Notes under the pieces: generated by a model
What the model saw: the letters and a program-made list of their open reading frames with translations, nothing else
Told to the model about the DNA's origin: nothing
Databases searched by the model: none
Virus record (IMG/VR): IMGVR_UViG_3300029248_000207
Coordinates: 1 to 12,833 of that record
Length of the DNA: 12,833 nt
Source: a virus
Lineage: Duplodnaviria; Heunggongvirae; Uroviricota; Caudoviricetes
Direction: 5' to 3' (one strand)
Program-made: the position numbers and the translations under genes
Shown: one piece after another, positions 1 to 12,833 of the stretch
Layout of the letters: each line of letters begins with the position of its first letter
How positions within the stretch are numbered: the first letter of the stretch is position 1

Positions 1-22
1 TTCATCTCGCTAACTTCGCTTA

Positions 23-50
23 TTATGGGGATCAGTTTCAGGGTTTCAAG
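23..50 (-). promoter_or_regulatory. Sigma-32 (heat-shock) promoter reading leftward out of the window, presumably for grpE
   Basis: Minus strand reads CTTGAAA (complement of 44..50), a 13-nt spacer, then CCCCATAA (complement of 23..30). This matches the sigma-32 consensus (-35 CTTGAA, -10 CCCCATnT). grpE lies divergent from nadK in E. coli; the gene itself is outside the window. Confidence 0.6.
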
Positions 51-98
51 GGAAGCACTCACATTGTCATCAATCTTCGCAACAAGGACCTCGGAAAA

Positions 99-977
99 AT
101 GAATAATCATTTCAAGTGTATTGGCATTGTGGGACACCCACGGCACCCCACTGCACTGACAACACATGAAATGCTCTACCGCTGGCTGTGCACAAAAGGT
201 TACGAGGTCATCGTTGAGCAACAAATCGCTCACGAACTGCAACTGAAGAATGTGAAAACTGGCACGCTCGCGGAGATTGGGCAACTAGCTGATCTCGCGG
301 TAGTCGTTGGTGGCGACGGTAATATGCTGGGCGCGGCACGCACACTCGCCCGTTACGATATTAAAGTTATTGGAATCAACCGTGGCAACCTGGGTTTCCT
401 GACTGACCTTGACCCCGATAACGCCCAGCAACAGTTAGCCGATGTGCTGGAAGGCCACTACATCAGCGAGAAACGTTTTTTGCTGGAAGCGCAAGTCTGT
501 CAGCAAGATTGTCAGAAACGCATCAGCACCGCGATAAATGAAGTGGTGCTTCATCCAGGCAAAGTGGCGCATATGATTGAGTTCGAAGTGTATATCGACG
601 AGATCTTTGCGTTTTCTCAGCGATCTGATGGACTAATTATTTCGACGCCAACAGGCTCCACCGCCTATTCCCTCTCTGCAGGCGGTCCTATTCTGACCCC
701 CTCTCTGGATGCGATTACCCTGGTGCCCATGTTCCCGCATACGTTGTCAGCACGACCACTGGTCATAAACAGCAGCAGCACGATCCGTCTGCGTTTTTCG
801 CATCGCCGTAACGACCTGGAAATCAGTTGCGACAGCCAGATAGCACTGCCGATTCAGGAAGGTGAAGATGTCCTGATTCGTCGCTGTGATTACCATCTGA
901 ATCTGATTCATCCGAAAGATTACAGTTATTTCAACACATTAAGCACCAAGCTCGGCTGGTCAAAAAAATTATTCTAA
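99..977 (+). CDS. nadK: NAD kinase
   Basis: 292-aa ORF; GGDGN motif ([14 protein letters not shown]) and overall sequence recognisable as enterobacterial NadK; sits next to recN as in E. coli. Confidence 0.95.
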
Positions 978-994
978 TTTTACGCCAGCCTCTT

Positions 995-1036
995 TACTGT
1001 ATATAAAACCAGTTTATACTGTACACAATAACAGTA
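995..1036 (+). promoter_or_regulatory. Two tandem LexA (SOS) boxes in the recN promoter
   Basis: taCTGtatataaaacCAGtt at 995..1014 and taCTGtacacaataaCAGta at 1017..1036; both are CTG-N10-CAG, the LexA operator pattern, directly upstream of recN. Confidence 0.8.
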
Positions 1037-1062
1037 ATGGTTTTTCATACAGGAAAACGACT

Positions 1063-2724
1063 ATGTTGGCACAACTGACCATCAGCAACTTTGCTATCGT
1101 TCGTGAGCTTGAGATTGATTTTCATAGCGGCATGACCGTAATAACTGGCGAGACCGGCGCGGGTAAATCTATTGCAATAGATGCCCTCGGTCTTTGTCTC
1201 GGTGGTCGCGCTGAAGCCGACATGGTGCGTACCGGCGCTGCTCGCGCTGACCTGTGCGCCCGTTTTTCTCTGAAAGATACGCCAGCGGCTCTGCGCTGGC
1301 TGGAAGAAAACCAGCTTGAAGACGGGCATGAATGTTTGCTTCGTCGCGTGATCAGCAGCGATGGTCGCTCCCGTGGTTTCATCAACGGTACAGCTGTTCC
1401 TCTGTCACAACTGCGCGAACTGGGTCAGTTGCTGATTCAGATCCATGGTCAGCACGCTCATCAGTTACTCACCAAACCCGAGCACCAAAAGTTCCTGCTT
1501 GATGGCTATGCCAATGAAACCTCTCTACTCCAGGAAATGACAGCACGTTATCAGTTGTGGCATCAAAGCTGCCGTGACCTCGCGCATCATCAACAGTTAA
1601 GTCAGGAACGCGCTGCCCGTGCGGAACTGCTGCAATACCAATTAAAAGAACTTAACGAATTTAATCCGCAGCCCGGAGAGTTTGAACAAATCGACGAAGA
1701 GTACAAACGTCTGGCGAACAGCGGTCAATTGCTGACCACCAGCCAGAATGCATTGGCATTAATGGCCGACGGTGAAGACGCAAACCTGCAAAGTCAGCTT
1801 TACACGGCTAAACAACTGGTGAGCGAATTGATTGGCATGGACAGCAAACTGTCCGGCGTACTTGATATGCTGGAAGAAGCTACCATCCAGATTGCTGAAG
1901 CCAGCGATGAACTGCGCCACTACTGCGATCGTCTGGATCTCGATCCCAACCGACTATTTGAACTTGAACAGCGCATCTCAAAACAGATTTCGCTGGCACG
2001 TAAACATCACGTCAGCCCTGAGGCATTGCCACAGTATTACCAGTCGCTACTGGAAGAACAGCAGCAACTGGACGATCAGGCCGACTCACAAGAAACGCTT
2101 GCGCTGGCGGTAACGAAACATCATCAGCAGGCACTGGAAATCGCGCGCGCATTACACCAACAACGCCAGCAATATGCAGAAGAACTTGCACAGCTGATCA
2201 CCGACAGTATGCATGCGCTCTCAATGCCGCATGGGCAGTTTACGATCGATGTTAAATTTGACGAGCATCACCTGGGCGCTGACGGTGCCGATCGTATTGA
2301 GTTTCGGGTAACCACCAACCCAGGTCAGCCAATGCAGCCTATTGCCAAAGTCGCATCCGGTGGTGAATTGTCCCGCATCGCACTGGCAATCCAGGTCATC
2401 ACGGCGCGTAAAATGGAAACCCCGGCACTGATTTTTGATGAAGTGGATGTAGGGATTAGCGGTCCAACAGCGGCAGTTGTCGGCAAACTGCTGCGTCAAC
2501 TCGGCGAATCAACTCAGGTGATGTGTGTTACCCACCTGCCACAAGTCGCGGGATGTGGTCATCAACACTATTTTGTCAGCAAAGAAACCGATGGTGCGAT
2601 GACAGAAACGCATATGCAATCCCTGAATAAAAAAGCGCGGTTACAAGAGCTGGCGCGCCTGCTTGGTGGCAGTGAAGTCACACGTAATACACTGGCGAAT
2701 GCGAAAGAACTGCTTGCAGCGTAA
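1063..2724 (+). CDS. recN: DNA repair protein RecN (SMC-like ATPase)
   Basis: 553-aa ORF; N-terminal Walker A (GETGAGKS), long coiled-coil middle, C-terminal ABC signature-like region; RBS aggaaaa upstream; LexA boxes upstream. Confidence 0.95.
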
Positions 2725-2872
2725 ACTTTTTTCCTGCTTCACGGTCAGAGTAAACAGCAAAACGCCGTAAGACCGGAAAGCAAAAGGTTTTAAAGTGATG
2801 AAAGGTCTATTATCATCGGCATATTACAGATGAGCCACGTACTGCTCGGGCCCGAAAAGGAATCAAATCACT

Positions 2873-3214
2873 ATGCGCTGTAAAACGCTGACTGCTGCAG
2901 CAGCAGTACTATTGATGTTGACCGCAGGCTGTTCCACTCTGGAGCGAGTGGTTTACCGTCCTGACATCAACCAGGGGAACTATCTGACCGCTAACGACGT
3001 ATCCAAAATACGTGTTGGCATGACGCAACAACAAGTTGCGTACGCATTGGGTACACCGCTGATGTCCGATCCATTTGGTACGAATACCTGGTTCTATGTC
3101 TTCCGCCAGCAACCAGGTCATGAAGGTGTAACGCAGCAAACGCTGACGCTGACCTTTAACAGTAGCGGTGTGTTGACCAATATTGATAACAAACCTGCGC
3201 TGAGTGGTAACTAA
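2873..3214 (+). CDS. bamE: Outer membrane protein assembly factor BamE (lipoprotein)
   Basis: 113-aa ORF with lipoprotein signal peptide and lipobox (LLMLTAGCS); sequence recognisable as BamE/SmpA; conserved position between recN and ratB. Confidence 0.92.
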
Positions 3215-3237
3215 TAATAAAGTTGCTCTCAAAGACG

Positions 3238-3270
3238 TTAAAAAAGGTGCTCAATGAGCACCTTTTTTCT
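3238..3270. terminator. Bidirectional rho-independent terminator between convergent bamE and ratB
   Basis: aaaaaGGTGCTCAatgAGCACCttttttct: a GC-containing stem flanked by an A-run on one side and a T-run on the other. Confidence 0.7.
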
Positions 3271-3275
3271 GTCTG

Positions 3276-3566
3276 TTATTTATTCGCTGATTTTTCTGCT
3301 CGTTGCCTGCGAAGCTCTTTCGGATCGGCAATGAGAGGGCGATAAATCTCCACCCGATCGCCATCATGCACACTATCGCTTAGTTTTGCCGGACGGCTGT
3401 AAATGCCGACTTTGTTTTTAGTTAAATCGATATCGGTACGCAATTCCAGCAAGCCACTGGCGCGAATAGCTTCTTCAACCGTCGCGCCCTCCTGCAGCGT
3501 CACGCGCTGCAGGTACTGCTTCTCAGGTAGCGCATAAGCCACCTCAACGGCAATTTTACCTGGCAC
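3276..3566 (-). CDS. ratB: RatB (YfjF/PasI-like) small protein, UPF0125 family
   Basis: Minus-strand ORF; I call the start at a GTG (complement of 3564..3566), giving 96 aa (VPGKIAVEV...). The longer 124-aa reading would need about 95 nt of overlap with ratA. The chosen start overlaps the ratA stop by 11 nt. Confidence 0.8.
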
Positions 3567-4032
3567 TGTAAACCTCTTTCGCACGAACCGTAAAAGCCTG
3601 GACCATATTAGACGCCAGCTCTTTAAACACGCGACCAAAGGCGAGTTCAATCAACTTATTGGTAAACTCAAAGTCGAGATGAAACTCGATACGACACGCC
3701 TCCTGGCTCAGCGGCGTAAACTTCCATCCACCAATCAATTTCTTGAACGGCCCATCCACCAGATTCATAAGAATACTTTGGTTACTGGTCAACTGGTTGC
3801 GGGTAGTAAACGTTTTGCTGATCCCAGCCTTAGAGACATCTACCGCCGCAGTCATCTGCCCAGGAGTGGACTCCAGAATCCGACTTCCGGTACAACCCGG
3901 CAAAAACTGAGGATAAGACTGAACGTCATTCACTAACTGATACATTTGCTCCGCGCTGTAGGGTACCAGTGCGGTCCGGCTAATCTGAGGCATAACAATT
4001 TCCATCAACAAAAATCCAACAAATAATATCAT
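3556..4032 (-). CDS. ratA: RatA (YfjG/PasT), ribosome-association toxin-like, SRPBCC fold
   Basis: 158-aa minus-strand ORF recognisable as enterobacterial RatA. An internal Met 14 codons in (start at 3993) is an alternative start. Confidence 0.85.
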
Positions 4033-4163
4033 TTATCCTGCTGTAAAAAAAACGCTATCCCGGCGCTGGGTAACATCGGGTTCATGCTAAGATAGAGCCT
4101 TGTCCCCCGCAGGATTGATATGGGGTGTTTTCGATTTCAGATTACCGATGATTCACGACGCTT

Positions 4164-4646
4164 ATGACGAAGAAAAAAGCACATAAACCTGGTTCAGCGA
4201 CCATCGCGCTTAACAAGCGCGCCCGTCACGAATACTTTATCGAAGAAGAGTTCGAAGCGGGACTTGCCCTGCAAGGCTGGGAGGTTAAATCCCTGCGCGC
4301 AGGAAAAGCCAATATCAGCGACAGCTACGTCCTTCTGCGTGACGGAGAGGCATTTCTGTTTGGCGCTAACATCACGCCAATGGCCGTGGCCTCCACGCAT
4401 GTGGTGTGCGATCCTACCCGTACCCGCAAGTTACTTCTCAACCAACGCGAACTGGACTCATTGTACGGTCGCGTCAATCGAGAAGGCTATACCGTAGTGG
4501 CGCTCTCCCTGTACTGGAAAAATGCCTGGTGCAAAGTGAAAATCGGCGTCGCCAAAGGTAAAAAACAGCACGATAAACGTTCAGATATCAAAGAACGCGA
4601 ATGGCAGGTGGATAAAGCACGTATCATGAAAAACGCCCACCGTTAA
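4164..4646 (+). CDS. smpB: SsrA-binding protein SmpB
   Basis: 160-aa ORF ([33 protein letters not shown]...) recognisable as SmpB; immediately upstream of ssrA as in all enterobacteria. Confidence 0.95.
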
Positions 4647-4860
4647 ACCTGCACTCCAATTATTGACCAGTTCCTCACCGCGCCTCCCTCTCCGGCGGCG
4701 CGAATGAACATCTTATTGGCTATCACATCCGACACAAATGTTGCCATCCCATTGCTTAATCGAATAAAAATCAGGCTACATGGGTGCTAAATCTTTAACG
4801 ATAACGCCATTGAGGCTGGTCATGGCGCTCATAAATCTGGTATACTTACCTTTACACATT

Positions 4861-5223
4861 GGGGCTGATTCTGGATTCGACGGGATTTGCGAAACCCAAG
4901 GTGCATGCCGAGGGGCGGTTGGCCTCGTAAAAAGCCGCAAAAAATAGTCGCAAACGACGAAAACTACGCTTTAGCAGCTTAATAACCTGCTTAGAGCCCT
5001 CTCTCCCTAGCCTCCGCTCTTAGGACGGGGATCAAGAGAGGTCAAACCCAAAAGAGATCGCGTGGAAGCCCTGCCTGGGGTTGAAGCGTTAAAACTTAAT
5101 CAGGCTAGTTTGTTAGTGGCGTGTCCGTCCGCAGCTGGCAAGCGAATGTAAAGACTGACTAAGCATGTAGTACCGAGGATGTAGGAATTTCGGACGCGGG
5201 TTCAACTCCCGCCAGCTCCACCA
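4861..5223 (+). ncRNA. ssrA: tmRNA (SsrA), 363 nt
   Basis: Starts GGGGCTGATTCTGGATTCGACGGG, ends GCCAGCTCCACCA. Internal tag reading frame at 4950..4982 encodes ANDENYALAA followed by a stop. tRNA-like 3' end (GGTTCAACTCCCGCC). Confidence 0.95.
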
Positions 5224-5257
5224 AATGATGATCCGGATATGTCCGGTGAAGTACAGA

Positions 5258-5292
5258 AAGCCCGCACAGCACAAGCTCTGCGGGCTTTTTTG
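5258..5292 (+). terminator. Rho-independent terminator downstream of ssrA
   Basis: aGCCCGCAcagcacaagctcTGCGGGCtttttt: 7-bp GC-rich stem followed by a T6 run. Confidence 0.7.
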
Positions 5293-5335
5293 TGTCTGTC
5301 ATTGTCCGAGAACATCCGGCTAAATCCAGAGAAAA

Positions 5336-5387
5336 TTGGTACACGTTTAGGTACACGCTATACTGTGGTCCATTAAACGTGTACCAA
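5336..5387. promoter_or_regulatory. Inverted and direct repeats directly upstream of int (candidate Int/Vis binding sites or operator)
   Basis: TTGGTACACGTTT at 5336..5348 and its exact reverse complement AAACGTGTACCAA at 5375..5387 (13-bp perfect inverted repeat). GGTACACG occurs twice directly at 5338..5345 and 5350..5357. The int start codon is at 5407. Confidence 0.5.
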
Positions 5388-5406
5388 TTATGGAAGGAAT
5401 CCAGAC

Positions 5407-6612
5407 ATGGCGCGCATCACACGCCCCCTCACTAACAACGAGATCCTTAAAGCTAAACCCCGAGAAAAAGATTTCACTCTGCATGATGGGGACGGCCTGT
5501 TCTTACTCGTGAAAACATCTGGTAAAAAGCTCTGGCGCTTCCGATACCAACGTCCAGTAAGTAATAGCCGAACTAACCTGAGTCTCGGCTCATACCCTGC
5601 CCTTACACTCGCAGCAGCTCGTCAGATACGCGACCAATATTTGGCTACGCTCGCGCAGGGGATGGATCCGCAACAGCAACAAGAGCAAGCATCAGAGCAA
5701 CGTCAGATTGAGCTGGATAGCATTTTCTCAACTGTGGCCTCCAACTGGTTCAAAATGAAGAGCAAAAGCGTCACAGAGGACTACGCGAAGGATATTTGGC
5801 GTTCTCTAGATAAAGACGTATTCCCAGCAATAGGCGCGATACCTGTTCAGGAGATTAAGGCCAGAACGATAGTTGAAGCATTGGAACCAATCAAAGCACG
5901 CGGCGCATTAGAGACTGTTCGTCGCCTGGTCCAGCGCATTAACGAAATAATGATTTACGCAGTCAACACCGGNNNNNNNNNNNNNNNNNNNNNNNNNNNN
6001 NNATCAGGTGTTGGAATGGCATTTGAGAAACCCAAAAAGCAGAACATGCCCACGCTACGACCAGAAGAATTACCTAAGCTGATGCGTTCTCTGGTCATGT
6101 CGAATCTGTCTGTTTCGACTCGATGTCTTATTGAGTGGCAGCTCCTGACCCTAGTGCGCCCTTCTGAGGCTTCTGGTGCTCGGTGGGTCGAGATCGATCT
6201 CGATGCCAAACTCTGGACGATTCCCGCCGAACGAATGAAGGCTAAGCGTGAACACATTGTCCCTTTGTCACCTCAGGCTTTAGATATTTTGGAAGTAATG
6301 AAGCCAATCAGCGCTCATCGTGAACATATTTTCCCTAGTAGAAATGATCCAAAGCGGCCGATGAATAGTCAGACTGCTAATGCTGCTTTAAAACGTATAG
6401 GTTATGGTGGAAAATTAGTTGCACATGGTTTACGTTCAATAGCCAGTACAGCTCTCAACGAATCTAATTTTAATTCTGATGTGATTGAGTCTGCGCTGGC
6501 ACACACAGATAAGAATGAGGTTAGGAAAGCGTACAATCGGTCCATTTATTTGAAACAAAGAGTTGAGCTAATGGACTGGTGGGGTAATTTTGTTATGATT
6601 ACTAATAGATGA
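5407..6612 (+). CDS. intA: P4-family tyrosine integrase (IntA-like)
   Basis: 401-aa ORF next to ssrA; N-terminal arm-binding-type domain and C-terminal catalytic region with HGLRSIA and a terminal Tyr region (KAYNRS). A 30-nt N-run at 5973..6002 is in frame (10 unknown codons). Confidence 0.9.
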   Translation: MARITRPLTNNEILKAKPREKDFTLHDGDGLFLLVKTSGKKLWRFRYQRPVSNSRTNLSLGSYPALTLAAARQIRDQYLATLAQGMDPQQQQEQASEQRQIELDSIFSTVASNWFKMKSKSVTEDYAKDIWRSLDKDVFPAIGAIPVQEIKARTIVEALEPIKARGALETVRRLVQRINEIMIYAVNTXXXXXXXXXXXSGVGMAFEKPKKQNMPTLRPEELPKLMRSLVMSNLSVSTRCLIEWQLLTLVRPSEASGARWVEIDLDAKLWTIPAERMKAKREHIVPLSPQALDILEVMKPISAHREHIFPSRNDPKRPMNSQTANAALKRIGYGGKLVAHGLRSIASTALNESNFNSDVIESALAHTDKNEVRKAYNRSIYLKQRVELMDWWGNFVMITNR

Positions 6613-6625
6613 TAAAGGACTGCAC

Positions 6626-8068
6626 ATGAGCACAGTAAAAAATATTGATACCGTTTCATCAAACTTTAACATTTCGCCATCAATTCTTGATCAACTTGAT
6701 GTTGTTGATGTTTTATTAGAGTCAGATACGTTGCTTTTCATTGACCCTATGCTCCTCCCTGAAAGTAAGCATCCTGAAATGAAAGTGGATGCTGATAAGA
6801 AATACATAGATACTTTCACAAGTATCATTAAATTACTTAAAGCATCTAAGGTTCAGAATGATAATGATGTTGCTTGGAAGGCAGCCAAAAAGTTATTTTC
6901 ATTTTCCGAAATAGGATGGACATGTTTGGGTTATGGCTCATCAGCCAAAGGCTCAGGATTCGGGCCACACCTTGTGAACACAACAATGAATACTGCCTAT
7001 CAAATTATCAACATGGATATTGATGATCCTGACTTATTTATGGTCATGTCGTTATTTGAAGAAGGTATTGGGGCTGATAGAATTAGTGACATGACTACAA
7101 ATATAATATTTGAGTCCTTAGTGAAATTCTCAGAAAGAGTTAATCAAACCCTTCAAATCCCGACAAAAGAATTTTCTTTTAAAGGGAAAAAGTACATTGC
7201 CCCTCATAATCCATTAACAGATAAACCATTAATATTAGTTCCTAAAGATGTTGTCCGTGATTTGCCTATATCCACTGACTGGAGCGGTGCAGTCAGTACA
7301 ATGAAAGAAAACACGGACCTACGTGACAGAATTAATACCAACATTGGTAAACTGCTCGCATCAATGACCCAAAAAGAAAAAGCTGAAGCCAAGCGACGAG
7401 CTTTAGAGAAAAAAGAATATTTTGAAGACCTCCTAGAATTAATAAAAGAAGTAGAAAAAGAGCCTTACGATTTTAAAGCTGATAAGAATGGTGAATTATT
7501 TTGGTCAAGACTTGTATCTTCAATAGATAAAAAATACCCTTTCAATCTTTCTAAGTTTAATAAAAAACTAACCTTAGATGATGTAGAAAATTTGGTTGAT
7601 GAGATATTAACCCAATTCAAAGATCTAATTGAAAACAAAGGTCTATGGAAGGAAATGTGGGCAGATGATAAAAAACCAAGAAAAGAAAAAGCGGCTCAAC
7701 GTTTACTTTTTGCAGTAGCTTATTCATATTGCAAAGCCAATAACTTAGACATTAGCCCTGAGGCTGACTCTGGTAATGGACCTGTTGACTTCAAAGTCTC
7801 GCAAGGATTCGAGCAGAAAGTTTTAGTTGAAGTTAAGTTATCATCCAATGGTAAATTACTGCACGGATATGAAAAGCAATTAGAAATTTATAGAAATGGT
7901 GATGATACAGATCGAGCATTTTTCGTAATAGTTGATATCGGTCATTTAGGAGAAAAATACCAAAAGGTCCAGCAGGCTAGAATTGCAGCAGAAAATGAAG
8001 GTTTAAGAGCCTCAAAGATTATTCATATTGATGCACAACAAAAAGACTCTGCGAGCATTCGTATCTAG
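6626..8068 (+). CDS. Cargo protein of unknown function with a C-terminal PD-(D/E)xK nuclease-like domain; candidate anti-phage defence gene
   Basis: 480-aa ORF, uninterrupted and AT-rich compared with its neighbours; RBS-like aaggac upstream. C-terminal motifs: GPVDF (Asp codon at 7787..7789), VEVK (Glu at 7829..7831, Lys at 7835..7837), then QLEIY (QxxxY, as in RecB/Cas4-type nucleases). The N-terminal ~350 aa are unrecognised, with a Gly-rich patch (GYGSSAKGSGFG) and a charged coiled-coil-like stretch. It lies between int and cos/psu. Confidence 0.8.
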   Translation: MSTVKNIDTVSSNFNISPSILDQLDVVDVLLESDTLLFIDPMLLPESKHPEMKVDADKKYIDTFTSIIKLLKASKVQNDNDVAWKAAKKLFSFSEIGWTCLGYGSSAKGSGFGPHLVNTTMNTAYQIINMDIDDPDLFMVMSLFEEGIGADRISDMTTNIIFESLVKFSERVNQTLQIPTKEFSFKGKKYIAPHNPLTDKPLILVPKDVVRDLPISTDWSGAVSTMKENTDLRDRINTNIGKLLASMTQKEKAEAKRRALEKKEYFEDLLELIKEVEKEPYDFKADKNGELFWSRLVSSIDKKYPFNLSKFNKKLTLDDVENLVDEILTQFKDLIENKGLWKEMWADDKKPRKEKAAQRLLFAVAYSYCKANNLDISPEADSGNGPVDFKVSQGFEQKVLVEVKLSSNGKLLHGYEKQLEIYRNGDDTDRAFFVIVDIGHLGEKYQKVQQARIAAENEGLRASKIIHIDAQQKDSASIRI

Positions 8069-8073
8069 ATTAA

Positions 8074-8112
8074 TAAAGGCTCAACTATCACTTAGTTGAG
8101 CCTTTGTTATTT
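8074..8112 (+). terminator. Rho-independent terminator after the cargo ORF
   Basis: AAAGGCTCAACTAtcacTTAGTTGAGCCTTTgttatttt: about 13-bp stem followed by a T-rich tail, 6 nt after the stop codon. Confidence 0.7.
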
Positions 8113-8148
8113 TCTACCAGATTAATATATCTACATATGTTTGCGCGC

Positions 8149-8167
8149 AATGCTCTCCCCGCCACGC
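8149..8167. other. cos site (P2/186/P4-type 19-nt cohesive-end sequence)
   Basis: ATGCTCTCCCCGCCACGCC. From memory this is one mismatch from the reverse complement of the phage 186 cohesive end (GGCGTGGCGGGGAAAGCAT) and close to the P2/P4 one (GGCGAGGCGGGGAAAGCAC). It sits between the cargo gene and psu, where cos lies in integrated P4. Confidence 0.65.
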
Positions 8168-8340
8168 CTGCCCGCTTAAGAGGTCACTTTTAATGCAGGT
8201 GCATGAACGGCCTCAGGCCGCACCGGTACTGGTGTTGCGTGGGATAAAAAATACGGGGATTTTCATGCAAAGCCATGCACCTTATGGATGCATGGCTTTT
8301 TCGGGAAAAATAGCGGAATTTTCGGGGATTTTTTTGCGTG

Positions 8341-8911
8341 CTAGCGTGCGGCCAGTTCTGCACGTCGGCGGGTGTAAATCAGGTTCTGTGCTGGGGTGAA
8401 TTTCTGGCGATTATCATCCCGCGAAGCCGCATCAGGCCTGAATCCGATGCCCGTTAAAATATCGCTGTCCTGCGCGGAATAATTAATTTTTTCACCTGCG
8501 GCCAGCCACACCGACAGGGCTTCACGCAGATAATCAACCGAGTGCTGCATGGCGCTCTGTTTTACTGCGGGAAGCTGTTCGTTATACCCCATCAGCTCAG
8601 GTGCCAGCGTGGCGGCCAGCTCCGCGCCGTGCTGCTGCATAAAGTCATGGAGCCGGTTGCGGATGCTGATGTGCTGCACCTCCTCATGTGAGCGGATATN
8701 NNNNNNNNNCGGCGGCCTGATTAATTTCCCACTTTTTCACGTCGATATTGTCGCGCAAATCCTGCATTCTGAGCGGAATTTGTTCGTCACCGGCAAGGAG
8801 CTGTTCACGGTATTCCCGTTCAAGGTCTGCCAGTTCGGCTTTACGTTTCAGCCAGGTGTTTTTGTTCGTCTGACAGGCCTCAAAGGCCTGCTGTATGGTC
8901 ACAGTGGTCAC
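8341..8911 (-). CDS. psu: Polarity suppression protein Psu (capsid decoration / Rho antagonist), interrupted by a 10-nt N-run
   Basis: Two minus-strand ORFs (8684..8911, 75 aa; 8341..8679, 112 aa) together read like P4 Psu (MTTVTIQQAFEACQTNKN...EINQAA [gap] IRSHEEVQHISIRNRLHDFMQQHG...). GTG start at 8911, preceded by aggagag. The N-run at 8700..8709 separates the halves, which are in different frames as written. Confidence 0.8.
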
Positions 8912-8926
8912 GTGTCTCTCTCCTGA

Positions 8927-9166
8927 TTAATGCCGGAACGGCGAGCTGTAGCAGCCCTGTACTTTACGCGGCGGCGGTGGCGTCACCGGGGCGGGGTCGG
9001 GTTTCTCCGGTGCGGCACGTATCACACCGTCAACCGACTCGATGGTGCGGAAAGTGGCCGAGCATTCGATATTGGTACACTGGTGATAACGCTGTTTGAC
9101 GTTTTCCGACAGATAACGGCTGGTACGGACGTGCGCGGTCTTTTTGCAGAACGGGCAGTGAAACAT
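8927..9166 (-). CDS. ogr: Ogr/Delta-family zinc-finger late-gene transcriptional activator (single-domain, Ogr-sized)
   Basis: 79-aa ORF MFHCPFCKKTAHVRTSRYLSENVKQRYHQCTNIECSATF...; the CxxC...CxxxxC arrangement and sequence closely resemble P2 Ogr / P4 Delta. RBS gaggg upstream; the sid stop codon (9170..9172) is 3 nt upstream of the start. Confidence 0.88.
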   Translation of the reverse strand: MFHCPFCKKTAHVRTSRYLSENVKQRYHQCTNIECSATFRTIESVDGVIRAAPEKPDPAPVTPPPPRKVQGCYSSPFRH

Positions 9167-9169
9167 GAT

Positions 9170-9913
9170 TCAGCCCTCTGCCTGTTCGTGGTCTTTTGCG
9201 GCCAGTTCAGCGGCAAGCTTCATCCGTCTGGCCGGGCTTCTTAACAGCGCCATATCAACCCCGGTTATGACCGGGCGATTCATGCCCGTTACGGACAGAA
9301 CCGGCTCCTGCTCCATATCAAAATGATACAGGGCTGACTGCAGATTCAGGGCATCACCCAGCTCGCGGGTCACGGTCGCACGCGGCGAGGTTTCTCCGCT
9401 CATTTCCAGCGACCGTATACGCAACAGAAAGGCACGTAACAGTGCGGGGCTGATACCGGTCAGCGCCTTCTTCCACTCGCTGTTGGCGTAGGTAGTGAAC
9501 GCTTTTTCATGGGCGCTGATGTAAGCCGTACCGGAGGAGCATGCGCCAAGCATGGCGAGGTTTTTGTCTTTCTCCAGCTCGGTAATCAGACCGGTAAACT
9601 CATCAGCCAGTTCGCGGCTGGCGATACGTTTACTGTGTTCAGCTTTCAGTTCAGGAGTGAGGTTGCCGCGCAGGGTTCGAAAGCGGCTGCGCCAGTCCTG
9701 TTCGGCCTGTGCACTTTCACTGAGCGCGGTCTGTCGTTCCTGCTCACAACGCTGAATGGAAGCCTCAATGTCGCTGAGTTTACCCATGCTGGCCGAGTGT
9801 GCGTCTTTTGCTTCGTTAAGTGCGGCCAGCGCACCGGCAATACGTTGTTCCGCGCCTTCATCCTGTTTACTGATAACGGTCTGCATGGCTTTGATAATGA
9901 GTTCGGGTTTCAT
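9170..9913 (-). CDS. sid: Sid-like capsid size determination (external scaffold) protein
   Basis: Minus-strand ORF in the sid position of the sid-delta-psu operon. Start chosen at the ATG giving MKPELIIKAM (247 aa, close to P4 Sid length), with ggag upstream. The in-frame ATG at 9979 (269 aa) is the alternative, but it would start only 6 bp from the activator dyad. Confidence 0.72.
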   Translation of the reverse strand: MKPELIIKAMQTVISKQDEGAEQRIAGALAALNEAKDAHSASMGKLSDIEASIQRCEQERQTALSESAQAEQDWRSRFRTLRGNLTPELKAEHSKRIASRELADEFTGLITELEKDKNLAMLGACSSGTAYISAHEKAFTTYANSEWKKALTGISPALLRAFLLRIRSLEMSGETSPRATVTRELGDALNLQSALYHFDMEQEPVLSVTGMNRPVITGVDMALLRSPARRMKLAAELAAKDHEQAEG

Positions 9914-9984
9914 GTTCAGGTTCTCCGTATGTTCAACCTGAAATGATTCTGACGCCTCCTGCACAACAACACGATTCATTGCCG

Positions 9985-10002
9985 TTGTCAGAGTGCTGGC
10001 AC
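9985..10002. promoter_or_regulatory. TGT-N12-ACA dyad: candidate Ogr/Delta binding site of the late promoter driving sid-ogr-psu
   Basis: TGTcagagtgctggcACA. P2/P4 late promoters carry a TGT-N12-ACA activator site centred near -55. This dyad is about 80 bp upstream of the proposed sid start at 9913. Confidence 0.55.
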
Positions 10003-10081
10003 AAACAGACCTTAAAATCAGGCTGGCCAGAGAAAGGTCGCAGGAAAACCTTACTCACCGTTTGTTTTTTTACTTATAACT

Positions 10082-10184
10082 ATTCACCACTGTTCACCTT
10101 AAATAAAAAGATAAGTAATACAGCAAGTTAAATGGTGAACAGTTGAAGGTCTGACTGTTCACCGTCTGTTCACCACTGTTCACC
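10082..10184. repeat. Cluster of TGTTCACC octamer iterons (candidate alpha-protein binding sites / replication origin)
   Basis: Exact TGTTCACC at 10091..10098, 10156..10163, 10167..10174 and 10177..10184 (the last three spaced 11 and 10 bp apart). Inverted copy GGTGAACA at 10134..10141. Degenerate ATTCACC at 10082..10088. Confidence 0.7.
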
Positions 10185-10264
10185 CTTCAGTTTTGCTCTG
10201 GCTATATCATCTAGACTTTATTACGATTAAAAACGAAAAGTATATAACTAAAAGAGATATTAAT

Positions 10265-10325
10265 TGCTGCATTGTAATGCAGTGATTTGCATATGTTTGC
10301 CAGCGTTTGCCTTTGTTTGCCAGAG
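10265..10325. promoter_or_regulatory. Palindrome plus three phased GTTTGCC repeats upstream of vis/alpA (candidate operator of the leftward-operon promoter)
   Basis: CTGCATTgtAATGCAG at 10267..10282 (7-bp perfect arms, 2-bp spacer). GTTTGCC at 10295..10301, 10305..10311 and 10315..10321, with 10-bp periodicity. Confidence 0.4.
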
Positions 10326-10446
10326 CGAAAAGTCAATGTTTGTCCGAAAATCTCACATGACCTGAGGGAAAATATAAACATAATAAGGAGCTACCCGAAG
10401 CCGGACGGACACGACCGGCACTGTATGGACTTTGTGAGGTAGCCCG

Positions 10447-10713
10447 ATGCACACCGCTTTTTCTTCCCCGTCTTCTGCCCCTGCCGCGCCGCTGATGCCG
10501 GTTTCTGATACCGTTCACGAGCGCTTTATCCGTCTGCCCGAAGTGATGCATCTGTGCGGCCTGTCCCGCTCGACCATTTACGACCTCATCAGCCGGGAAG
10601 CCTTCCCGAAACAAATCTCCCTCGGCGGAAAAAACGTGGCGTGGGCGCAGTCTGAAATCACTGCATGGATGGCGGATCGCATTGCCGAACGTAACCGGGG
10701 CTATGACGCATGA
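10447..10713 (+). CDS. alpA: AlpA/Vis-family phage regulatory protein (excisionase-like HTH)
   Basis: 88-aa ORF (P4 Vis is orf88); the RLPEVMHLCGLSRSTIYDLISREAFPKQISLGGKNVAWAQSEITAWMADR region resembles the AlpA/Vis winged-helix; RBS gagg 8 nt upstream. Confidence 0.85.
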   Translation: MHTAFSSPSSAPAAPLMPVSDTVHERFIRLPEVMHLCGLSRSTIYDLISREAFPKQISLGGKNVAWAQSEITAWMADRIAERNRGYDA

Positions 10714-10840
10714 TGATGGCCGCTCAGCAAAAAGCCCCTTTTTCTGGCTTGCTTCTTTTCGCCGTTTCCAGGTATAGTTTTCCCGCTGTCGCAAAATCGG
10801 CAGCCGGGCGTAGGAACCCGTGTAATTCACAGGCGACAAC

Positions 10841-10865
10841 AGACGCGCCATGCGTCTTTTTTTAC
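10841..10865 (+). terminator. Rho-independent terminator inside the immunity-like region
   Basis: AGACGCgccatGCGTCTtttttttt: 6-bp GC-rich stem plus T8, about 25 nt downstream of the first GCGTAGGAAC element. Confidence 0.55.
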
Positions 10866-10995
10866 GTCGTTGCTCAGGCACACCCATTTTTCGGGCTGTA
10901 GCCCCTGTCAGATAATGGTGGTCCGGGCGGGGCAGCTTTCGGGCTGGCCGGTATTCTGTGAAGCCGGTATTCCTACCCCCGTTCGGGTCACCACC
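10866..10995 (+). ncRNA. Candidate P4 CI-like immunity RNA region (contains the seqB-like element); ends undetermined
   Basis: No plausible ORF here. CCGGTATTCCTAC (10964..10976) is complementary to GTAGGAACTCCGG (11003..11015; 11 of 13) and partly to GCGTAGGAAC (10808..10817). CCGGTATTC is also duplicated at 10948..10956. This matches the seqA/seqB/seqC logic of P4 immunity. Confidence 0.3.
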
Positions 10996-11052
10996 CATGA
11001 GCGTAGGAACTCCGGTGGTGGCAATAACCGCTATTCACAGGAGGTTGCCATC

Positions 11053-11247
11053 ATGGCTACGACCCTCACCCCGTCACACCCGCAGTTTGTCTTTGTGTTT
11101 GCCGCCGTTCGTCGCGCAGACCGTAAACCCCGTATTTGCATGCTGCGCACCGTTGCCGGTGACGAGCACGCCGCACGCCTTTCCCTCGTTCGCGATTACA
11201 TCCTCTCGTTCGCTGGCCGTTTGCCGGTTCTGGAGGTGCGCGCATGA
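11053..11247 (+). CDS. Hypothetical small protein (P4-like early operon)
   Basis: 64-aa reading from an ATG preceded by a strong RBS (cacAGGAGGttgccatcATG); its stop overlaps the next start (ATGA at 11244..11247). The longer six-frame ORF from 10870 has no RBS. Confidence 0.55.
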
Positions 11248-11471
11248 GACACACCACCATTACCGCCCGTGACCTCGAATGTCTGGAGCATATGCGCAAC
11301 GTCGGCCAGCTCGTCGGCGACCTGATGCAGGTGCAGGACTGCGCCACCGTTCGTCGTGACCCGACGCAGCAGTTACAGCTCACCTCCGTGATTTACCTCA
11401 TGACCGCCCAGCTCGACGGCGTGGTCGAACGCTGCAATCAGCACTGGCTGACCGGGGAGAGCAACGTATGA
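11244..11471 (+). CDS. Hypothetical small protein (position corresponds to the epsilon/anti-repressor region of P4-like elements)
   Basis: 75-aa ORF translationally coupled at both ends (ATGA overlaps at 11244 and 11468); no recognisable motif. Confidence 0.5.
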
Positions 11472-11788
11472 AAAAGCCATTACCGCCCGTATTACGCGCC
11501 GCGCTGTATCGTCGCGCCGTGGCCTGTGCATGGCTGACCCTGTGCGAACGCCAGCACCGCTACCCGCACCTCACCCTCGACGCGCTGGAAAGCGCCATTG
11601 CGACCGAGCTGGAGGGCTTCTATCTGCGCCAGCATGGCGAGGAAAAAGGCCGTCAGATTGCCTGTGCCCTGCTTGAAGATTTAATGGAAGCCGGACCACT
11701 CAAAGCCGCCCCGTCGCTGTCCTTTCTCGGGCTGGCCGTGATGGATGAGCTTTGCGCCCGTCATATCACCGCACCGGTACTGCACTGA
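11468..11788 (+). CDS. Hypothetical protein, 106 aa, immediately upstream of the primase
   Basis: ORF coupled to the upstream gene and ending 14 nt before the primase start; P4 has an orf106 in the equivalent position, but I cannot confirm sequence similarity. Confidence 0.5.
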
Positions 11789-11802
11789 GGGAGAAAACAA
11801 CG

Positions 11803-12833
11803 ATGAAAATGAACGTAACAGAAACGGTAAAACAGGCGTGCGGCCACTGGCCGCGCATTCTCCCTGCGCTGGGTGTGAAGGTGATTAAAAACCGCCATCA
11901 GTCCTGCCCGGTGTGCGGTGGCTCTGACCGCTTCCGCTTTGACGATAAAGAGGGGCGCGGGACGTGGTTCTGTAACCAGTGCGGCGCGGGTGACGGACTT
12001 AAGCTGGTAGAAAAAGTGTTTGGCGTGACCCCGTCTGAGGCCGCCGGGAAGGTGAATGCCGTGACCGGCAACCTGCCGCCGGTTGCCCCGGAAGTGATTG
12101 CGGTCGCAGAGGCTGAAACGGAGGCCGACCGCAAAGCGGCGGCCGCGCTGGCCGTCAGGCTCATGGAGAAAACCCGACCGGCCACCGGCAATGCCTACCT
12201 CACCTGCAAGGGTTTCCCCGCTCTGGAATGTCTGACGCTCACCGCCATGCATAAAACCGGCGGCGTGACGTTCCGCGCCGGGGATGTGGTTGTCCCGCTG
12301 TATGACGATACCGGCGTACTGGTTAACCTTCAGCTTATCAATGCAGACGGTCTCAAACGCACCCTGAAAGGCGGTCAGGTCAAAGGGACATGTCATATCA
12401 TCGAAGGGAAAAAACAGGCCGGAAAACGCCTGTGGATTGCGGAGGGTTATGCGACCGCGCTCACCGTGCATCACCTGACCGGGGAAACCGTCATGGTGGC
12501 GCTGTCCTCAGTAAACCTCCTTTCTCTGGCGAGCCTTGCCCGTCAGAAGTCCCCGGCCTGTCAGATAGTGCTTGCCGCCGACCGTGACCTGAACGGCGAT
12601 GGCCAGAACAAAGCCACAGCGGCCGCAGACGCCTGTGAGGGCGTTGTTGCCCTGCCACCGGTATTCGGTGACTGGAATGATGCGTTTATACAGTACGGCG
12701 AGGAAGCCACGCGGAAAGCGATTTATGACGCTATCCGGCCACCGGCGCAAAGTCCGTTTGATACCATGAGCGAAGCCGAATTTACCGCCATGAGCGCCAG
12801 CGACAAGGCCTTGCGGGTGCATGAGCATTACGG
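11803..12833 (+). CDS. P4 alpha-like primase(-helicase), N-terminal part; continues past the window end
   Basis: Open frame from the ATG at 11803 (RBS gggag upstream) to the window end; it is absent from the ORF track because it has no stop in the window. Zinc-binding motif CPVCGGSDRFRF...WFCNQCG and a TOPRIM-like region (WIAEGYATALTV..., VLAADRDLNGDG). Confidence 0.85.
   Translation, partial: MKMNVTETVKQACGHWPRILPALGVKVIKNRHQSCPVCGGSDRFRFDDKEGRGTWFCNQCGAGDGLKLVEKVFGVTPSEAAGKVNAVTGNLPPVAPEVIAVAEAETEADRKAAAALAVRLMEKTRPATGNAYLTCKGFPALECLTLTAMHKTGGVTFRAGDVVVPLYDDTGVLVNLQLINADGLKRTLKGGQVKGTCHIIEGKKQAGKRLWIAEGYATALTVHHLTGETVMVALSSVNLLSLASLARQKSPACQIVLAADRDLNGDGQNKATAAADACEGVVALPPVFGDWNDAFIQYGEEATRKAIYDAIRPPAQSPFDTMSEAEFTAMSASDKALRVHEHY

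What the first reader, a model, noticed from the sequence alone, without database searches (positions are those of the whole stretch)
5205..12833. P4-like satellite prophage integrated at ssrA with a minimal int-cargo-cos-psu layout
The P4 genes gop, beta and cII that normally lie between int and cos are absent; a single cargo gene takes their place. The late operon (sid, ogr-type activator, psu), the Vis/AlpA gene, the immunity-like region and the alpha primase are otherwise in canonical P4 order. This is a satellite that needs a P2-like helper, placed at the tmRNA gene rather than at a tRNA-Leu gene.
Basis: partly seen in the sequence, partly recalled or inferred. Interest (0 to 1): 0.5.

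Follow-up and report, generated by a model that had tools for sequence, protein, structure and literature searches.

The report
Ordinary P4-like satellite, uncharacterised nuclease cargo
This is a standard P4-type phage satellite sitting at the E. coli tmRNA gene; the single "cargo" gene lies in the satellite's already described anti-phage defence hotspot and encodes an untested, widespread restriction-endonuclease-like protein.

Summary
Directly after ssrA (4861-5223) lie a P4-type integrase, one 480-aa low-GC gene, a P2/P4 cos site, psu-delta-sid, the P4 ori iterons, vis/alpA, the isrK and C4 (CI-type) immunity RNAs, orf75, cnr/orf106, and the first 343 codons of the alpha primase. gop, beta and cII are absent.

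The layout is not unusual. The int-to-psu interval next to cos is the published P4 defence hotspot, with more than 300 arrangements and 1-9 genes. This exact cargo protein family is already listed there as "hypothetical". ssrA is the site of the classic P4-like cryptic prophage CP4-57.

Sibling elements at the same ssrA site share the backbone but carry Drt3, a PARIS-like pair (AAA ATPase + DUF4435) or DUF4747 within the same 1.54-kb variable segment.

In a 99.6 % identical genome the element is 9,958 bp long. It ends at a degenerate ssrA 3'-end repeat and carries a second cargo gene after alpha.

The cargo (DUF8370 + DUF8371) has an invariant PD-(D/E)xK motif and a BamHI-like fold. It has no conserved partner gene. 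It recurs as single-gene cargo on other mobile elements and beside known defence genes. It is most likely a stand-alone anti-phage nuclease, but this is untested. Interest is low to moderate.

The parts
4861..5223 (+). ssrA (tmRNA), the integration target. The 8-nt att core CCGCCAGC shared with attR lies at 5209-5216. The last 7 nt (TCCACCA) lie on the element side of that core.
   Evidence: ARAGORN; Rfam RF00023 295.8 bits; comparison of attL, attR and the empty site.
5257..5296 (+). Hairpin plus T-run just after ssrA, on the element side of the junction. It is a likely ssrA terminator supplied by the element.
   Evidence: Terminator-like site at 5273-5287 plus TTTTTTG; sequence read.
5407..6612 (+). 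P4-type tyrosine integrase. It contains the N run 5973-6002. Identity is 36 % to P4 Int and 60 % to CP4-57 IntA.
   Evidence: Pfam; NCBIfam PRK09692 591 bits; blastp.
6596..8139 (.). Variable hotspot segment (1,544 bp). Homology to sibling elements carrying other cargo stops at about 6593 and resumes at 8140-8143.
   Evidence: blastn against L019, L020 and L021; cos alignment.
6626..8068 (+). Cargo gene, 480 aa, DUF8370 + DUF8371. The C-terminal PD-(D/E)xK nuclease domain has E379, D388, E402 and K404. GC is 0.35. A Shine-Dalgarno sequence AAAGGA lies 5 nt upstream of the ATG.
8071..8109 (+). Intrinsic terminator of the cargo gene: a 17-bp stem followed by a T-run.
8144..8215 (.). cos region. 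The 19-nt cohesive end lies at 8150-8168 (minus strand, GGCGTGGCGGGGAGAGCAT). The conserved block starts at GCGCGC, 6 nt to its left.
   Evidence: It is 82-89 % identical to the cos of P2-like phages. The exact 19-mer occurs in P2-like phage contig L042 between portal and gpA.
8341..8911 (-). psu (polarity suppression / capsid decoration). It looks split in the window only because of the N run 8700-8709.
   Evidence: Pfam Psu 1.8e-88 on the KMi029 copy; 63 % identity to P4 Psu; N-run analysis.
8927..9166 (-). delta, a single-domain Ogr/Delta zinc-finger late activator of 79 aa. P4 Delta is a 166-aa tandem.
   Evidence: Pfam Ogr_Delta 8.4e-21; it matches both halves of P4 Delta.
9170..9913 (-). 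sid (capsid size determination), 247 aa. The longer 269-aa reading to 9979 would start upstream of the predicted late promoter.
   Evidence: 30 % identity to P4 Sid, E 2e-26; phrog_6165; RefSeq start; promoter position.
9986..10003 (.). TGT-N12-ACA dyad, an Ogr/Delta-responsive Psid operator. It is aligned with the corresponding P4 site.
   Evidence: The role of the dyad is from established P2/P4 literature (memory).
10091..10184 (.). P4-type ori: five exact type-I iterons TGTTCACC.
   Evidence: 0.39 expected by chance; P4 ori annotation.
10447..10713 (+). vis/alpA (excision and transcription regulator).
   Evidence: Pfam Phage_AlpA 3e-20; 70 % identity to P4 ORF88.
10785..10998 (+). Immunity region: isrK-like RNA at 10785-10862 and C4-family (P4 CI-type) antisense RNA at 10911-10998. 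A window-specific 14-bp deletion lies between them at 10899.
   Evidence: Rfam 74.6 and 78.3 bits, both above gathering score; deletion.
10870..11247 (+). Ash-family ORF, homologous to P4 ORF137 and annotated as Icd-like. It is a 183-aa ORF in relatives and is frameshifted here by the 14-bp deletion. A strong Shine-Dalgarno sequence plus ATG at 11054 may mark the real start.
   Evidence: Pfam Phage_ASH 1e-29 on the KMi029 copy; 75 % identity to P4 ORF137; sequence.
11244..11471 (+). orf75, a small conserved P4-like gene of unknown function. It is absent from P4 itself and shows no similarity to P4 Epsilon.
   Evidence: phrog_10110 5.8e-46; reported in 61 % of P4-like elements (PMC8628076).
11468..11788 (+). 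cnr / orf106 (DUF5375).
   Evidence: Pfam 8e-66; 91.5 % identity to P4 ORF106.
11803..12833 (+). alpha primase-helicase, first 343 of 777 codons. It is cut by the end of the window.
   Evidence: 81 % identity to P4 alpha; the full-length KMi029 copy has Zn_Ribbon_Prim, Toprim_3, D5_N and Pox_D5 domains.

Best explanation
The region is the left three quarters of an apparently intact P4-like phage satellite. The whole element is 9,958 bp in a 99.6 % identical genome. A CP4-57-type tyrosine integrase has inserted it into the 3' end of ssrA.

It carries the full P4 hijacking and maintenance kit:
- a cos site identical to that of some P2-like phages;
- the Delta-activated psu-delta-sid late operon, with a conserved TGT-N12-ACA operator;
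- ori iterons bound by alpha;
- vis/alpA;
- the CI-type immunity RNA;
- cnr and the alpha primase.

It is therefore expected to be packaged into small capsids built from a P2-like helper's structural proteins. This is inferred and was not tested.

The interval between int and cos is the family's known hotspot for swappable anti-phage genes. Here it holds a single self-contained gene with its own ribosome-binding site and terminator. The protein is 480 aa (DUF8370 + DUF8371) and ends in a PD-(D/E)xK restriction-endonuclease-like domain.

My best reading is that this protein is a stand-alone anti-phage nuclease. The conserved N-terminal two thirds would sense or select the target: modified phage DNA, or a trigger produced by infection. 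The C-terminal domain would cut nucleic acid. By protecting the lysogen, it would protect the satellite.

Status of each step:
- Shown: the gene content, the hotspot position, the nuclease motif and fold, the lack of a conserved partner, and the recurrence on other mobile elements.
- Inferred: the defence function (about 0.7) and the sensor/effector division of labour (about 0.5).
For: **Element identity**
- Pfam, Rfam and P4 comparisons identify every core gene.
- ori iterons are present.
- The Psid dyad aligns with the P4 site.
- cos aligns with P4 and with sibling elements.
- The exact 19-mer occurs in a P2-like phage contig between portal and gpA.

**Ends of the element**
- The empty-site strain WB61 joins ssrA directly to the ypjA flank.
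- The KMi029 attR reads TTCAGACTCCGCCAGCCCCCAATCA and matches the K-12 CP4-57 attR, annotated there as psaA.

**Hotspot**
- Sibling elements at the same ssrA site, 92-93 % identical in the backbone, carry Drt3a/b, DUF4747 + a hypothetical gene, or AAA ATPase + DUF4435 in the same place.
- The published description is in PMC9122126 and PMC13586616. In the latter, 6 of 8 randomly chosen unknown P4 cargo loci were protective.
- The cargo accession WP_089584712 is listed in Table S1 of PMC9122126 as a single hypothetical gene between psu and int.

**Cargo**
- Across sequences down to 30 % identity, K404 is invariant and E379, D388, E402 and Q418 are at least 90 % conserved.
- The AlphaFold model has pLDDT 79 and pTM 0.70.
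- The C-terminal part weakly matches the C-terminus of the NACHT antiphage protein EruA, E 3.5e-4.
- The N-terminal domain matches the PADLOC candidate PDC-M36A in 55 of 58 family members.
- The gene recurs as single-gene cargo in three other settings: a Vibrio superintegron cassette, a mobilisable island at tRNA-Thr in E. coli, and an integrative element next to SLFN-helicase/MazG genes.
- In 37 diverse loci the flanking genes include type I, IIG and III R-M, a CBASS cyclase, SoFic, PbeA, AbiO, Nhi and several PDC candidates. No neighbour family occurs in more than 3 loci.
- Distribution is patchy: 207 relatives among 185,579 species genomes across many phyla, and 13 of 5,426 complete E. coli genomes.
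Against: - No experiment bears on either mobilisation or defence.
- The cargo is not recognised as a complete system by PADLOC v2. It was not found in the stored text of the tables of systems tested in PMC9122126. The supplements of PMC13586616 are not held, so its tested set could not be checked.
- The N-terminal two thirds have no significant structural or sequence relative, so the sensing role is a guess.
- The neighbour analysis has no matched background control.
- The window copy carries a 14-bp deletion in the immunity leader, and the att repeat is degenerate with an 8-nt exact core. No homologue of P4 Epsilon, the helper derepressor, is present. The element could therefore be less autonomous than P4.
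- alpha and the right end are not in the window.
Confidence: 0.85

Rival explanations
1. The element is a decaying, no longer mobilisable P4-like remnant, comparable to CP4-57. It would be kept only because it supplies the 3' end of ssrA and a useful cargo gene.
For: - attL and attR share only an 8-nt exact core.
- There is no P4 Epsilon or ORF151 homologue.
- The window copy has a unique 14-bp deletion just upstream of the CI-type RNA and a 4-bp deletion between ori and vis.
- In one E. coli relative (L007) alpha is split by an insertion sequence.
- Excision would leave an ssrA without the G-U wobble pair and without the CCA end (PMC10107115).
Against: - All core ORFs are intact in KMi029 and in several other genomes.
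- The same element with an identical cargo protein is found at ssrA in several loci, including one with Salmonella-type flanking genes. Cargo proteins of the same 90 % cluster are recorded from E. coli, Salmonella, Klebsiella, Enterobacter and Citrobacter. This argues for recent transfer.
- Sibling backbones swap cargo cleanly.
- cos, the Psid operator, the ori iterons and the immunity RNAs are all conserved.
- The same degenerate attR serves CP4-57, which does excise.
- Absence of Epsilon, and presence of the 75-aa ORF, are common in the family.
Confidence: 0.15
2. The cargo is a Type IV (modification-dependent) restriction enzyme. The N-terminal region would read modified phage DNA and the C-terminal PD-(D/E)xK domain would cut it directly, with no abortive-infection logic.
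For: - It is a single polypeptide with a restriction-endonuclease fold and no adjacent methyltransferase.
- It has no conserved partner gene.
- The full element in KMi029 also carries a PADLOC mREase_II gene, which shows that this backbone tolerates such enzymes.
Against: - The N-terminal domain shows no detectable SRA, winged-helix or other known modification-reader fold.
- There is no match to the PADLOC or NCBIfam Type IV models.
- The top structural hits are ordinary Type IIP enzymes.
Confidence: 0.25
3. The cargo is not an immunity gene. It would instead be a selfish or housekeeping nuclease, for example an orphan restriction enzyme, a recombination or repair factor, or a factor that helps the satellite interfere with its helper.
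For: - Function is unknown (DUF8370/DUF8371).
- PADLOC gives only a partial match, to an unvalidated candidate.
- Some neighbours in other genomes are housekeeping genes.
Against: - It sits in a hotspot where most tested unknown loci were protective (PMC13586616).
- It recurs as the terminal cargo of unrelated mobile elements and as an integron cassette.
- It is frequently adjacent to R-M, CBASS, Abi and similar genes.
- Its distribution is patchy and shaped by horizontal transfer.
- Sibling satellites manage without it, so it is not part of the satellite life cycle.
Confidence: 0.2

Closest known systems
Satellite phage P4 (NC_001609 / X51522)
   Same: - Same gene order: attL-int-[hotspot]-cos-psu-delta-sid-ori-vis-CI RNA-...-cnr-alpha.
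- Protein identities to P4: alpha 85 %, cnr 91 %, Vis 70 %, Psu 63 %.
- ori iterons, the Psid dyad and the cos core are conserved.
   Different: - Int is only 36 % identical and targets ssrA.
- gop-beta-cII is replaced by one unrelated gene.
- Delta is single-domain (79 aa against 166 aa).
- Sid is only 30 % identical.
- There is no Epsilon or ORF151, and there is an extra orf75.
- The cos cohesive end differs at 3 of 19 positions.
- The element is about 1.7 kb shorter.
P4-like satellites with the int-psu defence hotspot (Rousset et al. 2022, PMC9122126; Moura de Sousa et al. 2026, PMC13586616)
   Same: - The variable segment lies between int and the cos-proximal conserved block.
- Siblings with the same backbone carry Drt3, a PARIS-like pair or DUF4747 at that spot.
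- This cargo accession is in their Table S1.
- A second, minor hotspot between the primase and att is occupied in KMi029.
   Different: Nothing structural differs. The particular cargo was not found in the stored text of the 2022 paper's tested-systems tables. The supplements of the 2026 paper are not held, so its tested set could not be checked.
Cryptic prophage CP4-57 of E. coli K-12
   Same: - Same integration site at the ssrA 3' end.
- Same degenerate attR next to ypjA.
- IntA is 60 % identical to this Int, and an AlpA-family regulator is present.
- Excision damages the tmRNA acceptor stem (PMC10107115).
   Different: CP4-57 is 22 kb. It has no annotated psu, sid, delta or P4-type alpha primase, and carries other cargo such as rnlAB and abpAB. 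The present element keeps the complete P4 core.
PADLOC candidate PDC-M36 (protein A)
   Same: The N-terminal domain, residues about 21-214, is homologous to positions 18-214 of the 457-position PDC-M36A profile. The match is seen in 55 of 58 family members, with a best E value of 1e-15.
   Different: Only the N-terminal half matches. No second gene accompanies the cargo here or in other genomes. PDC-M36 is itself an untested candidate, as far as I know.
PD-(D/E)xK Type II restriction endonucleases of the BamHI/BglII/BstYI group
   Different: Sequence identity is 6-11 %. There is no cognate methyltransferase. A conserved 345-residue N-terminal extension of unknown fold is present.

Membership tests
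P4-like satellite (core set used by Moura de Sousa & Rocha: int, psu, delta, sid, alpA, epsilon/Ash, alpha) | Integrase next to att | tested here: met
   int at 5407-6612, 184 nt after ssrA; Pfam and NCBIfam hits.
P4-like satellite (core set used by Moura de Sousa & Rocha: int, psu, delta, sid, alpA, epsilon/Ash, alpha) | psu-delta-sid operon, contiguous and on one strand | tested here: met
   8341-9913 on the minus strand; Psu 1.8e-88, Ogr_Delta 8e-21, Sid 30 % identity with E 2e-26.
P4-like satellite (core set used by Moura de Sousa & Rocha: int, psu, delta, sid, alpA, epsilon/Ash, alpha) | alpA/vis | tested here: met
   10447-10713; Phage_AlpA 3e-20; 70 % identity to P4 ORF88.
P4-like satellite (core set used by Moura de Sousa & Rocha: int, psu, delta, sid, alpA, epsilon/Ash, alpha) | epsilon / Ash component | tested here: inconclusive
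   A Phage_ASH-family ORF (homologue of P4 ORF137) is present, but it is frameshifted in the window by a 14-bp deletion and overlaps the isrK and C4 RNAs. The 95-aa P4 Epsilon protein has no homologue.
P4-like satellite (core set used by Moura de Sousa & Rocha: int, psu, delta, sid, alpA, epsilon/Ash, alpha) | alpha primase-helicase | tested here: met
   The first 343 codons are in the window (81 % identity). The full 777-aa gene is present in KMi029 (85 % identity).
P4-like satellite (core set used by Moura de Sousa & Rocha: int, psu, delta, sid, alpA, epsilon/Ash, alpha) | cos site shared with P2-like helpers | tested here: met
   8150-8168; aligned with P4 cos; the exact 19-mer occurs in a P2-like phage contig next to the portal gene.
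P4-like satellite (core set used by Moura de Sousa & Rocha: int, psu, delta, sid, alpA, epsilon/Ash, alpha) | Helper-dependent packaging and transfer | not testable with these tools
   Needs induction and transduction experiments.
P4 defence hotspot cargo | Located between int and psu, directly adjacent to the conserved cos block | tested here: met
   Variable segment 6596-8139; conservation resumes 6 nt before the cohesive end; definition taken from PMC9122126.
P4 defence hotspot cargo | Different gene sets at the same position in otherwise near-identical elements | tested here: met
   L019 carries Drt3a/b, L020 DUF4747 + a hypothetical gene, L021 AAA ATPase + DUF4435. All are at ssrA with a 92-93 % identical backbone.
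P4 defence hotspot cargo | Confers phage resistance | not testable with these tools
   Needs plaque assays. The cargo was not found in the stored text of the tested-systems tables of PMC9122126. The supplements of PMC13586616 are not held.
PD-(D/E)xK nuclease superfamily | Catalytic D...(D/E)xK motif conserved across the family | tested here: met
   K404 is invariant. E379, D388 and E402 are at least 90 % conserved in 58 sequences down to 30 % identity.
PD-(D/E)xK nuclease superfamily | Restriction-endonuclease-like alpha/beta fold | tested here: met
PD-(D/E)xK nuclease superfamily | Nuclease activity | not testable with these tools
   Needs biochemistry.
Type II restriction-modification system | Cognate methyltransferase encoded next to the endonuclease | tested here: not met
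   No methyltransferase domain was found in the element ORFs scanned. There is no conserved neighbour in 37 other loci.
PADLOC PDC-M36 | Full-length match to protein A plus the partner gene(s) | tested here: not met
   Only profile positions 18-214 of 457 match. The cargo is a single gene in every context examined.
CP4-57-type ssrA islands | P4-type integrase acting on the ssrA 3' end, with a degenerate attR next to ypjA | tested here: met
   60 % identity to IntA. The attR sequence is nearly identical to K-12 psaA. The empty site was seen in strain WB61.

The most novel reading that the evidence does not exclude
The DUF8370-DUF8371 protein would be the founding member of a new, phylogenetically very broad single-gene anti-phage system. 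Its conserved N-terminal domain, which has no detectable relative of known structure, would be a previously undescribed infection sensor that gates a BamHI-like nuclease. Mobile elements as different as P4 satellites, mobilisable islands and integron cassettes would trade it as a plug-in immunity module.
Probability: 0.35. Interest if true: 0.5.

Novelty: already known. Interest (0 to 1): 0.25.

Why it matters
As stated, the finding adds nothing new. P4-like satellites, their cos-adjacent defence hotspot and ssrA as an integration site are all well documented, and this locus type is already tabulated in the literature.

The residual value lies in the cargo gene. It is a compact, self-contained protein found across many bacterial phyla, with a restriction-endonuclease-like domain and an N-terminal region of unknown fold. 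It sits in a hotspot where most unknown genes tested so far turned out to be antiviral.

That makes it a cheap and reasonably promising candidate for a defence screen. Hundreds of comparable candidates exist, however, so it is not a priority on its own.

Tried and rejected
- **Exact att repeat.** I searched KMi029 for an exact or near-exact (up to 3 mismatches) repeat of the last 23 nt of ssrA downstream of alpha and found none. The right end was located instead by comparison with an empty-site strain and with K-12.
- **Sequence annotation of the cargo.**
  - The local Pfam copy gave no hit, even at E = 10 on three sub-fragments.
  - NCBIfam gave only a weak match to the EruA C-terminus.
  - PDB sequence searches with the single sequence and with a profile found nothing.
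- **Structure searches.**
  - Foldseek against the PDB and against viral structures gave no significant hit.
  - The afdb50 library was unavailable.
  - All three fold-search jobs were then used, so the N-terminal domain could not be searched on its own.
- **Literature.**
  - Searches for DUF8370, DUF8371, PDC-M36 and the accession gave nothing.
  - The only "EruA" paper found concerns an unrelated regulator.
  - The supplements of the 2026 NAR paper are not held.
- **Related loci.** The search for related loci with the deep alignment A2 failed for lack of a conserved stretch. It was repeated successfully with A1.
- **orf75 as a diverged Epsilon.** Considered and rejected, because there is no similarity.
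- **The 269-aa sid start.** Considered and rejected in favour of 247 aa, because the longer form begins upstream of the conserved late-promoter region.
- **PICI or another satellite type.** Considered and rejected, because every core gene is P4-type.

Full report
**1. What is in the window**

Positions 1-5223 are ordinary E. coli chromosome: nadK, recN, bamE, yfjF, ratA, smpB and ssrA.

The window is 99.6 % identical to E. coli KMi029 (NZ_CP147109, locus L001), apart from four differences:
- two N runs whose lengths differ from the real sequence: 5973-6002 (30 N for 21 nt) and 8700-8709 (10 N for 6 nt);
- a 4-bp deletion at 10344;
- a 14-bp deletion at 10899.

The N runs make int read 3 codons too long and split psu into two apparent ORFs. 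Both genes are intact in KMi029 and in other relatives.

**2.

The features after ssrA are, in order:

| Feature | Coordinates (strand) | Evidence |
|---|---|---|
| P4-type integrase | 5407-6612 (+) | Pfam; NCBIfam |
| Single 480-aa gene, GC 0.35 (backbone 0.56-0.60) | 6626-8068 (+) | |
| Strong intrinsic terminator | 8071-8109 (+) | |
| cos cohesive end GGCGTGGCGGGGAGAGCAT | 8150-8168 (−) | |
| psu | 8341-8911 (−) | |
| delta, single-domain Ogr/Delta protein | 8927-9166 (−) | |
| sid | 9170-9913 (−) | |
| TGT-N12-ACA dyad, aligned with the P4 Psid site | 9986-10003 | |
| Five exact TGTTCACC ori iterons (0.39 expected) | 10091-10184 | |
| vis/alpA | 10447-10713 (+) | |
| isrK-like RNA | 10785-10862 (+) | |
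| C4-family (P4 CI-type) RNA | 10911-10998 (+) | |
| Ash-family ORF | 10870-11247 (+) | |
| orf75 | 11244-11471 (+) | |
| cnr/orf106 | 11468-11788 (+) | |
| alpha primase, cut by the window end | 11803-12833 (+) | |

DNA homology to P4 begins exactly at P4's right cos end, window 8170. The order equals that of an integrated P4, as read from the P4 record. tblastn with P4 Gop, Beta, cII, Epsilon and ORF151 finds nothing in the window.

**3.

No exact repeat of the ssrA 3' end exists downstream of alpha in KMi029. Three comparisons locate the end anyway:
- Strain WB61 has an empty site, in which ssrA ...CCGCCAGC is followed directly by CAATCATGATTGGACGG... and ypjA.
- In KMi029 that flank is preceded by TTCAGACTCCGCCAGCCCCC, about 1.03 kb after the alpha stop codon. 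This is a degenerate copy of the ssrA end TTCAACTCCCGCCAGCTCCACCA. The exact shared core is only CCGCCAGC.
- K-12 has the same attR next to ypjA, annotated as the ssrA pseudogene psaA, at the end of CP4-57. Its IntA is 60 % identical to this Int.

Measured core to core, the element is 9,958 bp.

Beyond the window, KMi029 carries the rest of alpha, crr-like iterons, and a 166-aa DUF6998 gene that matches the PADLOC mREase_II model at 1e-100. This gene occupies the minor primase-to-att hotspot described in PMC13586616. Three sibling elements at ssrA lack it.

Gene content beyond the window is therefore fully consistent with a P4-like element.

**4. Helper dependence**

- The cos block is conserved with P4 and with all siblings, starting at GCGCGC 6 nt before the cohesive end.
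- It is 82-89 % identical to the cos regions of P2-like phages, including ENT90, Yersinia P2-like phages, pro483 and P2 itself.
- The exact 19-mer occurs in 108 IMG/VR contigs.
- One of these, L042, is a 30.7-kb P2-like phage. The 19-mer lies there between the portal gene and a hotspot gene followed by gpA. Terminase, portal, P2-family capsid and GPA domains were all confirmed in that contig.

A helper with a matching cos therefore exists. Actual packaging is an inference.

**5. Why the layout is not unusual**

- Rousset et al. 2022 (PMC9122126) describe the psu-int interval next to cos as a hotspot. They report more than 300 gene arrangements in 5,251 E. coli loci, and show that gop-beta-cII is itself one of the anti-phage systems found there.
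- Moura de Sousa & Rocha 2021 (PMC8628076) report 1-9 genes between int and psu. They also report a 75-aa ORF between the epsilon component and alpha in 61 % of P4-like elements. That ORF is absent from P4 and corresponds to orf75 here.
- The 2026 study (PMC13586616) confirms the main hotspot and adds the primase-att hotspot. It found 6 of 8 randomly chosen unknown cargo loci to be protective.

I confirmed the hotspot directly. Three elements at the same ssrA site, 92-93 % identical in the backbone, carry Drt3a/b (L019), DUF4747 + a hypothetical gene (L020), or an AAA ATPase + DUF4435 pair (L021). Homology to the window breaks at about 6593 and resumes at 8140-8143.

The KMi029 variant of the cargo protein, WP_089584712, is already listed in Table S1 of PMC9122126 as a lone "hypothetical" between psu and int.

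This particular ssrA-int junction occurs in 38 of 5,426 complete E. coli genomes.

**6. The cargo gene**

Family and annotation:
- It belongs to a large family: 2,030 cluster representatives at E ≤ 1e-3 in the search shown, and the 150 best are mostly 460-490 aa long.
- Newer Pfam labels it DUF8370 + DUF8371.
- The local Pfam copy, NCBIfam, and PDB sequence and profile searches give no functional name.

Evidence for a C-terminal nuclease:
- Across sequences down to 30 % identity, K404 is invariant and E379, D388, E402 and Q418 are at least 90 % conserved. This is a PD-(D/E)xK signature.
- Foldseek against the PDB and against viral models finds nothing significant.
- Residues 316-422 weakly match the C-terminus of the NACHT antiphage protein EruA in NCBIfam, E 3.5e-4.

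The N-terminal region:
- Roughly the first 345 residues have no recognisable fold.
- They contain invariant D34, G102, G109, G149, D151 and D155.
- Residues 21-214 are homologous to the first half of the PADLOC candidate PDC-M36A in 55 of 58 family members.

Genomic context:
- Proteins of the same 90 % cluster are recorded from E. coli, Salmonella, Klebsiella, Enterobacter and Citrobacter. The loci retrieved for the identical protein are P4-like elements, most of them at ssrA.
- A 59 % identical copy is a single cassette in a Vibrio superintegron, among toxin-antitoxin and acetyltransferase cassettes.
- A 54 % identical copy lies in an integrative element of Pseudoduganella, next to SLFN-type helicase and MazG-like genes.
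- A copy 81 % identical at the DNA level is the terminal gene of an integrase-relaxase island at tRNA-Thr in 11 complete E. coli genomes.
- Relatives occur in 207 of 185,579 species genomes, from Proteobacteria to Acidobacteriota, Bacteroidota, Nitrospirota, Planctomycetota and Patescibacteria.
- I scanned the two nearest ORFs on each side in 37 diverse loci, 148 proteins in all. Strong PADLOC hits include type I, IIG and III R-M subunits, a CBASS cyclase, SoFic, PbeA, AbiO, Nhi and several PDC candidates.
- No neighbour family recurs in more than 3 of the 37 loci. There is thus no obligate partner and no cognate methyltransferase.
- This neighbour survey has no matched background, so it is only qualitative.

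**7. Mechanism I commit to**

The satellite behaves like P4. It integrates through Int at ssrA, and the CI-type RNA maintains immunity. Delta/Ogr then activates psu-delta-sid, alpha replicates the element from ori/crr, and the helper's terminase packages it through the shared cos. All of this is inferred from conserved parts.

The hotspot gene is most likely (about 0.7) a stand-alone anti-phage nuclease. Either it is a sensor-gated effector, or it is a modification-dependent (Type IV-like) restriction enzyme. The data cannot separate these two.

Rivals:
- a decayed, immobile remnant (about 0.15);
- a non-defence function for the cargo (about 0.2).

**8. Verdict**

The feature is a textbook example of an already described architecture, and this locus type is already catalogued. 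The only open item is the function of the DUF8370-DUF8371 protein. It is a reasonable but unexceptional candidate for a defence screen.

Noticed in passing
window 5973-6002, 8700-8709, 10344, 10899: Two N runs have lengths that differ from the real sequence (30 N for 21 nt; 10 N for 6 nt). There is also a 4-bp and a 14-bp deletion relative to all ten relatives compared. The 14-bp deletion (TGGTGCTTATTCCA) lies 12 nt upstream of the CI-type (C4) RNA and frameshifts the annotated Icd/Ash-like ORF. It could be an assembly artefact or a real change in the immunity leader.
   Followed up: partly
L010 1-12042 (GCA_030332565.1 contig JAOWHQ010000008): A P2/186-like prophage (gpA, Dam, CI repressor, integrase) lies directly upstream of the same satellite's int. 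Only the last 45 nt of ssrA (window 5179-5223) are repeated at the junction. This looks like helper and satellite integrated in tandem at ssrA.
   Followed up: partly
L011 4050-4180 (E. coli WB61) compared with window 5170-5230: In a strain with nothing integrated at ssrA, the gene ends ...CGCCAGCCAATCA. It lacks the G-U wobble partner and the CCA end. The functional 3' end of ssrA in the window is therefore supplied by the satellite. Excision of this element, whose attR reads ...CAGCCCCCAATCA, is predicted to inactivate tmRNA, as published for CP4-57 (PMC10107115).
   Followed up: partly
L001 18379-18879 (KMi029, beyond the window's right end): A second cargo gene lies between alpha/crr and attR. 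It is a 166-aa DUF6998 protein that matches the PADLOC mREase_II model (methyl-directed restriction enzyme) at 1e-100, with GC 0.40. It is absent from three sibling elements at the same site.
   Followed up: partly
window 10710-11250: The 183-aa 'host cell division inhibitor Icd-like' ORF annotated in relatives overlaps both the isrK-like and the C4 RNAs. A strong Shine-Dalgarno sequence (AGGAGG) and an ATG at 11054 suggest that only a 64-aa C-terminal part, if anything, is translated.
   Followed up: no
window 11244-11471: orf75 (phrog_10110) sits where P4 has epsilon and orf151, but shows no similarity to Epsilon. The literature reports it in 61 % of P4-like elements with unknown function. 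It may be the functional counterpart of the helper derepressor.
   Followed up: partly
L131 9018-10460 (E. coli NDM1) and L012-L015 8001-9440 (Vibrio): Homologues of the cargo gene are the terminal gene of an integrase-relaxase mobilisable island at tRNA-Thr in E. coli, and a single cassette in a Vibrio chromosomal integron.
   Followed up: yes
L007 15202-18962 (E. coli GCA_000352465.1): In this otherwise near-identical element the alpha primase gene is split by an insertion that encodes a Tn5-type transposase fragment.
   Followed up: no
L042 6893-8953 (IMG/VR P2-like phage contig): The P2-like phage that shares the exact cos 19-mer carries a 627-aa DUF7380 protein in its own cos-adjacent hotspot, between portal and gpA.
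   Followed up: no

What the first reader, a model, noticed from the sequence alone, without database searches (positions are those of the whole stretch)
5336..5387. 13-bp perfect inverted repeat with an extra direct copy immediately upstream of int
TTGGTACACGTTT and AAACGTGTACCAA flank a 26-bp spacer, with a second direct GGTACACG copy. They sit 20 to 70 bp upstream of the int start codon, between the ssrA terminator and int. This is where Int arm-type sites and Vis/AlpA sites that control int expression and excision would be expected.
Basis: partly seen in the sequence, partly recalled or inferred. Interest (0 to 1): 0.4.

Follow-up and report, generated by a model that had tools for sequence, protein, structure and literature searches.

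The report
Integrase arm sites over int promoter
The inverted repeat upstream of int is the set of docking ("arm-type") sites for the integrase of a P4-like satellite prophage inserted in the tmRNA gene; it is laid out exactly as in phage P4 and sits on the int promoter, so it is a real but ordinary feature.

Summary
The repeat is a perfect 16-bp inverted repeat (5334-5349 / 5374-5389), with a third, direct GGTACACG copy at 5350-5357.

The window holds a P4-like satellite prophage inserted in the 3' end of ssrA. An empty site in another E. coli places the crossover core at about 5201-5224, so the repeats lie inside the element, about 110 bp from the core.

A near-identical island (L001) has the same 23 bp, AATTGGTACACGTTTAGGTACAC, at its right end, about 52 bp from the attR core.

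Across 78 related ssrA elements the layout is constant. The motif changes in concert in all copies: GGTACACG, GGTATACG or GGCCTACG, with GGCCCA in CP4-57 and GGGGGCAT in P4. The motif class follows the integrase N-terminal arm-binding domain. It does not follow Vis/AlpA or the catalytic domain.

The GenBank record of P4 annotates the same arrangement as "attP arm sequence repeats".

The sites enclose a conserved sigma-70-type promoter (-35 TTGGTA, -10 TATACT). This predicts Int autorepression, as shown for P4 and KplE1. Binding and repression are inferred, not tested.

Verdict: a new member of a known kind, of low interest.

The parts
4861..5223 (+). ssrA (tmRNA gene), the integration target
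   Evidence: ARAGORN finds a tmRNA with tag ANDENYALAA. It is annotated as ssrA in L001.
5201..5224 (.). attL core region (TTCAACTCCCGCCAGCTCCACCAA), the 3' end of ssrA. The sequence is identical to the empty-site attB up to 5224, and element DNA begins at 5225.
   Evidence: Comparison of attB (L005), attL (window) and attR (L001 29934-29965).
5231..5246 (+). Core-proximal RTCCR direct repeats (ATCCGG at 5231, GTCCGG at 5241, 10-bp phase). Candidate RDF (Vis) or host-factor sites, not tested.
   Evidence: Densest RTCCR cluster in the window. The repeats are conserved, and similar repeats are present in the P' arms of P4 and CP4-57.
5257..5294 (+). Intrinsic terminator for ssrA, supplied by the element (stem 5257-5270 / 5275-5288, followed by a T-run)
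   Evidence: Inverted repeat I2, terminator scan, strongly conserved.
5304..5329 (+). Second cluster of RTCCR direct repeats (GTCCG at 5304, ATCCG at 5314, ATCCA at 5324, 10-bp phase), immediately left of the arm-site pair. Candidate Vis/AlpA or host-factor sites.
   Evidence: The block TCCGAG-N4-TCCG-N6-ATCCRG is shared with P4.
5334..5345 (+). Arm-type site P'1 (AATTGGTACACG). TTGGTA at 5336-5341 also serves as the -35 hexamer of the predicted int promoter.
   Evidence: The 23-bp block is repeated at the right end. TTGGTA is the -35 in 75 of 78 loci.
5348..5357 (+). Arm-type site P'2 (TAGGTACACG), 12 bp from P'1, inside the promoter spacer
   Evidence: The same 12-bp period is seen in all relatives, in P4 and in CP4-57.
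5359..5364 (+). Predicted -10 hexamer TATACT of Pint, 17 nt after the -35
   Evidence: Promoter scan. The hexamer fits TAnnnT in 77 of 78 related loci.
5365..5373 (-). Decayed inner inverted copy (GTGGTCCAT). The same position holds an intact GTGTACCAA or GTATACC copy in about 20 relatives.
   Evidence: third copy at offset 26.
5376..5389 (-). Arm-type site P'3, the inverted copy (AACGTGTACCAATT), about +10 to +25 relative to the predicted transcription start
   Evidence: It is present in 77 of 78 loci and carries the same motif variant as the direct copies.
5407..6612 (+). int, a P4-family tyrosine integrase with an N-terminal arm-binding domain (aa 8-94). A masked N-run at 5973-6002 inflates its length.
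   Evidence: Pfam PF13356, PF22022 and PF00589. It is 35% identical to P4 Int. N-run.
10447..10713 (+). vis/alpA-like gene for the recombination directionality factor and late regulator (88 aa)
   Evidence: Pfam PF05930 Phage_AlpA. It is 70% identical to P4 Vis (ORF88).

Best explanation
The three GGTACACG copies, plus one decayed copy, are the P'-arm arm-type binding sites of the integrase of a P4-like satellite prophage inserted in the 3' end of ssrA. The N-terminal arm-binding domain of Int (aa 8-94) would bind these sites and a matching tandem pair on the other arm, at the right end of the element, which lies outside the window. The catalytic domain would bind the core in ssrA. Together these contacts would bridge arms and core into the intasome that carries out integration and excision. 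Because int is read outward from attL, the same sites enclose its promoter: P'1 contains the -35, P'2 lies in the spacer, and the inverted copy lies just downstream of the start. Bound Int should therefore block RNA polymerase and repress its own gene, as reported for P4 and for KplE1 IntS. Shown here: the position inside the element on both arms, the family-wide conserved layout, the concerted change of the motif together with the Int N-domain, and the positional match to the annotated P4 arm repeats. Inferred: physical binding by Int, activity of the promoter, and autorepression.
For: 1. The element is a P4-like satellite. It encodes int, psu, delta, sid, vis, an icd-like gene, DUF5375 and the alpha primase.
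2. The core is the ssrA 3' end. An empty site (L005) matches attL up to 5224 and matches attR from about L001 29950 onward. The repeats are therefore internal to the element, about 110 bp (P') and about 52 bp (P) from the core.
3. The perfect 23-bp block AATTGGTACACGTTTAGGTACAC is present at both ends of L001. L001 is 99.6% identical to the window.
4. Fifteen elements carry a + strand pair with a 12-bp period at attR, each with its own motif variant, at a constant distance from the core-like ATTCAGACTCCGCCAGC.
5. In 78 loci with Int 67-91% identical, position 5 of the motif is the same in both direct copies and the inverted copy in 74 (41 T/T/T, 33 C/C/C). L076 has GGCCTACG in all three copies.
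6. The motif class follows the Int N-domain. L030 has Vis 97.7%, Int C-part 87% and Int N-part 68% identical to the window, and its motif is GGTATACG. L010-L027 have Vis about 63% and Int N-part 86-90% identical, and their motif is GGTACACG. Seven residues (4, 11, 13, 19, 23, 57, 76) separate the two classes perfectly, and none lies beyond aa 76.
7. P4 has Vis 70% identical and Int 35% identical. Its layout is the same with a different motif, GGGGGCAT: a pair, 53 bp, the core, 112 bp, a pair, about 15 bp, then an inverted copy at the int start. NC_001609 annotates these as 'attP arm sequence repeat'. CP4-57 intA of K-12 has the same layout with TAGGCCCA.
8. The promoter-like site TTGGTA-17-TATACT lies exactly over the sites. 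The -10 fits TAnnnT in 77 of 78 loci.
9. Literature: P4 Pint is repressed by Int through DNA binding near the transcription start, and also by Vis (Piazzolla 2006, as summarised in PMC7286903 and PMC2951348). An attL that overlaps the int promoter leads to autorepression in KplE1 (PMC2951348).
Against: No binding, footprint or expression data exist for this element. The right arm was read in near-identical and related islands, not in the window's own genome. The concerted changes represent only about four independent motif alleles, so shared ancestry inflates the locus counts. The C/T difference is a single base and could be tolerated by one protein. The whole P' arm is strongly conserved, so conservation alone does not single out the motif. 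The promoter is only a 9-of-12 consensus match.
Confidence: 0.8

Rival explanations
1. The repeats are binding sites of the Vis/AlpA-type recombination directionality factor, which would bind them to bend attL for excision and to regulate int.
For: The element encodes an AlpA-family protein 70% identical to P4 Vis. Directionality factors typically bind direct repeats about one helical turn apart, and the pair has a 12-bp period. Vis also lowers P4 int expression.
Against: The motif does not follow Vis. P4 Vis is 70% identical, with a nearly identical helix-turn-helix segment, yet the P4 motif is GGGGGCAT. Elements with only about 63% Vis identity keep GGTACACG, and L030 with 97.7% Vis identity has GGTATACG. 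All class-specific residues lie in the Int N-domain. The P4 record annotates the homologous repeats as arm repeats. A better candidate for Vis is the RTCCR repeat block at 5231-5246 and 5304-5329, which is shared with P4.
Confidence: 0.07
2. The inverted repeat acts as a hairpin in RNA (a leader or attenuator of int, or a second terminator for ssrA read-through) or as a DNA cruciform.
For: As RNA, 5325-5410 folds at -31.7 kcal/mol, with a z-score of -5.2. The C-to-T change in the left arm is matched by G-to-A in the right arm, which preserves pairing.
Against: The left arm is the -35 of the predicted promoter, so it would not be in the int transcript. The direct copy and the attR pair change in concert too, although they have no inverted partner. 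No T-run follows the stem. P4 and CP4-57 keep the site layout with unrelated sequences.
Confidence: 0.03
3. The 23-bp direct repeat at both ends is the attachment core itself (attL/attR), so the element would be inserted downstream of ssrA rather than in it.
For: There are perfect 23-bp direct repeats about 9.7 kb apart, bracketing all the satellite genes.
Against: Empty-site strains join the ssrA 3' end directly to the flank that begins at L001 about 29936. They lack both the 110 bp right of ssrA and the 23-bp block. A degenerate ssrA 3' end lies 52 bp right of the right-hand copy. int would lie outside a core placed at its own -35.
Confidence: 0.01
4. The repeat is an operator for another element or host regulator, unrelated to recombination.
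For: It is a palindromic arrangement over a promoter.
Against: A copy on the far arm of the att site has no promoter context. The motif co-varies with the Int N-domain. The P4 precedent also argues against it.
Confidence: 0.04

Closest known systems
Phage P4 attP arm sequence repeats and the Pint promoter (Pierson & Kahn 1987; Piazzolla et al. 2006)
   Same: The order and spacing match: a tandem pair (12-bp period), about 53 bp, the core in the 3' end of a tRNA-like gene, about 110 bp, a tandem pair, 15-20 bp, an inverted copy, then int. The flanking TCCGAG..TCCG..AATCCRG block is shared. The satellite gene set is the same, and Vis is 70% identical. The -35 lies in the first copy and a -10-like hexamer follows the second copy.
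   Different: The motif is GGTACACG rather than GGGGGCAT. The target is ssrA rather than leuX. Int is only 35% identical. In P4 the inverted copy abuts the annotated int start, whereas here it ends 18-20 bp upstream of it.
CP4-57 cryptic prophage of E. coli K-12 (ssrA-intA, AlpA)
   Same: Same attB (the ssrA 3' end) and same right-hand flank (ypjA). Same layout of two direct copies plus one inverted copy upstream of intA, and a pair near attR.
   Different: The motif is TAGGCCCA. The Int N-part is 52% identical and AlpA 39% identical. CP4-57 is a 22-kb non-satellite island. AlpA is annotated as an activator of intA.
KplE1 (CPS-53) attL / intS promoter with IntS arm-type and TorI sites (Panis et al. 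2010, PMC2951348)
   Same: int is read outward from attL, and its promoter overlaps the P' arm-type sites, giving negative autoregulation.
   Different: A different integrase lineage, target (argW), directionality factor (TorI) and site sequences. In KplE1 the regulation was shown experimentally.
Lambda Int arm-type sites (P1, P2, P'1-P'3)
   Same: A heterobivalent integrase whose N-domain binds short repeats on both arms, away from the core.
   Different: The lambda int promoter is not in attL. The fold family of the N-domain (PF13356 here) and the number and orientation of the sites differ.

Membership tests
Arm-type sites of a heterobivalent (P4-family) tyrosine integrase | The cognate integrase carries an N-terminal arm-binding domain | tested here: met
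   PF13356 Arm-DNA-bind_3, aa 8-94, E = 4.7e-24
Arm-type sites of a heterobivalent (P4-family) tyrosine integrase | A short repeated motif, distinct from the core sequence, lies inside the element tens to about 150 bp from the core | tested here: met
   The core is at 5201-5224, defined by the empty site. The sites are at 5334-5389, and GGTACACG is unrelated to the core.
Arm-type sites of a heterobivalent (P4-family) tyrosine integrase | The motif is present on both arms (P and P') | tested here: met
   A 23-bp copy sits at the right end of L001, and 14 further elements have the pair there. The test was made in relatives, because the window lacks the right end.
Arm-type sites of a heterobivalent (P4-family) tyrosine integrase | The motif sequence follows the specificity of the Int N-domain | tested here: met
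   The motif class follows Int N-part identity, not the Int C-part or Vis. Seven class-specific residues all lie at or before aa 76.
Arm-type sites of a heterobivalent (P4-family) tyrosine integrase | The Int N-domain physically binds the sites | not testable with these tools
   This needs EMSA or footprinting.
Arm-type sites of a heterobivalent (P4-family) tyrosine integrase | The sites correspond in position to the P4 attP arm repeats | tested here: met
   The NC_001609 annotation and sequence show the same order and distances.
Autoregulated int promoter overlapping attL (P4 Pint / KplE1 PintS type) | int lies next to attL and is transcribed away from the core | tested here: met
Autoregulated int promoter overlapping attL (P4 Pint / KplE1 PintS type) | The promoter hexamers overlap the arm-type sites | tested here: inconclusive
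   There is a consensus match, TTGGTA-17-TATACT, and the -10 fits TAnnnT in 77 of 78 loci. No transcription start has been mapped.
Autoregulated int promoter overlapping attL (P4 Pint / KplE1 PintS type) | Int represses the promoter | not testable with these tools
   This needs reporter assays with and without Int.
Vis/AlpA (RDF) binding sites | The element encodes an AlpA-family directionality factor | tested here: met
   PF05930; 70% identical to P4 Vis
Vis/AlpA (RDF) binding sites | The motif follows the directionality factor across elements | tested here: not met
   Vis identity and motif class are uncoupled.

The most novel reading that the evidence does not exclude
Satellites and islands that target ssrA may have diversified their arm-site specificity while keeping the same core target. 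At least three motif alleles occur at ssrA: GGTACACG, GGTATACG and GGCCTACG/GGCCCA. The change is confined to the N-terminal arm-binding domain of Int; the catalytic part stays up to 87% identical where the N-part is 64-68% identical. This could make the recombination machineries of elements that compete for, and stack in tandem at, one attB orthogonal to each other. The seven class-specific residues would then be a natural specificity code for the PF13356 domain.
Probability: 0.3. Interest if true: 0.4.

Novelty: new member of a known kind. Interest (0 to 1): 0.2.

Why it matters
The result defines the complete att site of a widespread family of ssrA-inserted P4-like satellites: the core, the P and P' arm sites, and the embedded int promoter. 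That helps delimit such islands in genomes. It also predicts how int is kept low in the lysogen. Finally, it gives a small natural set of paired variants (Int N-domain and arm motif) for studying DNA recognition by the PF13356 domain. It does not reveal a new mechanism.

Tried and rejected
1. I took the 23-bp direct repeat at both ends as a possible att core. This was rejected once the empty site (L005) showed the junctions lie in the ssrA 3' end.
2. I looked for the motif at the right end within the window itself. That is impossible, because the window ends inside the alpha primase gene. I used L001 (99.6% identical) and relatives instead.
3. One-mismatch copies elsewhere, such as 9072-9084, are at chance level: 5 found against 3.4 expected for the 13-mer, and 14 against 22.5 for the 8-mer in L001.
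4. I considered the RNA hairpin reading. It is rejected mainly because the direct and attR copies co-vary without a partner, and because the left arm is the -35.
5. The apparently split psu and the 401-aa Int turned out to be artefacts of masked N-runs whose length differs from the real sequence.
6. The primary P4 papers (Piazzolla 2006; Cali 2004) are not in the held library. Their content is cited only as summarised in PMC7286903 and PMC2951348.
7. I tried to match the conserved AAAGTTGAAT box to the IHF consensus by eye. The fit was not convincing, and no claim is made.
8. Two literature queries and three scripts failed on formal errors and were rerun.

Full report
**Observation**

The reported repeat is present at the stated coordinates: TTGGTACACGTTT at 5336-5348, AAACGTGTACCAA at 5375-5387, and an extra direct GGTACACG at 5350-5357. 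The repeat finder extends the perfect complementarity to 16 nt, AATTGGTACACGTTTA at 5334-5349 and its complement at 5374-5389, with 24 nt between the arms.

GGTACACG occurs three times in the window, all at this spot, against 0.24 expected; none of 200 shuffles reached 3. A 16-nt perfect inverted repeat with a loop of 60 nt or less is the longest in the window. It was never reached in 300 Markov simulations, whose maximum was 15.

The tmRNA gene is at 4861-5223. A terminator hairpin lies at 5257-5288. The int gene runs from 5407 to 6612.

**What the element is**

The left part of the window is the E. coli nadK-recN-bamE-ratA-smpB-ssrA region. To the right of ssrA lies a P4-like satellite prophage. 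Its genes are:
- an integrase with the PF13356 arm-binding, PF22022 and PF00589 domains;
- a 480-aa ORF of unknown function;
- psu, an Ogr/Delta zinc-finger gene and a sid-like gene on the minus strand;
- an AlpA-family gene 70% identical to P4 Vis;
- an Ash/Icd-like gene, DUF5375 and the start of the alpha primase.

A nearly identical island occurs in E. coli KMi029 (L001). It is 99.6-99.7% identical over the whole window.

**Where the element ends**

Many E. coli strains have ssrA followed directly by ypjA. I fetched one of them, EC26, as L005. Comparing attB, attL and attR shows two things. The window is identical to the empty site up to 5224, in ...TTCAACTCCCGCCAGCTCCACCAA. The empty-site flank ATCATGATTGGACGG... 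resumes in L001 at about 29950, after an imperfect copy of the ssrA end (ATTCAGACTCC-GCCAGCCCCCAA).

The core is therefore the 3' end of ssrA, as for CP4-57. Everything from 5225 onward is element DNA, including the ssrA terminator and the repeats.

In L001 the exact block AATTGGTACACGTTTAGGTACAC, equal to window 5334-5356, recurs at 29859-29881. That is inside the element, about 52 bp left of the attR core copy. I first considered that this 23-bp direct repeat might be the att core itself. The empty site excludes that reading.

The same pair, GGTACACG-N4-GGTACACA, is at the right end of two more E. coli elements whose int is 87-89% identical and whose cargo genes differ (L003 and L004).

**Family-wide comparison**

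A scan of one genome per species returned 79 loci across the Enterobacterales with Int 67-91% identical. Nearly all lie 180-205 bp downstream of ssrA.

All but a few degraded loci keep the same layout upstream of int: ATTGG-N6, a second copy 12 bp later, a TAnnnT hexamer, an inverted copy, about 20 bp, then the ATG. About 20 loci also have an intact inner inverted copy, where the window has the decayed GTGGTCCAT at 5365-5373.

The motif changes in concert:
- Position 5 is the same in the two direct copies and the inverted copy in 74 of 78 loci (41 T/T/T, 33 C/C/C).
- L076 carries GGCCTACG in all three copies, and L068 carries GGCC-type variants of the motif (GGCCTAAG, GGCCCACG).
- Where the right end falls inside the fetched flank (12 loci, plus L001, L003 and L004), a + strand pair with the same 12-bp period and the element's own variant is present. 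The pair is GGTACACG/GGTACAC(A/G) or GGTATACG/GGTATAC(C/G). It always lies about 52 bp left of ATTCAGACTCCGCCAGC.

These counts reflect only a few independent changes, so they are not independent observations. Each change does, however, affect all five copies on both arms.

**Which protein do the sites follow?**

Identity to the window's proteins was computed separately for the first 100 aa of Int, the rest of Int, and Vis.
- Elements with near-identical Vis and a similar catalytic part but a divergent Int N-part carry GGTATACG. L030 has Vis 97.7%, Int C-part 87% and Int N-part 68%. L066 has 89.8%, 84% and 67%.
- Elements with divergent Vis (about 63%) but a similar Int N-part (86-90%) keep GGTACACG (L010-L027).
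- Seven residues (4, 11, 13, 19, 23, 57, 76) separate the two classes without overlap. No position beyond residue 76 does. Six of the seven lie within the Pfam arm-binding domain match (aa 8-94); residue 4 lies just before it.
- P4 is the extreme case. Its Vis is 70% identical, with an almost identical helix-turn-helix segment, while its Int is 35% identical. Its motif is entirely different.

The motif thus tracks the Int N-domain and not Vis/AlpA.

**Comparison with P4 and CP4-57**

The GenBank record of P4 (NC_001609) annotates "attP arm sequence repeat" features. In int orientation, they and the core run as follows:

| P4 feature | Coordinates | Note |
|---|---|---|
| Tandem pair | 4174-4151 | followed by 53 bp |
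| Core | 4097-4078 | followed by 112 bp |
| Tandem pair ATTGGGGGCATA / ATTGGGGGCATC | 3965-3942 | followed by 15 bp |
| Inverted copy | 3926-3915 | at the int start |

This is the arrangement found here, distance for distance, with GGGGGCAT in place of GGTACACG. The block left of the int-proximal pair (TCCGAG-N4-TCCG-N6-ATCCRG) is also shared.

CP4-57 of K-12 has TAGGCCCA twice plus one inverted copy upstream of intA. It also has a degenerate pair near its attR.

**Promoter**

The consensus scan places a sigma-70-type site exactly on the repeats: -35 TTGGTA at 5336-5341, a 17-nt spacer, and -10 TATACT at 5359-5364. Across the family the -35 is TTGGTA in 75 of 78 loci. The hexamer at the -10 position fits TAnnnT in 77 of 78 loci although its middle bases vary.

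So P'1 holds the -35, P'2 lies in the spacer, and the inverted copy lies about +10 to +25 from the predicted start.

According to PMC7286903 and PMC2951348, which summarise Piazzolla et al. 2006, P4 Int represses Pint by binding DNA near the transcription start, and Vis also lowers int expression. PMC2951348 shows the same logic experimentally for KplE1 intS and predicts it wherever attL overlaps the int promoter.

**Mechanism proposed**

The Int N-domain binds the P' sites (window 5334-5389) and the P pair at the far end. The catalytic domain binds the core in ssrA. Bridging the arms to the core builds the intasome for integration and excision. In the prophage, occupancy of the P' sites occludes Pint and keeps Int low.

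The following are shown by the computations here: the position of the sites, the copies on both arms, the conserved layout, the co-variation with the Int N-domain, and the positional match to P4. The following are inferred: binding by Int, promoter activity and repression.

**Rivals**

- Vis/AlpA sites. The motif is uncoupled from Vis identity. The phased RTCCR repeats at 5231-5246 and 5304-5329 are a better candidate for Vis. They form the densest such cluster in the window, are conserved, and are shared with P4.
- An RNA or DNA hairpin. It would fold well, at -31.7 kcal/mol with z = -5.2, and the C/T change is formally compensatory. But the direct copy and the attR pair co-vary without any partner, and the left arm is the -35.
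- The 23-bp repeat as the core. This is refuted by the empty site.
- An unrelated operator. This is unlikely given the copy on the far arm.

**Novelty and score**

This is the ssrA-specific counterpart of the P4 attP arm repeats and Pint. It is a new member of a known kind, and a specialist would expect it. I found no description of these particular sites in the literature searched, but the search was limited.

The most novel reading still open is that the Int N-domain and the arm motif have diversified together among elements that share one attB and stack there in tandem. That could make their recombination systems orthogonal. Interest is 0.2.

Noticed in passing
window 5973-6002 and 8700-8709: These are masked N-runs. 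The 30-N run in int replaces 21 nt of the near-identical L001, so mask length does not equal real length. The 401-aa Int is probably 398 aa. The apparent split of psu into two ORFs (8341-8679 and 8684-8911) is an artefact.
   Followed up: yes
window 6626-8068 (+): A 480-aa ORF lies between int and psu, at the position of the variable defence hotspot of P4-like satellites. It has no Pfam hit. It gives a partial match to the PADLOC candidate family PDC-M36A (E = 1e-13, aa 21-214) and a full-length match to phrog_30194, which has no known function. Relatives carry other cargo at this position: an AAA ATPase plus DUF4435 in L003, and an HNH protein plus an AAA ATPase in L004.
   Followed up: partly
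window 5231-5246, 5304-5329, 5399: Direct repeats of RTCCR in about a 10-bp phase form two clusters in the P' arm. This is the densest such cluster in the window. The repeats are strongly conserved in relatives and are shared with the P' arms of P4 and CP4-57. They are candidate Vis/AlpA or host-factor sites.
   Followed up: partly
L001 29886-29895 and the same position in 12 other loci: A conserved AAAGTTGAAT box lies 3-4 bp after the P-arm pair at the right end of the elements. Its function is unknown. I saw no convincing match to the IHF consensus by eye.
   Followed up: no
L001 29934-29965; L003 and L004 attR: The ssrA-like core copy at attR is imperfect (ACTCC-GCCAGC...) and varies between strains to the right of GCCAGC. 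Depending on the crossover point, excision could leave an altered ssrA 3' end, as reported for CP4So (PMC5148205).
   Followed up: partly
L013, L019, L035 downstream of the attR pair: In these loci the attR core is followed by AAATTCTCCATC(C/G)GTGATTACCAGAGTCAT(C/T)CGAT, which is the CP4-57-type P' arm sequence. A second ssrA-targeting island therefore sits in tandem behind the satellite.
   Followed up: no
window 5257-5294: The intrinsic terminator that serves ssrA in this strain is element DNA. It lies to the right of the attL junction at 5224. Empty-site strains have a different sequence downstream of ssrA.
   Followed up: partly
window 10080-10190; L001 28971-29253: Clusters of TGTTCACC/GGTGAACAG repeats occur here, including two 114-nt direct repeats to the right of the alpha gene. 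They correspond to the P4 ori type 1 repeats and crr and are standard P4 replication elements.
   Followed up: no
L002 (E. coli 2022CK-00450): The same attL and int (99.9% identical) are followed directly by IS1 and a large deletion that reaches the glaH region. This is a remnant in which int and its arm sites survive without the rest of the satellite.
   Followed up: no

What the first reader, a model, noticed from the sequence alone, without database searches (positions are those of the whole stretch)
6270..6612. Compositional break inside int: the AT-rich 3' end looks co-acquired with the cargo gene
The first two-thirds of int have a composition like the neighbouring phage genes. From about 6270 to the stop, the gene becomes AT-rich and continues without transition into the AT-rich cargo ORF. 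This suggests the cargo module was exchanged by recombination with a breakpoint inside int, so int is mosaic. If so, the conserved flanks (int 5' part and cos/psu) act as the recombination handles for hotspot swapping.
Basis: inference. Interest (0 to 1): 0.5.

Follow-up and report, generated by a model that had tools for sequence, protein, structure and literature searches.

The report
Mosaic integrase beside satellite defence hotspot
The last ~350 bases of the integrase gene of this P4-like phage satellite are AT-rich and are inherited together with the neighbouring defence-type cargo gene rather than with the rest of the integrase, which maps where defence-gene swapping cuts on this side of the hotspot.

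Summary
The best GC change point in int plus cargo is at window 6279 (support 6230-6390). GC falls from 0.50 to 0.36, and GC3 from 0.51 to 0.30, against 0.28 in the cargo. A break at the int stop codon fits 7 lnL units worse.

Against its two closest int relatives, which carry other cargo, the window has no mismatch over 6203-6260 and dense mismatches from 6261. Four lineages carrying the same cargo family share the int 3' end from about 6388 at 85-98%, although their int 5' part belongs to another clade (50-75%). Across 81 int alleles, cargo identity predicts int 3' identity (rho 0.82) far better than int 5' identity (0.39).

Three refinements:
- The AT-rich 3' end is family-wide (76 of 81 alleles), so it is not a mark of this particular acquisition.
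- Cargo homologues outside satellites carry no int remnant.
- The left recombination handle is the conserved central block of int (about 5950-6260), not its 5' part.

On the right, the variable block ends at 8142, 8 nt from cos.

This is a new, well-resolved detail of the known P4 psu-int defence hotspot. It is not a new kind of system.

The parts
4861..5223 (+). ssrA (tmRNA), the chromosomal attachment locus. The satellite begins just after it.
   Evidence: ARAGORN. RefSeq annotation of near-identical E. coli loci.
5334..5389 (.). Perfect 16-nt inverted repeat (AATTGGTACACGTTTA / TAAACGTGTACCAATT) plus a third GGTACACG copy, 18 nt upstream of the int start. Candidate Int arm-type or operator sites; this is inference.
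   Evidence: the repeat finder.
5407..6612 (+). int, a tyrosine integrase. Domains: Arm-DNA-bind_3, Phage_int_M, Phage_integrase. Bases 5973-6002 are an N mask replacing 21 nt.
   Evidence: ORF list. Pfam E = 5e-24, 2e-27 and 2e-30. Mask length.
5407..5950 (+). int 5' segment (arm-binding and N-terminal core-binding part), GC about 0.50. Belongs to 'clade A': 86-87% to SM107/Res13, 66-70% to all other ssrA alleles.
   Evidence: Segment identity matrices. dS 0.8-1.0 within the clade and saturated between clades.
5951..6260 (+). Conserved central block of int, GC 0.50-0.60. 93-100% to SM107, Res13 and L005/L006; 82-90% to the rest. It holds the long exact runs (58-71 nt) that can support homologous crossover. 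Inferred left recombination handle.
   Evidence: Longest identical runs. No mismatch to SM107/Res13 over 6203-6260.
6261..6612 (+). AT-rich, cargo-linked 3' block of int (GC 0.38-0.39, GC3 0.30). It encodes the HxxR and Tyr part of the catalytic domain. Sub-blocks: 6261-6305 still L005-like; 6388-6612 at 95% to the same-cargo element MB06172; the last 30-50 nt (tail after the WWG motif) are non-homologous (27-47%) among alleles with other cargo.
   Evidence: GC change point 6279. Break points 6259, 6304 and 6388. dS. Family-wide linkage.
6626..8068 (+). Cargo ORF of 480 aa, GC 0.35. DUF8370 + DUF8371. Weak match to PADLOC candidate PDC-M36A. Candidate single-gene defence protein with a PD-(D/E)xK-like C-terminal motif, read by eye.
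   Evidence: PADLOC E = 1e-13. Precomputed Pfam labels. No hit in my Pfam copy or in the PDB.
8071..8109 (+). Terminator-like hairpin closing the cargo unit.
   Evidence: Homology with same-cargo elements ends at about 8110-8130.
8143..8340 (.). Conserved cos-psu flank. The cos cohesive-end sequence lies at 8150-8168 (GGCGTGGCGGGGAGAGCAT on the - strand, against P4 GGCGAGGCGGGGAAAGCAC). The variable region ends at 8142.
   Evidence: Alignment to the P4 genome ends. Shared about 190-nt flank in all elements. Mismatch map.
8341..8911 (-). psu (polarity suppression protein); N mask at 8700-8709. 97-99% identical to SM107 psu. Right recombination handle.
   Evidence: Coordinates mapped from the KMi029 annotation. 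Identity profile.

Best explanation
The window holds a P4-like satellite integrated at ssrA. Its known defence hotspot, between int and cos/psu, carries a 480-aa candidate defence gene.

The unit that is exchanged between satellites is not just the cargo. It runs from inside int to the edge of cos, about 6261/6306/6388 to 8142. Different-cargo int alleles are only 70-79% alike over the last ~350 nt, with longest identical runs of 13-26 nt in this element. The nearest sequence able to support RecA-type homologous crossover on the left is therefore the conserved central block of int. So each swap drags 75-370 nt of int 3' end with the cargo.

This has two consequences. The 3' end diverges in step with its cargo. 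It also shares the cargo's AT-rich synonymous-site composition.

On the right, the exchanged block stops within about 8 nt of cos or in the cos-psu flank. That fits either a double crossover or the published idea of one cos-end event plus one homologous crossover.

Shown: the compositional break, the mosaic structure, the break points and the cargo linkage. Inferred: that homologous recombination in the central block is the mechanism, and why the block is AT-rich.
For: - GC change point at 6279; GC3 0.51 to 0.30; p = 0.004.
- Sharp identity breaks at 6261 (SM107, Res13) and 6306 (L005). Against MB06172, which has the same cargo, mismatches become sparse from 6388.
- dS by segment: 0.10-0.21 in the core, saturated in the 3' part for other-cargo alleles, and 0.24-0.28 for the same-cargo allele.
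- Segment trees disagree. L005/L006 are clade B in the 5' part but 97% to the window in the core. MB06172 is clade B in the 5' part but 90-94% in the 3' part.
- 81 alleles from about 70 species: same-cargo pairs have higher 3' identity (81 vs 73%, label-permutation p = 2e-4). Cargo identity correlates with int identity at rho 0.82 (3' part), 0.64, 0.61 and 0.39 (5' part). Excess identity decays from +27 points at the stop codon to about 0 in the 5' part.
- 21 of 22 different-cargo pairs with near-identical cores break inside int, at 6240-6261, 6336-6415 or 6504-6538.
- Longest exact runs are 58-71 nt in the core against 14-21 nt in the 3' part for the window's closest alleles.
- The right edge is at 8142, cos at 8150-8168, and psu is 97-99% to SM107.
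- Rousset et al. 2022 (PMC9122126) proposed a cos-end event plus a second homologous crossover, without mapping it.
Against: - No near-identical donor of the 3' block plus cargo was found. The best is 88-95% (MB06172), so the event itself is not caught in the act and its direction is unknown.
- Linkage is not absolute. 22 different-cargo pairs share at least 85% in the 3' part, for example L010/L012. Some swaps therefore cut at or after the int stop.
- Several same-family cargo pairs have only about 70% identity in the 3' part, although their cargo is equally diverged.
- AT-richness is shared by 76/81 alleles. It cannot by itself show acquisition, and its cause is unexplained.
- Pair statistics are not phylogenetically independent.
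- Recombination is inferred from sequence patterns only.
Confidence: 0.8

Rival explanations
1. The AT-rich 3' end is an intrinsic, ancestral trait of this integrase subfamily, set by codon-level or regulatory constraint (for example a promoter or silencing signal for whatever lies downstream). On this view it says nothing about recombination or cargo acquisition.
For: The same GC/GC3 drop at the same alignment column occurs in 76 of 81 alleles from about 70 species and beside at least 10 unrelated cargos. GC3 of the 3' end does not correlate with downstream GC. A promoter-like site with an extended -10 lies at 6572-6599, 27 nt before the cargo ATG.
Against: It explains the composition but not the 10-fold dS differences between segments, the sharp break points, the conflicting segment clustering or the cargo-linked identity. 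The count of promoter-like sites is not above shuffled expectation (5 against 6.6). P4's own int keeps GC about 0.5 through the catalytic residues and is AT-rich only in its last 113 nt, so the trait is not general to P4 integrases. This rival fits as a complement to the main explanation rather than a replacement.
Confidence: 0.12
2. int evolved vertically as one piece and its 3' third simply evolves faster under relaxed constraint. The identity drop and AT drift would then be rate heterogeneity, not mosaicism.
For: dN is higher in the last 78 codons (0.12-0.19) than in the core (0-0.06), and the C-terminal tail is length-variable.
Against: Synonymous sites should share one divergence time within a gene pair, but they range from dS 0.10 to saturation. 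The ranking of relatives changes between segments. The 3' end is the most conserved segment (95%) against the same-cargo element, whose 5' part is 62-73%. Catalytic residues in the 3' part are invariant.
Confidence: 0.03
3. The AT-rich 3' end is foreign DNA that arrived with the cargo from its non-satellite donor and was fused onto a truncated int.
For: Composition is continuous from 6279 into the cargo (GC3 0.30 against 0.28).
Against: The 3' end is homologous to int in all 81 alleles and encodes the invariant HxxR and Tyr motifs. Cargo homologues in Serratia and Cronobacter chromosomal contexts begin homology at 6609 and have no int remnant by blastn or tblastn.
Confidence: 0.01
4. The compositional step is a chance fluctuation or an assembly or masking artefact.
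For: The upstream part also fluctuates, with a dip to 0.415 at 5800-6099. The window contains N masks.
Against: Codon-shuffle p = 0.004 and LR 51 with the cargo included. The mask (5973-6002) lies outside the region. The same sequence occurs at 99.3-99.97% in more than 10 independent assemblies.
Confidence: 0.01

Closest known systems
P4-like satellite defence hotspot between psu/cos and int (Rousset et al. 2022, PMC9122126; de Sousa et al. 2026, PMC13586616)
   Same: Same gene order: ssrA-int-[variable AT-rich cargo]-cos-psu-delta-sid-...-alpha. The cargo sits directly next to cos. Neighbouring E. coli elements carry PARIS-like, Gabija-like, HNH+AAA and other systems at the same place.
   Different: Neither paper, as far as I searched it by keyword, maps where the swaps cut. 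One speculates on a cos end plus a second homologous crossover. The other excludes int from its core-gene analyses. Here the left cut is placed inside int, with a linkage gradient of 75-370 nt.
Integrase exchange in P4-like elements (de Sousa and Rocha 2021, PMC8628076)
   Same: That paper reports that the int tree disagrees with the other core genes and that integrases are often exchanged. Here the int 5' part falls into two deep clades independent of the rest of the element.
   Different: That work treats int as a single unit. Here the conflict lies within the gene: three or four zones with different histories.
Hitchhiking of flanking genes next to diversifying loci, such as gnd beside the E. 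coli O-antigen cluster, and sequential displacement of T6SS effector modules in Vibrio cholerae (PMC5361080, title and abstract only)
   Same: Conserved flanks serve as crossover sites. The flank nearest the variable locus is co-transferred and shows raised divergence and mosaicism.
   Different: The gnd comparison is from my own knowledge and was not tested here. The present case is on a mobile satellite. Its left flank is an enzyme gene whose catalytic C-terminal part is the hitchhiker, and its right flank is a packaging site with an almost fixed edge.
Phage P4 int (NC_001609)
   Same: It has the same arm-type DNA-binding annotation. Its 3' end also runs into AT-rich hotspot DNA: the last 113 nt have GC 0.195.
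   Different: In P4 the AT-rich part is only the tail after the WW motif, and the catalytic part stays at GC about 0.5. In the ssrA family the AT-rich zone reaches about 350 nt into the gene.

Membership tests
P4-like phage satellite | Core gene set: int, psu, delta, sid, alpA, an epsilon/ash-type gene, and alpha primase-helicase, in the P4 order | tested here: met
   The KMi029 annotation of the 99.6%-identical element, mapped to the window, gives int 5407-6612, psu 8341-8911, delta 8927-9166, sid-like 9170-9913, alpA-type HTH 10447-10713, Icd/ASH-like 10710-11247, DUF5375 11468-11788 and alpha from 11803. The sid homologue is annotated only as hypothetical, and alpha is cut by the window end.
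P4-like phage satellite | P2/P4-type cos site next to psu | tested here: met
   Window 8150-8168 matches the 19-nt P4 cohesive end at 16/19, and flanking homology continues on both sides.
P4-like phage satellite | Mobilisation by a P2-like helper | not testable with these tools
   Indirect only. The same element occurs at 99.3-99.97% in different chromosomal contexts and assemblies.
P4 psu-int defence hotspot | A variable gene set between int and cos/psu that differs between otherwise related elements | tested here: met
   At least 10 unrelated cargos at this position in ssrA-integrated E. coli elements. Only the ~190-nt cos flank is shared.
P4 psu-int defence hotspot | The cargo has anti-phage activity | tested here: inconclusive
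   Only a weak match to PADLOC candidate PDC-M36A (E = 1e-13, N-terminal half) and DUF8370/DUF8371 labels. No solved-structure relative and no experiment.
Tyrosine integrase (Phage_integrase, PF00589) | Catalytic domain with conserved R, HxxR and Y residues, plus an arm-binding N-terminal domain | tested here: met
   Pfam E = 2e-30 (catalytic), 2e-27 (central) and 5e-24 (arm). R248, H337-x-x-R340, H363 and Y373 are invariant in 11 alleles.
Intragenic recombinant (mosaic) gene | Segments of one gene with significantly different divergence at synonymous sites and conflicting nearest relatives | tested here: met
   dS ranges from 0.10 to saturation within single pairs. Break-point models improve lnL by 40-80 units. 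Segment matrices conflict. No formal PHI or GARD test was run.

The most novel reading that the evidence does not exclude
The central block of int and cos act as a dedicated cassette-exchange system. A terminase-cut or freshly injected cos end supplies one fixed junction, and a single crossover in the int core supplies the other. The 3' end and C-terminal tail of Int then become part of each defence cassette. They may co-evolve with it, for example by carrying the cassette's promoter or ribosome-binding context, or by tuning Int activity. The AT-rich synonymous composition of the block would mark a zone that escapes the recombinational homogenisation, and any GC-biased conversion, that keeps the rest of the satellite at about 50% GC.
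Probability: 0.2. Interest if true: 0.65.

Novelty: new member of a known kind. Interest (0 to 1): 0.45.

Why it matters
How defence systems are swapped so quickly at the P4 hotspot is an open question in recent papers (PMC9122126, PMC13586616). These data give sequence footprints of the left crossover, inside int at three recurrent zones. They also show a clear asymmetry with the right side, which ends within about 8 nt of cos.

There are three practical consequences:
- int, or at least its last third, should not be used as a single phylogenetic or typing marker.
- The int 3' end can serve as a tag for tracking cassette lineages.
- Hotspot-extraction pipelines that cut at the int stop codon miss part of the exchanged unit.

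It also offers a natural system for testing whether zones excluded from homologous exchange drift AT-rich.

Tried and rejected
- A single-sequence scan of genome contigs with the cargo protein found nothing. I replaced it with the search for homologous proteins plus look-up of encoding contigs.
- Contigs with the 100%-identical cargo all carry the whole element at 99.3-99.97%, so they say nothing about break points.
- 2022CK-00450 has the same Int protein, but the satellite is truncated by IS1 just after int. It is uninformative about int mosaicism.
- Chi sites as a cause of the break-point position: there is no exact GCTGGTGG in int. The only near match is a 7/8 site (ACTGGTGG, 6575-6582) formed by the conserved WWG codons. 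Rejected.
- Cargo promoter inside the int 3' end: one candidate at 6572-6599, but promoter-like sites are not enriched over shuffles. Left open.
- Correlation of int 3' GC3 with downstream or host-flank GC: none (rho 0.07 and -0.01). The AT-richness is not simply tuned to the individual cargo or host.
- Pfam (my copy) and PDB sequence searches gave nothing for the cargo. I did not attempt structure prediction because it does not bear on the finding.

Full report
**Setting**

The window is E. coli chromosome running nadK-recN-bamE-yfjF-ratA-smpB-ssrA. The tmRNA gene is at 4861-5223. A P4-like satellite follows it:
- int, 5407-6612 (+)
- a 480-aa AT-rich ORF, 6626-8068 (+)
- a terminator-like hairpin, 8071-8109
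- cos, 8150-8168
- psu, 8341-8911 (-)
- delta, a sid-like gene, alpA, an Icd/ASH-like gene, DUF5375, and the start of alpha

Two N masks (5973-6002 and 8700-8709) replace 21 and 6 nt. E. coli KMi029 (L002) carries the same element at 99.6% identity. Its int has no difference from the window outside the mask, so I used it as an unmasked proxy and converted coordinates back to the window.

**The observation**

A two-state likelihood model of G+C over int plus cargo places the change point at 6279, with a 2-lnL support interval of 6230-6390. GC is 0.504 to the left and 0.358 to the right (LR 51). Forcing the break to the int stop codon costs 7 lnL units.

Within int alone the LR is 15.0, and 4 of 1000 codon shuffles reach it. 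The change is mostly at third codon positions:

| Region | GC3 |
|---|---|
| int 5407-6269 | 0.514 |
| int 6270-6612 | 0.296 |
| cargo | 0.283 |

**Is int mosaic?**

I collected ssrA-integrated P4-like elements with other cargo from complete E. coli genomes. The cargos were HNH+AAA, Gabija-like, a 908-aa P-loop NTPase, AAA+HNH, HEPN+DUF262, a 913-aa restriction enzyme, DUF2326, PARIS-like and others.

Codon-aligned comparisons show three or four zones:

| Zone | Window coordinates | Identity to other alleles |
|---|---|---|
| 5' part | 5407 to about 5950 | Two deep clades: 86-87% to SM107 and Res13, 66-70% to all others |
| Central block | about 5950-6260 | 93-100% to SM107, Res13 and L005/L006; 82-90% to the rest |
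| 3' part | 6261-6580 | 70-79% among all alleles with different cargo |
| C-terminal tail | last 30-50 nt | Essentially non-homologous (27-47%) |

At base resolution, the window has no mismatch to SM107 or Res13 over 6203-6260. From 6261 there is a mismatch every 3-6 nt. Against L005 the dense mismatches start at 6306.

Synonymous divergence (dS) confirms different histories within single gene pairs:

| Comparison | 5' part | Core | 3' part |
|---|---|---|---|
| Window vs L005 | 2.8 | 0.10 | saturated |
| Window vs SM107 / Res13 | 0.76-0.97 | 0.21 | 2.5 to saturated |

The nearest relative also changes by segment. L005/L006 are clade B in the 5' part but 97% to the window in the core.

**Is the 3' end linked to the cargo?**

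The best E. coli match to 6256-6625 outside the window's own lineage is MB06172 at 88.9%. It turns out to carry a homologous 480-aa cargo at 88% nucleotide identity.

Against MB06172, the window's int is 50-75% identical in the 5' part and 82-88% in the middle. It is 95% identical from 6388 to the stop, with dS 0.24-0.28. Klebsiella-type (L024-L026) and Erwinia persicina (L027) elements with the same cargo family behave alike, at 85-92% from 6388.

dS in the int 3' end ranks the three lineages in the same order as dS in the cargo:

| Pair | dS, int 3' end | dS, cargo |
|---|---|---|
| L002-L011 | 0.24 | 0.61 |
| L002-L024 | 0.66 | 0.88 |
| L011-L024 | 0.71 | 1.17 |

Cargo homologues in Serratia and Cronobacter sit in non-satellite contexts. 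There, homology to the window starts at 6609, which is the int stop codon and ribosome-binding region. No int remnant is detectable. The int 3' end is therefore genuine int sequence that co-segregates with the cargo inside satellites. It is not DNA imported with the cargo from outside.

**Generality**

A profile scan of one genome per species gave 80 further loci. Together with the E. coli set, 81 intact non-redundant alleles were codon-aligned.

The composition result is family-wide:
- Mean GC3 is 0.488 over columns 1-822 and 0.357 over columns 870-1170.
- 76 of 81 alleles show the drop (Wilcoxon p = 1.6e-14).
- The drop starts at the column equivalent to window 6256.
- The 1.5 kb downstream of int is always AT-rich (0.345 +/- 0.038).

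The AT-rich 3' end therefore does not mark this particular acquisition.

The linkage result is also general. I defined shared cargo by tblastx over the first 1.5 kb after int.
- 32 same-cargo pairs have higher int 3' identity than 2950 different-cargo pairs (81 vs 73%, label-permutation p = 2e-4). The effect is smaller for the other segments.
- Among same-cargo pairs, cargo nucleotide identity correlates with int identity at rho 0.82 (3' part, p = 7e-9), 0.64, 0.61 and 0.39 (5' part).
- For nine same-cargo pairs chosen for cargo identity of at least 80%, the excess identity over the different-cargo background is +27 points in the last 45 nt. It is +12 to +14 at 6466-6496, about +7 at 6376-6436 and 0 to +3 in the 5' part.
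- In 21 of 22 different-cargo pairs whose cores are at least 92% identical, identity falls sharply at a point inside int. These points cluster at window-equivalent 6240-6261 (7 pairs), 6336-6415 (6 pairs) and 6504-6538 (8 pairs).

There are exceptions. 22 different-cargo pairs keep at least 85% identity in the 3' part, for example L010/L012. Some swaps therefore cut at or after the int stop.

**The right side**

All cargo regions share only the last ~190 nt before psu (window 8143-8340). Among clade-B elements this flank is 96-99% identical regardless of cargo. The non-homologous region ends at 8142, 8 nt from the cos cohesive-end sequence.

SM107 psu is 97-99% identical to the window's psu, and the cos flank is 85-88%. 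Relative to SM107, the replaced block therefore runs from 6261 to about 8142-8325. Same-cargo elements lose homology right after the cargo terminator, at about 8110-8130. Their cos flank is only about 78% identical.

Linkage thus extends hundreds of bases into int on the left but stops at the cargo edge on the right.

**Mechanism (inferred)**

For the window's closest alleles, the longest exact runs are 58-71 nt in the central block and 14-21 nt in the 3' part. Across all E. coli different-cargo pairs, the median longest run in the 3' part is 17 nt, and 14% of pairs reach 25 nt.

The nearest sequence fit for homologous crossover on the left is therefore the central block. That explains why the 3' end is dragged along and then diverges with its cassette. 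The fixed right edge at cos fits two models: a second crossover in the cos-psu flank, or the published speculation of a cos end plus one homologous crossover (PMC9122126).

Why the linked block is AT-rich at synonymous sites is unexplained. It is not tuned to the individual cargo or host GC. P4's own int is AT-rich only in its last 113 nt. One untested idea is that the block escapes the recombinational homogenisation, and any GC-biased conversion, that acts on the rest of the satellite.

**Comparison with what is known**

The hotspot, its position next to cos and its rapid swapping are published (PMC9122126, PMC13586616). So is the disagreement between the int tree and the other core genes (PMC8628076). 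In the papers I searched by keyword, int is treated as one unit or excluded, and no break points are mapped. A further literature search found no report of this pattern.

The pattern itself, hitchhiking of a conserved flank next to a diversifying locus, is a familiar population-genetic phenomenon.

**Verdict**

I classify this as a new member and a finer description of a known kind, of moderate interest.

Noticed in passing
window 5334-5389: A perfect 16-nt inverted repeat (AATTGGTACACGTTTA / TAAACGTGTACCAATT) with a third GGTACACG copy at 5350-5357 lies between ssrA and the int start codon. It may be Int arm-type sites or an int operator.
   Followed up: partly
window 6626-8068: The cargo is a 480-aa DUF8370+DUF8371 protein. 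More than 1700 homologues were found, 53-60% identical among those listed outside Enterobacterales, in Vibrio, Shewanella, Pseudomonas, Aeromonas and others. It has a weak PADLOC PDC-M36A match and a C-terminal PVDFK...VEVK motif that looks PD-(D/E)xK-like by eye. There is no PDB relative by sequence.
   Followed up: partly
L015, L018, L021 and L026 (loci): The same element (99.8-99.97%), or its Klebsiella-type relative, sits in other contexts. In some it lies downstream of an ABC-transporter/AprE-type pair. In others it is in tandem behind another phage integrase plus a roughly 400-aa gene. This indicates recent movement between hosts or sites.
   Followed up: no
L001 (E. coli 2022CK-00450), locus 8327-10275: An identical Int protein is followed directly by IS1A and a truncated amylase gene. 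The rest of the satellite, and apparently chromosomal DNA up to glaH, has been deleted.
   Followed up: no
L003 (SM107) and L027 (Erwinia persicina): int is a pseudogene in both: an internal stop in SM107 and an indel near window-equivalent 6346-6363 in Erwinia. The cargo ORF remains intact, so these are decaying satellites that keep their cassette.
   Followed up: no
L011 (MB06172), locus 7974-10603: The hotspot holds the 480-aa cargo, then a portal-protein pseudogene, then a DUF3226 + AAA ATPase pair. This is a stacked, composite cassette array. Psu and delta are also in swapped order.
   Followed up: no
window 6575-6582: The conserved WWG codons of Int create a 7/8 Chi-like site (ACTGGTGG) at the start of the hypervariable tail. 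It is probably a coincidence.
   Followed up: partly
window 5973-6002 and 8700-8709: The N runs do not preserve length: 30 N stand for 21 nt and 10 N for 6 nt. ORF lengths and downstream coordinates are therefore shifted relative to the real sequence.
   Followed up: yes
L113 (phage P4), int nt 1207-1320: The last 113 nt of P4's own int, the tail after the WW motif, have GC 0.195 against 0.487 upstream. The AT-rich hotspot DNA also reaches into the int ORF in the type element.
   Followed up: partly

What the first reader, a model, noticed from the sequence alone, without database searches (positions are those of the whole stretch)
6626..8068. Compositionally foreign 480-aa cargo ORF with a PD-(D/E)xK nuclease domain in the P4 int-cos/psu hotspot: candidate undescribed anti-phage protein
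The ORF lies between the P4-type integrase and the cos/psu end, the locus where P4-like satellites are known to carry interchangeable anti-phage systems. It is strikingly AT-rich compared with int, psu and the core genes (by eye roughly one-third G+C against about one-half), so it looks recently acquired. Its C-terminus has the full catalytic signature of a PD-(D/E)xK nuclease with a RecB/Cas4-like QxxxY motif: GPVD(388)F, VE(402)VK(404), Q(418)LEIY. The first ~350 residues match nothing I recognise. It has its own RBS and terminator and no partner gene, so it would be a single-gene system. A nuclease fused to an unknown sensor domain is a common defence architecture (for example Shedu-like proteins), but I cannot assign it to a named family from sequence alone.
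Basis: partly seen in the sequence, partly recalled or inferred. Interest (0 to 1): 0.88.

Follow-up and report, generated by a model that had tools for sequence, protein, structure and literature searches.

The report
Uncharacterised single-gene nuclease in P4 hotspot
A 480-residue gene carried as foreign cargo in the defence hotspot of a P4-like phage satellite joins a restriction-enzyme-like DNA-cutting domain to a large, highly conserved domain of unknown fold; it belongs to a widespread untested family (Pfam DUF8370/DUF8371) and is a good but unproven candidate for a new one-protein anti-phage system.

Summary
ORF 6626-8068 (+) is intact. It has 35% G+C, against 46% for int and 55% for psu-sid. 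It lies between a P4-type integrase and cos/psu, with an RBS and a strong terminator.

The protein belongs to Pfam DUF8370+DUF8371. This is a large family of uniform length, about 480 aa, found in at least ten phyla. No functional study turned up in the searchable literature.

There is no conserved partner gene. Homologues occur in three other settings:
- as single-ORF integron cassettes in Vibrio
- at the edge of a mobilizable island in E. coli
- beside AbiL, Menshen-like, Shedu, type I RM and Schlafen-helicase genes

The protein is not GapS1 or Shedu. Only its N-domain weakly matches the unvalidated PADLOC candidate PDC-M36A.

Best reading: a one-protein, gated defence nuclease. The defence role rests on context alone. 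The N-domain looks more like a ligand-binding or catalytic module than a variable phage sensor. It is a worthwhile candidate of an expected kind.

The parts
6626..8068 (+). Cargo ORF, 480 aa (Pfam DUF8370 + DUF8371), with stop codon
   Evidence: dN/dS about 0.05 against the island copy and the Serratia copy
6653..7267 (+). N-terminal core domain (aa ~10-214, DUF8370). Mostly helical with a beta-hairpin at aa 180-195. Near-invariant D34, D40, E95, G102, Y103, G109, G149, D151, D155, P206, P214.
7268..7675 (+). Linker predicted disordered (aa 215-246, though W219, N229 and R233 are conserved), followed by a helical middle region (aa 249-345) with the conserved Y281-D-x-x-x-D286 motif
7676..8035 (+). 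C-terminal PD-(D/E)xK nuclease domain (aa ~351-470, DUF8371). Helix 354-371 (E354, Q358), strand with E379, strand with D388, strand with E402-x-K404, helix with Q418-x-x-x-Y422.
8036..8065 (+). Conserved C-terminal tail (aa 471-480; S475-A476-S477, R479)
6615..6619 (+). Shine-Dalgarno-like AAGGA, 6 nt upstream of the ATG. The DNA shared with the copy on the E. coli mobilizable island starts at 6609.
8071..8109 (+). Intrinsic terminator-like hairpin (17 pairs) followed by a T-run
5407..6612 (+). P4-type tyrosine integrase, the upstream boundary of the hotspot. It contains a masked N run at 5973-6002.
8150..8168 (-). cos-like 19-mer, the downstream boundary of the hotspot
   Evidence: The reference cos sequence was recalled from memory; 3 mismatches, and 1 of 200 shuffles reached a match.
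8341..8911 (-). psu (polarity suppression protein). The ORF call is split only by a masked N run at 8700-8709.

Best explanation
The ORF encodes a self-contained, one-protein defence nuclease carried as swappable cargo in the defence hotspot of a P4-like satellite. The C-terminal PD-(D/E)xK domain is the effector and would cut DNA using D388, E402 and K404, with Q418 and Y422 assisting. The N-terminal DUF8370 domain and the helical middle region would keep it inactive until infection supplies a cue. Cleavage of phage DNA, or of all DNA in the cell, would then stop the phage, either directly or through growth arrest.

Shown here:
- the nuclease fold and its conserved catalytic residues
- strong purifying selection
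- single-gene autonomy
- mobility between satellites, integron cassettes and other islands
- repeated co-location with known defence genes

Inferred, not shown:
- that it protects against phage
- that it is gated
- what the cue is
- what it cuts

The N-domain is as conserved as the nuclease and has an invariant acidic, glycine-rich core. I therefore think the cue is more likely a conserved small ligand, metal, nucleotide or nucleic-acid feature than a fast-evolving phage protein.
For: Fold and residues:
- D388, E402, K404, Q418, Y422, E354 and E379 are conserved at >=90% in 100-133 representatives that share 30-53% identity with the query.

The gene is real and constrained: dN/dS is about 0.05.

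It works alone:
- The largest neighbour family occurs in only 5 of 80 loci.
- The Vibrio homologue is a single-ORF cassette bounded by attC-like repeats.
- DNA shared with the copy on the E. coli mobilizable island covers only 6609-8072.

Hotspot residence:
- The near-identical protein was found on 23 contigs; in all 10 places shown it directly follows a P4-type int, with psu downstream wherever the contig extends that far.
- Alleles 53-93% identical lie next to P4-type integrases in Yersinia, Pectobacterium, Brenneria, Pantoea and IMG/VR satellites.
- The literature establishes this locus as a reservoir of antiviral systems. Six of eight randomly chosen unknown P4 hotspot loci protected against phage (PMC9122126, PMC13586616).

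Company:
- AbiLi with DUF3226, and an NsnA/PD-T4-2_A-like gene, share the hotspot with homologues.
- Shedu, type I S subunits, RES, MazG with a Schlafen helicase (PDC-S41), mad5 and PIN_8 are among the immediate neighbours.
- A reverse transcriptase gene adjoining an SMC/AAA ATPase gene lies about 2.6 kb from the Serratia copy.

Foreign origin: gene G+C is below that of the flanks in 70 of 78 loci.

Related candidate: 97 of 100 diverse members hit the PADLOC candidate PDC-M36A.

Precedent: GapS1 is a single protein whose C-terminal PD-(D/E)xK domain is needed for defence. A capsid protein triggers it and it causes dormancy (bioRxiv 10.1101/2023.03.28.534373).
Against: There are no functional data for any member. 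No paper mentions DUF8370 or PDC-M36, and every source names the protein 'hypothetical'.

The defence association is qualitative. I could not compute an enrichment statistic. Some copies sit among ordinary genes (Aeromonas and Shewanella), and several immediate neighbours are housekeeping genes.

The N-domain's high conservation and net negative charge are unusual for a sensor of phage proteins or for a DNA reader.

Gating is assumed only because an ungated nuclease with no immunity partner should be toxic.

Two of the eight unknown P4 loci tested in PMC13586616 gave no protection. That paper's supplements are not held, so I cannot exclude that this gene was one of the two.
Confidence: 0.5

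Rival explanations
1. It is a direct restriction enzyme without a methylase, in the manner of Type IV enzymes. The N-terminal and middle regions would recognise a chemical or structural feature of invading DNA, such as modified bases, free ends or replication intermediates. The nuclease would cut that DNA directly, with no abortive response.
For: It is a single gene with no methyltransferase or immunity partner. The best fold matches are Type II restriction endonucleases. Some members weakly hit DpnII-MboI and NucS_C. A recogniser of a chemically constant target would explain the strong conservation of the N-domain.
Confidence: 0.2
2. It is not phage defence. It would be a nuclease that serves the mobile elements themselves, for example in competition against rival plasmids, satellites or integrative elements, in post-segregational addiction, or in a DNA-processing step.
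For: It travels on many kinds of mobile element: P4-like satellites, integron cassettes, a mobilizable island next to a relaxase gene, and an element carrying TrbL and TrfA. The defence assignment rests on context alone.
Against: No partner antitoxin or immunity gene is conserved. The gene is not tied to any one type of element or to any conserved element function. It occupies the position where satellites exchange antiviral systems (PMC9122126, PMC13586616). Its co-cargo genes are defence genes.
Confidence: 0.12
3. The N-terminal DUF8370 domain is itself an enzyme that acts on a nucleotide or a nucleic acid. The protein would then have two activities, or the PD-(D/E)xK domain would mainly bind or target rather than degrade in bulk.
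For: D34, D40, E95, D151 and D155 are invariant or nearly so, along with glycine-rich loops at G102, G109-S-G-x-G113 and G149. The N-domain is as conserved as the nuclease core. Its fold has no solved counterpart.
Against: No sequence or fold match to any enzyme family supports this. The nuclease catalytic residues are themselves almost invariant, so that domain is very likely active. Only a rare variant, P0268, has lost them.
Confidence: 0.08

Closest known systems
GapS1 / GAPS1 (Vibrio parahaemolyticus VPaI-6; NCBIfam NF047931 antiphage_GapS1)
   Same: It is a single-protein system with a large uncharacterised N-terminal part and a C-terminal PD-(D/E)xK domain that is required for defence. 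It is carried as island cargo. An E. coli homologue sits directly after a prophage integrase near ypjA, a position comparable to this gene's.
   Different: No detectable homology: hhalign probability is 1.3%. Our protein does not hit NF047931, while a true E. coli homologue scores 401.6 bits. The lengths differ (508-532 aa in the homologues examined, against a uniform ~480 aa) and so does the catalytic spacing (D313...K328 against D388...K404). The trigger and outcome are known for GapS1 (capsid protein, dormancy) and unknown here.
Shedu (SduA, DUF4263 / Pfam SduA_C)
   Same: It is a single-gene defence built as an N-terminal regulatory or sensing region plus a C-terminal PD-(D/E)xK nuclease. 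Shedu genes are among the immediate neighbours of family members.
   Different: The query and about 100 diverse members hit neither Pfam SduA_C nor the PADLOC SduA models. From my own knowledge, Shedu N-termini vary across the family, whereas this N-domain is highly conserved.
PADLOC candidate PDC-M36 (protein A, PDLC04597)
   Same: The N-terminal domain is homologous: aa 21-214 align with profile positions 18-214, E 9.6e-14. Of 100 diverse family members, 97 hit it.
   Different: The match covers less than half of the 457-position profile and is weak (49 bits). PDC-M36 is listed as a multi-gene candidate, while this family has no conserved partner. PDC-M36 is unvalidated, and no paper mentions it.
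Nuclease effector domains of CBASS, type III CRISPR and STAND systems (Cap4, NucC, Can2, EruA C-terminus)
   Different: The protein has no SAVED, CARF or NTPase sensor, and no cyclase or CRISPR partner is conserved nearby.
Type II/IV restriction endonucleases (BamHI, OkrAI, BstYI, BglII)
   Different: There is no cognate methyltransferase, sequence identity is 5-11%, and this protein has an extra 350-residue N-terminal region of unknown fold.

Membership tests
Pfam DUF8370 (PF28123) + DUF8371 (PF28130) | Matches to both Pfam models over the full length | tested here: met
   Precomputed Pfam hits are recorded for the >=90% cluster representative, which shows ~100% identity in the search table but is not an exact match, and for the gene in 10 loci. 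RefSeq names the 81% homologue 'DUF8370 family protein'. The local Pfam copy lacks these models, so the direct scan returned nothing. Partial proteins covering aa 1-294 carry only PF28123, so that model covers the N part.
PD-(D/E)xK nuclease superfamily | Restriction-endonuclease-like alpha-beta-beta-beta-alpha-beta core | tested here: met
PD-(D/E)xK nuclease superfamily | Conserved catalytic D ... (D/E)xK | tested here: met
   D388 and E402 are conserved at >=95% in 133 representatives and at >=90% in a 100-member alignment that includes atypical variants. K404 is invariant in the 100-member alignment.
PD-(D/E)xK nuclease superfamily | Metal-dependent nuclease activity | not testable with these tools
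   This needs purified protein.
RecB/Cas4-like branch (QxxxY) | QxxxY motif in the helix after the (D/E)xK strand, and matches to RecB/Cas4 family models | tested here: inconclusive
   Q418 and Y422 are conserved at >=95%. No Pfam PDDEXK_1 or Cas4 hit was found. A few members hit only PDDEXK_9, DpnII-MboI or NucS_C, weakly. UniRef labels two members 'NO VEIN C-terminal domain-containing'.
GapS1 | Match to NCBIfam NF047931 at or above its 320-bit cut-off, or profile homology to a validated homologue | tested here: not met
   NCBIfam gave no hit even at E<=10. The positive control, WP_032260687.1, scores 401.6 bits. hhalign probability is 1.3%.
Shedu | DUF4263 / SduA_C nuclease domain | tested here: not met
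   Neither Pfam nor PADLOC SduA models hit the query or the 100 members.
PADLOC PDC-M36 | Full-length match to protein A, plus the partner gene or genes of a multi-gene system | tested here: not met
   Only aa 21-214 match, at 49 bits. No neighbour is conserved in 80 loci.
P4-like satellite hotspot cargo | Located between the P4-type integrase and cos/psu of a P4-like element | tested here: met
   The order is int 5407-6612, ORF, cos-like 8150-8168, then psu, delta and sid. C4 RNA and isrK are present, and the element is inserted at ssrA. Ten other loci show the same arrangement.
Type IV (modification-dependent) restriction enzyme | A recognised modified-DNA reader domain and modification-dependent cleavage | tested here: inconclusive
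Toxin-antitoxin module | A conserved adjacent antitoxin or immunity gene | tested here: not met
   The largest neighbour family occurs in 5 of 80 loci. The Vibrio cassette holds a single ORF.

The most novel reading that the evidence does not exclude
DUF8370/DUF8371 would be a widespread one-protein immune nuclease. It has 764 clusters at 50% identity with E<=1e-30 and occurs in at least ten bacterial phyla. Its N-terminal domain would be a new fold that senses infection through a conserved ligand, metal or nucleotide pocket, or that carries a second catalytic activity. This would be a sensing principle different from the variable protein sensors of Shedu-like and GapS1-like systems.
Probability: 0.25. 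Interest if true: 0.8.

Novelty: new variant of a known kind. Interest (0 to 1): 0.58.

Why it matters
If the gene protects against phage, it would give a function to a large family that is known only by DUF numbers and is spread across phyla and across several kinds of mobile element. It would also add a compact, 1.4-kb, partner-free system to the defence catalogue.

Its 350-residue N-terminal region has no counterpart among solved structures and is unusually conserved. It could therefore reveal a new way of sensing infection or of gating a nuclease. A partner-free gated nuclease of this size might also be a useful tool.

If the gene does not protect, the result would be a useful counter-example to the working assumption that everything in the P4 psu-int hotspot is antiviral.

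Tried and rejected
- **Direct scans of the query.** Pfam gave no hit; that copy lacks PF28123 and PF28130. NCBIfam gave only a sub-threshold EruA match.
- **Sequence searches of the PDB.** The single sequence and two profiles gave nothing meaningful. The CFA/I fimbrial-subunit hit (E 5e-6) comes from a trimeric fusion chain that repeats a 38-residue stretch. It drops to E about 1 for single subunits, so I treat it as chance.
- **Foldseek against the PDB with the full-length model.** Nothing reached E<=1e-3.
- **tblastn against 50,697 phage records.** No match. The family is not found in deposited phage genomes; it occurs in satellites, prophage-adjacent regions and islands.
- **Literature.** Searches for DUF8370, PDC-M36 and EruA found nothing relevant. 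The Domainator paper, the integron-cassette screening preprint and Rousset 2022 describe no system of this architecture. The supplements of PMC13586616 are not held.
- **GapS1 membership.** I considered it because of the shared architecture and rejected it.
- **T6SS effector or toxin.** I considered this because GMT islands mix both kinds of cargo. I rejected it because no immunity gene is conserved and I saw no delivery domains.
- **An apparent psu frameshift in the window.** It is an artefact of a masked N run.
- **Structure prediction of the N-domain.** It succeeded with cropped database sequences.
- **Tyrosine recombinases near the gene.** They lie within 10 kb in only 12 of 80 loci by phmmer. 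This is modest and was not controlled against a background rate.
Full report
**1. What is in the sequence**

The window is an E. coli-type chromosomal stretch: nadK, recN, bamE, yfjF, ratA, smpB and ssrA. A P4-like satellite follows, inserted at ssrA. A locus that aligns at 99.6-99.7% nucleotide identity across the window (99.9% over the ORF) exists in E. coli KMi029.

ARAGORN and Rfam place the tmRNA at 4861-5223. Rfam also finds the P4 immunity-region RNAs, isrK at 10785-10862 and C4 at 10911-10998.

The ORF runs from 6626 to 8068 on the plus strand and encodes 480 aa. It starts 13 nt after the stop codon of the P4-type integrase (5407-6612). AAGGA lies 6 nt upstream of the ATG. A hairpin of 17 pairs plus a T-run follows at 8071-8109. 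A cos-like 19-mer lies at 8150-8168 (the reference sequence is from my memory). After it come psu, delta and sid on the minus strand.

The ORF has G+C 0.351 and third-position G+C 0.283. This compares with 0.456 for int, 0.552 for psu-sid and 0.495 for the host flank.

A dedicated promoter is not shown. Promoter-like hits are no more frequent than in shuffled sequence.

**2. What the protein is**

Family. The protein belongs to a family that Pfam now lists as DUF8370 (PF28123, the N part) plus DUF8371 (PF28130, the C part). It also matches PHROG 30194, of unknown function, over its full length.

The family is large and uniform:
- An exhaustive profile search of 1.84 billion representatives found 2905 clusters at E<=1e-3 and 764 at E<=1e-30.
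- Most of the 150 best hits are 460-490 aa and align end to end; the shorter ones look like fragments.
- Eighty loci from one-genome-per-species data span Proteobacteria, Acidobacteriota, Bacteroidota, Planctomycetota, Verrucomicrobiota, Nitrospirota, Chloroflexota, Patescibacteria, Melainabacteria and Actinomycetota.

Selection. Against the E. coli island copy and a Serratia copy (about 87% aa identity), dN/dS is about 0.05, so the gene is under strong purifying selection. These enterobacterial copies all keep G+C at 0.33-0.35.

Across 133 representatives that share 30-53% identity with the query, E354, Q358, E379, D388, E402, K404, Q418 and Y422 are conserved at 95% or more. Some members weakly hit PDDEXK_9, DpnII-MboI, NucS_C or LmuA. 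The query weakly matches the C-terminal region of the NACHT antiphage protein EruA. The nuclease assignment is well supported.

Three features of this region stand out:
- It is as conserved as the nuclease core.
- It is net acidic: -7 in the query, with a family median of -2.
- D34, D40, E95, D151 and D155 are invariant or nearly so, together with glycine-rich loops at G102-Y103, G109-S-G-x-G113 and G149.

Residues 215-246 are predicted disordered in both models although several of them are conserved. The last residues of the protein (S475-A-S477, R479) are conserved as well. The most variable stretches are the hairpin at aa 180-200, aa 261-280, aa 301-320 and aa 441-460.

**3. Context**

Satellites. 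The near-identical protein was found on 23 contigs. In all 10 places shown it directly follows a P4-type integrase, with psu downstream wherever the contig extends that far. The cluster at 90% identity or more spans E. coli, Salmonella (one variant on 841 contigs), Klebsiella, Enterobacter and Citrobacter.

More divergent alleles, 53-93% identical, sit directly after P4-type integrases in Yersinia, Pectobacterium, Brenneria, an unclassified Enterobacteriaceae genome (L027) and IMG/VR satellites; the Pantoea copy (L028) shares the downstream cos-side flank. One 55% allele lies next to an integrase 84% identical to ours. This pattern indicates repeated swapping at the hotspot.

Other settings:
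- In twelve E. coli genomes an 81% copy sits at the edge of an integrative mobilizable element, next to its relaxase gene. DNA shared with our locus covers only 6609-8072, which is the RBS plus the ORF.
- In Vibrio a 59% homologue is a single-ORF integron cassette. It is bounded by attC-like ~137-nt repeats in an array that also holds acetyltransferases, ParE/Phd, SLATT, DUF4365 and a NACHT gene.
- In Pseudoduganella it lies beside MazG, a Schlafen-type helicase and a STAND-like ATPase, on an element carrying TrbL and TrfA.
- In Serratia a reverse transcriptase gene adjoining an SMC/AAA ATPase gene lies about 2.6 kb from it.
- In E. coli MB06172 it shares the island at ssrA with AbiLi and DUF3226. 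In satellite L119 it shares the hotspot with an NsnA/PD-T4-2_A-like gene.

Survey of 80 loci. No neighbour family occurs in more than 5 loci. The immediate neighbours include Shedu, type I specificity subunits, RES, mad5 and PIN_8, but also housekeeping genes. Gene G+C is below that of the flanks in 70 of 78 loci. Some copies, in Aeromonas and Shewanella, sit among ordinary small genes.

**4. How it most likely works**

The best reading is a one-protein defence nuclease in which the C-terminal PD-(D/E)xK domain is the effector and the N-terminal and middle regions gate it.

The steps that are shown are the fold, the conserved catalytic residues, selection, autonomy as a single gene, mobility, and hotspot and defence-island residence. 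The steps that are inferred are protection, gating, the cue and the substrate.

The literature supports the prior. The psu-int locus of P4-like satellites is a reservoir of antiviral systems (PMC9122126). In a 2026 study, six of eight randomly chosen unknown P4 hotspot loci protected E. coli (PMC13586616). None of the systems named there (Crouga, Bandua, Aernus, Toga, Reve, Hailong) has this architecture. The supplements are not held, so I cannot tell whether this gene was one of the two negatives.

The N-domain's conservation and acidic pocket suggest a conserved ligand, metal or nucleotide, or a second activity, rather than a fast-evolving sensor of phage proteins. This is inference only.

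The rivals are direct Type IV-like restriction, a function serving the mobile element rather than defence, and an enzymatic N-domain.

**5. Comparison with known systems**

GapS1 is the closest functional analogue. It is a single protein whose C-terminal PD-(D/E)xK domain is needed for defence. The T7 capsid protein triggers it and it causes dormancy. An E. coli homologue sits directly after a 186-like prophage integrase near ypjA.

Membership in GapS1 was tested and fails. The NCBIfam GapS1 model scores that homologue at 401.6 bits but does not hit our protein, and hhalign gives a probability of 1.3%. Shedu models do not hit either.

The only catalogue link is a weak match confined to the N-domain, to PADLOC's unvalidated multi-gene candidate PDC-M36A. 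Of 100 diverse members, 97 share this match. No conserved partner gene exists here.

**6. Novelty and verdict**

The family is catalogued as DUFs but not characterised. The general design, a single-gene nuclease defence carried as hotspot cargo, is known. I therefore rate it a new variant of a known kind.

A specialist would not be surprised to find an unknown nuclease in the P4 hotspot. The breadth of the family, its strict single-gene autonomy and a confidently modelled, highly conserved N-domain with no structural counterpart still make it a strong experimental candidate.

Interest is 0.58, and confidence in the gated defence-nuclease reading is 0.5. The main weakness is that no functional evidence exists and no enrichment statistic was computed.

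Noticed in passing
window 5973-6002 and 8700-8709: There are two masked runs of N, 30 nt inside int and 10 nt inside psu. The second splits the psu ORF call into 8341-8679 and 8684-8911 and looks like a frameshift. Both genes are intact in the near-identical KMi029 locus.
   Followed up: yes
window 10785-10862 and 10911-10998: Rfam finds isrK (74.6 bits) and C4 antisense RNA (78.3 bits) on the plus strand. This is the P4-type RNA immunity region and confirms what kind of satellite this is.
   Followed up: partly
window 8193-8399 (+): A 68-aa ORF lies in the cos-psu spacer. Gene callers call it in several near-identical loci, but it has no Pfam hit. By eye, an inverted repeat followed by a T-run lies around 8266-8300 (AAGCCATGCA...TGCATGGCTTTTT). 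Its function is unknown and it may not be a real gene.
   Followed up: no
L011 and L116; L113: In some genomes a 186/P2-like prophage integrase lies directly upstream of the P4-like int and this ORF, so helper-type prophage and satellite sit in tandem. In E. coli Ecol_AZ147 a GapS1 homologue occupies the slot right after a 186-like integrase next to ypjA.
   Followed up: partly
proteins P0270 and P0268: One family member (678 aa) carries an extra C-terminal CHAT protease-like domain. Another (575 aa) has lost the equivalents of D388 and E402 and has a different C-terminal extension.
   Followed up: partly
window 8036-8065 (aa 471-480): The extreme C-terminal tail (S-A-S-K/I-R) is conserved at 85-95% or more across 100-133 diverse members, and in the family as a whole it is net basic. 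It could be an autoinhibitory, oligomerisation or active-site element.
   Followed up: no
L114 6525-8233; L119 3988-5100: Other copies of the hotspot hold this family together with recognised defence genes: AbiLi plus a DUF3226 protein in E. coli MB06172, and an NsnA/PD-T4-2_A-like protein in an IMG/VR P4-like satellite.
   Followed up: yes
L014 5000-12500: The Vibrio superintegron array has ten or eleven copies of a ~137-nt attC-like repeat. Nearly every cassette holds one ORF, including SLATT_5, DUF4365, ParE/Phd and several acetyltransferases.
   Followed up: partly
L001 16967-17467 (beyond the window's right end): A DUF6998 gene lies between the satellite's primase (alpha) gene and ypjA, at the far end of the element. 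It recurs in all the near-identical satellites that extend that far and may be a second cargo position.
   Followed up: no

What the first reader, a model, noticed from the sequence alone, without database searches (positions are those of the whole stretch)
8149..8167. Near-consensus P2/186-type cos site between the cargo gene and psu
ATGCTCTCCCCGCCACGCC is, from memory, one mismatch from the reverse complement of the phage 186 cohesive end and close to the P2/P4 one. Its presence implies the element can be packaged by a helper terminase, so the cargo gene would be mobilised with the satellite. The single difference might reflect helper specificity.
Basis: partly seen in the sequence, partly recalled or inferred. 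Interest (0 to 1): 0.45.

Follow-up and report, generated by a model that had tools for sequence, protein, structure and literature searches.

The report
Packaging (cos) site of P4-like satellite
The 19-base motif is the ordinary DNA-packaging (cos) site of a P4-type phage satellite lying next to the E. coli ssrA gene, and its "one-base difference" from phage 186 is the commonest version of this site among such satellites, so the finding is correct but already known.

Summary
The quoted string is present, one base to the right of the stated coordinates (8150-8168). Its reverse complement, GGCGTGGCGGGGAGAGCAT, has 1 mismatch to the annotated phage 186 cohesive end and 3 mismatches to the P2/P4 end.

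It is not a chance match. The conserved cos flanks are also present: TGCGCGC on the cargo side and about 112 nt on the psu side. The window agrees with 94 of 95 positions that are at least 90% conserved in 73 other satellite cos regions.

The site sits where P4 has its cos, downstream of psu. The element is a P4-like satellite with attL, int, a 480-aa cargo gene, cos, psu, delta, sid, alpA, the immunity RNAs and alpha. It is integrated just downstream of ssrA.

The helper-specificity idea is not supported:
- The exact 19-mer is the most frequent allele in a psu-anchored sample of satellites (48 of 80), across several genera.
- It also occurs in 18-19 P2-like phage contigs.
- G at position 14 is rare in phages (0 of 59 in an allele-blind sample).

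The cos-adjacent cargo hotspot was described by Rousset et al. 2022. Packaging itself was not tested. Verdict: a real feature of an ordinary, known kind, with low interest.

The parts
8150..8168 (-). cos core: the 19-nt cohesive-end sequence, GGCGTGGCGGGGAGAGCAT on the - strand. Predicted staggered nicks lie between 8169|8168 on the - strand and 8149|8150 on the + strand, giving 5' overhangs.
   Evidence: Exact string. 1 mismatch to the annotated 186 cos and 3 to P2/P4. Chance expectation 0.01. The identical 19-mer occurs in 108 IMG/VR contigs. The nick positions are inferred from the 186 record's annotation, 'top strand cut at 5' end and bottom strand cut at 3' end'.
8143..8149 (-). Conserved left flank of cos (TGCGCGC on the - strand). 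It is the last conserved bases before the variable cargo region.
   Evidence: Conserved in P2, 186 and the window; P4 has CGCGCGC. At least 90% conserved in satellites and phages. E. coli satellites with other cargo start their homology at query base 2894, which is window 8143.
8169..8281 (-). Conserved right flank of cos on the psu side. It holds AAGCGGGCA next to the core, CTGCATTAAAA, TGCA, CTGAG, a CCAG..GGNGCGG block and GGTGCATGGCTTTGCATG. It is the presumed terminase recognition region.
   Evidence: Aligns with the right ends of P4, 186 and P2. The window matches 94 of 95 positions that are at least 90% conserved among 73 unique satellite cos regions spanning -140 to +40. The same blocks are seen in P2-like phages. 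The terminase-binding role is inferred.
8269..8299 (-). Perfect 11-nt inverted repeat (AAAGCCATGCA / TGCATGGCTTT) downstream of psu. It is a likely psu terminator hairpin that overlaps the distal cos block.
   Evidence: The sequence is conserved among satellites.
8071..8109 (+). Terminator-like hairpin that ends the cargo gene, 34 nt from the conserved cos block.
6626..8068 (+). Cargo ORF of 480 aa in the int-cos hotspot. It is a candidate defence gene, and it would lie at the left end of the packaged linear genome.
   Evidence: ORF. N-terminal match to PADLOC candidate PDC-M36A, E = 9.6e-14. No Pfam family. Related E. coli satellites carry Drt3, retron St85, AAA ATPase/DUF4435 or helicase/nuclease genes at this position. 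The gene is rare, in 13 of 5426 E. coli genomes.
5407..6612 (+). Tyrosine integrase, interrupted by an N run at 5973-6002.
   Evidence: Pfam Phage_integrase, Arm-DNA-bind_3 and Phage_int_M. 35% identity to P4 Int.
5334..5356 (+). attL: a 23-nt direct repeat (AATTGGTACACGTTTAGGTACAC), 111 nt downstream of ssrA.
   Evidence: The second copy lies 9748 bp away, beyond alpha, in the 99.6%-identical E. coli KMi029 element. The right end lies outside the window.
8341..8911 (-). psu (polarity suppression / capsid decoration), broken in the window only by the N run at 8700-8709.
   Evidence: Both halves match Pfam Psu, 1.2e-53 and 3.5e-22. 72% identity to P4 Psu. An intact 567-nt CDS is annotated in KMi029.
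8927..9166 (-). delta-like Ogr/Delta zinc-finger late-gene activator.
   Evidence: Pfam Ogr_Delta, 8.7e-21.
9170..9979 (-). sid-like capsid size determination gene.
   Evidence: tblastn 31% identity to P4 Sid, in the P4 position between delta and the regulatory region. No Pfam hit.
10447..10713 (+). alpA-like regulator (homologue of P4 ORF88).
   Evidence: Pfam Phage_AlpA, 3e-20.
10785..10998 (+). isrK (10785-10862) and C4-type antisense RNA (10911-10998), the P4-type immunity RNA region.
   Evidence: Rfam RF01394 at 74.6 bits and RF01695 at 78.3 bits, both above gathering score.
11803..12833 (+). alpha primase-helicase, with its N-terminal part cut by the end of the window.
   Evidence: 81% identity to P4 alpha. 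Pfam Zn_Ribbon_Prim and Toprim_3.

Best explanation
Window 8143-8281 is the cos packaging site of an integrated P4-like phage satellite, about 9.75 kb from attL to attR in a near-identical copy. The proposed sequence of events is as follows. (1) A P2-like helper phage expresses its late genes, either because it infects the cell or because the satellite derepresses and transactivates it. (2) The excised, replicated satellite circle is recognised by the helper terminase (P2 gpM/gpP homologues) through the roughly 112-nt conserved block on the psu side. (3) The terminase nicks 19 nt apart at 8169|8168 on the - strand and 8149|8150 on the + strand. (4) This yields a linear genome with 5' GGCGTGGCGGGGAGAGCAT cohesive ends, which is packaged into small, Sid-redirected helper capsids. 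In that linear genome the cargo gene lies at the extreme left end, only 7 conserved nucleotides from the cut. Any gene placed there is transduced with the satellite. The three variable core positions (5, 14, 19) are natural polymorphisms. The window carries T5/G14/T19, the commonest satellite allele. What is shown: the sequence, its homology, its position and the population data. What is inferred: terminase binding, cleavage and packaging.
For: - The core matches the annotated 186, P2 and P4 cohesive ends.
- The flanks align with all three phages. BLAST finds the P4 right end (11459-11623) abutting the core, and about 64-nt cos matches in some 50 P2-like phages.
- The window matches 94 of 95 highly conserved satellite cos positions.
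- Every one of 80 psu-anchored loci with enough flanking DNA has such a core within 500 nt downstream of psu.
- The identical 19-mer occurs in 108 IMG/VR contigs: 86 next to psu and 18 next to a P2-type portal gene.
- The element has int, psu, delta, sid, alpA, isrK/C4 and alpha. The copy in E. coli KMi029 (99.6% identity) has all of these annotated as intact and is bounded by 23-nt direct repeats 9748 bp apart.
- Literature: P2 and P4 share a core cos signal, and the satellite defence hotspot lies directly next to it (PMC9122126). The cos homology is about 55 bp, and longer flanks improve transduction (PMC9594776). P4 cos plasmids of 5-10 kb are packaged (PMC2231350).
Against: - No experimental evidence for this element: cleavage, ends and transduction are all untested.
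- No helper prophage can be seen in the window.
- psu and int are interrupted by N runs in the window, so their integrity rests on the KMi029 copy.
- The window deviates from the satellite consensus at one highly conserved position (-95, A for C) and at several moderately conserved ones around -17 to -10.
- At 9.75 kb the element is shorter than P4 (11.6 kb), and I did not establish the lower size limit for efficient packaging.
Confidence: 0.9

Rival explanations
1. The motif is a vestigial cos in a decayed, no longer mobilisable cryptic element. The sequence is recognisably cos but no longer works, for example because of the G14 or flank changes or because the element is too short or defective.
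For: Many ssrA-linked P4-type elements in E. coli are cryptic (general knowledge; CP4-57 is the classic case). A related strain, MB06172, has this same cargo next to a cos core split by a 2.7-kb insertion, which shows that decay happens at this locus. The window's int and psu cannot be read through because of N runs.
Against: The window matches 94 of 95 conserved cos positions. G14 is the majority state in satellites and so is not a defect. All core genes are annotated as intact in the 99.6%-identical KMi029 copy. Both att repeats are perfect.
Confidence: 0.07
2. The A14-to-G difference is an adaptive helper-specificity determinant. On this view the satellite can be packaged only, or much better, by the minority of P2-like phages that share GGCGTGGCGGGGAGAGCAT.
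For: 18-19 P2-like phage contigs carry exactly this core, so matched helpers exist. There are four anecdotal same-genome matches: a satellite with the otherwise rare 186 allele beside a 186-like prophage with the same allele; P4 beside P2 with the same allele; and two pairs of co-resident satellites that share an allele.
Against: The allele is the commonest in satellites of several genera and Psu lineages, yet it was absent from 59 phages (73 with further loci) in an allele-blind sample. The variable positions lie inside the overhang, whereas the long conserved block that could confer recognition is shared by satellites and phages whatever the allele. The P4 and 186 cores differ at 2 positions, and from memory (Sauer et al. 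1982) 186 still helps P4. The same-genome pairs are few and were found through allele-defined sampling.
Confidence: 0.08
3. Chance occurrence of a GC-rich 19-mer with no relation to cos.
For: None beyond the fact that the core is short.
Against: Shuffles give an expectation of 0.01 sites even with 3 mismatches allowed. About 120 nt of flanking sequence is homologous to P4, P2 and 186 cos. The site has the canonical position downstream of psu.
Confidence: 0.005

Closest known systems
cos site of satellite phage P4 (X51522 / NC_001609: junction of bases 11624 and 1)
   Same: Same position: downstream of psu, with the non-essential or cargo genes and int on the other side. Same 19-nt core architecture. 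Same conserved right-flank blocks (CTGCATTAAAA, AAGCGGGC, GCATGGCTTTGCATG). About 73% identity over the 164 nt between psu and the core.
   Different: The core differs at 3 positions (T5, G14, T19 against A5, A14, C19) and at +1 (T against C). P4 has gop/beta/cII where this element has a single 480-aa gene. This element integrates downstream of ssrA with a different integrase (35% identity to P4 Int).
cos of Escherichia phage 186 (NC_001317, bases 1-19, annotated cohesive end)
   Same: 18 of 19 core positions are identical. The TGCGCGC left flank, the AAG.GGGCA right flank and CTGCATTAAAA are shared.
   Different: G against A at position 14. Beyond about +7 and -45 there is no similarity apart from the GCAT...TTTGCATG block. 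In 186 the left flank leads into the portal gene W, not into a cargo gene.
[quoted passage not shown] 2022, PMC9122126)
   Same: The arrangement 'variable defence cargo directly next to cos, between psu and int' is the one described there. Related E. coli satellites carry Drt3, retron St85 and other systems at the same slot, with homology resuming at window 8143.
   Different: 3 core mismatches to P2. This particular cargo gene is not in PADLOC as a complete known system (only an N-terminal hit to a candidate) and has no relative in the phage collection.

Membership tests
P2/186/P4-type (Peduoviridae) cos site | 19-nt GC-rich core of the form GGCGNGGCGGGGANAGCAN | tested here: met
   Exact fit at 8150-8168 on the - strand; 1 mismatch to 186 and 3 to P2/P4.
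P2/186/P4-type (Peduoviridae) cos site | Conserved flanking sequence shared by helper and satellite (the ~55-bp homology of Ziermann & Calendar 1990, as cited in PMC9594776, plus distal blocks) | tested here: met
   Alignment with P2, 186 and P4. Consensus of 99 satellite and 187 phage regions. 94 of 95 conserved positions matched.
P2/186/P4-type (Peduoviridae) cos site | Cleavage by P2-family terminase to give 19-nt 5' cohesive ends, and packaging of the DNA | not testable with these tools
   Needs particle DNA end mapping or a cosmid transduction assay.
P2/186/P4-type (Peduoviridae) cos site | The same core occurs in bona fide P2-like phages that could act as helpers | tested here: met
   18-19 IMG/VR contigs have the identical 19-mer next to P2 Q/P (portal/terminase) homologues.
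P4-like satellite (core components as in de Sousa & Rocha, PMC8628076) | Integrase, psu, delta, sid, alpA and alpha in the conserved order | tested here: met
   int, psu, Ogr_Delta, AlpA and primase domains. Psu 72%, Sid 31% and alpha 81% identity to P4. Order int-cargo-cos-psu-delta-sid-alpA-...-alpha. psu and int are interrupted by N runs in the window, and alpha is cut by the window end.
P4-like satellite (core components as in de Sousa & Rocha, PMC8628076) | epsilon (Ash) helper-derepression gene | tested here: inconclusive
   Not searched for specifically. KMi029 annotates an 'Icd-like' CDS, a 75-aa ORF and DUF5375 between alpA and alpha. The 75-aa and DUF5375 (cnr-like) families are the ones PMC8628076 describes between epsilon and alpha.
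P4-like satellite (core components as in de Sousa & Rocha, PMC8628076) | cos located between psu and the integrase-side hotspot | tested here: met
   PMC9122126.
P4-like satellite (core components as in de Sousa & Rocha, PMC8628076) | Defined ends (att repeats) and a size compatible with a small P4-type capsid | tested here: inconclusive
   attL at 5334-5356. attR was seen only in the KMi029 copy, 9748 bp away. P4 is 11,624 bp. The size limits were not verified here.

The most novel reading that the evidence does not exclude
G at core position 14 may be a satellite-associated cos state and not a neutral variant. It occurs in about 75% of sampled P4-like satellites but in roughly 1% of P2-like phages. 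Two functions are conceivable: it could bias the helper terminase toward the satellite, or it could keep satellite and helper cohesive ends from annealing perfectly with each other. Separately, the core may be the actual breakpoint at which cargo modules are swapped. In three P4-identical satellites, the T5/G14/T19 core and a new cargo replace the P4 core and gop/beta/cII, starting within the core. In MB06172 the core is split by an insertion. There are also hints that cos alleles agree within a genome.
Probability: 0.12. Interest if true: 0.5.

Novelty: already known. Interest (0 to 1): 0.12.

Why it matters
The site explains how the whole element, including its rare 480-aa candidate defence gene, could be moved between enterobacteria in helper-phage capsids. 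That matters for annotation: cos is not annotated in the RefSeq copy. It also matters for deciding whether the cargo gene is part of a mobile defence hotspot. It adds no new biology, because cos next to the psu-int hotspot of P4-like satellites is published (PMC9122126, PMC8628076). The one by-product that might deserve follow-up is the skewed distribution of the position-14 allele between satellites and helper phages, together with the signs that recombination breakpoints fall inside the cos core.

Tried and rejected
- **Genome-contig scan.** A scan with P4 Psu returned only 6 loci, too few for statistics on their own. They served only to show the allele in other genera.
- **First allele tabulations.** Searches used a flank-motif filter (CATTAAAA) that made part of the conservation circular and dropped loci. 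I replaced them with a position-defined search downstream of psu.
- **Allele-specific scans.** The allele-blind pattern requires TGCGCGC after the core, so it misses P4-proper (CGCGCGC) and undercounts satellites with the P2 allele.
- **Helper/satellite allele matching within a genome.** Only four pairs that include a satellite could be recovered from contig names. Sampling was allele-defined, so I treat this as anecdote.
- **Helper prophage in KMi029.** I could not determine whether the KMi029 host has a P2-like prophage, or what its cos allele is, with the tools available.
- **Primary literature.** Ziermann & Calendar 1990, Lindqvist et al. 1993 and Christie & Dokland 2012 are not held in the library. 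Statements about minimal cos and about 186 helping P4 rest on secondary citation (PMC9594776, PMC9122126) or on memory, and are marked as such.
- **Cargo protein.** Pfam and NCBIfam gave no family apart from a far sub-threshold EruA C-terminal hit. I ran no further search on it, because it is not the finding under review.
- **Chance match.** Considered and rejected.

Full report
**Observation**

The quoted 19-mer ATGCTCTCCCCGCCACGCC is in the window at 8150-8168. The stated range, 8149-8167, is one base too far left. Its reverse complement is GGCGTGGCGGGGAGAGCAT.

I fetched the three reference genomes:
- The 186 record annotates bases 1-19, GGCGTGGCGGGGAAAGCAT, as the cohesive end.
- P2 annotates cosL 1-19 as GGCGAGGCGGGGAAAGCAC.
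- P4 begins with the same 19 bases as P2.

The window is therefore 1 mismatch from 186 (A14 to G) and 3 from P2/P4 (positions 5, 14, 19). A match within 3 mismatches is expected 0.01 times in shuffles of the window.

**Surroundings**

The left part of the window is E. coli chromosome: nadK, recN, bamE, yfjF, ratA, smpB and the tmRNA gene at 4861-5223. Downstream of ssrA lies a P4-like satellite with these parts:
- a 23-nt att repeat at 5334-5356;
- a tyrosine integrase at 5407-6612;
- a 480-aa ORF at 6626-8068, with its terminator hairpin at 8071-8109;
- the cos region;
- psu at 8341-8911 (- strand), an Ogr/Delta-type activator at 8927-9166 (-), and a Sid homologue at 9170-9979 (-);
- alpA at 10447-10713;
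- isrK and C4-type RNAs at 10785-10998;
- a 75-aa ORF and DUF5375;
- the start of the alpha primase-helicase, from 11803 to the window end.

int and psu are each interrupted by an N run (5973-6002 and 8700-8709). In E. coli KMi029 the whole element is present at 99.6% identity. There all genes are annotated as intact, and the second att copy lies 9748 bp from the first. The N runs are not length-preserving: psu is 567 nt in KMi029 and 571 nt in the window.

**Is it cos?**

BLAST of 8050-8350 against the phage collection gave two kinds of hit:
- the right end of P4 (11459-11623, on the psu side), ending exactly next to the 19-mer;
- about 64-nt matches (window 8143-8206) in roughly 50 P2-like phages.

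I aligned circularised cos junctions of P4, 186 and P2 with the window. The shared features are the core, TGCGCGC on one side, and on the other side AAG.GGGC., CTGCATTAAAA and a distal GCAT...TTTGCATG block about 110 nt away.

I then collected satellites by their psu gene, independently of cos. All 80 loci with at least 230 nt after psu have such a core within 500 nt downstream. The window matches 94 of the 95 positions that are at least 90% conserved among the 73 unique regions.

Conservation is strongly asymmetric. About 112 nt is conserved on the psu side (8169-8281). Only 7 nt is conserved on the cargo side (8143-8149), and beyond that satellites share nothing. E. coli satellites with different cargo (Drt3, retron St85, AAA ATPase/DUF4435, helicase/nuclease) resume homology with the window at 8143.

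This is the arrangement published by Rousset et al. 2022 (PMC9122126): a defence hotspot between psu and int, directly adjacent to the cos signal that P4 shares with P2. De Sousa & Rocha (PMC8628076) note it as well.

**Mechanism**

Mechanism inferred from the P2/P4 paradigm:
1. The excised, replicated satellite circle is recognised by the helper terminase, most plausibly through the long conserved psu-side block.
2. The terminase nicks 19 nt apart. The 186 record states that the top strand is cut at the 5' end of the 19-mer and the bottom strand at its 3' end. In the window that corresponds to 8169|8168 on the - strand and 8149|8150 on the + strand.
3. The linear genome starts with the core, then 7 conserved bases, then the cargo gene and int. 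It ends with sid, delta, psu and the conserved flank. This matches P4, where gop/beta/cII occupy the cargo position.
4. The cargo is therefore carried along by construction.

None of the biochemical steps was or could be tested here.

**The single difference**

The exact 19-mer occurs in 108 IMG/VR contigs in a complete scan. Of these, 86 have psu within 1.5 kb, 18 have a P2-type portal within 2.5 kb, and 4 are unclassified. The first 120 hits for the other two alleles split differently:

| Allele | Phage | Satellite |
|---|---|---|
| 186 allele | 101 | 2 |
| P2/P4 allele | 91 | 20 |

In the psu-anchored sample the alleles were as follows:

| Core | Loci (of 80) |
|---|---|
| Window allele GGCGTGGCGGGGAGAGCAT | 48 |
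| P2 allele | 13 |
| GGCGGGGCGGGGAGAGCAT | 11 |
| 186 allele | 3 |
| Four other variants | 5 |

G14 accounts for 60 of the 80. The window allele is present in two Psu identity classes, and in Enterobacter, Tatumella, Citrobacter and Kluyvera genomes. That sample is biased toward window-like Psu. Measured against all 221 psu-bearing stretches found in IMG/VR, the 86 satellites with this allele are about 39%.

In an allele-blind scan (GGCGNGGCGGGGANAGCANTGCGCGC, first 80 rows), 7 of 11 satellites had G14. None of 59 phages did; the phages were A14 (35) or T14 (24). Fisher's exact test gives p = 3e-7.

The variant is therefore the normal satellite state and is rare in potential helpers. That is the opposite of what strict allele matching would predict. 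The 186 core differs from the P4 core at two positions, and to my recollection 186 still helps P4 (Sauer et al. 1982). I could not retrieve that paper.

**Rival explanations**

- Chance is excluded.
- A vestigial cos in a decayed element is possible but unlikely, given the conservation and the intact KMi029 copy. A related strain, MB06172, does show decay at this locus.
- Helper specificity of G14 remains a low-probability possibility. It is kept alive only by the existence of 18-19 G14 phages and by four anecdotal same-genome allele matches.

**By-products**

Three satellites that are 98-100% identical to P4 in psu, delta, sid and alpha are identical to P4 up to the core. They then switch to T5/G14/T19 and a wholly different cargo. 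In MB06172 the core is split by a 2.7-kb insertion that contains a portal pseudogene. Both observations fit the published speculation that cohesive ends seed cargo exchange (PMC9122126). The numbers are small.

**Verdict**

The feature is a genuine P4-type cos site of a known kind, carrying its most common allele. The helper-specificity reading is not supported. Novelty: already known. Interest: low.

Noticed in passing
L008, L053, L058 versus L001 (P4), cos region -200..+120: Satellites 98-100% identical to P4 in psu, delta, sid and alpha are identical to P4 on the psu side up to the core. They then carry T5/G14/T19 (and T at +1) and an unrelated cargo. The core allele therefore travels with the cargo side, which suggests recombination breakpoints inside cos.
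   Followed up: partly
L493 (E. coli MB06172) 4940-5110 and 7833-7851: This strain has the same ssrA locus, with int and an 88%-identical cargo homologue. Only the left 11 nt of the core (ATGCTCTCCCC) follows the cargo. Next come a truncated P2-type portal pseudogene and DUF3226/AAA-ATPase genes. The rest of cos (..AAGCGGGCA GGCGTGGCGGGG) lies 2.7 kb further on, so the cos core is split by an insertion.
   Followed up: partly
window 6626-8068: The cargo ORF (480 aa) has no Pfam family. It has an N-terminal hit to PADLOC candidate PDC-M36A (9.6e-14) and what looks by eye like a PD-(D/E)xK nuclease motif near the C-terminus (not tested). It is rare, in 13 of 5426 complete E. coli genomes, and some RefSeq records call it 'DUF8370 family'. 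It has no relative in the phage collection. In strain 4012 an 81% homologue sits next to relaxase/mobilisation genes, not in a satellite.
   Followed up: partly
IMG/VR loci L161+L210, L272+L244, L250+L389, L006+L045: Elements from the same isolate genome share their cos allele: a satellite with the otherwise rare 186 allele beside a 186-like prophage, P4 beside P2, and two pairs of satellites. A pair of phages, L124/L294, does not share its allele. The pairs are too few, and too dependent on how the loci were sampled, to draw a conclusion.
   Followed up: partly
window 5973-6002 and 8700-8709: Two N runs fall inside int and psu and are not length-preserving. int is 1197 nt and psu 567 nt in KMi029, against 1206 and 571 nt in the window. 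The apparent frameshift in psu is therefore an artefact of the mask or gap.
   Followed up: yes
window 5334-5356; L438 6085-6107 and 15833-15855: The att repeat is a 23-mer located 111 nt downstream of ssrA, after a hairpin that looks by eye like the ssrA terminator. It is not the 3' end of ssrA itself, which is the site I recall CP4-57 using (from memory). In KMi029 a second small variable slot between alpha and attR holds crr-like 114-nt repeats and a DUF6998 gene.
   Followed up: partly
window 10785-10998: Rfam isrK and C4 antisense RNA matches lie side by side between alpA and the epsilon-side genes. This is the P4-type RNA immunity region.
   Followed up: no

What the first reader, a model, noticed from the sequence alone, without database searches (positions are those of the whole stretch)
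10082..10184. Iteron cluster of TGTTCACC octamers between the late promoter and vis: candidate replication origin
There are four exact direct copies, one inverted copy and one degenerate copy within about 100 bp, three of them phased at one helical turn. As I recall it, TGTTCACC is the type I iteron bound by P4 alpha protein at ori and crr. The partial alpha gene in the window has the matching primase-type N-terminus.
Basis: partly seen in the sequence, partly recalled or inferred. Interest (0 to 1): 0.5.

Follow-up and report, generated by a model that had tools for sequence, protein, structure and literature searches.

The report
P4-type satellite prophage replication origin
The repeated TGTTCACC octamers are real and are the replication origin of a P4-like satellite prophage sitting next to the E. 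coli tmRNA gene, laid out exactly like the long-known origin of phage P4, so the finding is correct but ordinary.

Summary
Confirmed and explained. The window holds five exact TGTTCACC copies, four direct and one inverted, against 0.39 expected by chance. Start-to-start spacing is 10/43/22/11/10 bp, identical to the six annotated 'ori type 1 repeats' of phage P4 (X51522).

The cluster lies in the same place as in P4, between sid and vis. The element is a P4-like satellite prophage integrated at ssrA, with psu-delta-sid, vis, CI RNA, cnr and alpha in P4 order. The window's alpha fragment has the primase zinc ribbon and Toprim domains.

A 99.6% identical complete copy (E. coli KMi029) has a 777-aa alpha. 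Its C-terminal origin-binding domain is 94% identical to the solved P4 domain (1KA8). It also has a crr region downstream of alpha carrying the same octamers.

The cluster is conserved across Enterobacterales: it is present in 31 of 31 loci whose alpha is at least 80% identical, and iteron columns are 94% conserved.

This is an orthologue of P4 ori1, with low novelty.

Side result: the adjacent decamer array (10286-10325) replaces P4's 'type 2 repeats', which are P2 Cox boxes, with boxes like the Apl sites of phage 186. This suggests sensing of a different helper.

The parts
10081..10088 (+). Iteron site 1, TATTCACC. It differs by one base from TGTTCACC and is the commonest form of this site in the family.
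   Evidence: A at position 2 in 30 of 41 unique sequences; TATTCACC is itself annotated as a type 1 repeat in P4 crr
10091..10098 (+). Iteron site 2, TGTTCACC
   Evidence: aligns to P4 type 1 repeat 9396-9403
10099..10133 (.). A 35-bp spacer, 83% A+T, between the converging sites 2 and 3. It is the candidate DNA-melting region (inferred).
   Evidence: 87% column conservation over 41 unique sequences from many genera
10134..10141 (-). Iteron site 3, TGTTCACC, the inverted copy
   Evidence: aligns to the single inverted P4 type 1 repeat 9353-9360
10156..10163 (+). Iteron site 4, TGTTCACC
10167..10174 (+). Iteron site 5, TGTTCACC
10177..10184 (+). Iteron site 6, TGTTCACC
10200..10280 (.). Second A+T-rich stretch (GC 20-28%), between the iterons and the decamer array
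10286..10325 (+). Four tandem decamers (TTTGCAtatg TTTGCCAgcg TTTGCCTttg TTTGCCAgag) where P4 has its 'ori type 2 repeats'. They are probably a helper-protein (186 Apl-type) operator upstream of the PLL promoter rather than a replication element.
9986..10003 (.). TGT-N12-ACA dyad of the Ogr/Delta-dependent late promoter type, on the sid side of the iterons.
   Evidence: Read directly. The homologous P4 position keeps the dyad. The assignment to Psid rests on established knowledge of P2/P4 late promoters.
9170..9916 (-). sid homologue (248 aa), first gene of the leftward late operon sid-delta-psu
10447..10713 (+). vis (AlpA family, 88 aa, 70% identical to P4 ORF88/Vis)
11468..11788 (+). Homologue of P4 ORF106 (106 aa, 92% identical, Pfam DUF5375). 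From memory, ORF106 is cnr, the copy-number regulator that acts on alpha.
11803..12833 (+). alpha gene, first 343 codons (runs off the window end): primase zinc ribbon plus Toprim, 81% identical to P4 alpha

Best explanation
The cluster is the orthologue of ori (ori1) of satellite phage P4, inside a P4-like satellite prophage integrated at the 3' end of ssrA.

Proposed mechanism, by homology with P4:
- The element's own alpha protein carries a primase, a superfamily-3 helicase and a C-terminal winged-helix origin-binding domain.
- Alpha binds the six (A/T)CT[G/A]TTCACC sites here and the same sites in crr, just downstream of the alpha gene (outside this window).
- Alpha opens the A+T-rich DNA next to or between the sites, loads itself as the helicase and lays the first primers. 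Replication then proceeds without the host initiator.
- The ORF106 product encoded just upstream of alpha (Cnr in P4, from memory) damps initiation.

Shown here:
- The sites exist and are far beyond chance.
- Their number, orientation, spacing and genomic position equal those of the annotated P4 origin.
- A near-identical complete element carries the matching alpha DNA-binding domain and a crr with the same octamers.
- The sites are the most conserved part of the intergenic region across many genera.

Inferred, not shown: alpha binding, the melting site and origin firing in this element.
For: - Five exact copies against 0.39 expected, and 0 of 200 shuffles reached 5.
- blastn of window 9900-10500 hits only P4 records (E 6e-45). 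The features under the match are 'origin of DNA replication' and 'ori type 1 repeat (x6)'.
- Site starts are spaced 10/43/22/11/10 bp in both the window and P4, with the third site inverted in both.
- The iteron block is the best-conserved part of the pairwise alignment.
- Gene order matches P4: psu, delta, sid | ori | vis, CI region, ORF106, alpha. Pfam finds Zn_Ribbon_Prim and Toprim in the alpha fragment.
- E. coli KMi029 carries the same element at 99.6% identity. Its alpha is 777 aa and 85% identical to P4 alpha. [quoted passage not shown]
- The KMi029 region 57-320 bp downstream of alpha holds two repeat units with TGTTCACC copies. These align to P4 crr at 83%.
- 1278 of 5426 complete E. 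coli genomes match the intergenic region. The weakest matches still cover window 10077-10183, which is the iterons.
- Among 80 alpha loci from other Enterobacterales, a cluster of at least 4 sites lies 1.5-2.8 kb upstream of alpha in 31 of 31 loci with alpha at least 80% identical. A cluster lies within 700 bp downstream in 32 of 45. There were none elsewhere and none in 1600 shuffles.
- Column conservation over 41 unique sequences is 94% for iterons and 58% for the right flank.
- Use of ...CACC versus ...CACT variants tracks between ori and crr of the same element (rho 0.82, n=30). This fits one reader protein for both regions.
- There is no DnaA box in the region.
Against: - There is no binding or replication data for this element.
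- The origin-binding domain of alpha and crr both lie outside the window. They are known only from a 99.6% identical relative.
- The element may be decaying. Relative to KMi029 it lacks 14 bp at about 10898, which splits the Icd-like ORF, and two masked N runs hide parts of int and psu.
- The ori-crr covariation is not corrected for shared ancestry.
- P4 is reported to have a second origin inside alpha (Tocchetti 1998 and Magnoni 2006, seen only as titles in the reference list of PMC6092414). ori1 may therefore not be the only start site.
Confidence: 0.9

Rival explanations
1. The octamers are mainly transcriptional operators for the two divergent late promoters (Psid leftward, PLL rightward), and origin function lies elsewhere, for example at an ori2-type site inside alpha.
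For: - The cluster lies between sid and vis, flanked by a late-promoter dyad at 9986-10003 and by the helper-protein boxes upstream of vis.
- P4 is reported to have a second replicon (reference titles only).
Against: - The same octamers recur downstream of alpha (crr), where no promoter is expected, in KMi029 and in 32 of 45 related loci.
- The P4 record annotates these sites as the origin.
- Octamer variants co-vary between ori and crr.
- A regulatory side effect of alpha occupancy is not excluded, but that would be in addition to origin function, not instead of it.
Confidence: 0.04
2. The cluster is a true P4-type origin by descent but is no longer used, because this prophage copy is defective.
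For: - Relative to the KMi029 copy the window lacks 14 bp at about 10898, which splits the Icd-like ORF next to the CI RNA gene, and 4 bp at about 10343.
- There are no epsilon or orf151 homologues.
- Many P4-like prophages lack components (PMC8628076).
Against: - All six sites, the A+T spacer, ORF106 (cnr) and the first 343 codons of alpha are intact and match the family consensus.
- The N runs are masking, not mutations.
- The short indels may be assembly differences.
Confidence: 0.12
3. The repeats are a chance or low-complexity feature with no function.
For: None beyond the A+T-rich surroundings.
Against: - 0 of 200 shuffles reached five copies.
- No cluster appeared in 1600 shuffles of related loci.
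- Identical architecture is conserved across genera.
Confidence: 0.005

Closest known systems
ori (ori1) of satellite phage P4: six 'type 1' TGTTCACC repeats, X51522 9310-9413
   Same: - Same octamer.
- Six sites, with the third inverted.
- Identical 10/43/22/11/10 bp spacing.
- Same A+T-rich spacer sequence.
- Same position between sid and vis.
- Same cognate alpha and ORF106 (cnr) genes.

   Different: - Site 1 is TATTCACC, which is the family norm.
- The flanks are diverged, giving 79% identity over the region.
- P4's three 'type 2' decamers are replaced by unrelated TTTGCCA decamers.
- The host element differs: it is integrated at ssrA, its int is 35% and its sid 31% identical to P4, delta is single-domain, and there is no epsilon or orf151.
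P4 crr (cis replication region): two 120-bp repeats with type 1 octamers downstream of alpha
   Same: It uses the same octamer family. The complete KMi029 copy of this element has a crr that aligns to P4 crr at 83%.
   Different: crr is a different locus from the finding and lies beyond the window end. Its sites are arranged differently, in two repeat units with mixed orientations.
Iteron origins of plasmids and of E. coli PICI satellites (pri-rep-ori modules)
   Same: The logic is shared: direct repeats bound by the element's own initiator flank an A+T-rich melting region. [quoted passage not shown]
   Different: The initiator family differs. P4 alpha is a DnaG-type primase plus SF3 helicase plus winged helix in one chain. 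The P4-type origin also needs a second distant iteron region (crr) and has no DnaA boxes.
P2 Cox boxes at the P4 PLL promoter, and Apl binding sites of phage 186 (relevant to the neighbouring decamer array, not to the octamers)
   Same: - Both are tandem 10-11 bp phased boxes.
- P4's 'type 2 repeats' contain exact cox-boxes TTAAA(G/C)NC(A/C) (consensus from PMC3936717).
- The window decamers share the TTTGCCA core of the Apl sites annotated in phage 186, and of a 186-like Yersinia phage.
   Different: Binding of any Apl/Cox protein to the window array is untested, and its link to PLL activation is an analogy.

Membership tests
P4-type satellite origin (ori1) | Cluster of six type 1 octamers (TGTTCACC or a one-base variant), five direct and one inverted | tested here: met
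   Five exact copies plus TATTCACC; the third site is inverted
P4-type satellite origin (ori1) | Site spacing as in P4 (10/43/22/11/10 bp start to start) | tested here: met
   Identical in the window, P4 and KMi029, and in many loci from other genera
P4-type satellite origin (ori1) | Sequence homology to the annotated P4 origin on alignment | tested here: met
   blastn E 6e-45 to X51522 under 'origin of DNA replication'; pairwise alignment A1
P4-type satellite origin (ori1) | Location between the sid late operon and vis in a P4-like gene order | tested here: met
   tblastn of P4 proteins against the window; KMi029 annotation
P4-type satellite origin (ori1) | Cognate alpha protein: N-terminal DnaG-type primase | tested here: met
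   Zn_Ribbon_Prim 1.4e-19 and Toprim_3 1.2e-13 in window 11803-12831; 81% identical to P4 alpha
P4-type satellite origin (ori1) | Cognate alpha protein: C-terminal winged-helix origin-binding domain | tested here: inconclusive
   This part of alpha is outside the window. In the 99.6% identical KMi029 element the domain is 94 of 100 identical to PDB 1KA8.
P4-type satellite origin (ori1) | Second iteron region (crr) downstream of alpha, required in cis | tested here: inconclusive
   crr is outside the window. It is present in KMi029 and in 32 of 45 related loci.
P4-type satellite origin (ori1) | Type 2 decamer repeats (CCACTTAAAG-type) next to the type 1 repeats | tested here: not met
   The P4 decamer sequence is absent. 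A different decamer array occupies the site. In P4 these decamers coincide with P2 Cox boxes, so they are probably not part of the origin proper.
P4-type satellite origin (ori1) | Alpha binds the octamers and replication starts here | not testable with these tools
   Needs EMSA or footprinting and origin mapping
Cox/Apl operator arrays of P2/186-like helper phages (for 10286-10325 only) | At least four boxes phased at 10-11 bp, sharing the core of experimentally defined sites | tested here: met
   The window has four boxes at 10-bp period with a TTTGCCA core. The same core occurs in the Apl sites annotated in phage 186 U32222 and in Yersinia phage GCS667 beside int and between cI and apl.
Cox/Apl operator arrays of P2/186-like helper phages (for 10286-10325 only) | Bound by the helper's Cox/Apl protein, with activation of the satellite PLL promoter | not testable with these tools
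   This is an analogy with P2 Cox acting at P4 PLL (PMC3936717)
DnaA-dependent iteron origins (oriC or plasmid type) | DnaA boxes next to the iterons | tested here: not met
   No TTATNCACA, even with one mismatch, between 8037 and 10823

The most novel reading that the evidence does not exclude
The P4-type 'origin region' is a composite. The type 1 octamers are the true, invariant origin. The neighbouring 'type 2' decamers are not replication elements but a swappable helper-sensing operator.

In P4 these decamers are P2 Cox boxes. In this satellite they are 186-Apl-type boxes (TTTGCCA). In an element 98-100% identical to P4 in its proteins (L007) they are a third kind.

On this reading, satellites change which helper phage can wake them by exchanging this 30-40 bp cassette next to the origin. 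The element in this window would be tuned to 186-like (Eganvirus) helpers rather than to P2.
Probability: 0.4. Interest if true: 0.45.

Novelty: new member of a known kind. Interest (0 to 1): 0.12.

Why it matters
For the finding itself, little is new. It correctly marks the replication origin of one of the very common P4-like satellite prophages, whose origin has been known since the P4 sequence was annotated. That origin goes unannotated in RefSeq genomes (feature column 'none'). The invariant six-site layout could serve as a simple DNA signature for annotating these origins.

The side observation may matter more. The decamer cassette beside the origin differs between otherwise near-identical satellites and matches the operators of different helper-phage Cox/Apl proteins. 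If real, it gives a sequence-readable predictor of which helper can activate which satellite.

Tried and rejected
- **Full-text search for TGTTCACC.** It returned only primer hits and was useless.
- **Classic P4 replication papers and the Cox-P4 paper.** PMC413647, PMC372931 and PMC287370 are not held. Alpha binding to type 1 iterons therefore rests on the GenBank annotation, on paper titles in reference lists and on my own knowledge.
- **Decamers as targets of the CI (C4-family) immunity RNA.** Rejected. The CI RNA and its seqA/seqC-like targets use (A/T)ATTCACAGG, not TTTGCC. P4 has no complement of its type 2 decamer near cI.
- **Decamers as Vis (excisionase) sites repeated near att.** No further copies were found near attL or attR, or elsewhere in the element.
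- **Rigid-spacing scan for the six-site layout in all 80 loci.** It missed elements with small spacing changes, so it was replaced by a cluster count.
- **Ogr/Delta TGT-N12-ACA dyad upstream of vis in the window.** Only N11 and N15 versions were found (N15 and N19 in KMi029), so the PLL activator site here is unresolved.
- **Position of the P4 leftward late transcript.** The older P4 record X02534 annotates a 5' untranslated region starting upstream of the iterons. This conflicts with the Cox-box position, which places PLL between the decamers and vis. I could not resolve this from held papers.
- **First version of the ori-crr covariation.** It included loci with too little upstream sequence, so it was recomputed on 30 clean loci.

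Full report
**Observation.** The octamer TGTTCACC occurs five times in the 12,833-base window, and all five copies lie within 10091-10184. Four are on the + strand, starting at 10091, 10156, 10167 and 10177. One is on the - strand at 10134-10141. A dinucleotide-preserving shuffle expects 0.39 copies, and none of 200 shuffles reached five. A sixth copy with one change, TATTCACC, lies at 10081-10088. The last three copies are 11 and 10 bp apart. The repeat finder shows that the conserved unit is really ten bases, (A/T)CTGTTCACC.

**Context.**
- Bases 1 to about 5226 are E. coli chromosome (nadK, recN, bamE, ratA, smpB, ssrA). The tmRNA gene lies at 4861-5223.
- From there on the window holds a P4-like satellite prophage. 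On the + strand it has an integrase (5407-6612) and a 480-aa cargo ORF.
- On the - strand it has psu, a short delta and sid.
- The iteron cluster follows. After it, on the + strand, come vis, the isrK-like and C4/CI RNA genes, a 75-aa ORF and the ORF106 homologue (cnr in P4, from memory).
- The first 343 codons of alpha run off the window end.
- Identity to P4 proteins is 92% for ORF106, 81% for alpha, 70% for Vis and only 31% for Sid.

**Comparison with P4.**
- A sensitive blastn of window 9900-10500 against 50,697 phage records hit only P4 records (E 6e-45). The features under the match are 'origin of DNA replication', 'ori type 1 repeat (x6)' and 'ori type 2 repeat (x3)'.
- The P4 record X51522 places its six type 1 repeats with start-to-start spacing of 10, 43, 22, 11 and 10 bp, with the third inverted. 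The window has exactly the same spacing and the same inverted third site.
- All six P4 ori repeats read TGTTCACC. The repeats annotated in P4 crr include TATTCACC, TGTTCACA and TCTTCACC, so the window's site 1 is an accepted variant.
- In the pairwise alignment the iteron block and the A+T-rich spacer are almost identical, while the flanks diverge.

**The rest of the replicon.**
- The window's alpha fragment carries the primase zinc ribbon and Toprim domains.
- E. coli KMi029 carries the same element at 99.6% identity, complete. Its alpha is 777 aa and 85% identical to P4 alpha, rising to 98% in residues 701-750.
- The last 100 residues of KMi029 alpha match PDB 1KA8 at E 4e-62, with 94 of 100 residues identical. 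[quoted passage not shown]
- Starting 57 bp after the alpha stop codon, KMi029 has two repeat units that carry TGTTCACC-type octamers. They align to P4 crr at 83%.
- The element therefore has the full bipartite P4 arrangement of ori, alpha and crr. Only ori and the 5' part of alpha fall inside this window.

**Conservation across the family.**
- The sid-vis intergenic region matches 1278 of 5426 complete E. coli genomes. The weakest matches still cover query 88-194, which is window 10077-10183, exactly the iterons.
- A scan of one genome per species returned 80 loci encoding alpha relatives (58-98% identity) from Enterobacter, Citrobacter, Klebsiella, Raoultella, Kluyvera, Edwardsiella, Pantoea, Pectobacterium, Serratia, Yersinia and others.
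- A cluster of at least four T[GA]TTCA[CT] sites lies 1.5-2.8 kb upstream of alpha in 31 of 31 loci with alpha at least 80% identical and enough flank.
- A cluster lies within 700 bp downstream of alpha in 32 of 45 loci. No such cluster occurs anywhere else in these loci, nor in 1600 shuffles.
- Over 41 unique sequences, column conservation is 94% for iteron columns, 87% for the A+T spacer and 58% for the right flank. Site 1 has A at position 2 in 30 of the 41.
- Variation is concentrated at positions 2 and 8 of the octamer.
- The share of ...CACT versus ...CACC sites tracks between the ori and crr of the same element (rho 0.82, n=30). This is not corrected for shared ancestry, but it fits one protein reading both regions.
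- In most of the Pantoea-group elements (alpha 69% identical) the enriched site is CTTCACC, at both places.

**Mechanism.** By homology with P4, alpha binds the octamers through its C-terminal winged helix at ori and crr. The five direct sites lie at offsets 0, 10, 75, 86 and 96 bp, which puts them on roughly one face of the helix. Sites 2 and 3 converge on a 35-bp spacer that is 83% A+T, and a second A+T-rich stretch follows at 10200-10280. One of these is the likely melting site, which is an inference. Alpha would then act as its own helicase and primase. The region has no DnaA box, in line with my recollection that P4 replication is independent of the host initiator. The functions of alpha are cited from PMC8628076 and its reference 15. 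Alpha binding to type 1 iterons, looping to crr and control by Cnr are my recollection of Ziegelin et al. 1993-1997, which I could not read.

**The neighbouring 'type 2' repeats.**
- P4 annotates three decamers (9176-9205) as 'ori type 2 repeats'. The window has no such sequence. At the same distance from the iterons it has four different decamers: TTTGCAtatg TTTGCCAgcg TTTGCCTttg TTTGCCAgag (10286-10325).
- Across six elements the 10-bp period and a TT are kept, but the rest differs. L007 is 98-100% identical to P4 in every protein yet carries different decamers.
- The P4 decamers contain two exact P2 cox-boxes, TTAAA(G/C)NC(A/C), at 9180-9188 and 9190-9198, with weaker boxes in phase. The consensus, and the statement that Cox binds upstream of P4 PLL, come from PMC3936717.
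- The window has no P2 cox-box there.
- The window decamers match a 186-like Yersinia phage beside its int gene: GTTTGCCAAT GTTTGCCAGC ATTTGCCAAT GTTTGCCATT. The same phage has six inverted copies between cI and apl.
- The phage 186 record annotates 'five binding sites for Apl at attP' and '7 binding sites for Apl' at pR-pL. Both carry the same TTTGCCA/TGGCAAA core.
- A scan of viral contigs for three phased GTTTGCC boxes found 59 contigs. At least 29 are P4-like satellites with the array about 150 bp upstream of vis, and 3 are 186-like phages with it beside int.
- My reading is that these decamers are the helper-sensing operator of PLL, not part of the origin, and that this satellite answers to a 186-type Apl. 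This is an inference. I found no paper on it in the held library.

**Position relative to the promoters.** A TGT-N12-ACA dyad of the Ogr/Delta type lies at 9986-10003, on the sid side. The Cox and Apl boxes lie on the vis side. The iterons therefore most likely sit between the divergent Psid and PLL promoters. The older record X02534 annotates a 5' untranslated region that would include the iterons. I could not settle this conflict.

**Rivals.**
- Chance is excluded.
- A purely regulatory role is unlikely, because the same sites recur at crr.
- The origin may be idle in this copy. Relative to KMi029 the window lacks 14 bp near 10898 and 4 bp near 10343. All origin parts are nonetheless intact.

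**Verdict.** This is an orthologue of the P4 origin in a common family of satellite prophages (PMC8628076). It is a new member of a known kind, of low interest. The Apl-type decamer cassette beside it is the only part that may be new.

Noticed in passing
window 10286-10325: Four tandem decamers with a TTTGCCA core sit where P4 has its 'type 2 repeats'. The P4 repeats are P2 Cox boxes. The window boxes match the annotated Apl sites of phage 186 and of a 186-like Yersinia phage. This suggests a swappable helper-sensing operator tuned to 186-type helpers.
   Followed up: partly
L007:6260-6300 versus P4 (L001:1829-1858): An E. coli element that is 98-100% identical to P4 in all proteins, and identical in all six iterons, has different decamers at the type 2 position (CCTTCAGAAC CCTTTGAGAC CCTTCAAGTC). 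This is a local hypervariable patch.
   Followed up: partly
window 5973-6002 and 8700-8709: Runs of N (30 and 10 bases) replace 21 and 6 bases of the KMi029 sequence, inside int and psu. This is masking in the source, not biology, but it splits psu into two listed ORFs.
   Followed up: yes
window about 10898 (and about 10343): Relative to the 99.6% identical KMi029 element the window lacks 14 bp (TGGTGCTTATTCCA) just upstream of the CI/C4 RNA gene, which splits the ORF that RefSeq calls Icd-like. It also lacks 4 bp in the vis upstream region. These may be real decay or assembly differences.
   Followed up: no
window 10785-10862 and 10911-10998: Rfam finds isrK (74.6 bits) and C4 antisense RNA (78.3 bits), which together form the P4-type CI immunity RNA module. 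Matching target-like sequences (A/T)ATTCACAGG lie at about 10824 and 11032.
   Followed up: partly
window 6626-8068: A 480-aa ORF lies between int and psu, the known defence hotspot of P4-like satellites. It has no Pfam hit and a weak PADLOC hit to the candidate system PDC-M36A (E 9.6e-14 over residues 21-214).
   Followed up: partly
window 10391-10443: A conserved GCTACC...GGTAGC stem encloses a CCGG hairpin directly upstream of the vis start codon and overlaps its Shine-Dalgarno sequence. It is kept in all six aligned elements, with a folding z-score of -2.1. It may be a leader structure of the PLL transcript.
   Followed up: partly
window 8927-9166 and 11244-11471: delta is a single 78-aa Ogr/Delta zinc-finger domain, against 166 aa in P4. 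There are no epsilon or orf151 homologues; a 75-aa ORF with no Pfam hit sits before the ORF106 (cnr) homologue.
   Followed up: no
L006, L018, L042, L045, L064, L065 (downstream of alpha): In several relatives the crr-type octamer cluster lies 0.7-3.1 kb downstream of alpha instead of about 60 bp. L006 has an annotated gene in between. This points to a second cargo insertion point between alpha and crr.
   Followed up: no
L053, L055, L056, L058, L076 (Pantoea group): In elements with alpha 69% identical, the enriched repeat is CTTCACC at both the ori and crr positions. This is a variant iteron that keeps the TTCACC core.
   Followed up: partly
L002 (X02534) 693-1104 versus X51522 9180-9198: The older P4 record annotates a 5' untranslated region that begins upstream of the iterons. 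The Cox-box position implies that PLL lies between the decamers and vis. The two annotations disagree on whether the iterons are transcribed.
   Followed up: partly

What the first reader, a model, noticed from the sequence alone, without database searches (positions are those of the whole stretch)
10800..11045. P4-type RNA immunity region: duplicated GCGTAGGAAC elements flanking a complementary TTCCTAC core
GCGTAGGAAC occurs at 10808..10817 and 11001..11010, each followed by ATTCACAGG (10825..10833, 11033..11041). Between them, CCGGTATTCCTAC (10964..10976) is complementary to both, with 11 of 13 matches to GTAGGAACTCCGG. A rho-independent terminator (10841..10865) follows the first element. 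In P4, immunity is set by a small CI RNA whose seqB pairs with seqA and seqC on the nascent transcript and causes premature termination. The arrangement here fits that mechanism, and no protein repressor gene is evident.
Basis: partly seen in the sequence, partly recalled or inferred. Interest (0 to 1): 0.6.

Follow-up and report, generated by a model that had tools for sequence, protein, structure and literature searches.

The report
P4-type antisense RNA immunity switch

Summary
The repeats are real and sit at the stated coordinates. The region is the immunity leader of a P4-like satellite integrated at ssrA in E. coli, and it is 81% identical to phage P4's own immunity region. Rfam finds a full-length C4/CI antisense RNA (10911-10998, 78 bits) and, upstream, an IsrK/seqA-type RNA ending in an intrinsic terminator (10785-10862, 75 bits).

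The small RNA carries two 7-nt boxes: b' CUGUGAA in a hairpin loop and a' UUCCUAC in a linker. Each is complementary to an upstream target (a1, b1) and a downstream target (a2, b2). Box b2 abuts the Shine-Dalgarno sequence of a Kil/Icd-like ORF that heads the primase operon.

Across 40 leaders from other Enterobacterales and 63 from viral contigs, the boxes vary (7 a' types, 13 b' types in the first set). They stay complementary in about 100% of cases, against 30-45% in shifted controls. P4 itself differs from the window by two bases, compensated in all three a-box copies.

A private 14-nt deletion breaks the overlapping eta-like ORF.

The parts
10447..10713 (+). alpA/vis-like helix-turn-helix regulator (88 aa, the same length as P4 ORF88/Vis), immediately upstream of the immunity promoter
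   Evidence: Pfam Phage_AlpA, 72 bits. It sits in the same position as P4 ORF88.
10749..10778 (+). PLE-like promoter: -35 TTGCTT (10749-10754), 18-nt spacer, -10 TATAGT (10773-10778)
   Evidence: It aligns with P4, where X02534 annotates TATAGT as a consensus -10. GGCTTGC and TA(T/C)AGT are conserved in the related loci. The consensus scanner did not call it, because the -35 matches only 3 of 6.
10785..10862 (+). seqA / IsrK-type leader RNA: two hairpins followed by a terminator, carrying target boxes a1 and b1
   Evidence: Rfam isrK, 74.6 bits, full length. c4-a1b1 gives 45.2 bits at 10772-10824.
10810..10816 (+). box a1 GTAGGAA, in the loop of leader hairpin 2; pairs with a'
   Evidence: 100% paired in 40 leaders, with 6 of 7 pairs changed on both sides. 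It sits at a fixed offset in 63 viral-contig leaders.
10826..10832 (+). box b1 TTCACAG, single-stranded and just 5' of the terminator; pairs with b'
   Evidence: G-U pairs are tolerated here, which indicates pairing at the RNA level.
10841..10865 (+). intrinsic terminator, the counterpart of P4 t1: stem AGACGCG/TGCGTCT followed by T7
   Evidence: Terminator scan. It is part of the isrK model. It is conserved in P4 and in all related leaders.
10889..10906 (+). remnant of a spacer hairpin. The junction of a 14-nt deletion lies between 10898 and 10899 and creates a TAG at 10899-10901.
   Evidence: Alignment with E. coli KMi029, which is identical to the window apart from these 14 nt.
10911..10998 (+). 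CI / c4 antisense RNA: a long basal stem (10916-10932 with 10977-10993) enclosing two hairpins
   Evidence: Rfam C4, 78.3 bits. The minimum-free-energy fold is the Rfam fold, z = -2.73. On 40 leaders it is 100% paired, with 6 pairs changed on both sides.
10956..10962 (+). box b' CTGTGAA in the loop of hairpin 2 (part of seqB)
10970..10976 (+). box a' TTCCTAC in the unpaired linker (the seqB core). P4 has TTCTCAC here.
10987..11022 (+). possible alternative hairpin: the 3' arm of the c4 stem (10987-10995) pairs with GGTGGTGGC (11014-11022), with a2 in the loop
   Evidence: 98.9% paired in 40 leaders, with 3 pairs changed on both sides; slid controls give 23-69%. Its role is unknown.
11003..11009 (+). 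box a2 GTAGGAA (seqC, first half)
   Evidence: 99.6% paired. It sits at a fixed offset of -50 from the ATG.
11034..11040 (+). box b2 TTCACAG (seqC, second half). It overlaps the first two bases of the Shine-Dalgarno sequence AGGAGG (11039-11044).
   Evidence: In most relatives the pairing extends to 9 nt and runs into the GGA of the ribosome site.
11053..11247 (+). kil / icd-like ORF (64 aa), the first translated gene of the operon
   Evidence: NCBIfam Icd-like NF033153, 77 bits. 85% amino-acid identity to the P4 Kil reading frame. The RNA is C-rich and G-poor (C/G 1.4-1.8).
10710..10901 (+). truncated eta-like ORF. It starts at ATGATGATG, overlapping the vis stop codon, and is cut short by the deletion-created TAG.
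   Evidence: The equivalent frame runs through to the kil stop in KMi029 (an annotated 183-aa CDS) and in 36 of 40 genome loci.
11244..12833 (+). the downstream genes under this control: orf75 (11244-11471), a DUF5375/cnr-like gene (11468-11788) and the alpha primase-helicase (11803 to the window end, partial)
   Evidence: Pfam DUF5375, 219 bits. Zn_Ribbon_Prim plus Toprim_3. The gene order matches P4.

Best explanation
This is the immunity leader of a P4-like satellite prophage and works as P4's does.

Shown here: the anatomy, the homology to P4, and the evolutionary maintenance of all four box pairings. A promoter homologous to P4 PLE (-10 at 10773-10778) heads a leader that contains, in order: seqA (boxes a1 and b1) in an IsrK-type fold, an intrinsic terminator (t1), the CI/c4 RNA, and seqC (boxes a2 and b2).

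Inferred from P4 and P1 work: the CI/c4 RNA of about 78 nt (stem 10916-10993) is cut out of the read-through transcript, in P4 and P1 by RNase P at the 5' end. It displays b' (CUGUGAA) in a hairpin loop and a' (UUCCUAC) in a linker. Pairing of a'/b' with a2/b2 covers the ribosome-binding site of kil (ATG at 11053). The untranslated, C-rich kil RNA then allows premature termination (Rho-dependent timm and t4 in P4), so the primase operon stays silent. Pairing with a1/b1 on the nascent leader raises termination at t1, which limits CI RNA production itself. Processing, termination and the immunity phenotype in this particular element are all inferred. Because the a box differs from P4's by two compensated bases, this element is probably heteroimmune to P4, or only partly cross-immune since the b box is the same.
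For: Rfam C4, isrK and c4-a1b1 hits, and the same three hits in P4. 81% DNA identity to the P4 immunity region. P4 has GTGAGAA/TTCTCAC/GTGAGAA where the window has GTAGGAA/TTCCTAC/GTAGGAA. In 40 independent leaders there are 7 a' and 13 b' types in 28 combinations. A locus's own boxes pair 7/7 in 39-40 of 40 loci for each interaction, while boxes from different loci average 4.3-4.7. Structure counts give 99.6% and 100% paired, covariation 0.89 against 0.23 shuffled, and 30-45% for slid controls. In 63 distinct viral-contig leaders all four interactions are 7/7 at fixed offsets. G-U pairs are tolerated, which indicates RNA pairing. The c4 fold is supported. b2 overlaps the Shine-Dalgarno sequence. 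The Kil ortholog is 85% identical to P4's. The satellite gene set is P4-like. The literature equates IsrK with seqA and C4 with CI RNA.
Against: There are no expression data for this element. Processing sites, Rho dependence and CI-dependent termination at t1 are carried over from P4 work that I could not read here (Sabbattini 1995 is not held; Briani 2000 and Forti 1999 are from my own knowledge). In the window the b'-b2 duplex is shorter (7 bp plus one G-U) than in P4 and most relatives (9 bp). This copy has a 14-nt deletion just 5' of c4 that truncates a spacer hairpin and breaks the eta-like ORF, and it has no recognisable epsilon gene. The element may therefore be partly defective even though the immunity module looks intact.
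Confidence: 0.9

Rival explanations
1. IsrK-type activation. The short RNA of about 78 nt that ends at the terminator (10785-10862) is the main regulator. Acting in trans, its a1/b1 boxes bind a'/b' on the read-through transcript or on free c4 RNA. That frees a2/b2 and the ribosome site and turns kil and the operon on, so it works as an anti-antisense decoy. This is compatible with the main model and could be a second layer of it.
For: The isrK model matches full length above its gathering score. In Salmonella Gifsy-1, short IsrK binds the read-through isoform and makes it translatable, and the authors note that IsrK is complementary to the processed downstream RNA STnc1160 (PMC4825925). a1 and b1 pair with a' and b' as well as a2 and b2 do, so competition between them is physically possible.
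Against: In P4, seqA is described as a target through which CI RNA promotes termination, not as an activator (as cited). In Salmonella Typhi, the IsrK-like elements of P4-like prophages are required for growth in transposon screens, which points to a role in maintaining lysogeny rather than inducing (PMC3632133). In Gifsy-1 the downstream genes are an anti-repressor system, not replication genes.
Confidence: 0.3
2. Purely translational, P1-style control. The small RNA only blocks the kil ribosome site, and nothing happens at the upstream terminator. The a1/b1 boxes would be an inert or buffering duplicate.
For: b2 overlaps the ribosome site. The downstream ORF belongs to the Icd-like family, as in the P1 c4-icd-ant operon.
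Against: a1 and b1 are maintained by compensatory change as strictly as a2 and b2: 100% paired, with 12 of 14 pairs changed on both sides. They also keep a fixed distance from the conserved terminator. That is not expected of an inert copy.
Confidence: 0.1
3. A relic. The sequence is a true P4-type immunity region, but in this copy the element is decaying and the switch no longer controls anything useful.
For: A private 14-nt deletion breaks the eta-like ORF that 36 of 40 relatives keep open and is absent from 78 viral-contig loci. There is no epsilon homolog. psu and int cannot be fully judged because of N runs.
Against: The promoter, seqA, the terminator, c4, seqC and kil are all intact, and apart from the 14 nt they are identical to E. 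coli KMi029. alpha, the cnr-like gene, sid, delta and alpA are open reading frames.
Confidence: 0.15
4. The repeats are DNA sites for a protein, such as Vis/AlpA or the primase, or they are chance repeats rather than RNA pairing partners.
For: Taken alone, the 7-mers are not significantly over-represented in the window.
Against: The middle element is the reverse complement of the two outer ones, on the same transcribed strand. All three co-vary across more than 100 loci. G-U pairs are accepted but A-C is not. The middle element lies in unpaired positions of a covariance-model-supported RNA.
Confidence: 0.01

Closest known systems
Phage P4 immunity region (PLE, seqA, t1, cI/seqB, seqC, kil/eta)
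   Same: Orthologous. It has 81% DNA identity, the same order of promoter, seqA, terminator, CI RNA, seqC and kil, the same three Rfam hits, an identical b box and 85% identical Kil.
   Different: The a box differs at two positions, compensated in all three copies (GTAGGAA against GTGAGAA). The spacer between the terminator and CI is about 59 nt shorter. The eta-like frame is broken by a 14-nt deletion. The gene at the epsilon position is unrelated.
P1/P7 immI operon (c4 antisense RNA, a1 b1 / a' b' / a2 b2, icd, ant)
   Same: The same RNA family (Rfam C4), the same two-box logic with upstream and downstream target copies, b2 at the ribosome site of an Icd-family ORF, and immunity specificity set by compensated box changes. 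The P1/P7 details are from my own knowledge; the family assignment is.
   Different: In P1 the controlled genes are an anti-repressor (ant) that acts on a protein repressor C1. Here, as in P4, there is no protein repressor and the controlled genes are replication functions.
Salmonella Gifsy-1 IsrK / STnc1160 / orf45-anrP locus
   Same: The upstream element belongs to the IsrK family (74.6 bits) and has the same terminator read-through layout and a processed downstream RNA.
   Different: In Gifsy-1, short IsrK is reported to activate translation of the read-through transcript and leads to anti-repressor and AntQ expression. Here the context is a satellite replication operon, and a repressing role for the small RNA is expected.
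N15 / phiKO2-type linear plasmid-prophage anti-immunity RNA
   Same: phiKO2 and related Klebsiella phages match the promoter-seqA-c4 part at about 70-73% identity.
   Different: The match stops at the small RNA. The downstream genes are an anti-repressor operon (own knowledge).

Membership tests
Rfam C4 antisense RNA (RF01695) = P4 CI RNA / P1 c4 | Covariance-model score above the curated gathering score, over the full model | tested here: met
   78.3 bits against 45, model positions 1-87 of 87. P4's own CI region scores 74.9.
Rfam C4 antisense RNA (RF01695) = P4 CI RNA / P1 c4 | A long basal stem enclosing two hairpins, with the two recognition boxes unpaired (one in a loop, one in the linker) | tested here: met
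   The minimum-free-energy fold equals the model fold, z = -2.73. 27 pairs are 100% paired on 40 leaders, 6 of them with changes on both sides. b' lies in the hairpin-2 loop and a' in the linker.
Rfam C4 antisense RNA (RF01695) = P4 CI RNA / P1 c4 | Complementary target boxes downstream (a2, b2 / seqC), with b2 at the ribosome site of an Icd/Kil-family ORF | tested here: met
   a2 is at 11003-11009 and b2 at 11034-11040; the Shine-Dalgarno sequence is at 11039-11044 and the ATG at 11053. The ORF is Icd-like at 77 bits.
Rfam C4 antisense RNA (RF01695) = P4 CI RNA / P1 c4 | Complementary target boxes upstream (a1, b1 / seqA) | tested here: met
   a1 is at 10810-10816 and b1 at 10826-10832, 100% paired on 40 leaders. 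The c4-a1b1 model itself scores 45.2 against a gathering score of 46.7, marginally below, as it does in P4 (44.1).
Rfam C4 antisense RNA (RF01695) = P4 CI RNA / P1 c4 | A stable RNA of about 70-80 nt, processed from the leader transcript (RNase P 5' cleavage) | not testable with these tools
   This needs a northern blot, RNA-seq or an in vitro RNase P assay.
P4-type immunity (function) | The small RNA in trans causes premature termination of the leader and confers superinfection immunity | not testable with these tools
   Inferred from orthology to P4. No expression or phenotype data are available.
Rfam isrK (RF01394) / P4 seqA RNA | Covariance-model score above the gathering score: two 5' hairpins plus an intrinsic terminator | tested here: met
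   74.6 bits against 50, model positions 1-77 of 77. The terminator is also found by the pattern scan.
Rfam isrK (RF01394) / P4 seqA RNA | Hfq binding and trans-activation of the read-through isoform, as shown for Salmonella IsrK | not testable with these tools
   Described in PMC4825925. Nothing here bears on it.
P4-like satellite (seven key components: int, psu, delta, sid, alpA, epsilon, alpha; PMC8628076) | Presence and P4-like order of int, psu, delta, sid, alpA and alpha | tested here: met
   Phage_integrase. Psu in two pieces around an N run. Ogr_Delta. Sid at 30% identity, E 9e-28. AlpA. Primase zinc ribbon plus Toprim. The element is integrated next to tmRNA.
P4-like satellite (seven key components) | An epsilon (helper derepression) homolog | tested here: not met
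   The 75-aa ORF at the epsilon position (11244-11471) shows no similarity to P4 epsilon and has no Pfam or NCBIfam hit. The element would therefore count as a six-of-seven variant.

The most novel reading that the evidence does not exclude
The two 7-nt boxes may act as independent, freely reassorting address digits. There are at least 7 a types and 13 b types, in 28 combinations among 40 loci, and every copy of each box is re-compensated. This would give P4-like satellites a large combinatorial space of immunity specificities. In addition, a conserved alternative hairpin that shares the 3' arm of the c4 stem would display a2 in a loop. An eta-like ORF translated straight through the promoter, terminator and small-RNA gene is kept open in about 90% of elements. 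Together these would make the leader a three-layer device, in which RNA pairing, RNA refolding and read-through translation all operate, rather than a simple antisense switch. The satellite surveys I could search do not mention CI RNA at all, so the family-wide pattern may not have been described.
Probability: 0.3. Interest if true: 0.4.

Novelty: already known. Interest (0 to 1): 0.15.

Why it matters
In practice, genome annotation labels this stretch only as protein-coding. In the closest relative, E. coli KMi029, a 183-aa "Icd-like" CDS is drawn across the whole leader and no RNA genes are marked. The box sequences predict which satellites are immune to one another. That matters for how co-resident satellites and their defence cargo coexist in E. 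coli.

Tried and rejected
- **Promoter scan:** the sigma-70 consensus scan did not call the leader promoter, because its -35 matches only 3 of 6. I assigned the promoter by alignment to the -10 annotated in P4.
- **Primary literature:** Sabbattini et al. 1995 (PMC176756) is not held, and four paper or term look-ups failed on term length. The P4 details on t1, t4, timm, kil and eta therefore rest on my own knowledge plus the summaries in PMC4825925 and PMC3632133.
- **Longer pairing:** The extensions lie in invariant stems, so covariation cannot test them. Only the 7-nt cores are supported.
- **Alternative leader fold:** the single-sequence fold of the leader RNA pairs 10787-10792 with 10834-10839 instead of forming Rfam hairpin 1. 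I rejected this because P4 has a mismatch in that pairing, whereas Rfam hairpin 1 covaries in the alignment.
- **Epsilon:** I looked for a homolog at 11244-11471 and found none.
- **Coordinate errors:** three family scans failed on wrong frames or coordinates before the primase start was fixed at 11803.
- **Co-resident satellites:** I considered testing whether satellites sharing a genome always differ in box type. Only three such pairs were in hand (L005/L007, L003/L038, L014/L015). All three differ in at least one box, but that is too few to mean anything.

Full report
**Observation**

GCGTAGGAAC is at 10808-10817 and 11001-11010. ATTCACAGG is at 10825-10833 and 11033-11041. CCGGTATTCCTAC is at 10964-10976 and is 85% (11/13) complementary to 11003-11015. 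A G+C-rich hairpin at 10841-10857 is followed by a T run. Counted alone, the 7-mer cores are not remarkable in a 12.8-kb window: GTAGGAA occurs 4 times against 0.94 expected and TTCACAG 3 times against 1.74. The evidence that they matter therefore has to come from homology and comparison.

**What it is**

Rfam places two full-length RNA families inside the finding. The C4 antisense RNA (RF01695) matches 10911-10998 at 78.3 bits, with a gathering score of 45. isrK (RF01394) matches 10785-10862 at 74.6 bits, with a gathering score of 50. The c4-a1b1 target motif (RF03163) matches 10772-10824 at 45.2 bits, marginally under its gathering score of 46.7.

The surrounding genes are those of a P4-like satellite prophage inserted next to the tmRNA gene (4861-5223) of E. 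coli; recN in the same window is 100% identical to E. coli strains. The genes are:
- integrase (5407-6612)
- a 480-aa cargo gene
- psu, an Ogr/Delta regulator and a Sid homolog on the minus strand
- an 88-aa AlpA/Vis regulator (10447-10713)
- the RNA region
- a 64-aa Icd/Kil-like ORF (11053-11247)
- a 75-aa ORF
- a DUF5375 gene
- a primase-helicase from 11803 to the window end

Phage P4 itself aligns to 10700-11240 at 81% identity and gives the same three Rfam hits in the same order. The Kil reading frames are 85% identical. Two papers state the equivalence directly: IsrK-like RNAs are "seqA" and C4-like RNAs are "CI RNA" in the P4 literature (PMC3632133; PMC4825925).

**Anatomy**

The transcript should start about 7 nt after a TATAGT -10 (10773-10778). 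This aligns with the -10 annotated in the original P4 sequence record. The leader then contains the following elements in order:
- A first hairpin.
- A second hairpin whose loop displays GUAGGAA (a1, 10810-10816).
- A single-stranded UUCACAG (b1, 10826-10832).
- The intrinsic terminator.
- A short spacer.
- The C4/CI RNA. It folds as a long stem (10916-10932 with 10977-10993) enclosing two hairpins. This is both the Rfam consensus and the minimum-free-energy structure (z = -2.73).
- Within that RNA, CUGUGAA (b', 10956-10962) in the loop of the second hairpin and UUCCUAC (a', 10970-10976) in the unpaired linker.
- Downstream, GUAGGAA again (a2, 11003-11009) and UUCACAG again (b2, 11034-11040). 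The last two bases of b2 are the first two of the Shine-Dalgarno sequence AGGAGG (11039-11044), 8 nt before the kil ATG.

It is in fact the second target box.

**Test of the pairing**

I collected relatives through the Kil/Icd protein, so the RNA sequence did not bias the sample. This gave 42 loci from one-genome-per-species contigs (Kluyvera, Enterobacter, Pantoea, Serratia, Edwardsiella, Pectobacterium and others) and 80 from viral contigs.

In 40 alignable leaders the boxes are highly variable: 7 a' types and 13 b' types in 28 combinations. Each locus's own boxes nevertheless match. Pairing is 7/7 in 39-40 of 40 loci for each of the four interactions, against a mean of 4.3-4.7 for boxes taken from different loci.

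Position-specific counts on the alignment:

| Interaction | Cells paired | Pairs changed on both sides | Covariation (shuffled) | Slid controls |
|---|---|---|---|---|
| a'-a2 / b'-b2 | 99.6% | 12 of 14 | 0.887 (0.23) | 30-45% |
| a1-a' / b1-b' | 100% | 12 of 14 | 0.899 (0.23) | 36-45% |

In 63 distinct viral-contig leaders all four boxes sit at fixed offsets (a1 at -33 and b1 at -17 from the terminator; a2 at -50 and b2 at -19/-18 from the ATG). All are fully paired, sometimes through one G-U pair. Tolerance of G-U, and the reverse-complement relation on one strand, indicate RNA-RNA pairing rather than a DNA-binding site.

The comparison with P4 is the clearest single case. P4 has GTGAGAA / TTCTCAC / GTGAGAA where the window has GTAGGAA / TTCCTAC / GTAGGAA, a two-base change compensated in all three elements, while the b boxes are identical.

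**Mechanism**

Shown here: the anatomy, the orthology to P4, and the fact that evolution preserves all four pairings.

Inferred from P4 and P1 work (as summarised, otherwise my own knowledge of Sabbattini 1995, Forti 1999 and Briani 2000):
- The small RNA is cut out of the read-through leader.
- Its pairing with a2/b2 blocks ribosome binding at kil.
- The untranslated kil RNA, which is C-rich and G-poor here (C/G 1.4-1.8), then allows premature termination, so the primase operon stays off.
- Pairing with a1/b1 on the nascent leader increases termination at the upstream terminator, which feeds back on production of the small RNA.

Because the a box differs from P4's, this element is probably heteroimmune to P4, or only partly cross-immune since the b box is shared.

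The main rival is not really exclusive. In Salmonella Gifsy-1 the homologous short IsrK RNA acts in trans to open the read-through transcript for translation. The short terminated RNA here could likewise act as a decoy for the small RNA. The strict maintenance of a1/b1 fits either role.

**Comparison with known systems and novelty**

This is the P4 cI/seqA/seqB/seqC system and a member of the wider P1/P7 c4 family. It passes every membership feature that can be tested by sequence. The one near miss is the c4-a1b1 model, which also falls just short on P4 itself. At the element level it has six of the seven P4 key components listed in PMC8628076. The ORF at the epsilon position is unrelated to epsilon. 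Interest is low.

**Things seen along the way**

1. Over 10700-11300 the window is identical to E. coli KMi029 except for a 14-nt deletion (TGGTGCTTATTCCA) between 10898 and 10899. The deletion shortens a spacer hairpin just 5' of the small RNA. It also creates a TAG that ends the ORF starting at the ATGATGATG overlapping the vis stop codon. In KMi029 that ORF runs through the promoter, terminator and small-RNA gene into kil, and is annotated as a 183-aa "Icd-like" protein. An equivalent in-frame ORF beginning upstream of the promoter is open in 36 of 40 genome loci despite many indels. None of 78 viral-contig loci has the deletion junction. This ORF corresponds to P4 eta, whose translation from the upstream promoter is reported to carry transcription through the termination zone (own knowledge). 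The window's copy may have lost that route, or the deletion may be an assembly error.
2. The 3' arm of the small RNA's basal stem (10987-10995) can also pair with GGTGGTGGC (11014-11022). That pairing is kept in 98.9% of cells, with three pairs changed on both sides. In the P4 subgroup the changes are fully compensated in this helix but only by G-U pairs in the small RNA's own stem. The hairpin would display a2 in its loop. I have no tested explanation for it.
3. The two boxes reassort freely among elements. The satellite surveys I could search do not mention CI RNA, so this pattern may not have been described at family scale.

Noticed in passing
window 10898/10899 (junction); ORF 10710-10901: There is a private 14-nt deletion relative to the otherwise identical E. 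coli KMi029 sequence. It truncates a spacer hairpin 5' of the small RNA and creates a TAG that breaks the eta-like ORF. That ORF runs from the vis stop codon through the whole RNA leader into kil, and it is open in 36 of 40 related genome loci. The deletion junction is absent from 78 viral-contig loci. It could be a real defect or an assembly error.
   Followed up: yes
window 10987-10995 with 11014-11022: A conserved alternative helix forms between the 3' arm of the c4 basal stem and a downstream segment, and would put box a2 in a hairpin loop. It is 98.9% paired across 40 leaders, with 3 pairs changed on both sides. Its role is unknown; it might affect processing or target presentation.
   Followed up: partly
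loci L003-L044 and L046-L125, leader regions: The a and b boxes reassort independently: 28 combinations of 7 a' and 13 b' types in 40 loci, and 18 combinations in 78 viral-contig loci. The window's combination (TTCCTAC + CTGTGAA) recurs in Pantoea leporis (L024) and in 4 viral contigs. This suggests a combinatorial immunity code.
   Followed up: partly
window 6626-8068 (+): A 480-aa gene lies between the integrase and psu, the known defence-cargo hotspot of P4-like satellites. It has no Pfam domain. It has a partial match to the PADLOC candidate defence family PDC-M36A (49 bits, residues 21-214) and a weak match to the C-terminal part of EruA.
   Followed up: partly
window 5973-6002 and 8700-8709: Runs of N lie inside the integrase gene and inside psu. 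They split psu into two apparent ORFs (8341-8679 and 8684-8911), so whether those two genes are intact cannot be judged from the window.
   Followed up: partly
window 11244-11471 (+): The ORF at the position of P4 epsilon (helper derepression) is 75 aa. It has no similarity to epsilon and no family hit, so the element lacks a recognisable epsilon.
   Followed up: yes
window 5181-5187 (+): A fourth GTAGGAA, identical to the a1 and a2 target boxes, lies inside the tmRNA gene. It is probably chance: 3 of 200 shuffles give 4 or more copies.
   Followed up: no
L042, L043 (Pectobacterium); L091, L106 (viral contigs): These loci encode Icd/Kil relatives, but their upstream regions do not match the c4 core pattern I used. 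They may carry a more divergent small RNA or none.
   Followed up: no
L013 (labelled Vagococcus sp.), L035 (labelled Clostridiales MAG): Contigs assigned to Firmicutes carry near-identical enterobacterial P4-type leaders. L035 is almost P4 itself, with a different a box (TTTCCAC). These are likely contamination or mis-binning.
   Followed up: no
one search hits H23-H44 (Stx-converting and other lambdoid phages): The c4 part of the query (query 213-372) matches many Shiga-toxin phages at about 70-74% identity, next to anti-repressor genes. This is consistent with the same RNA module controlling ant in lambdoid phages.
   Followed up: no
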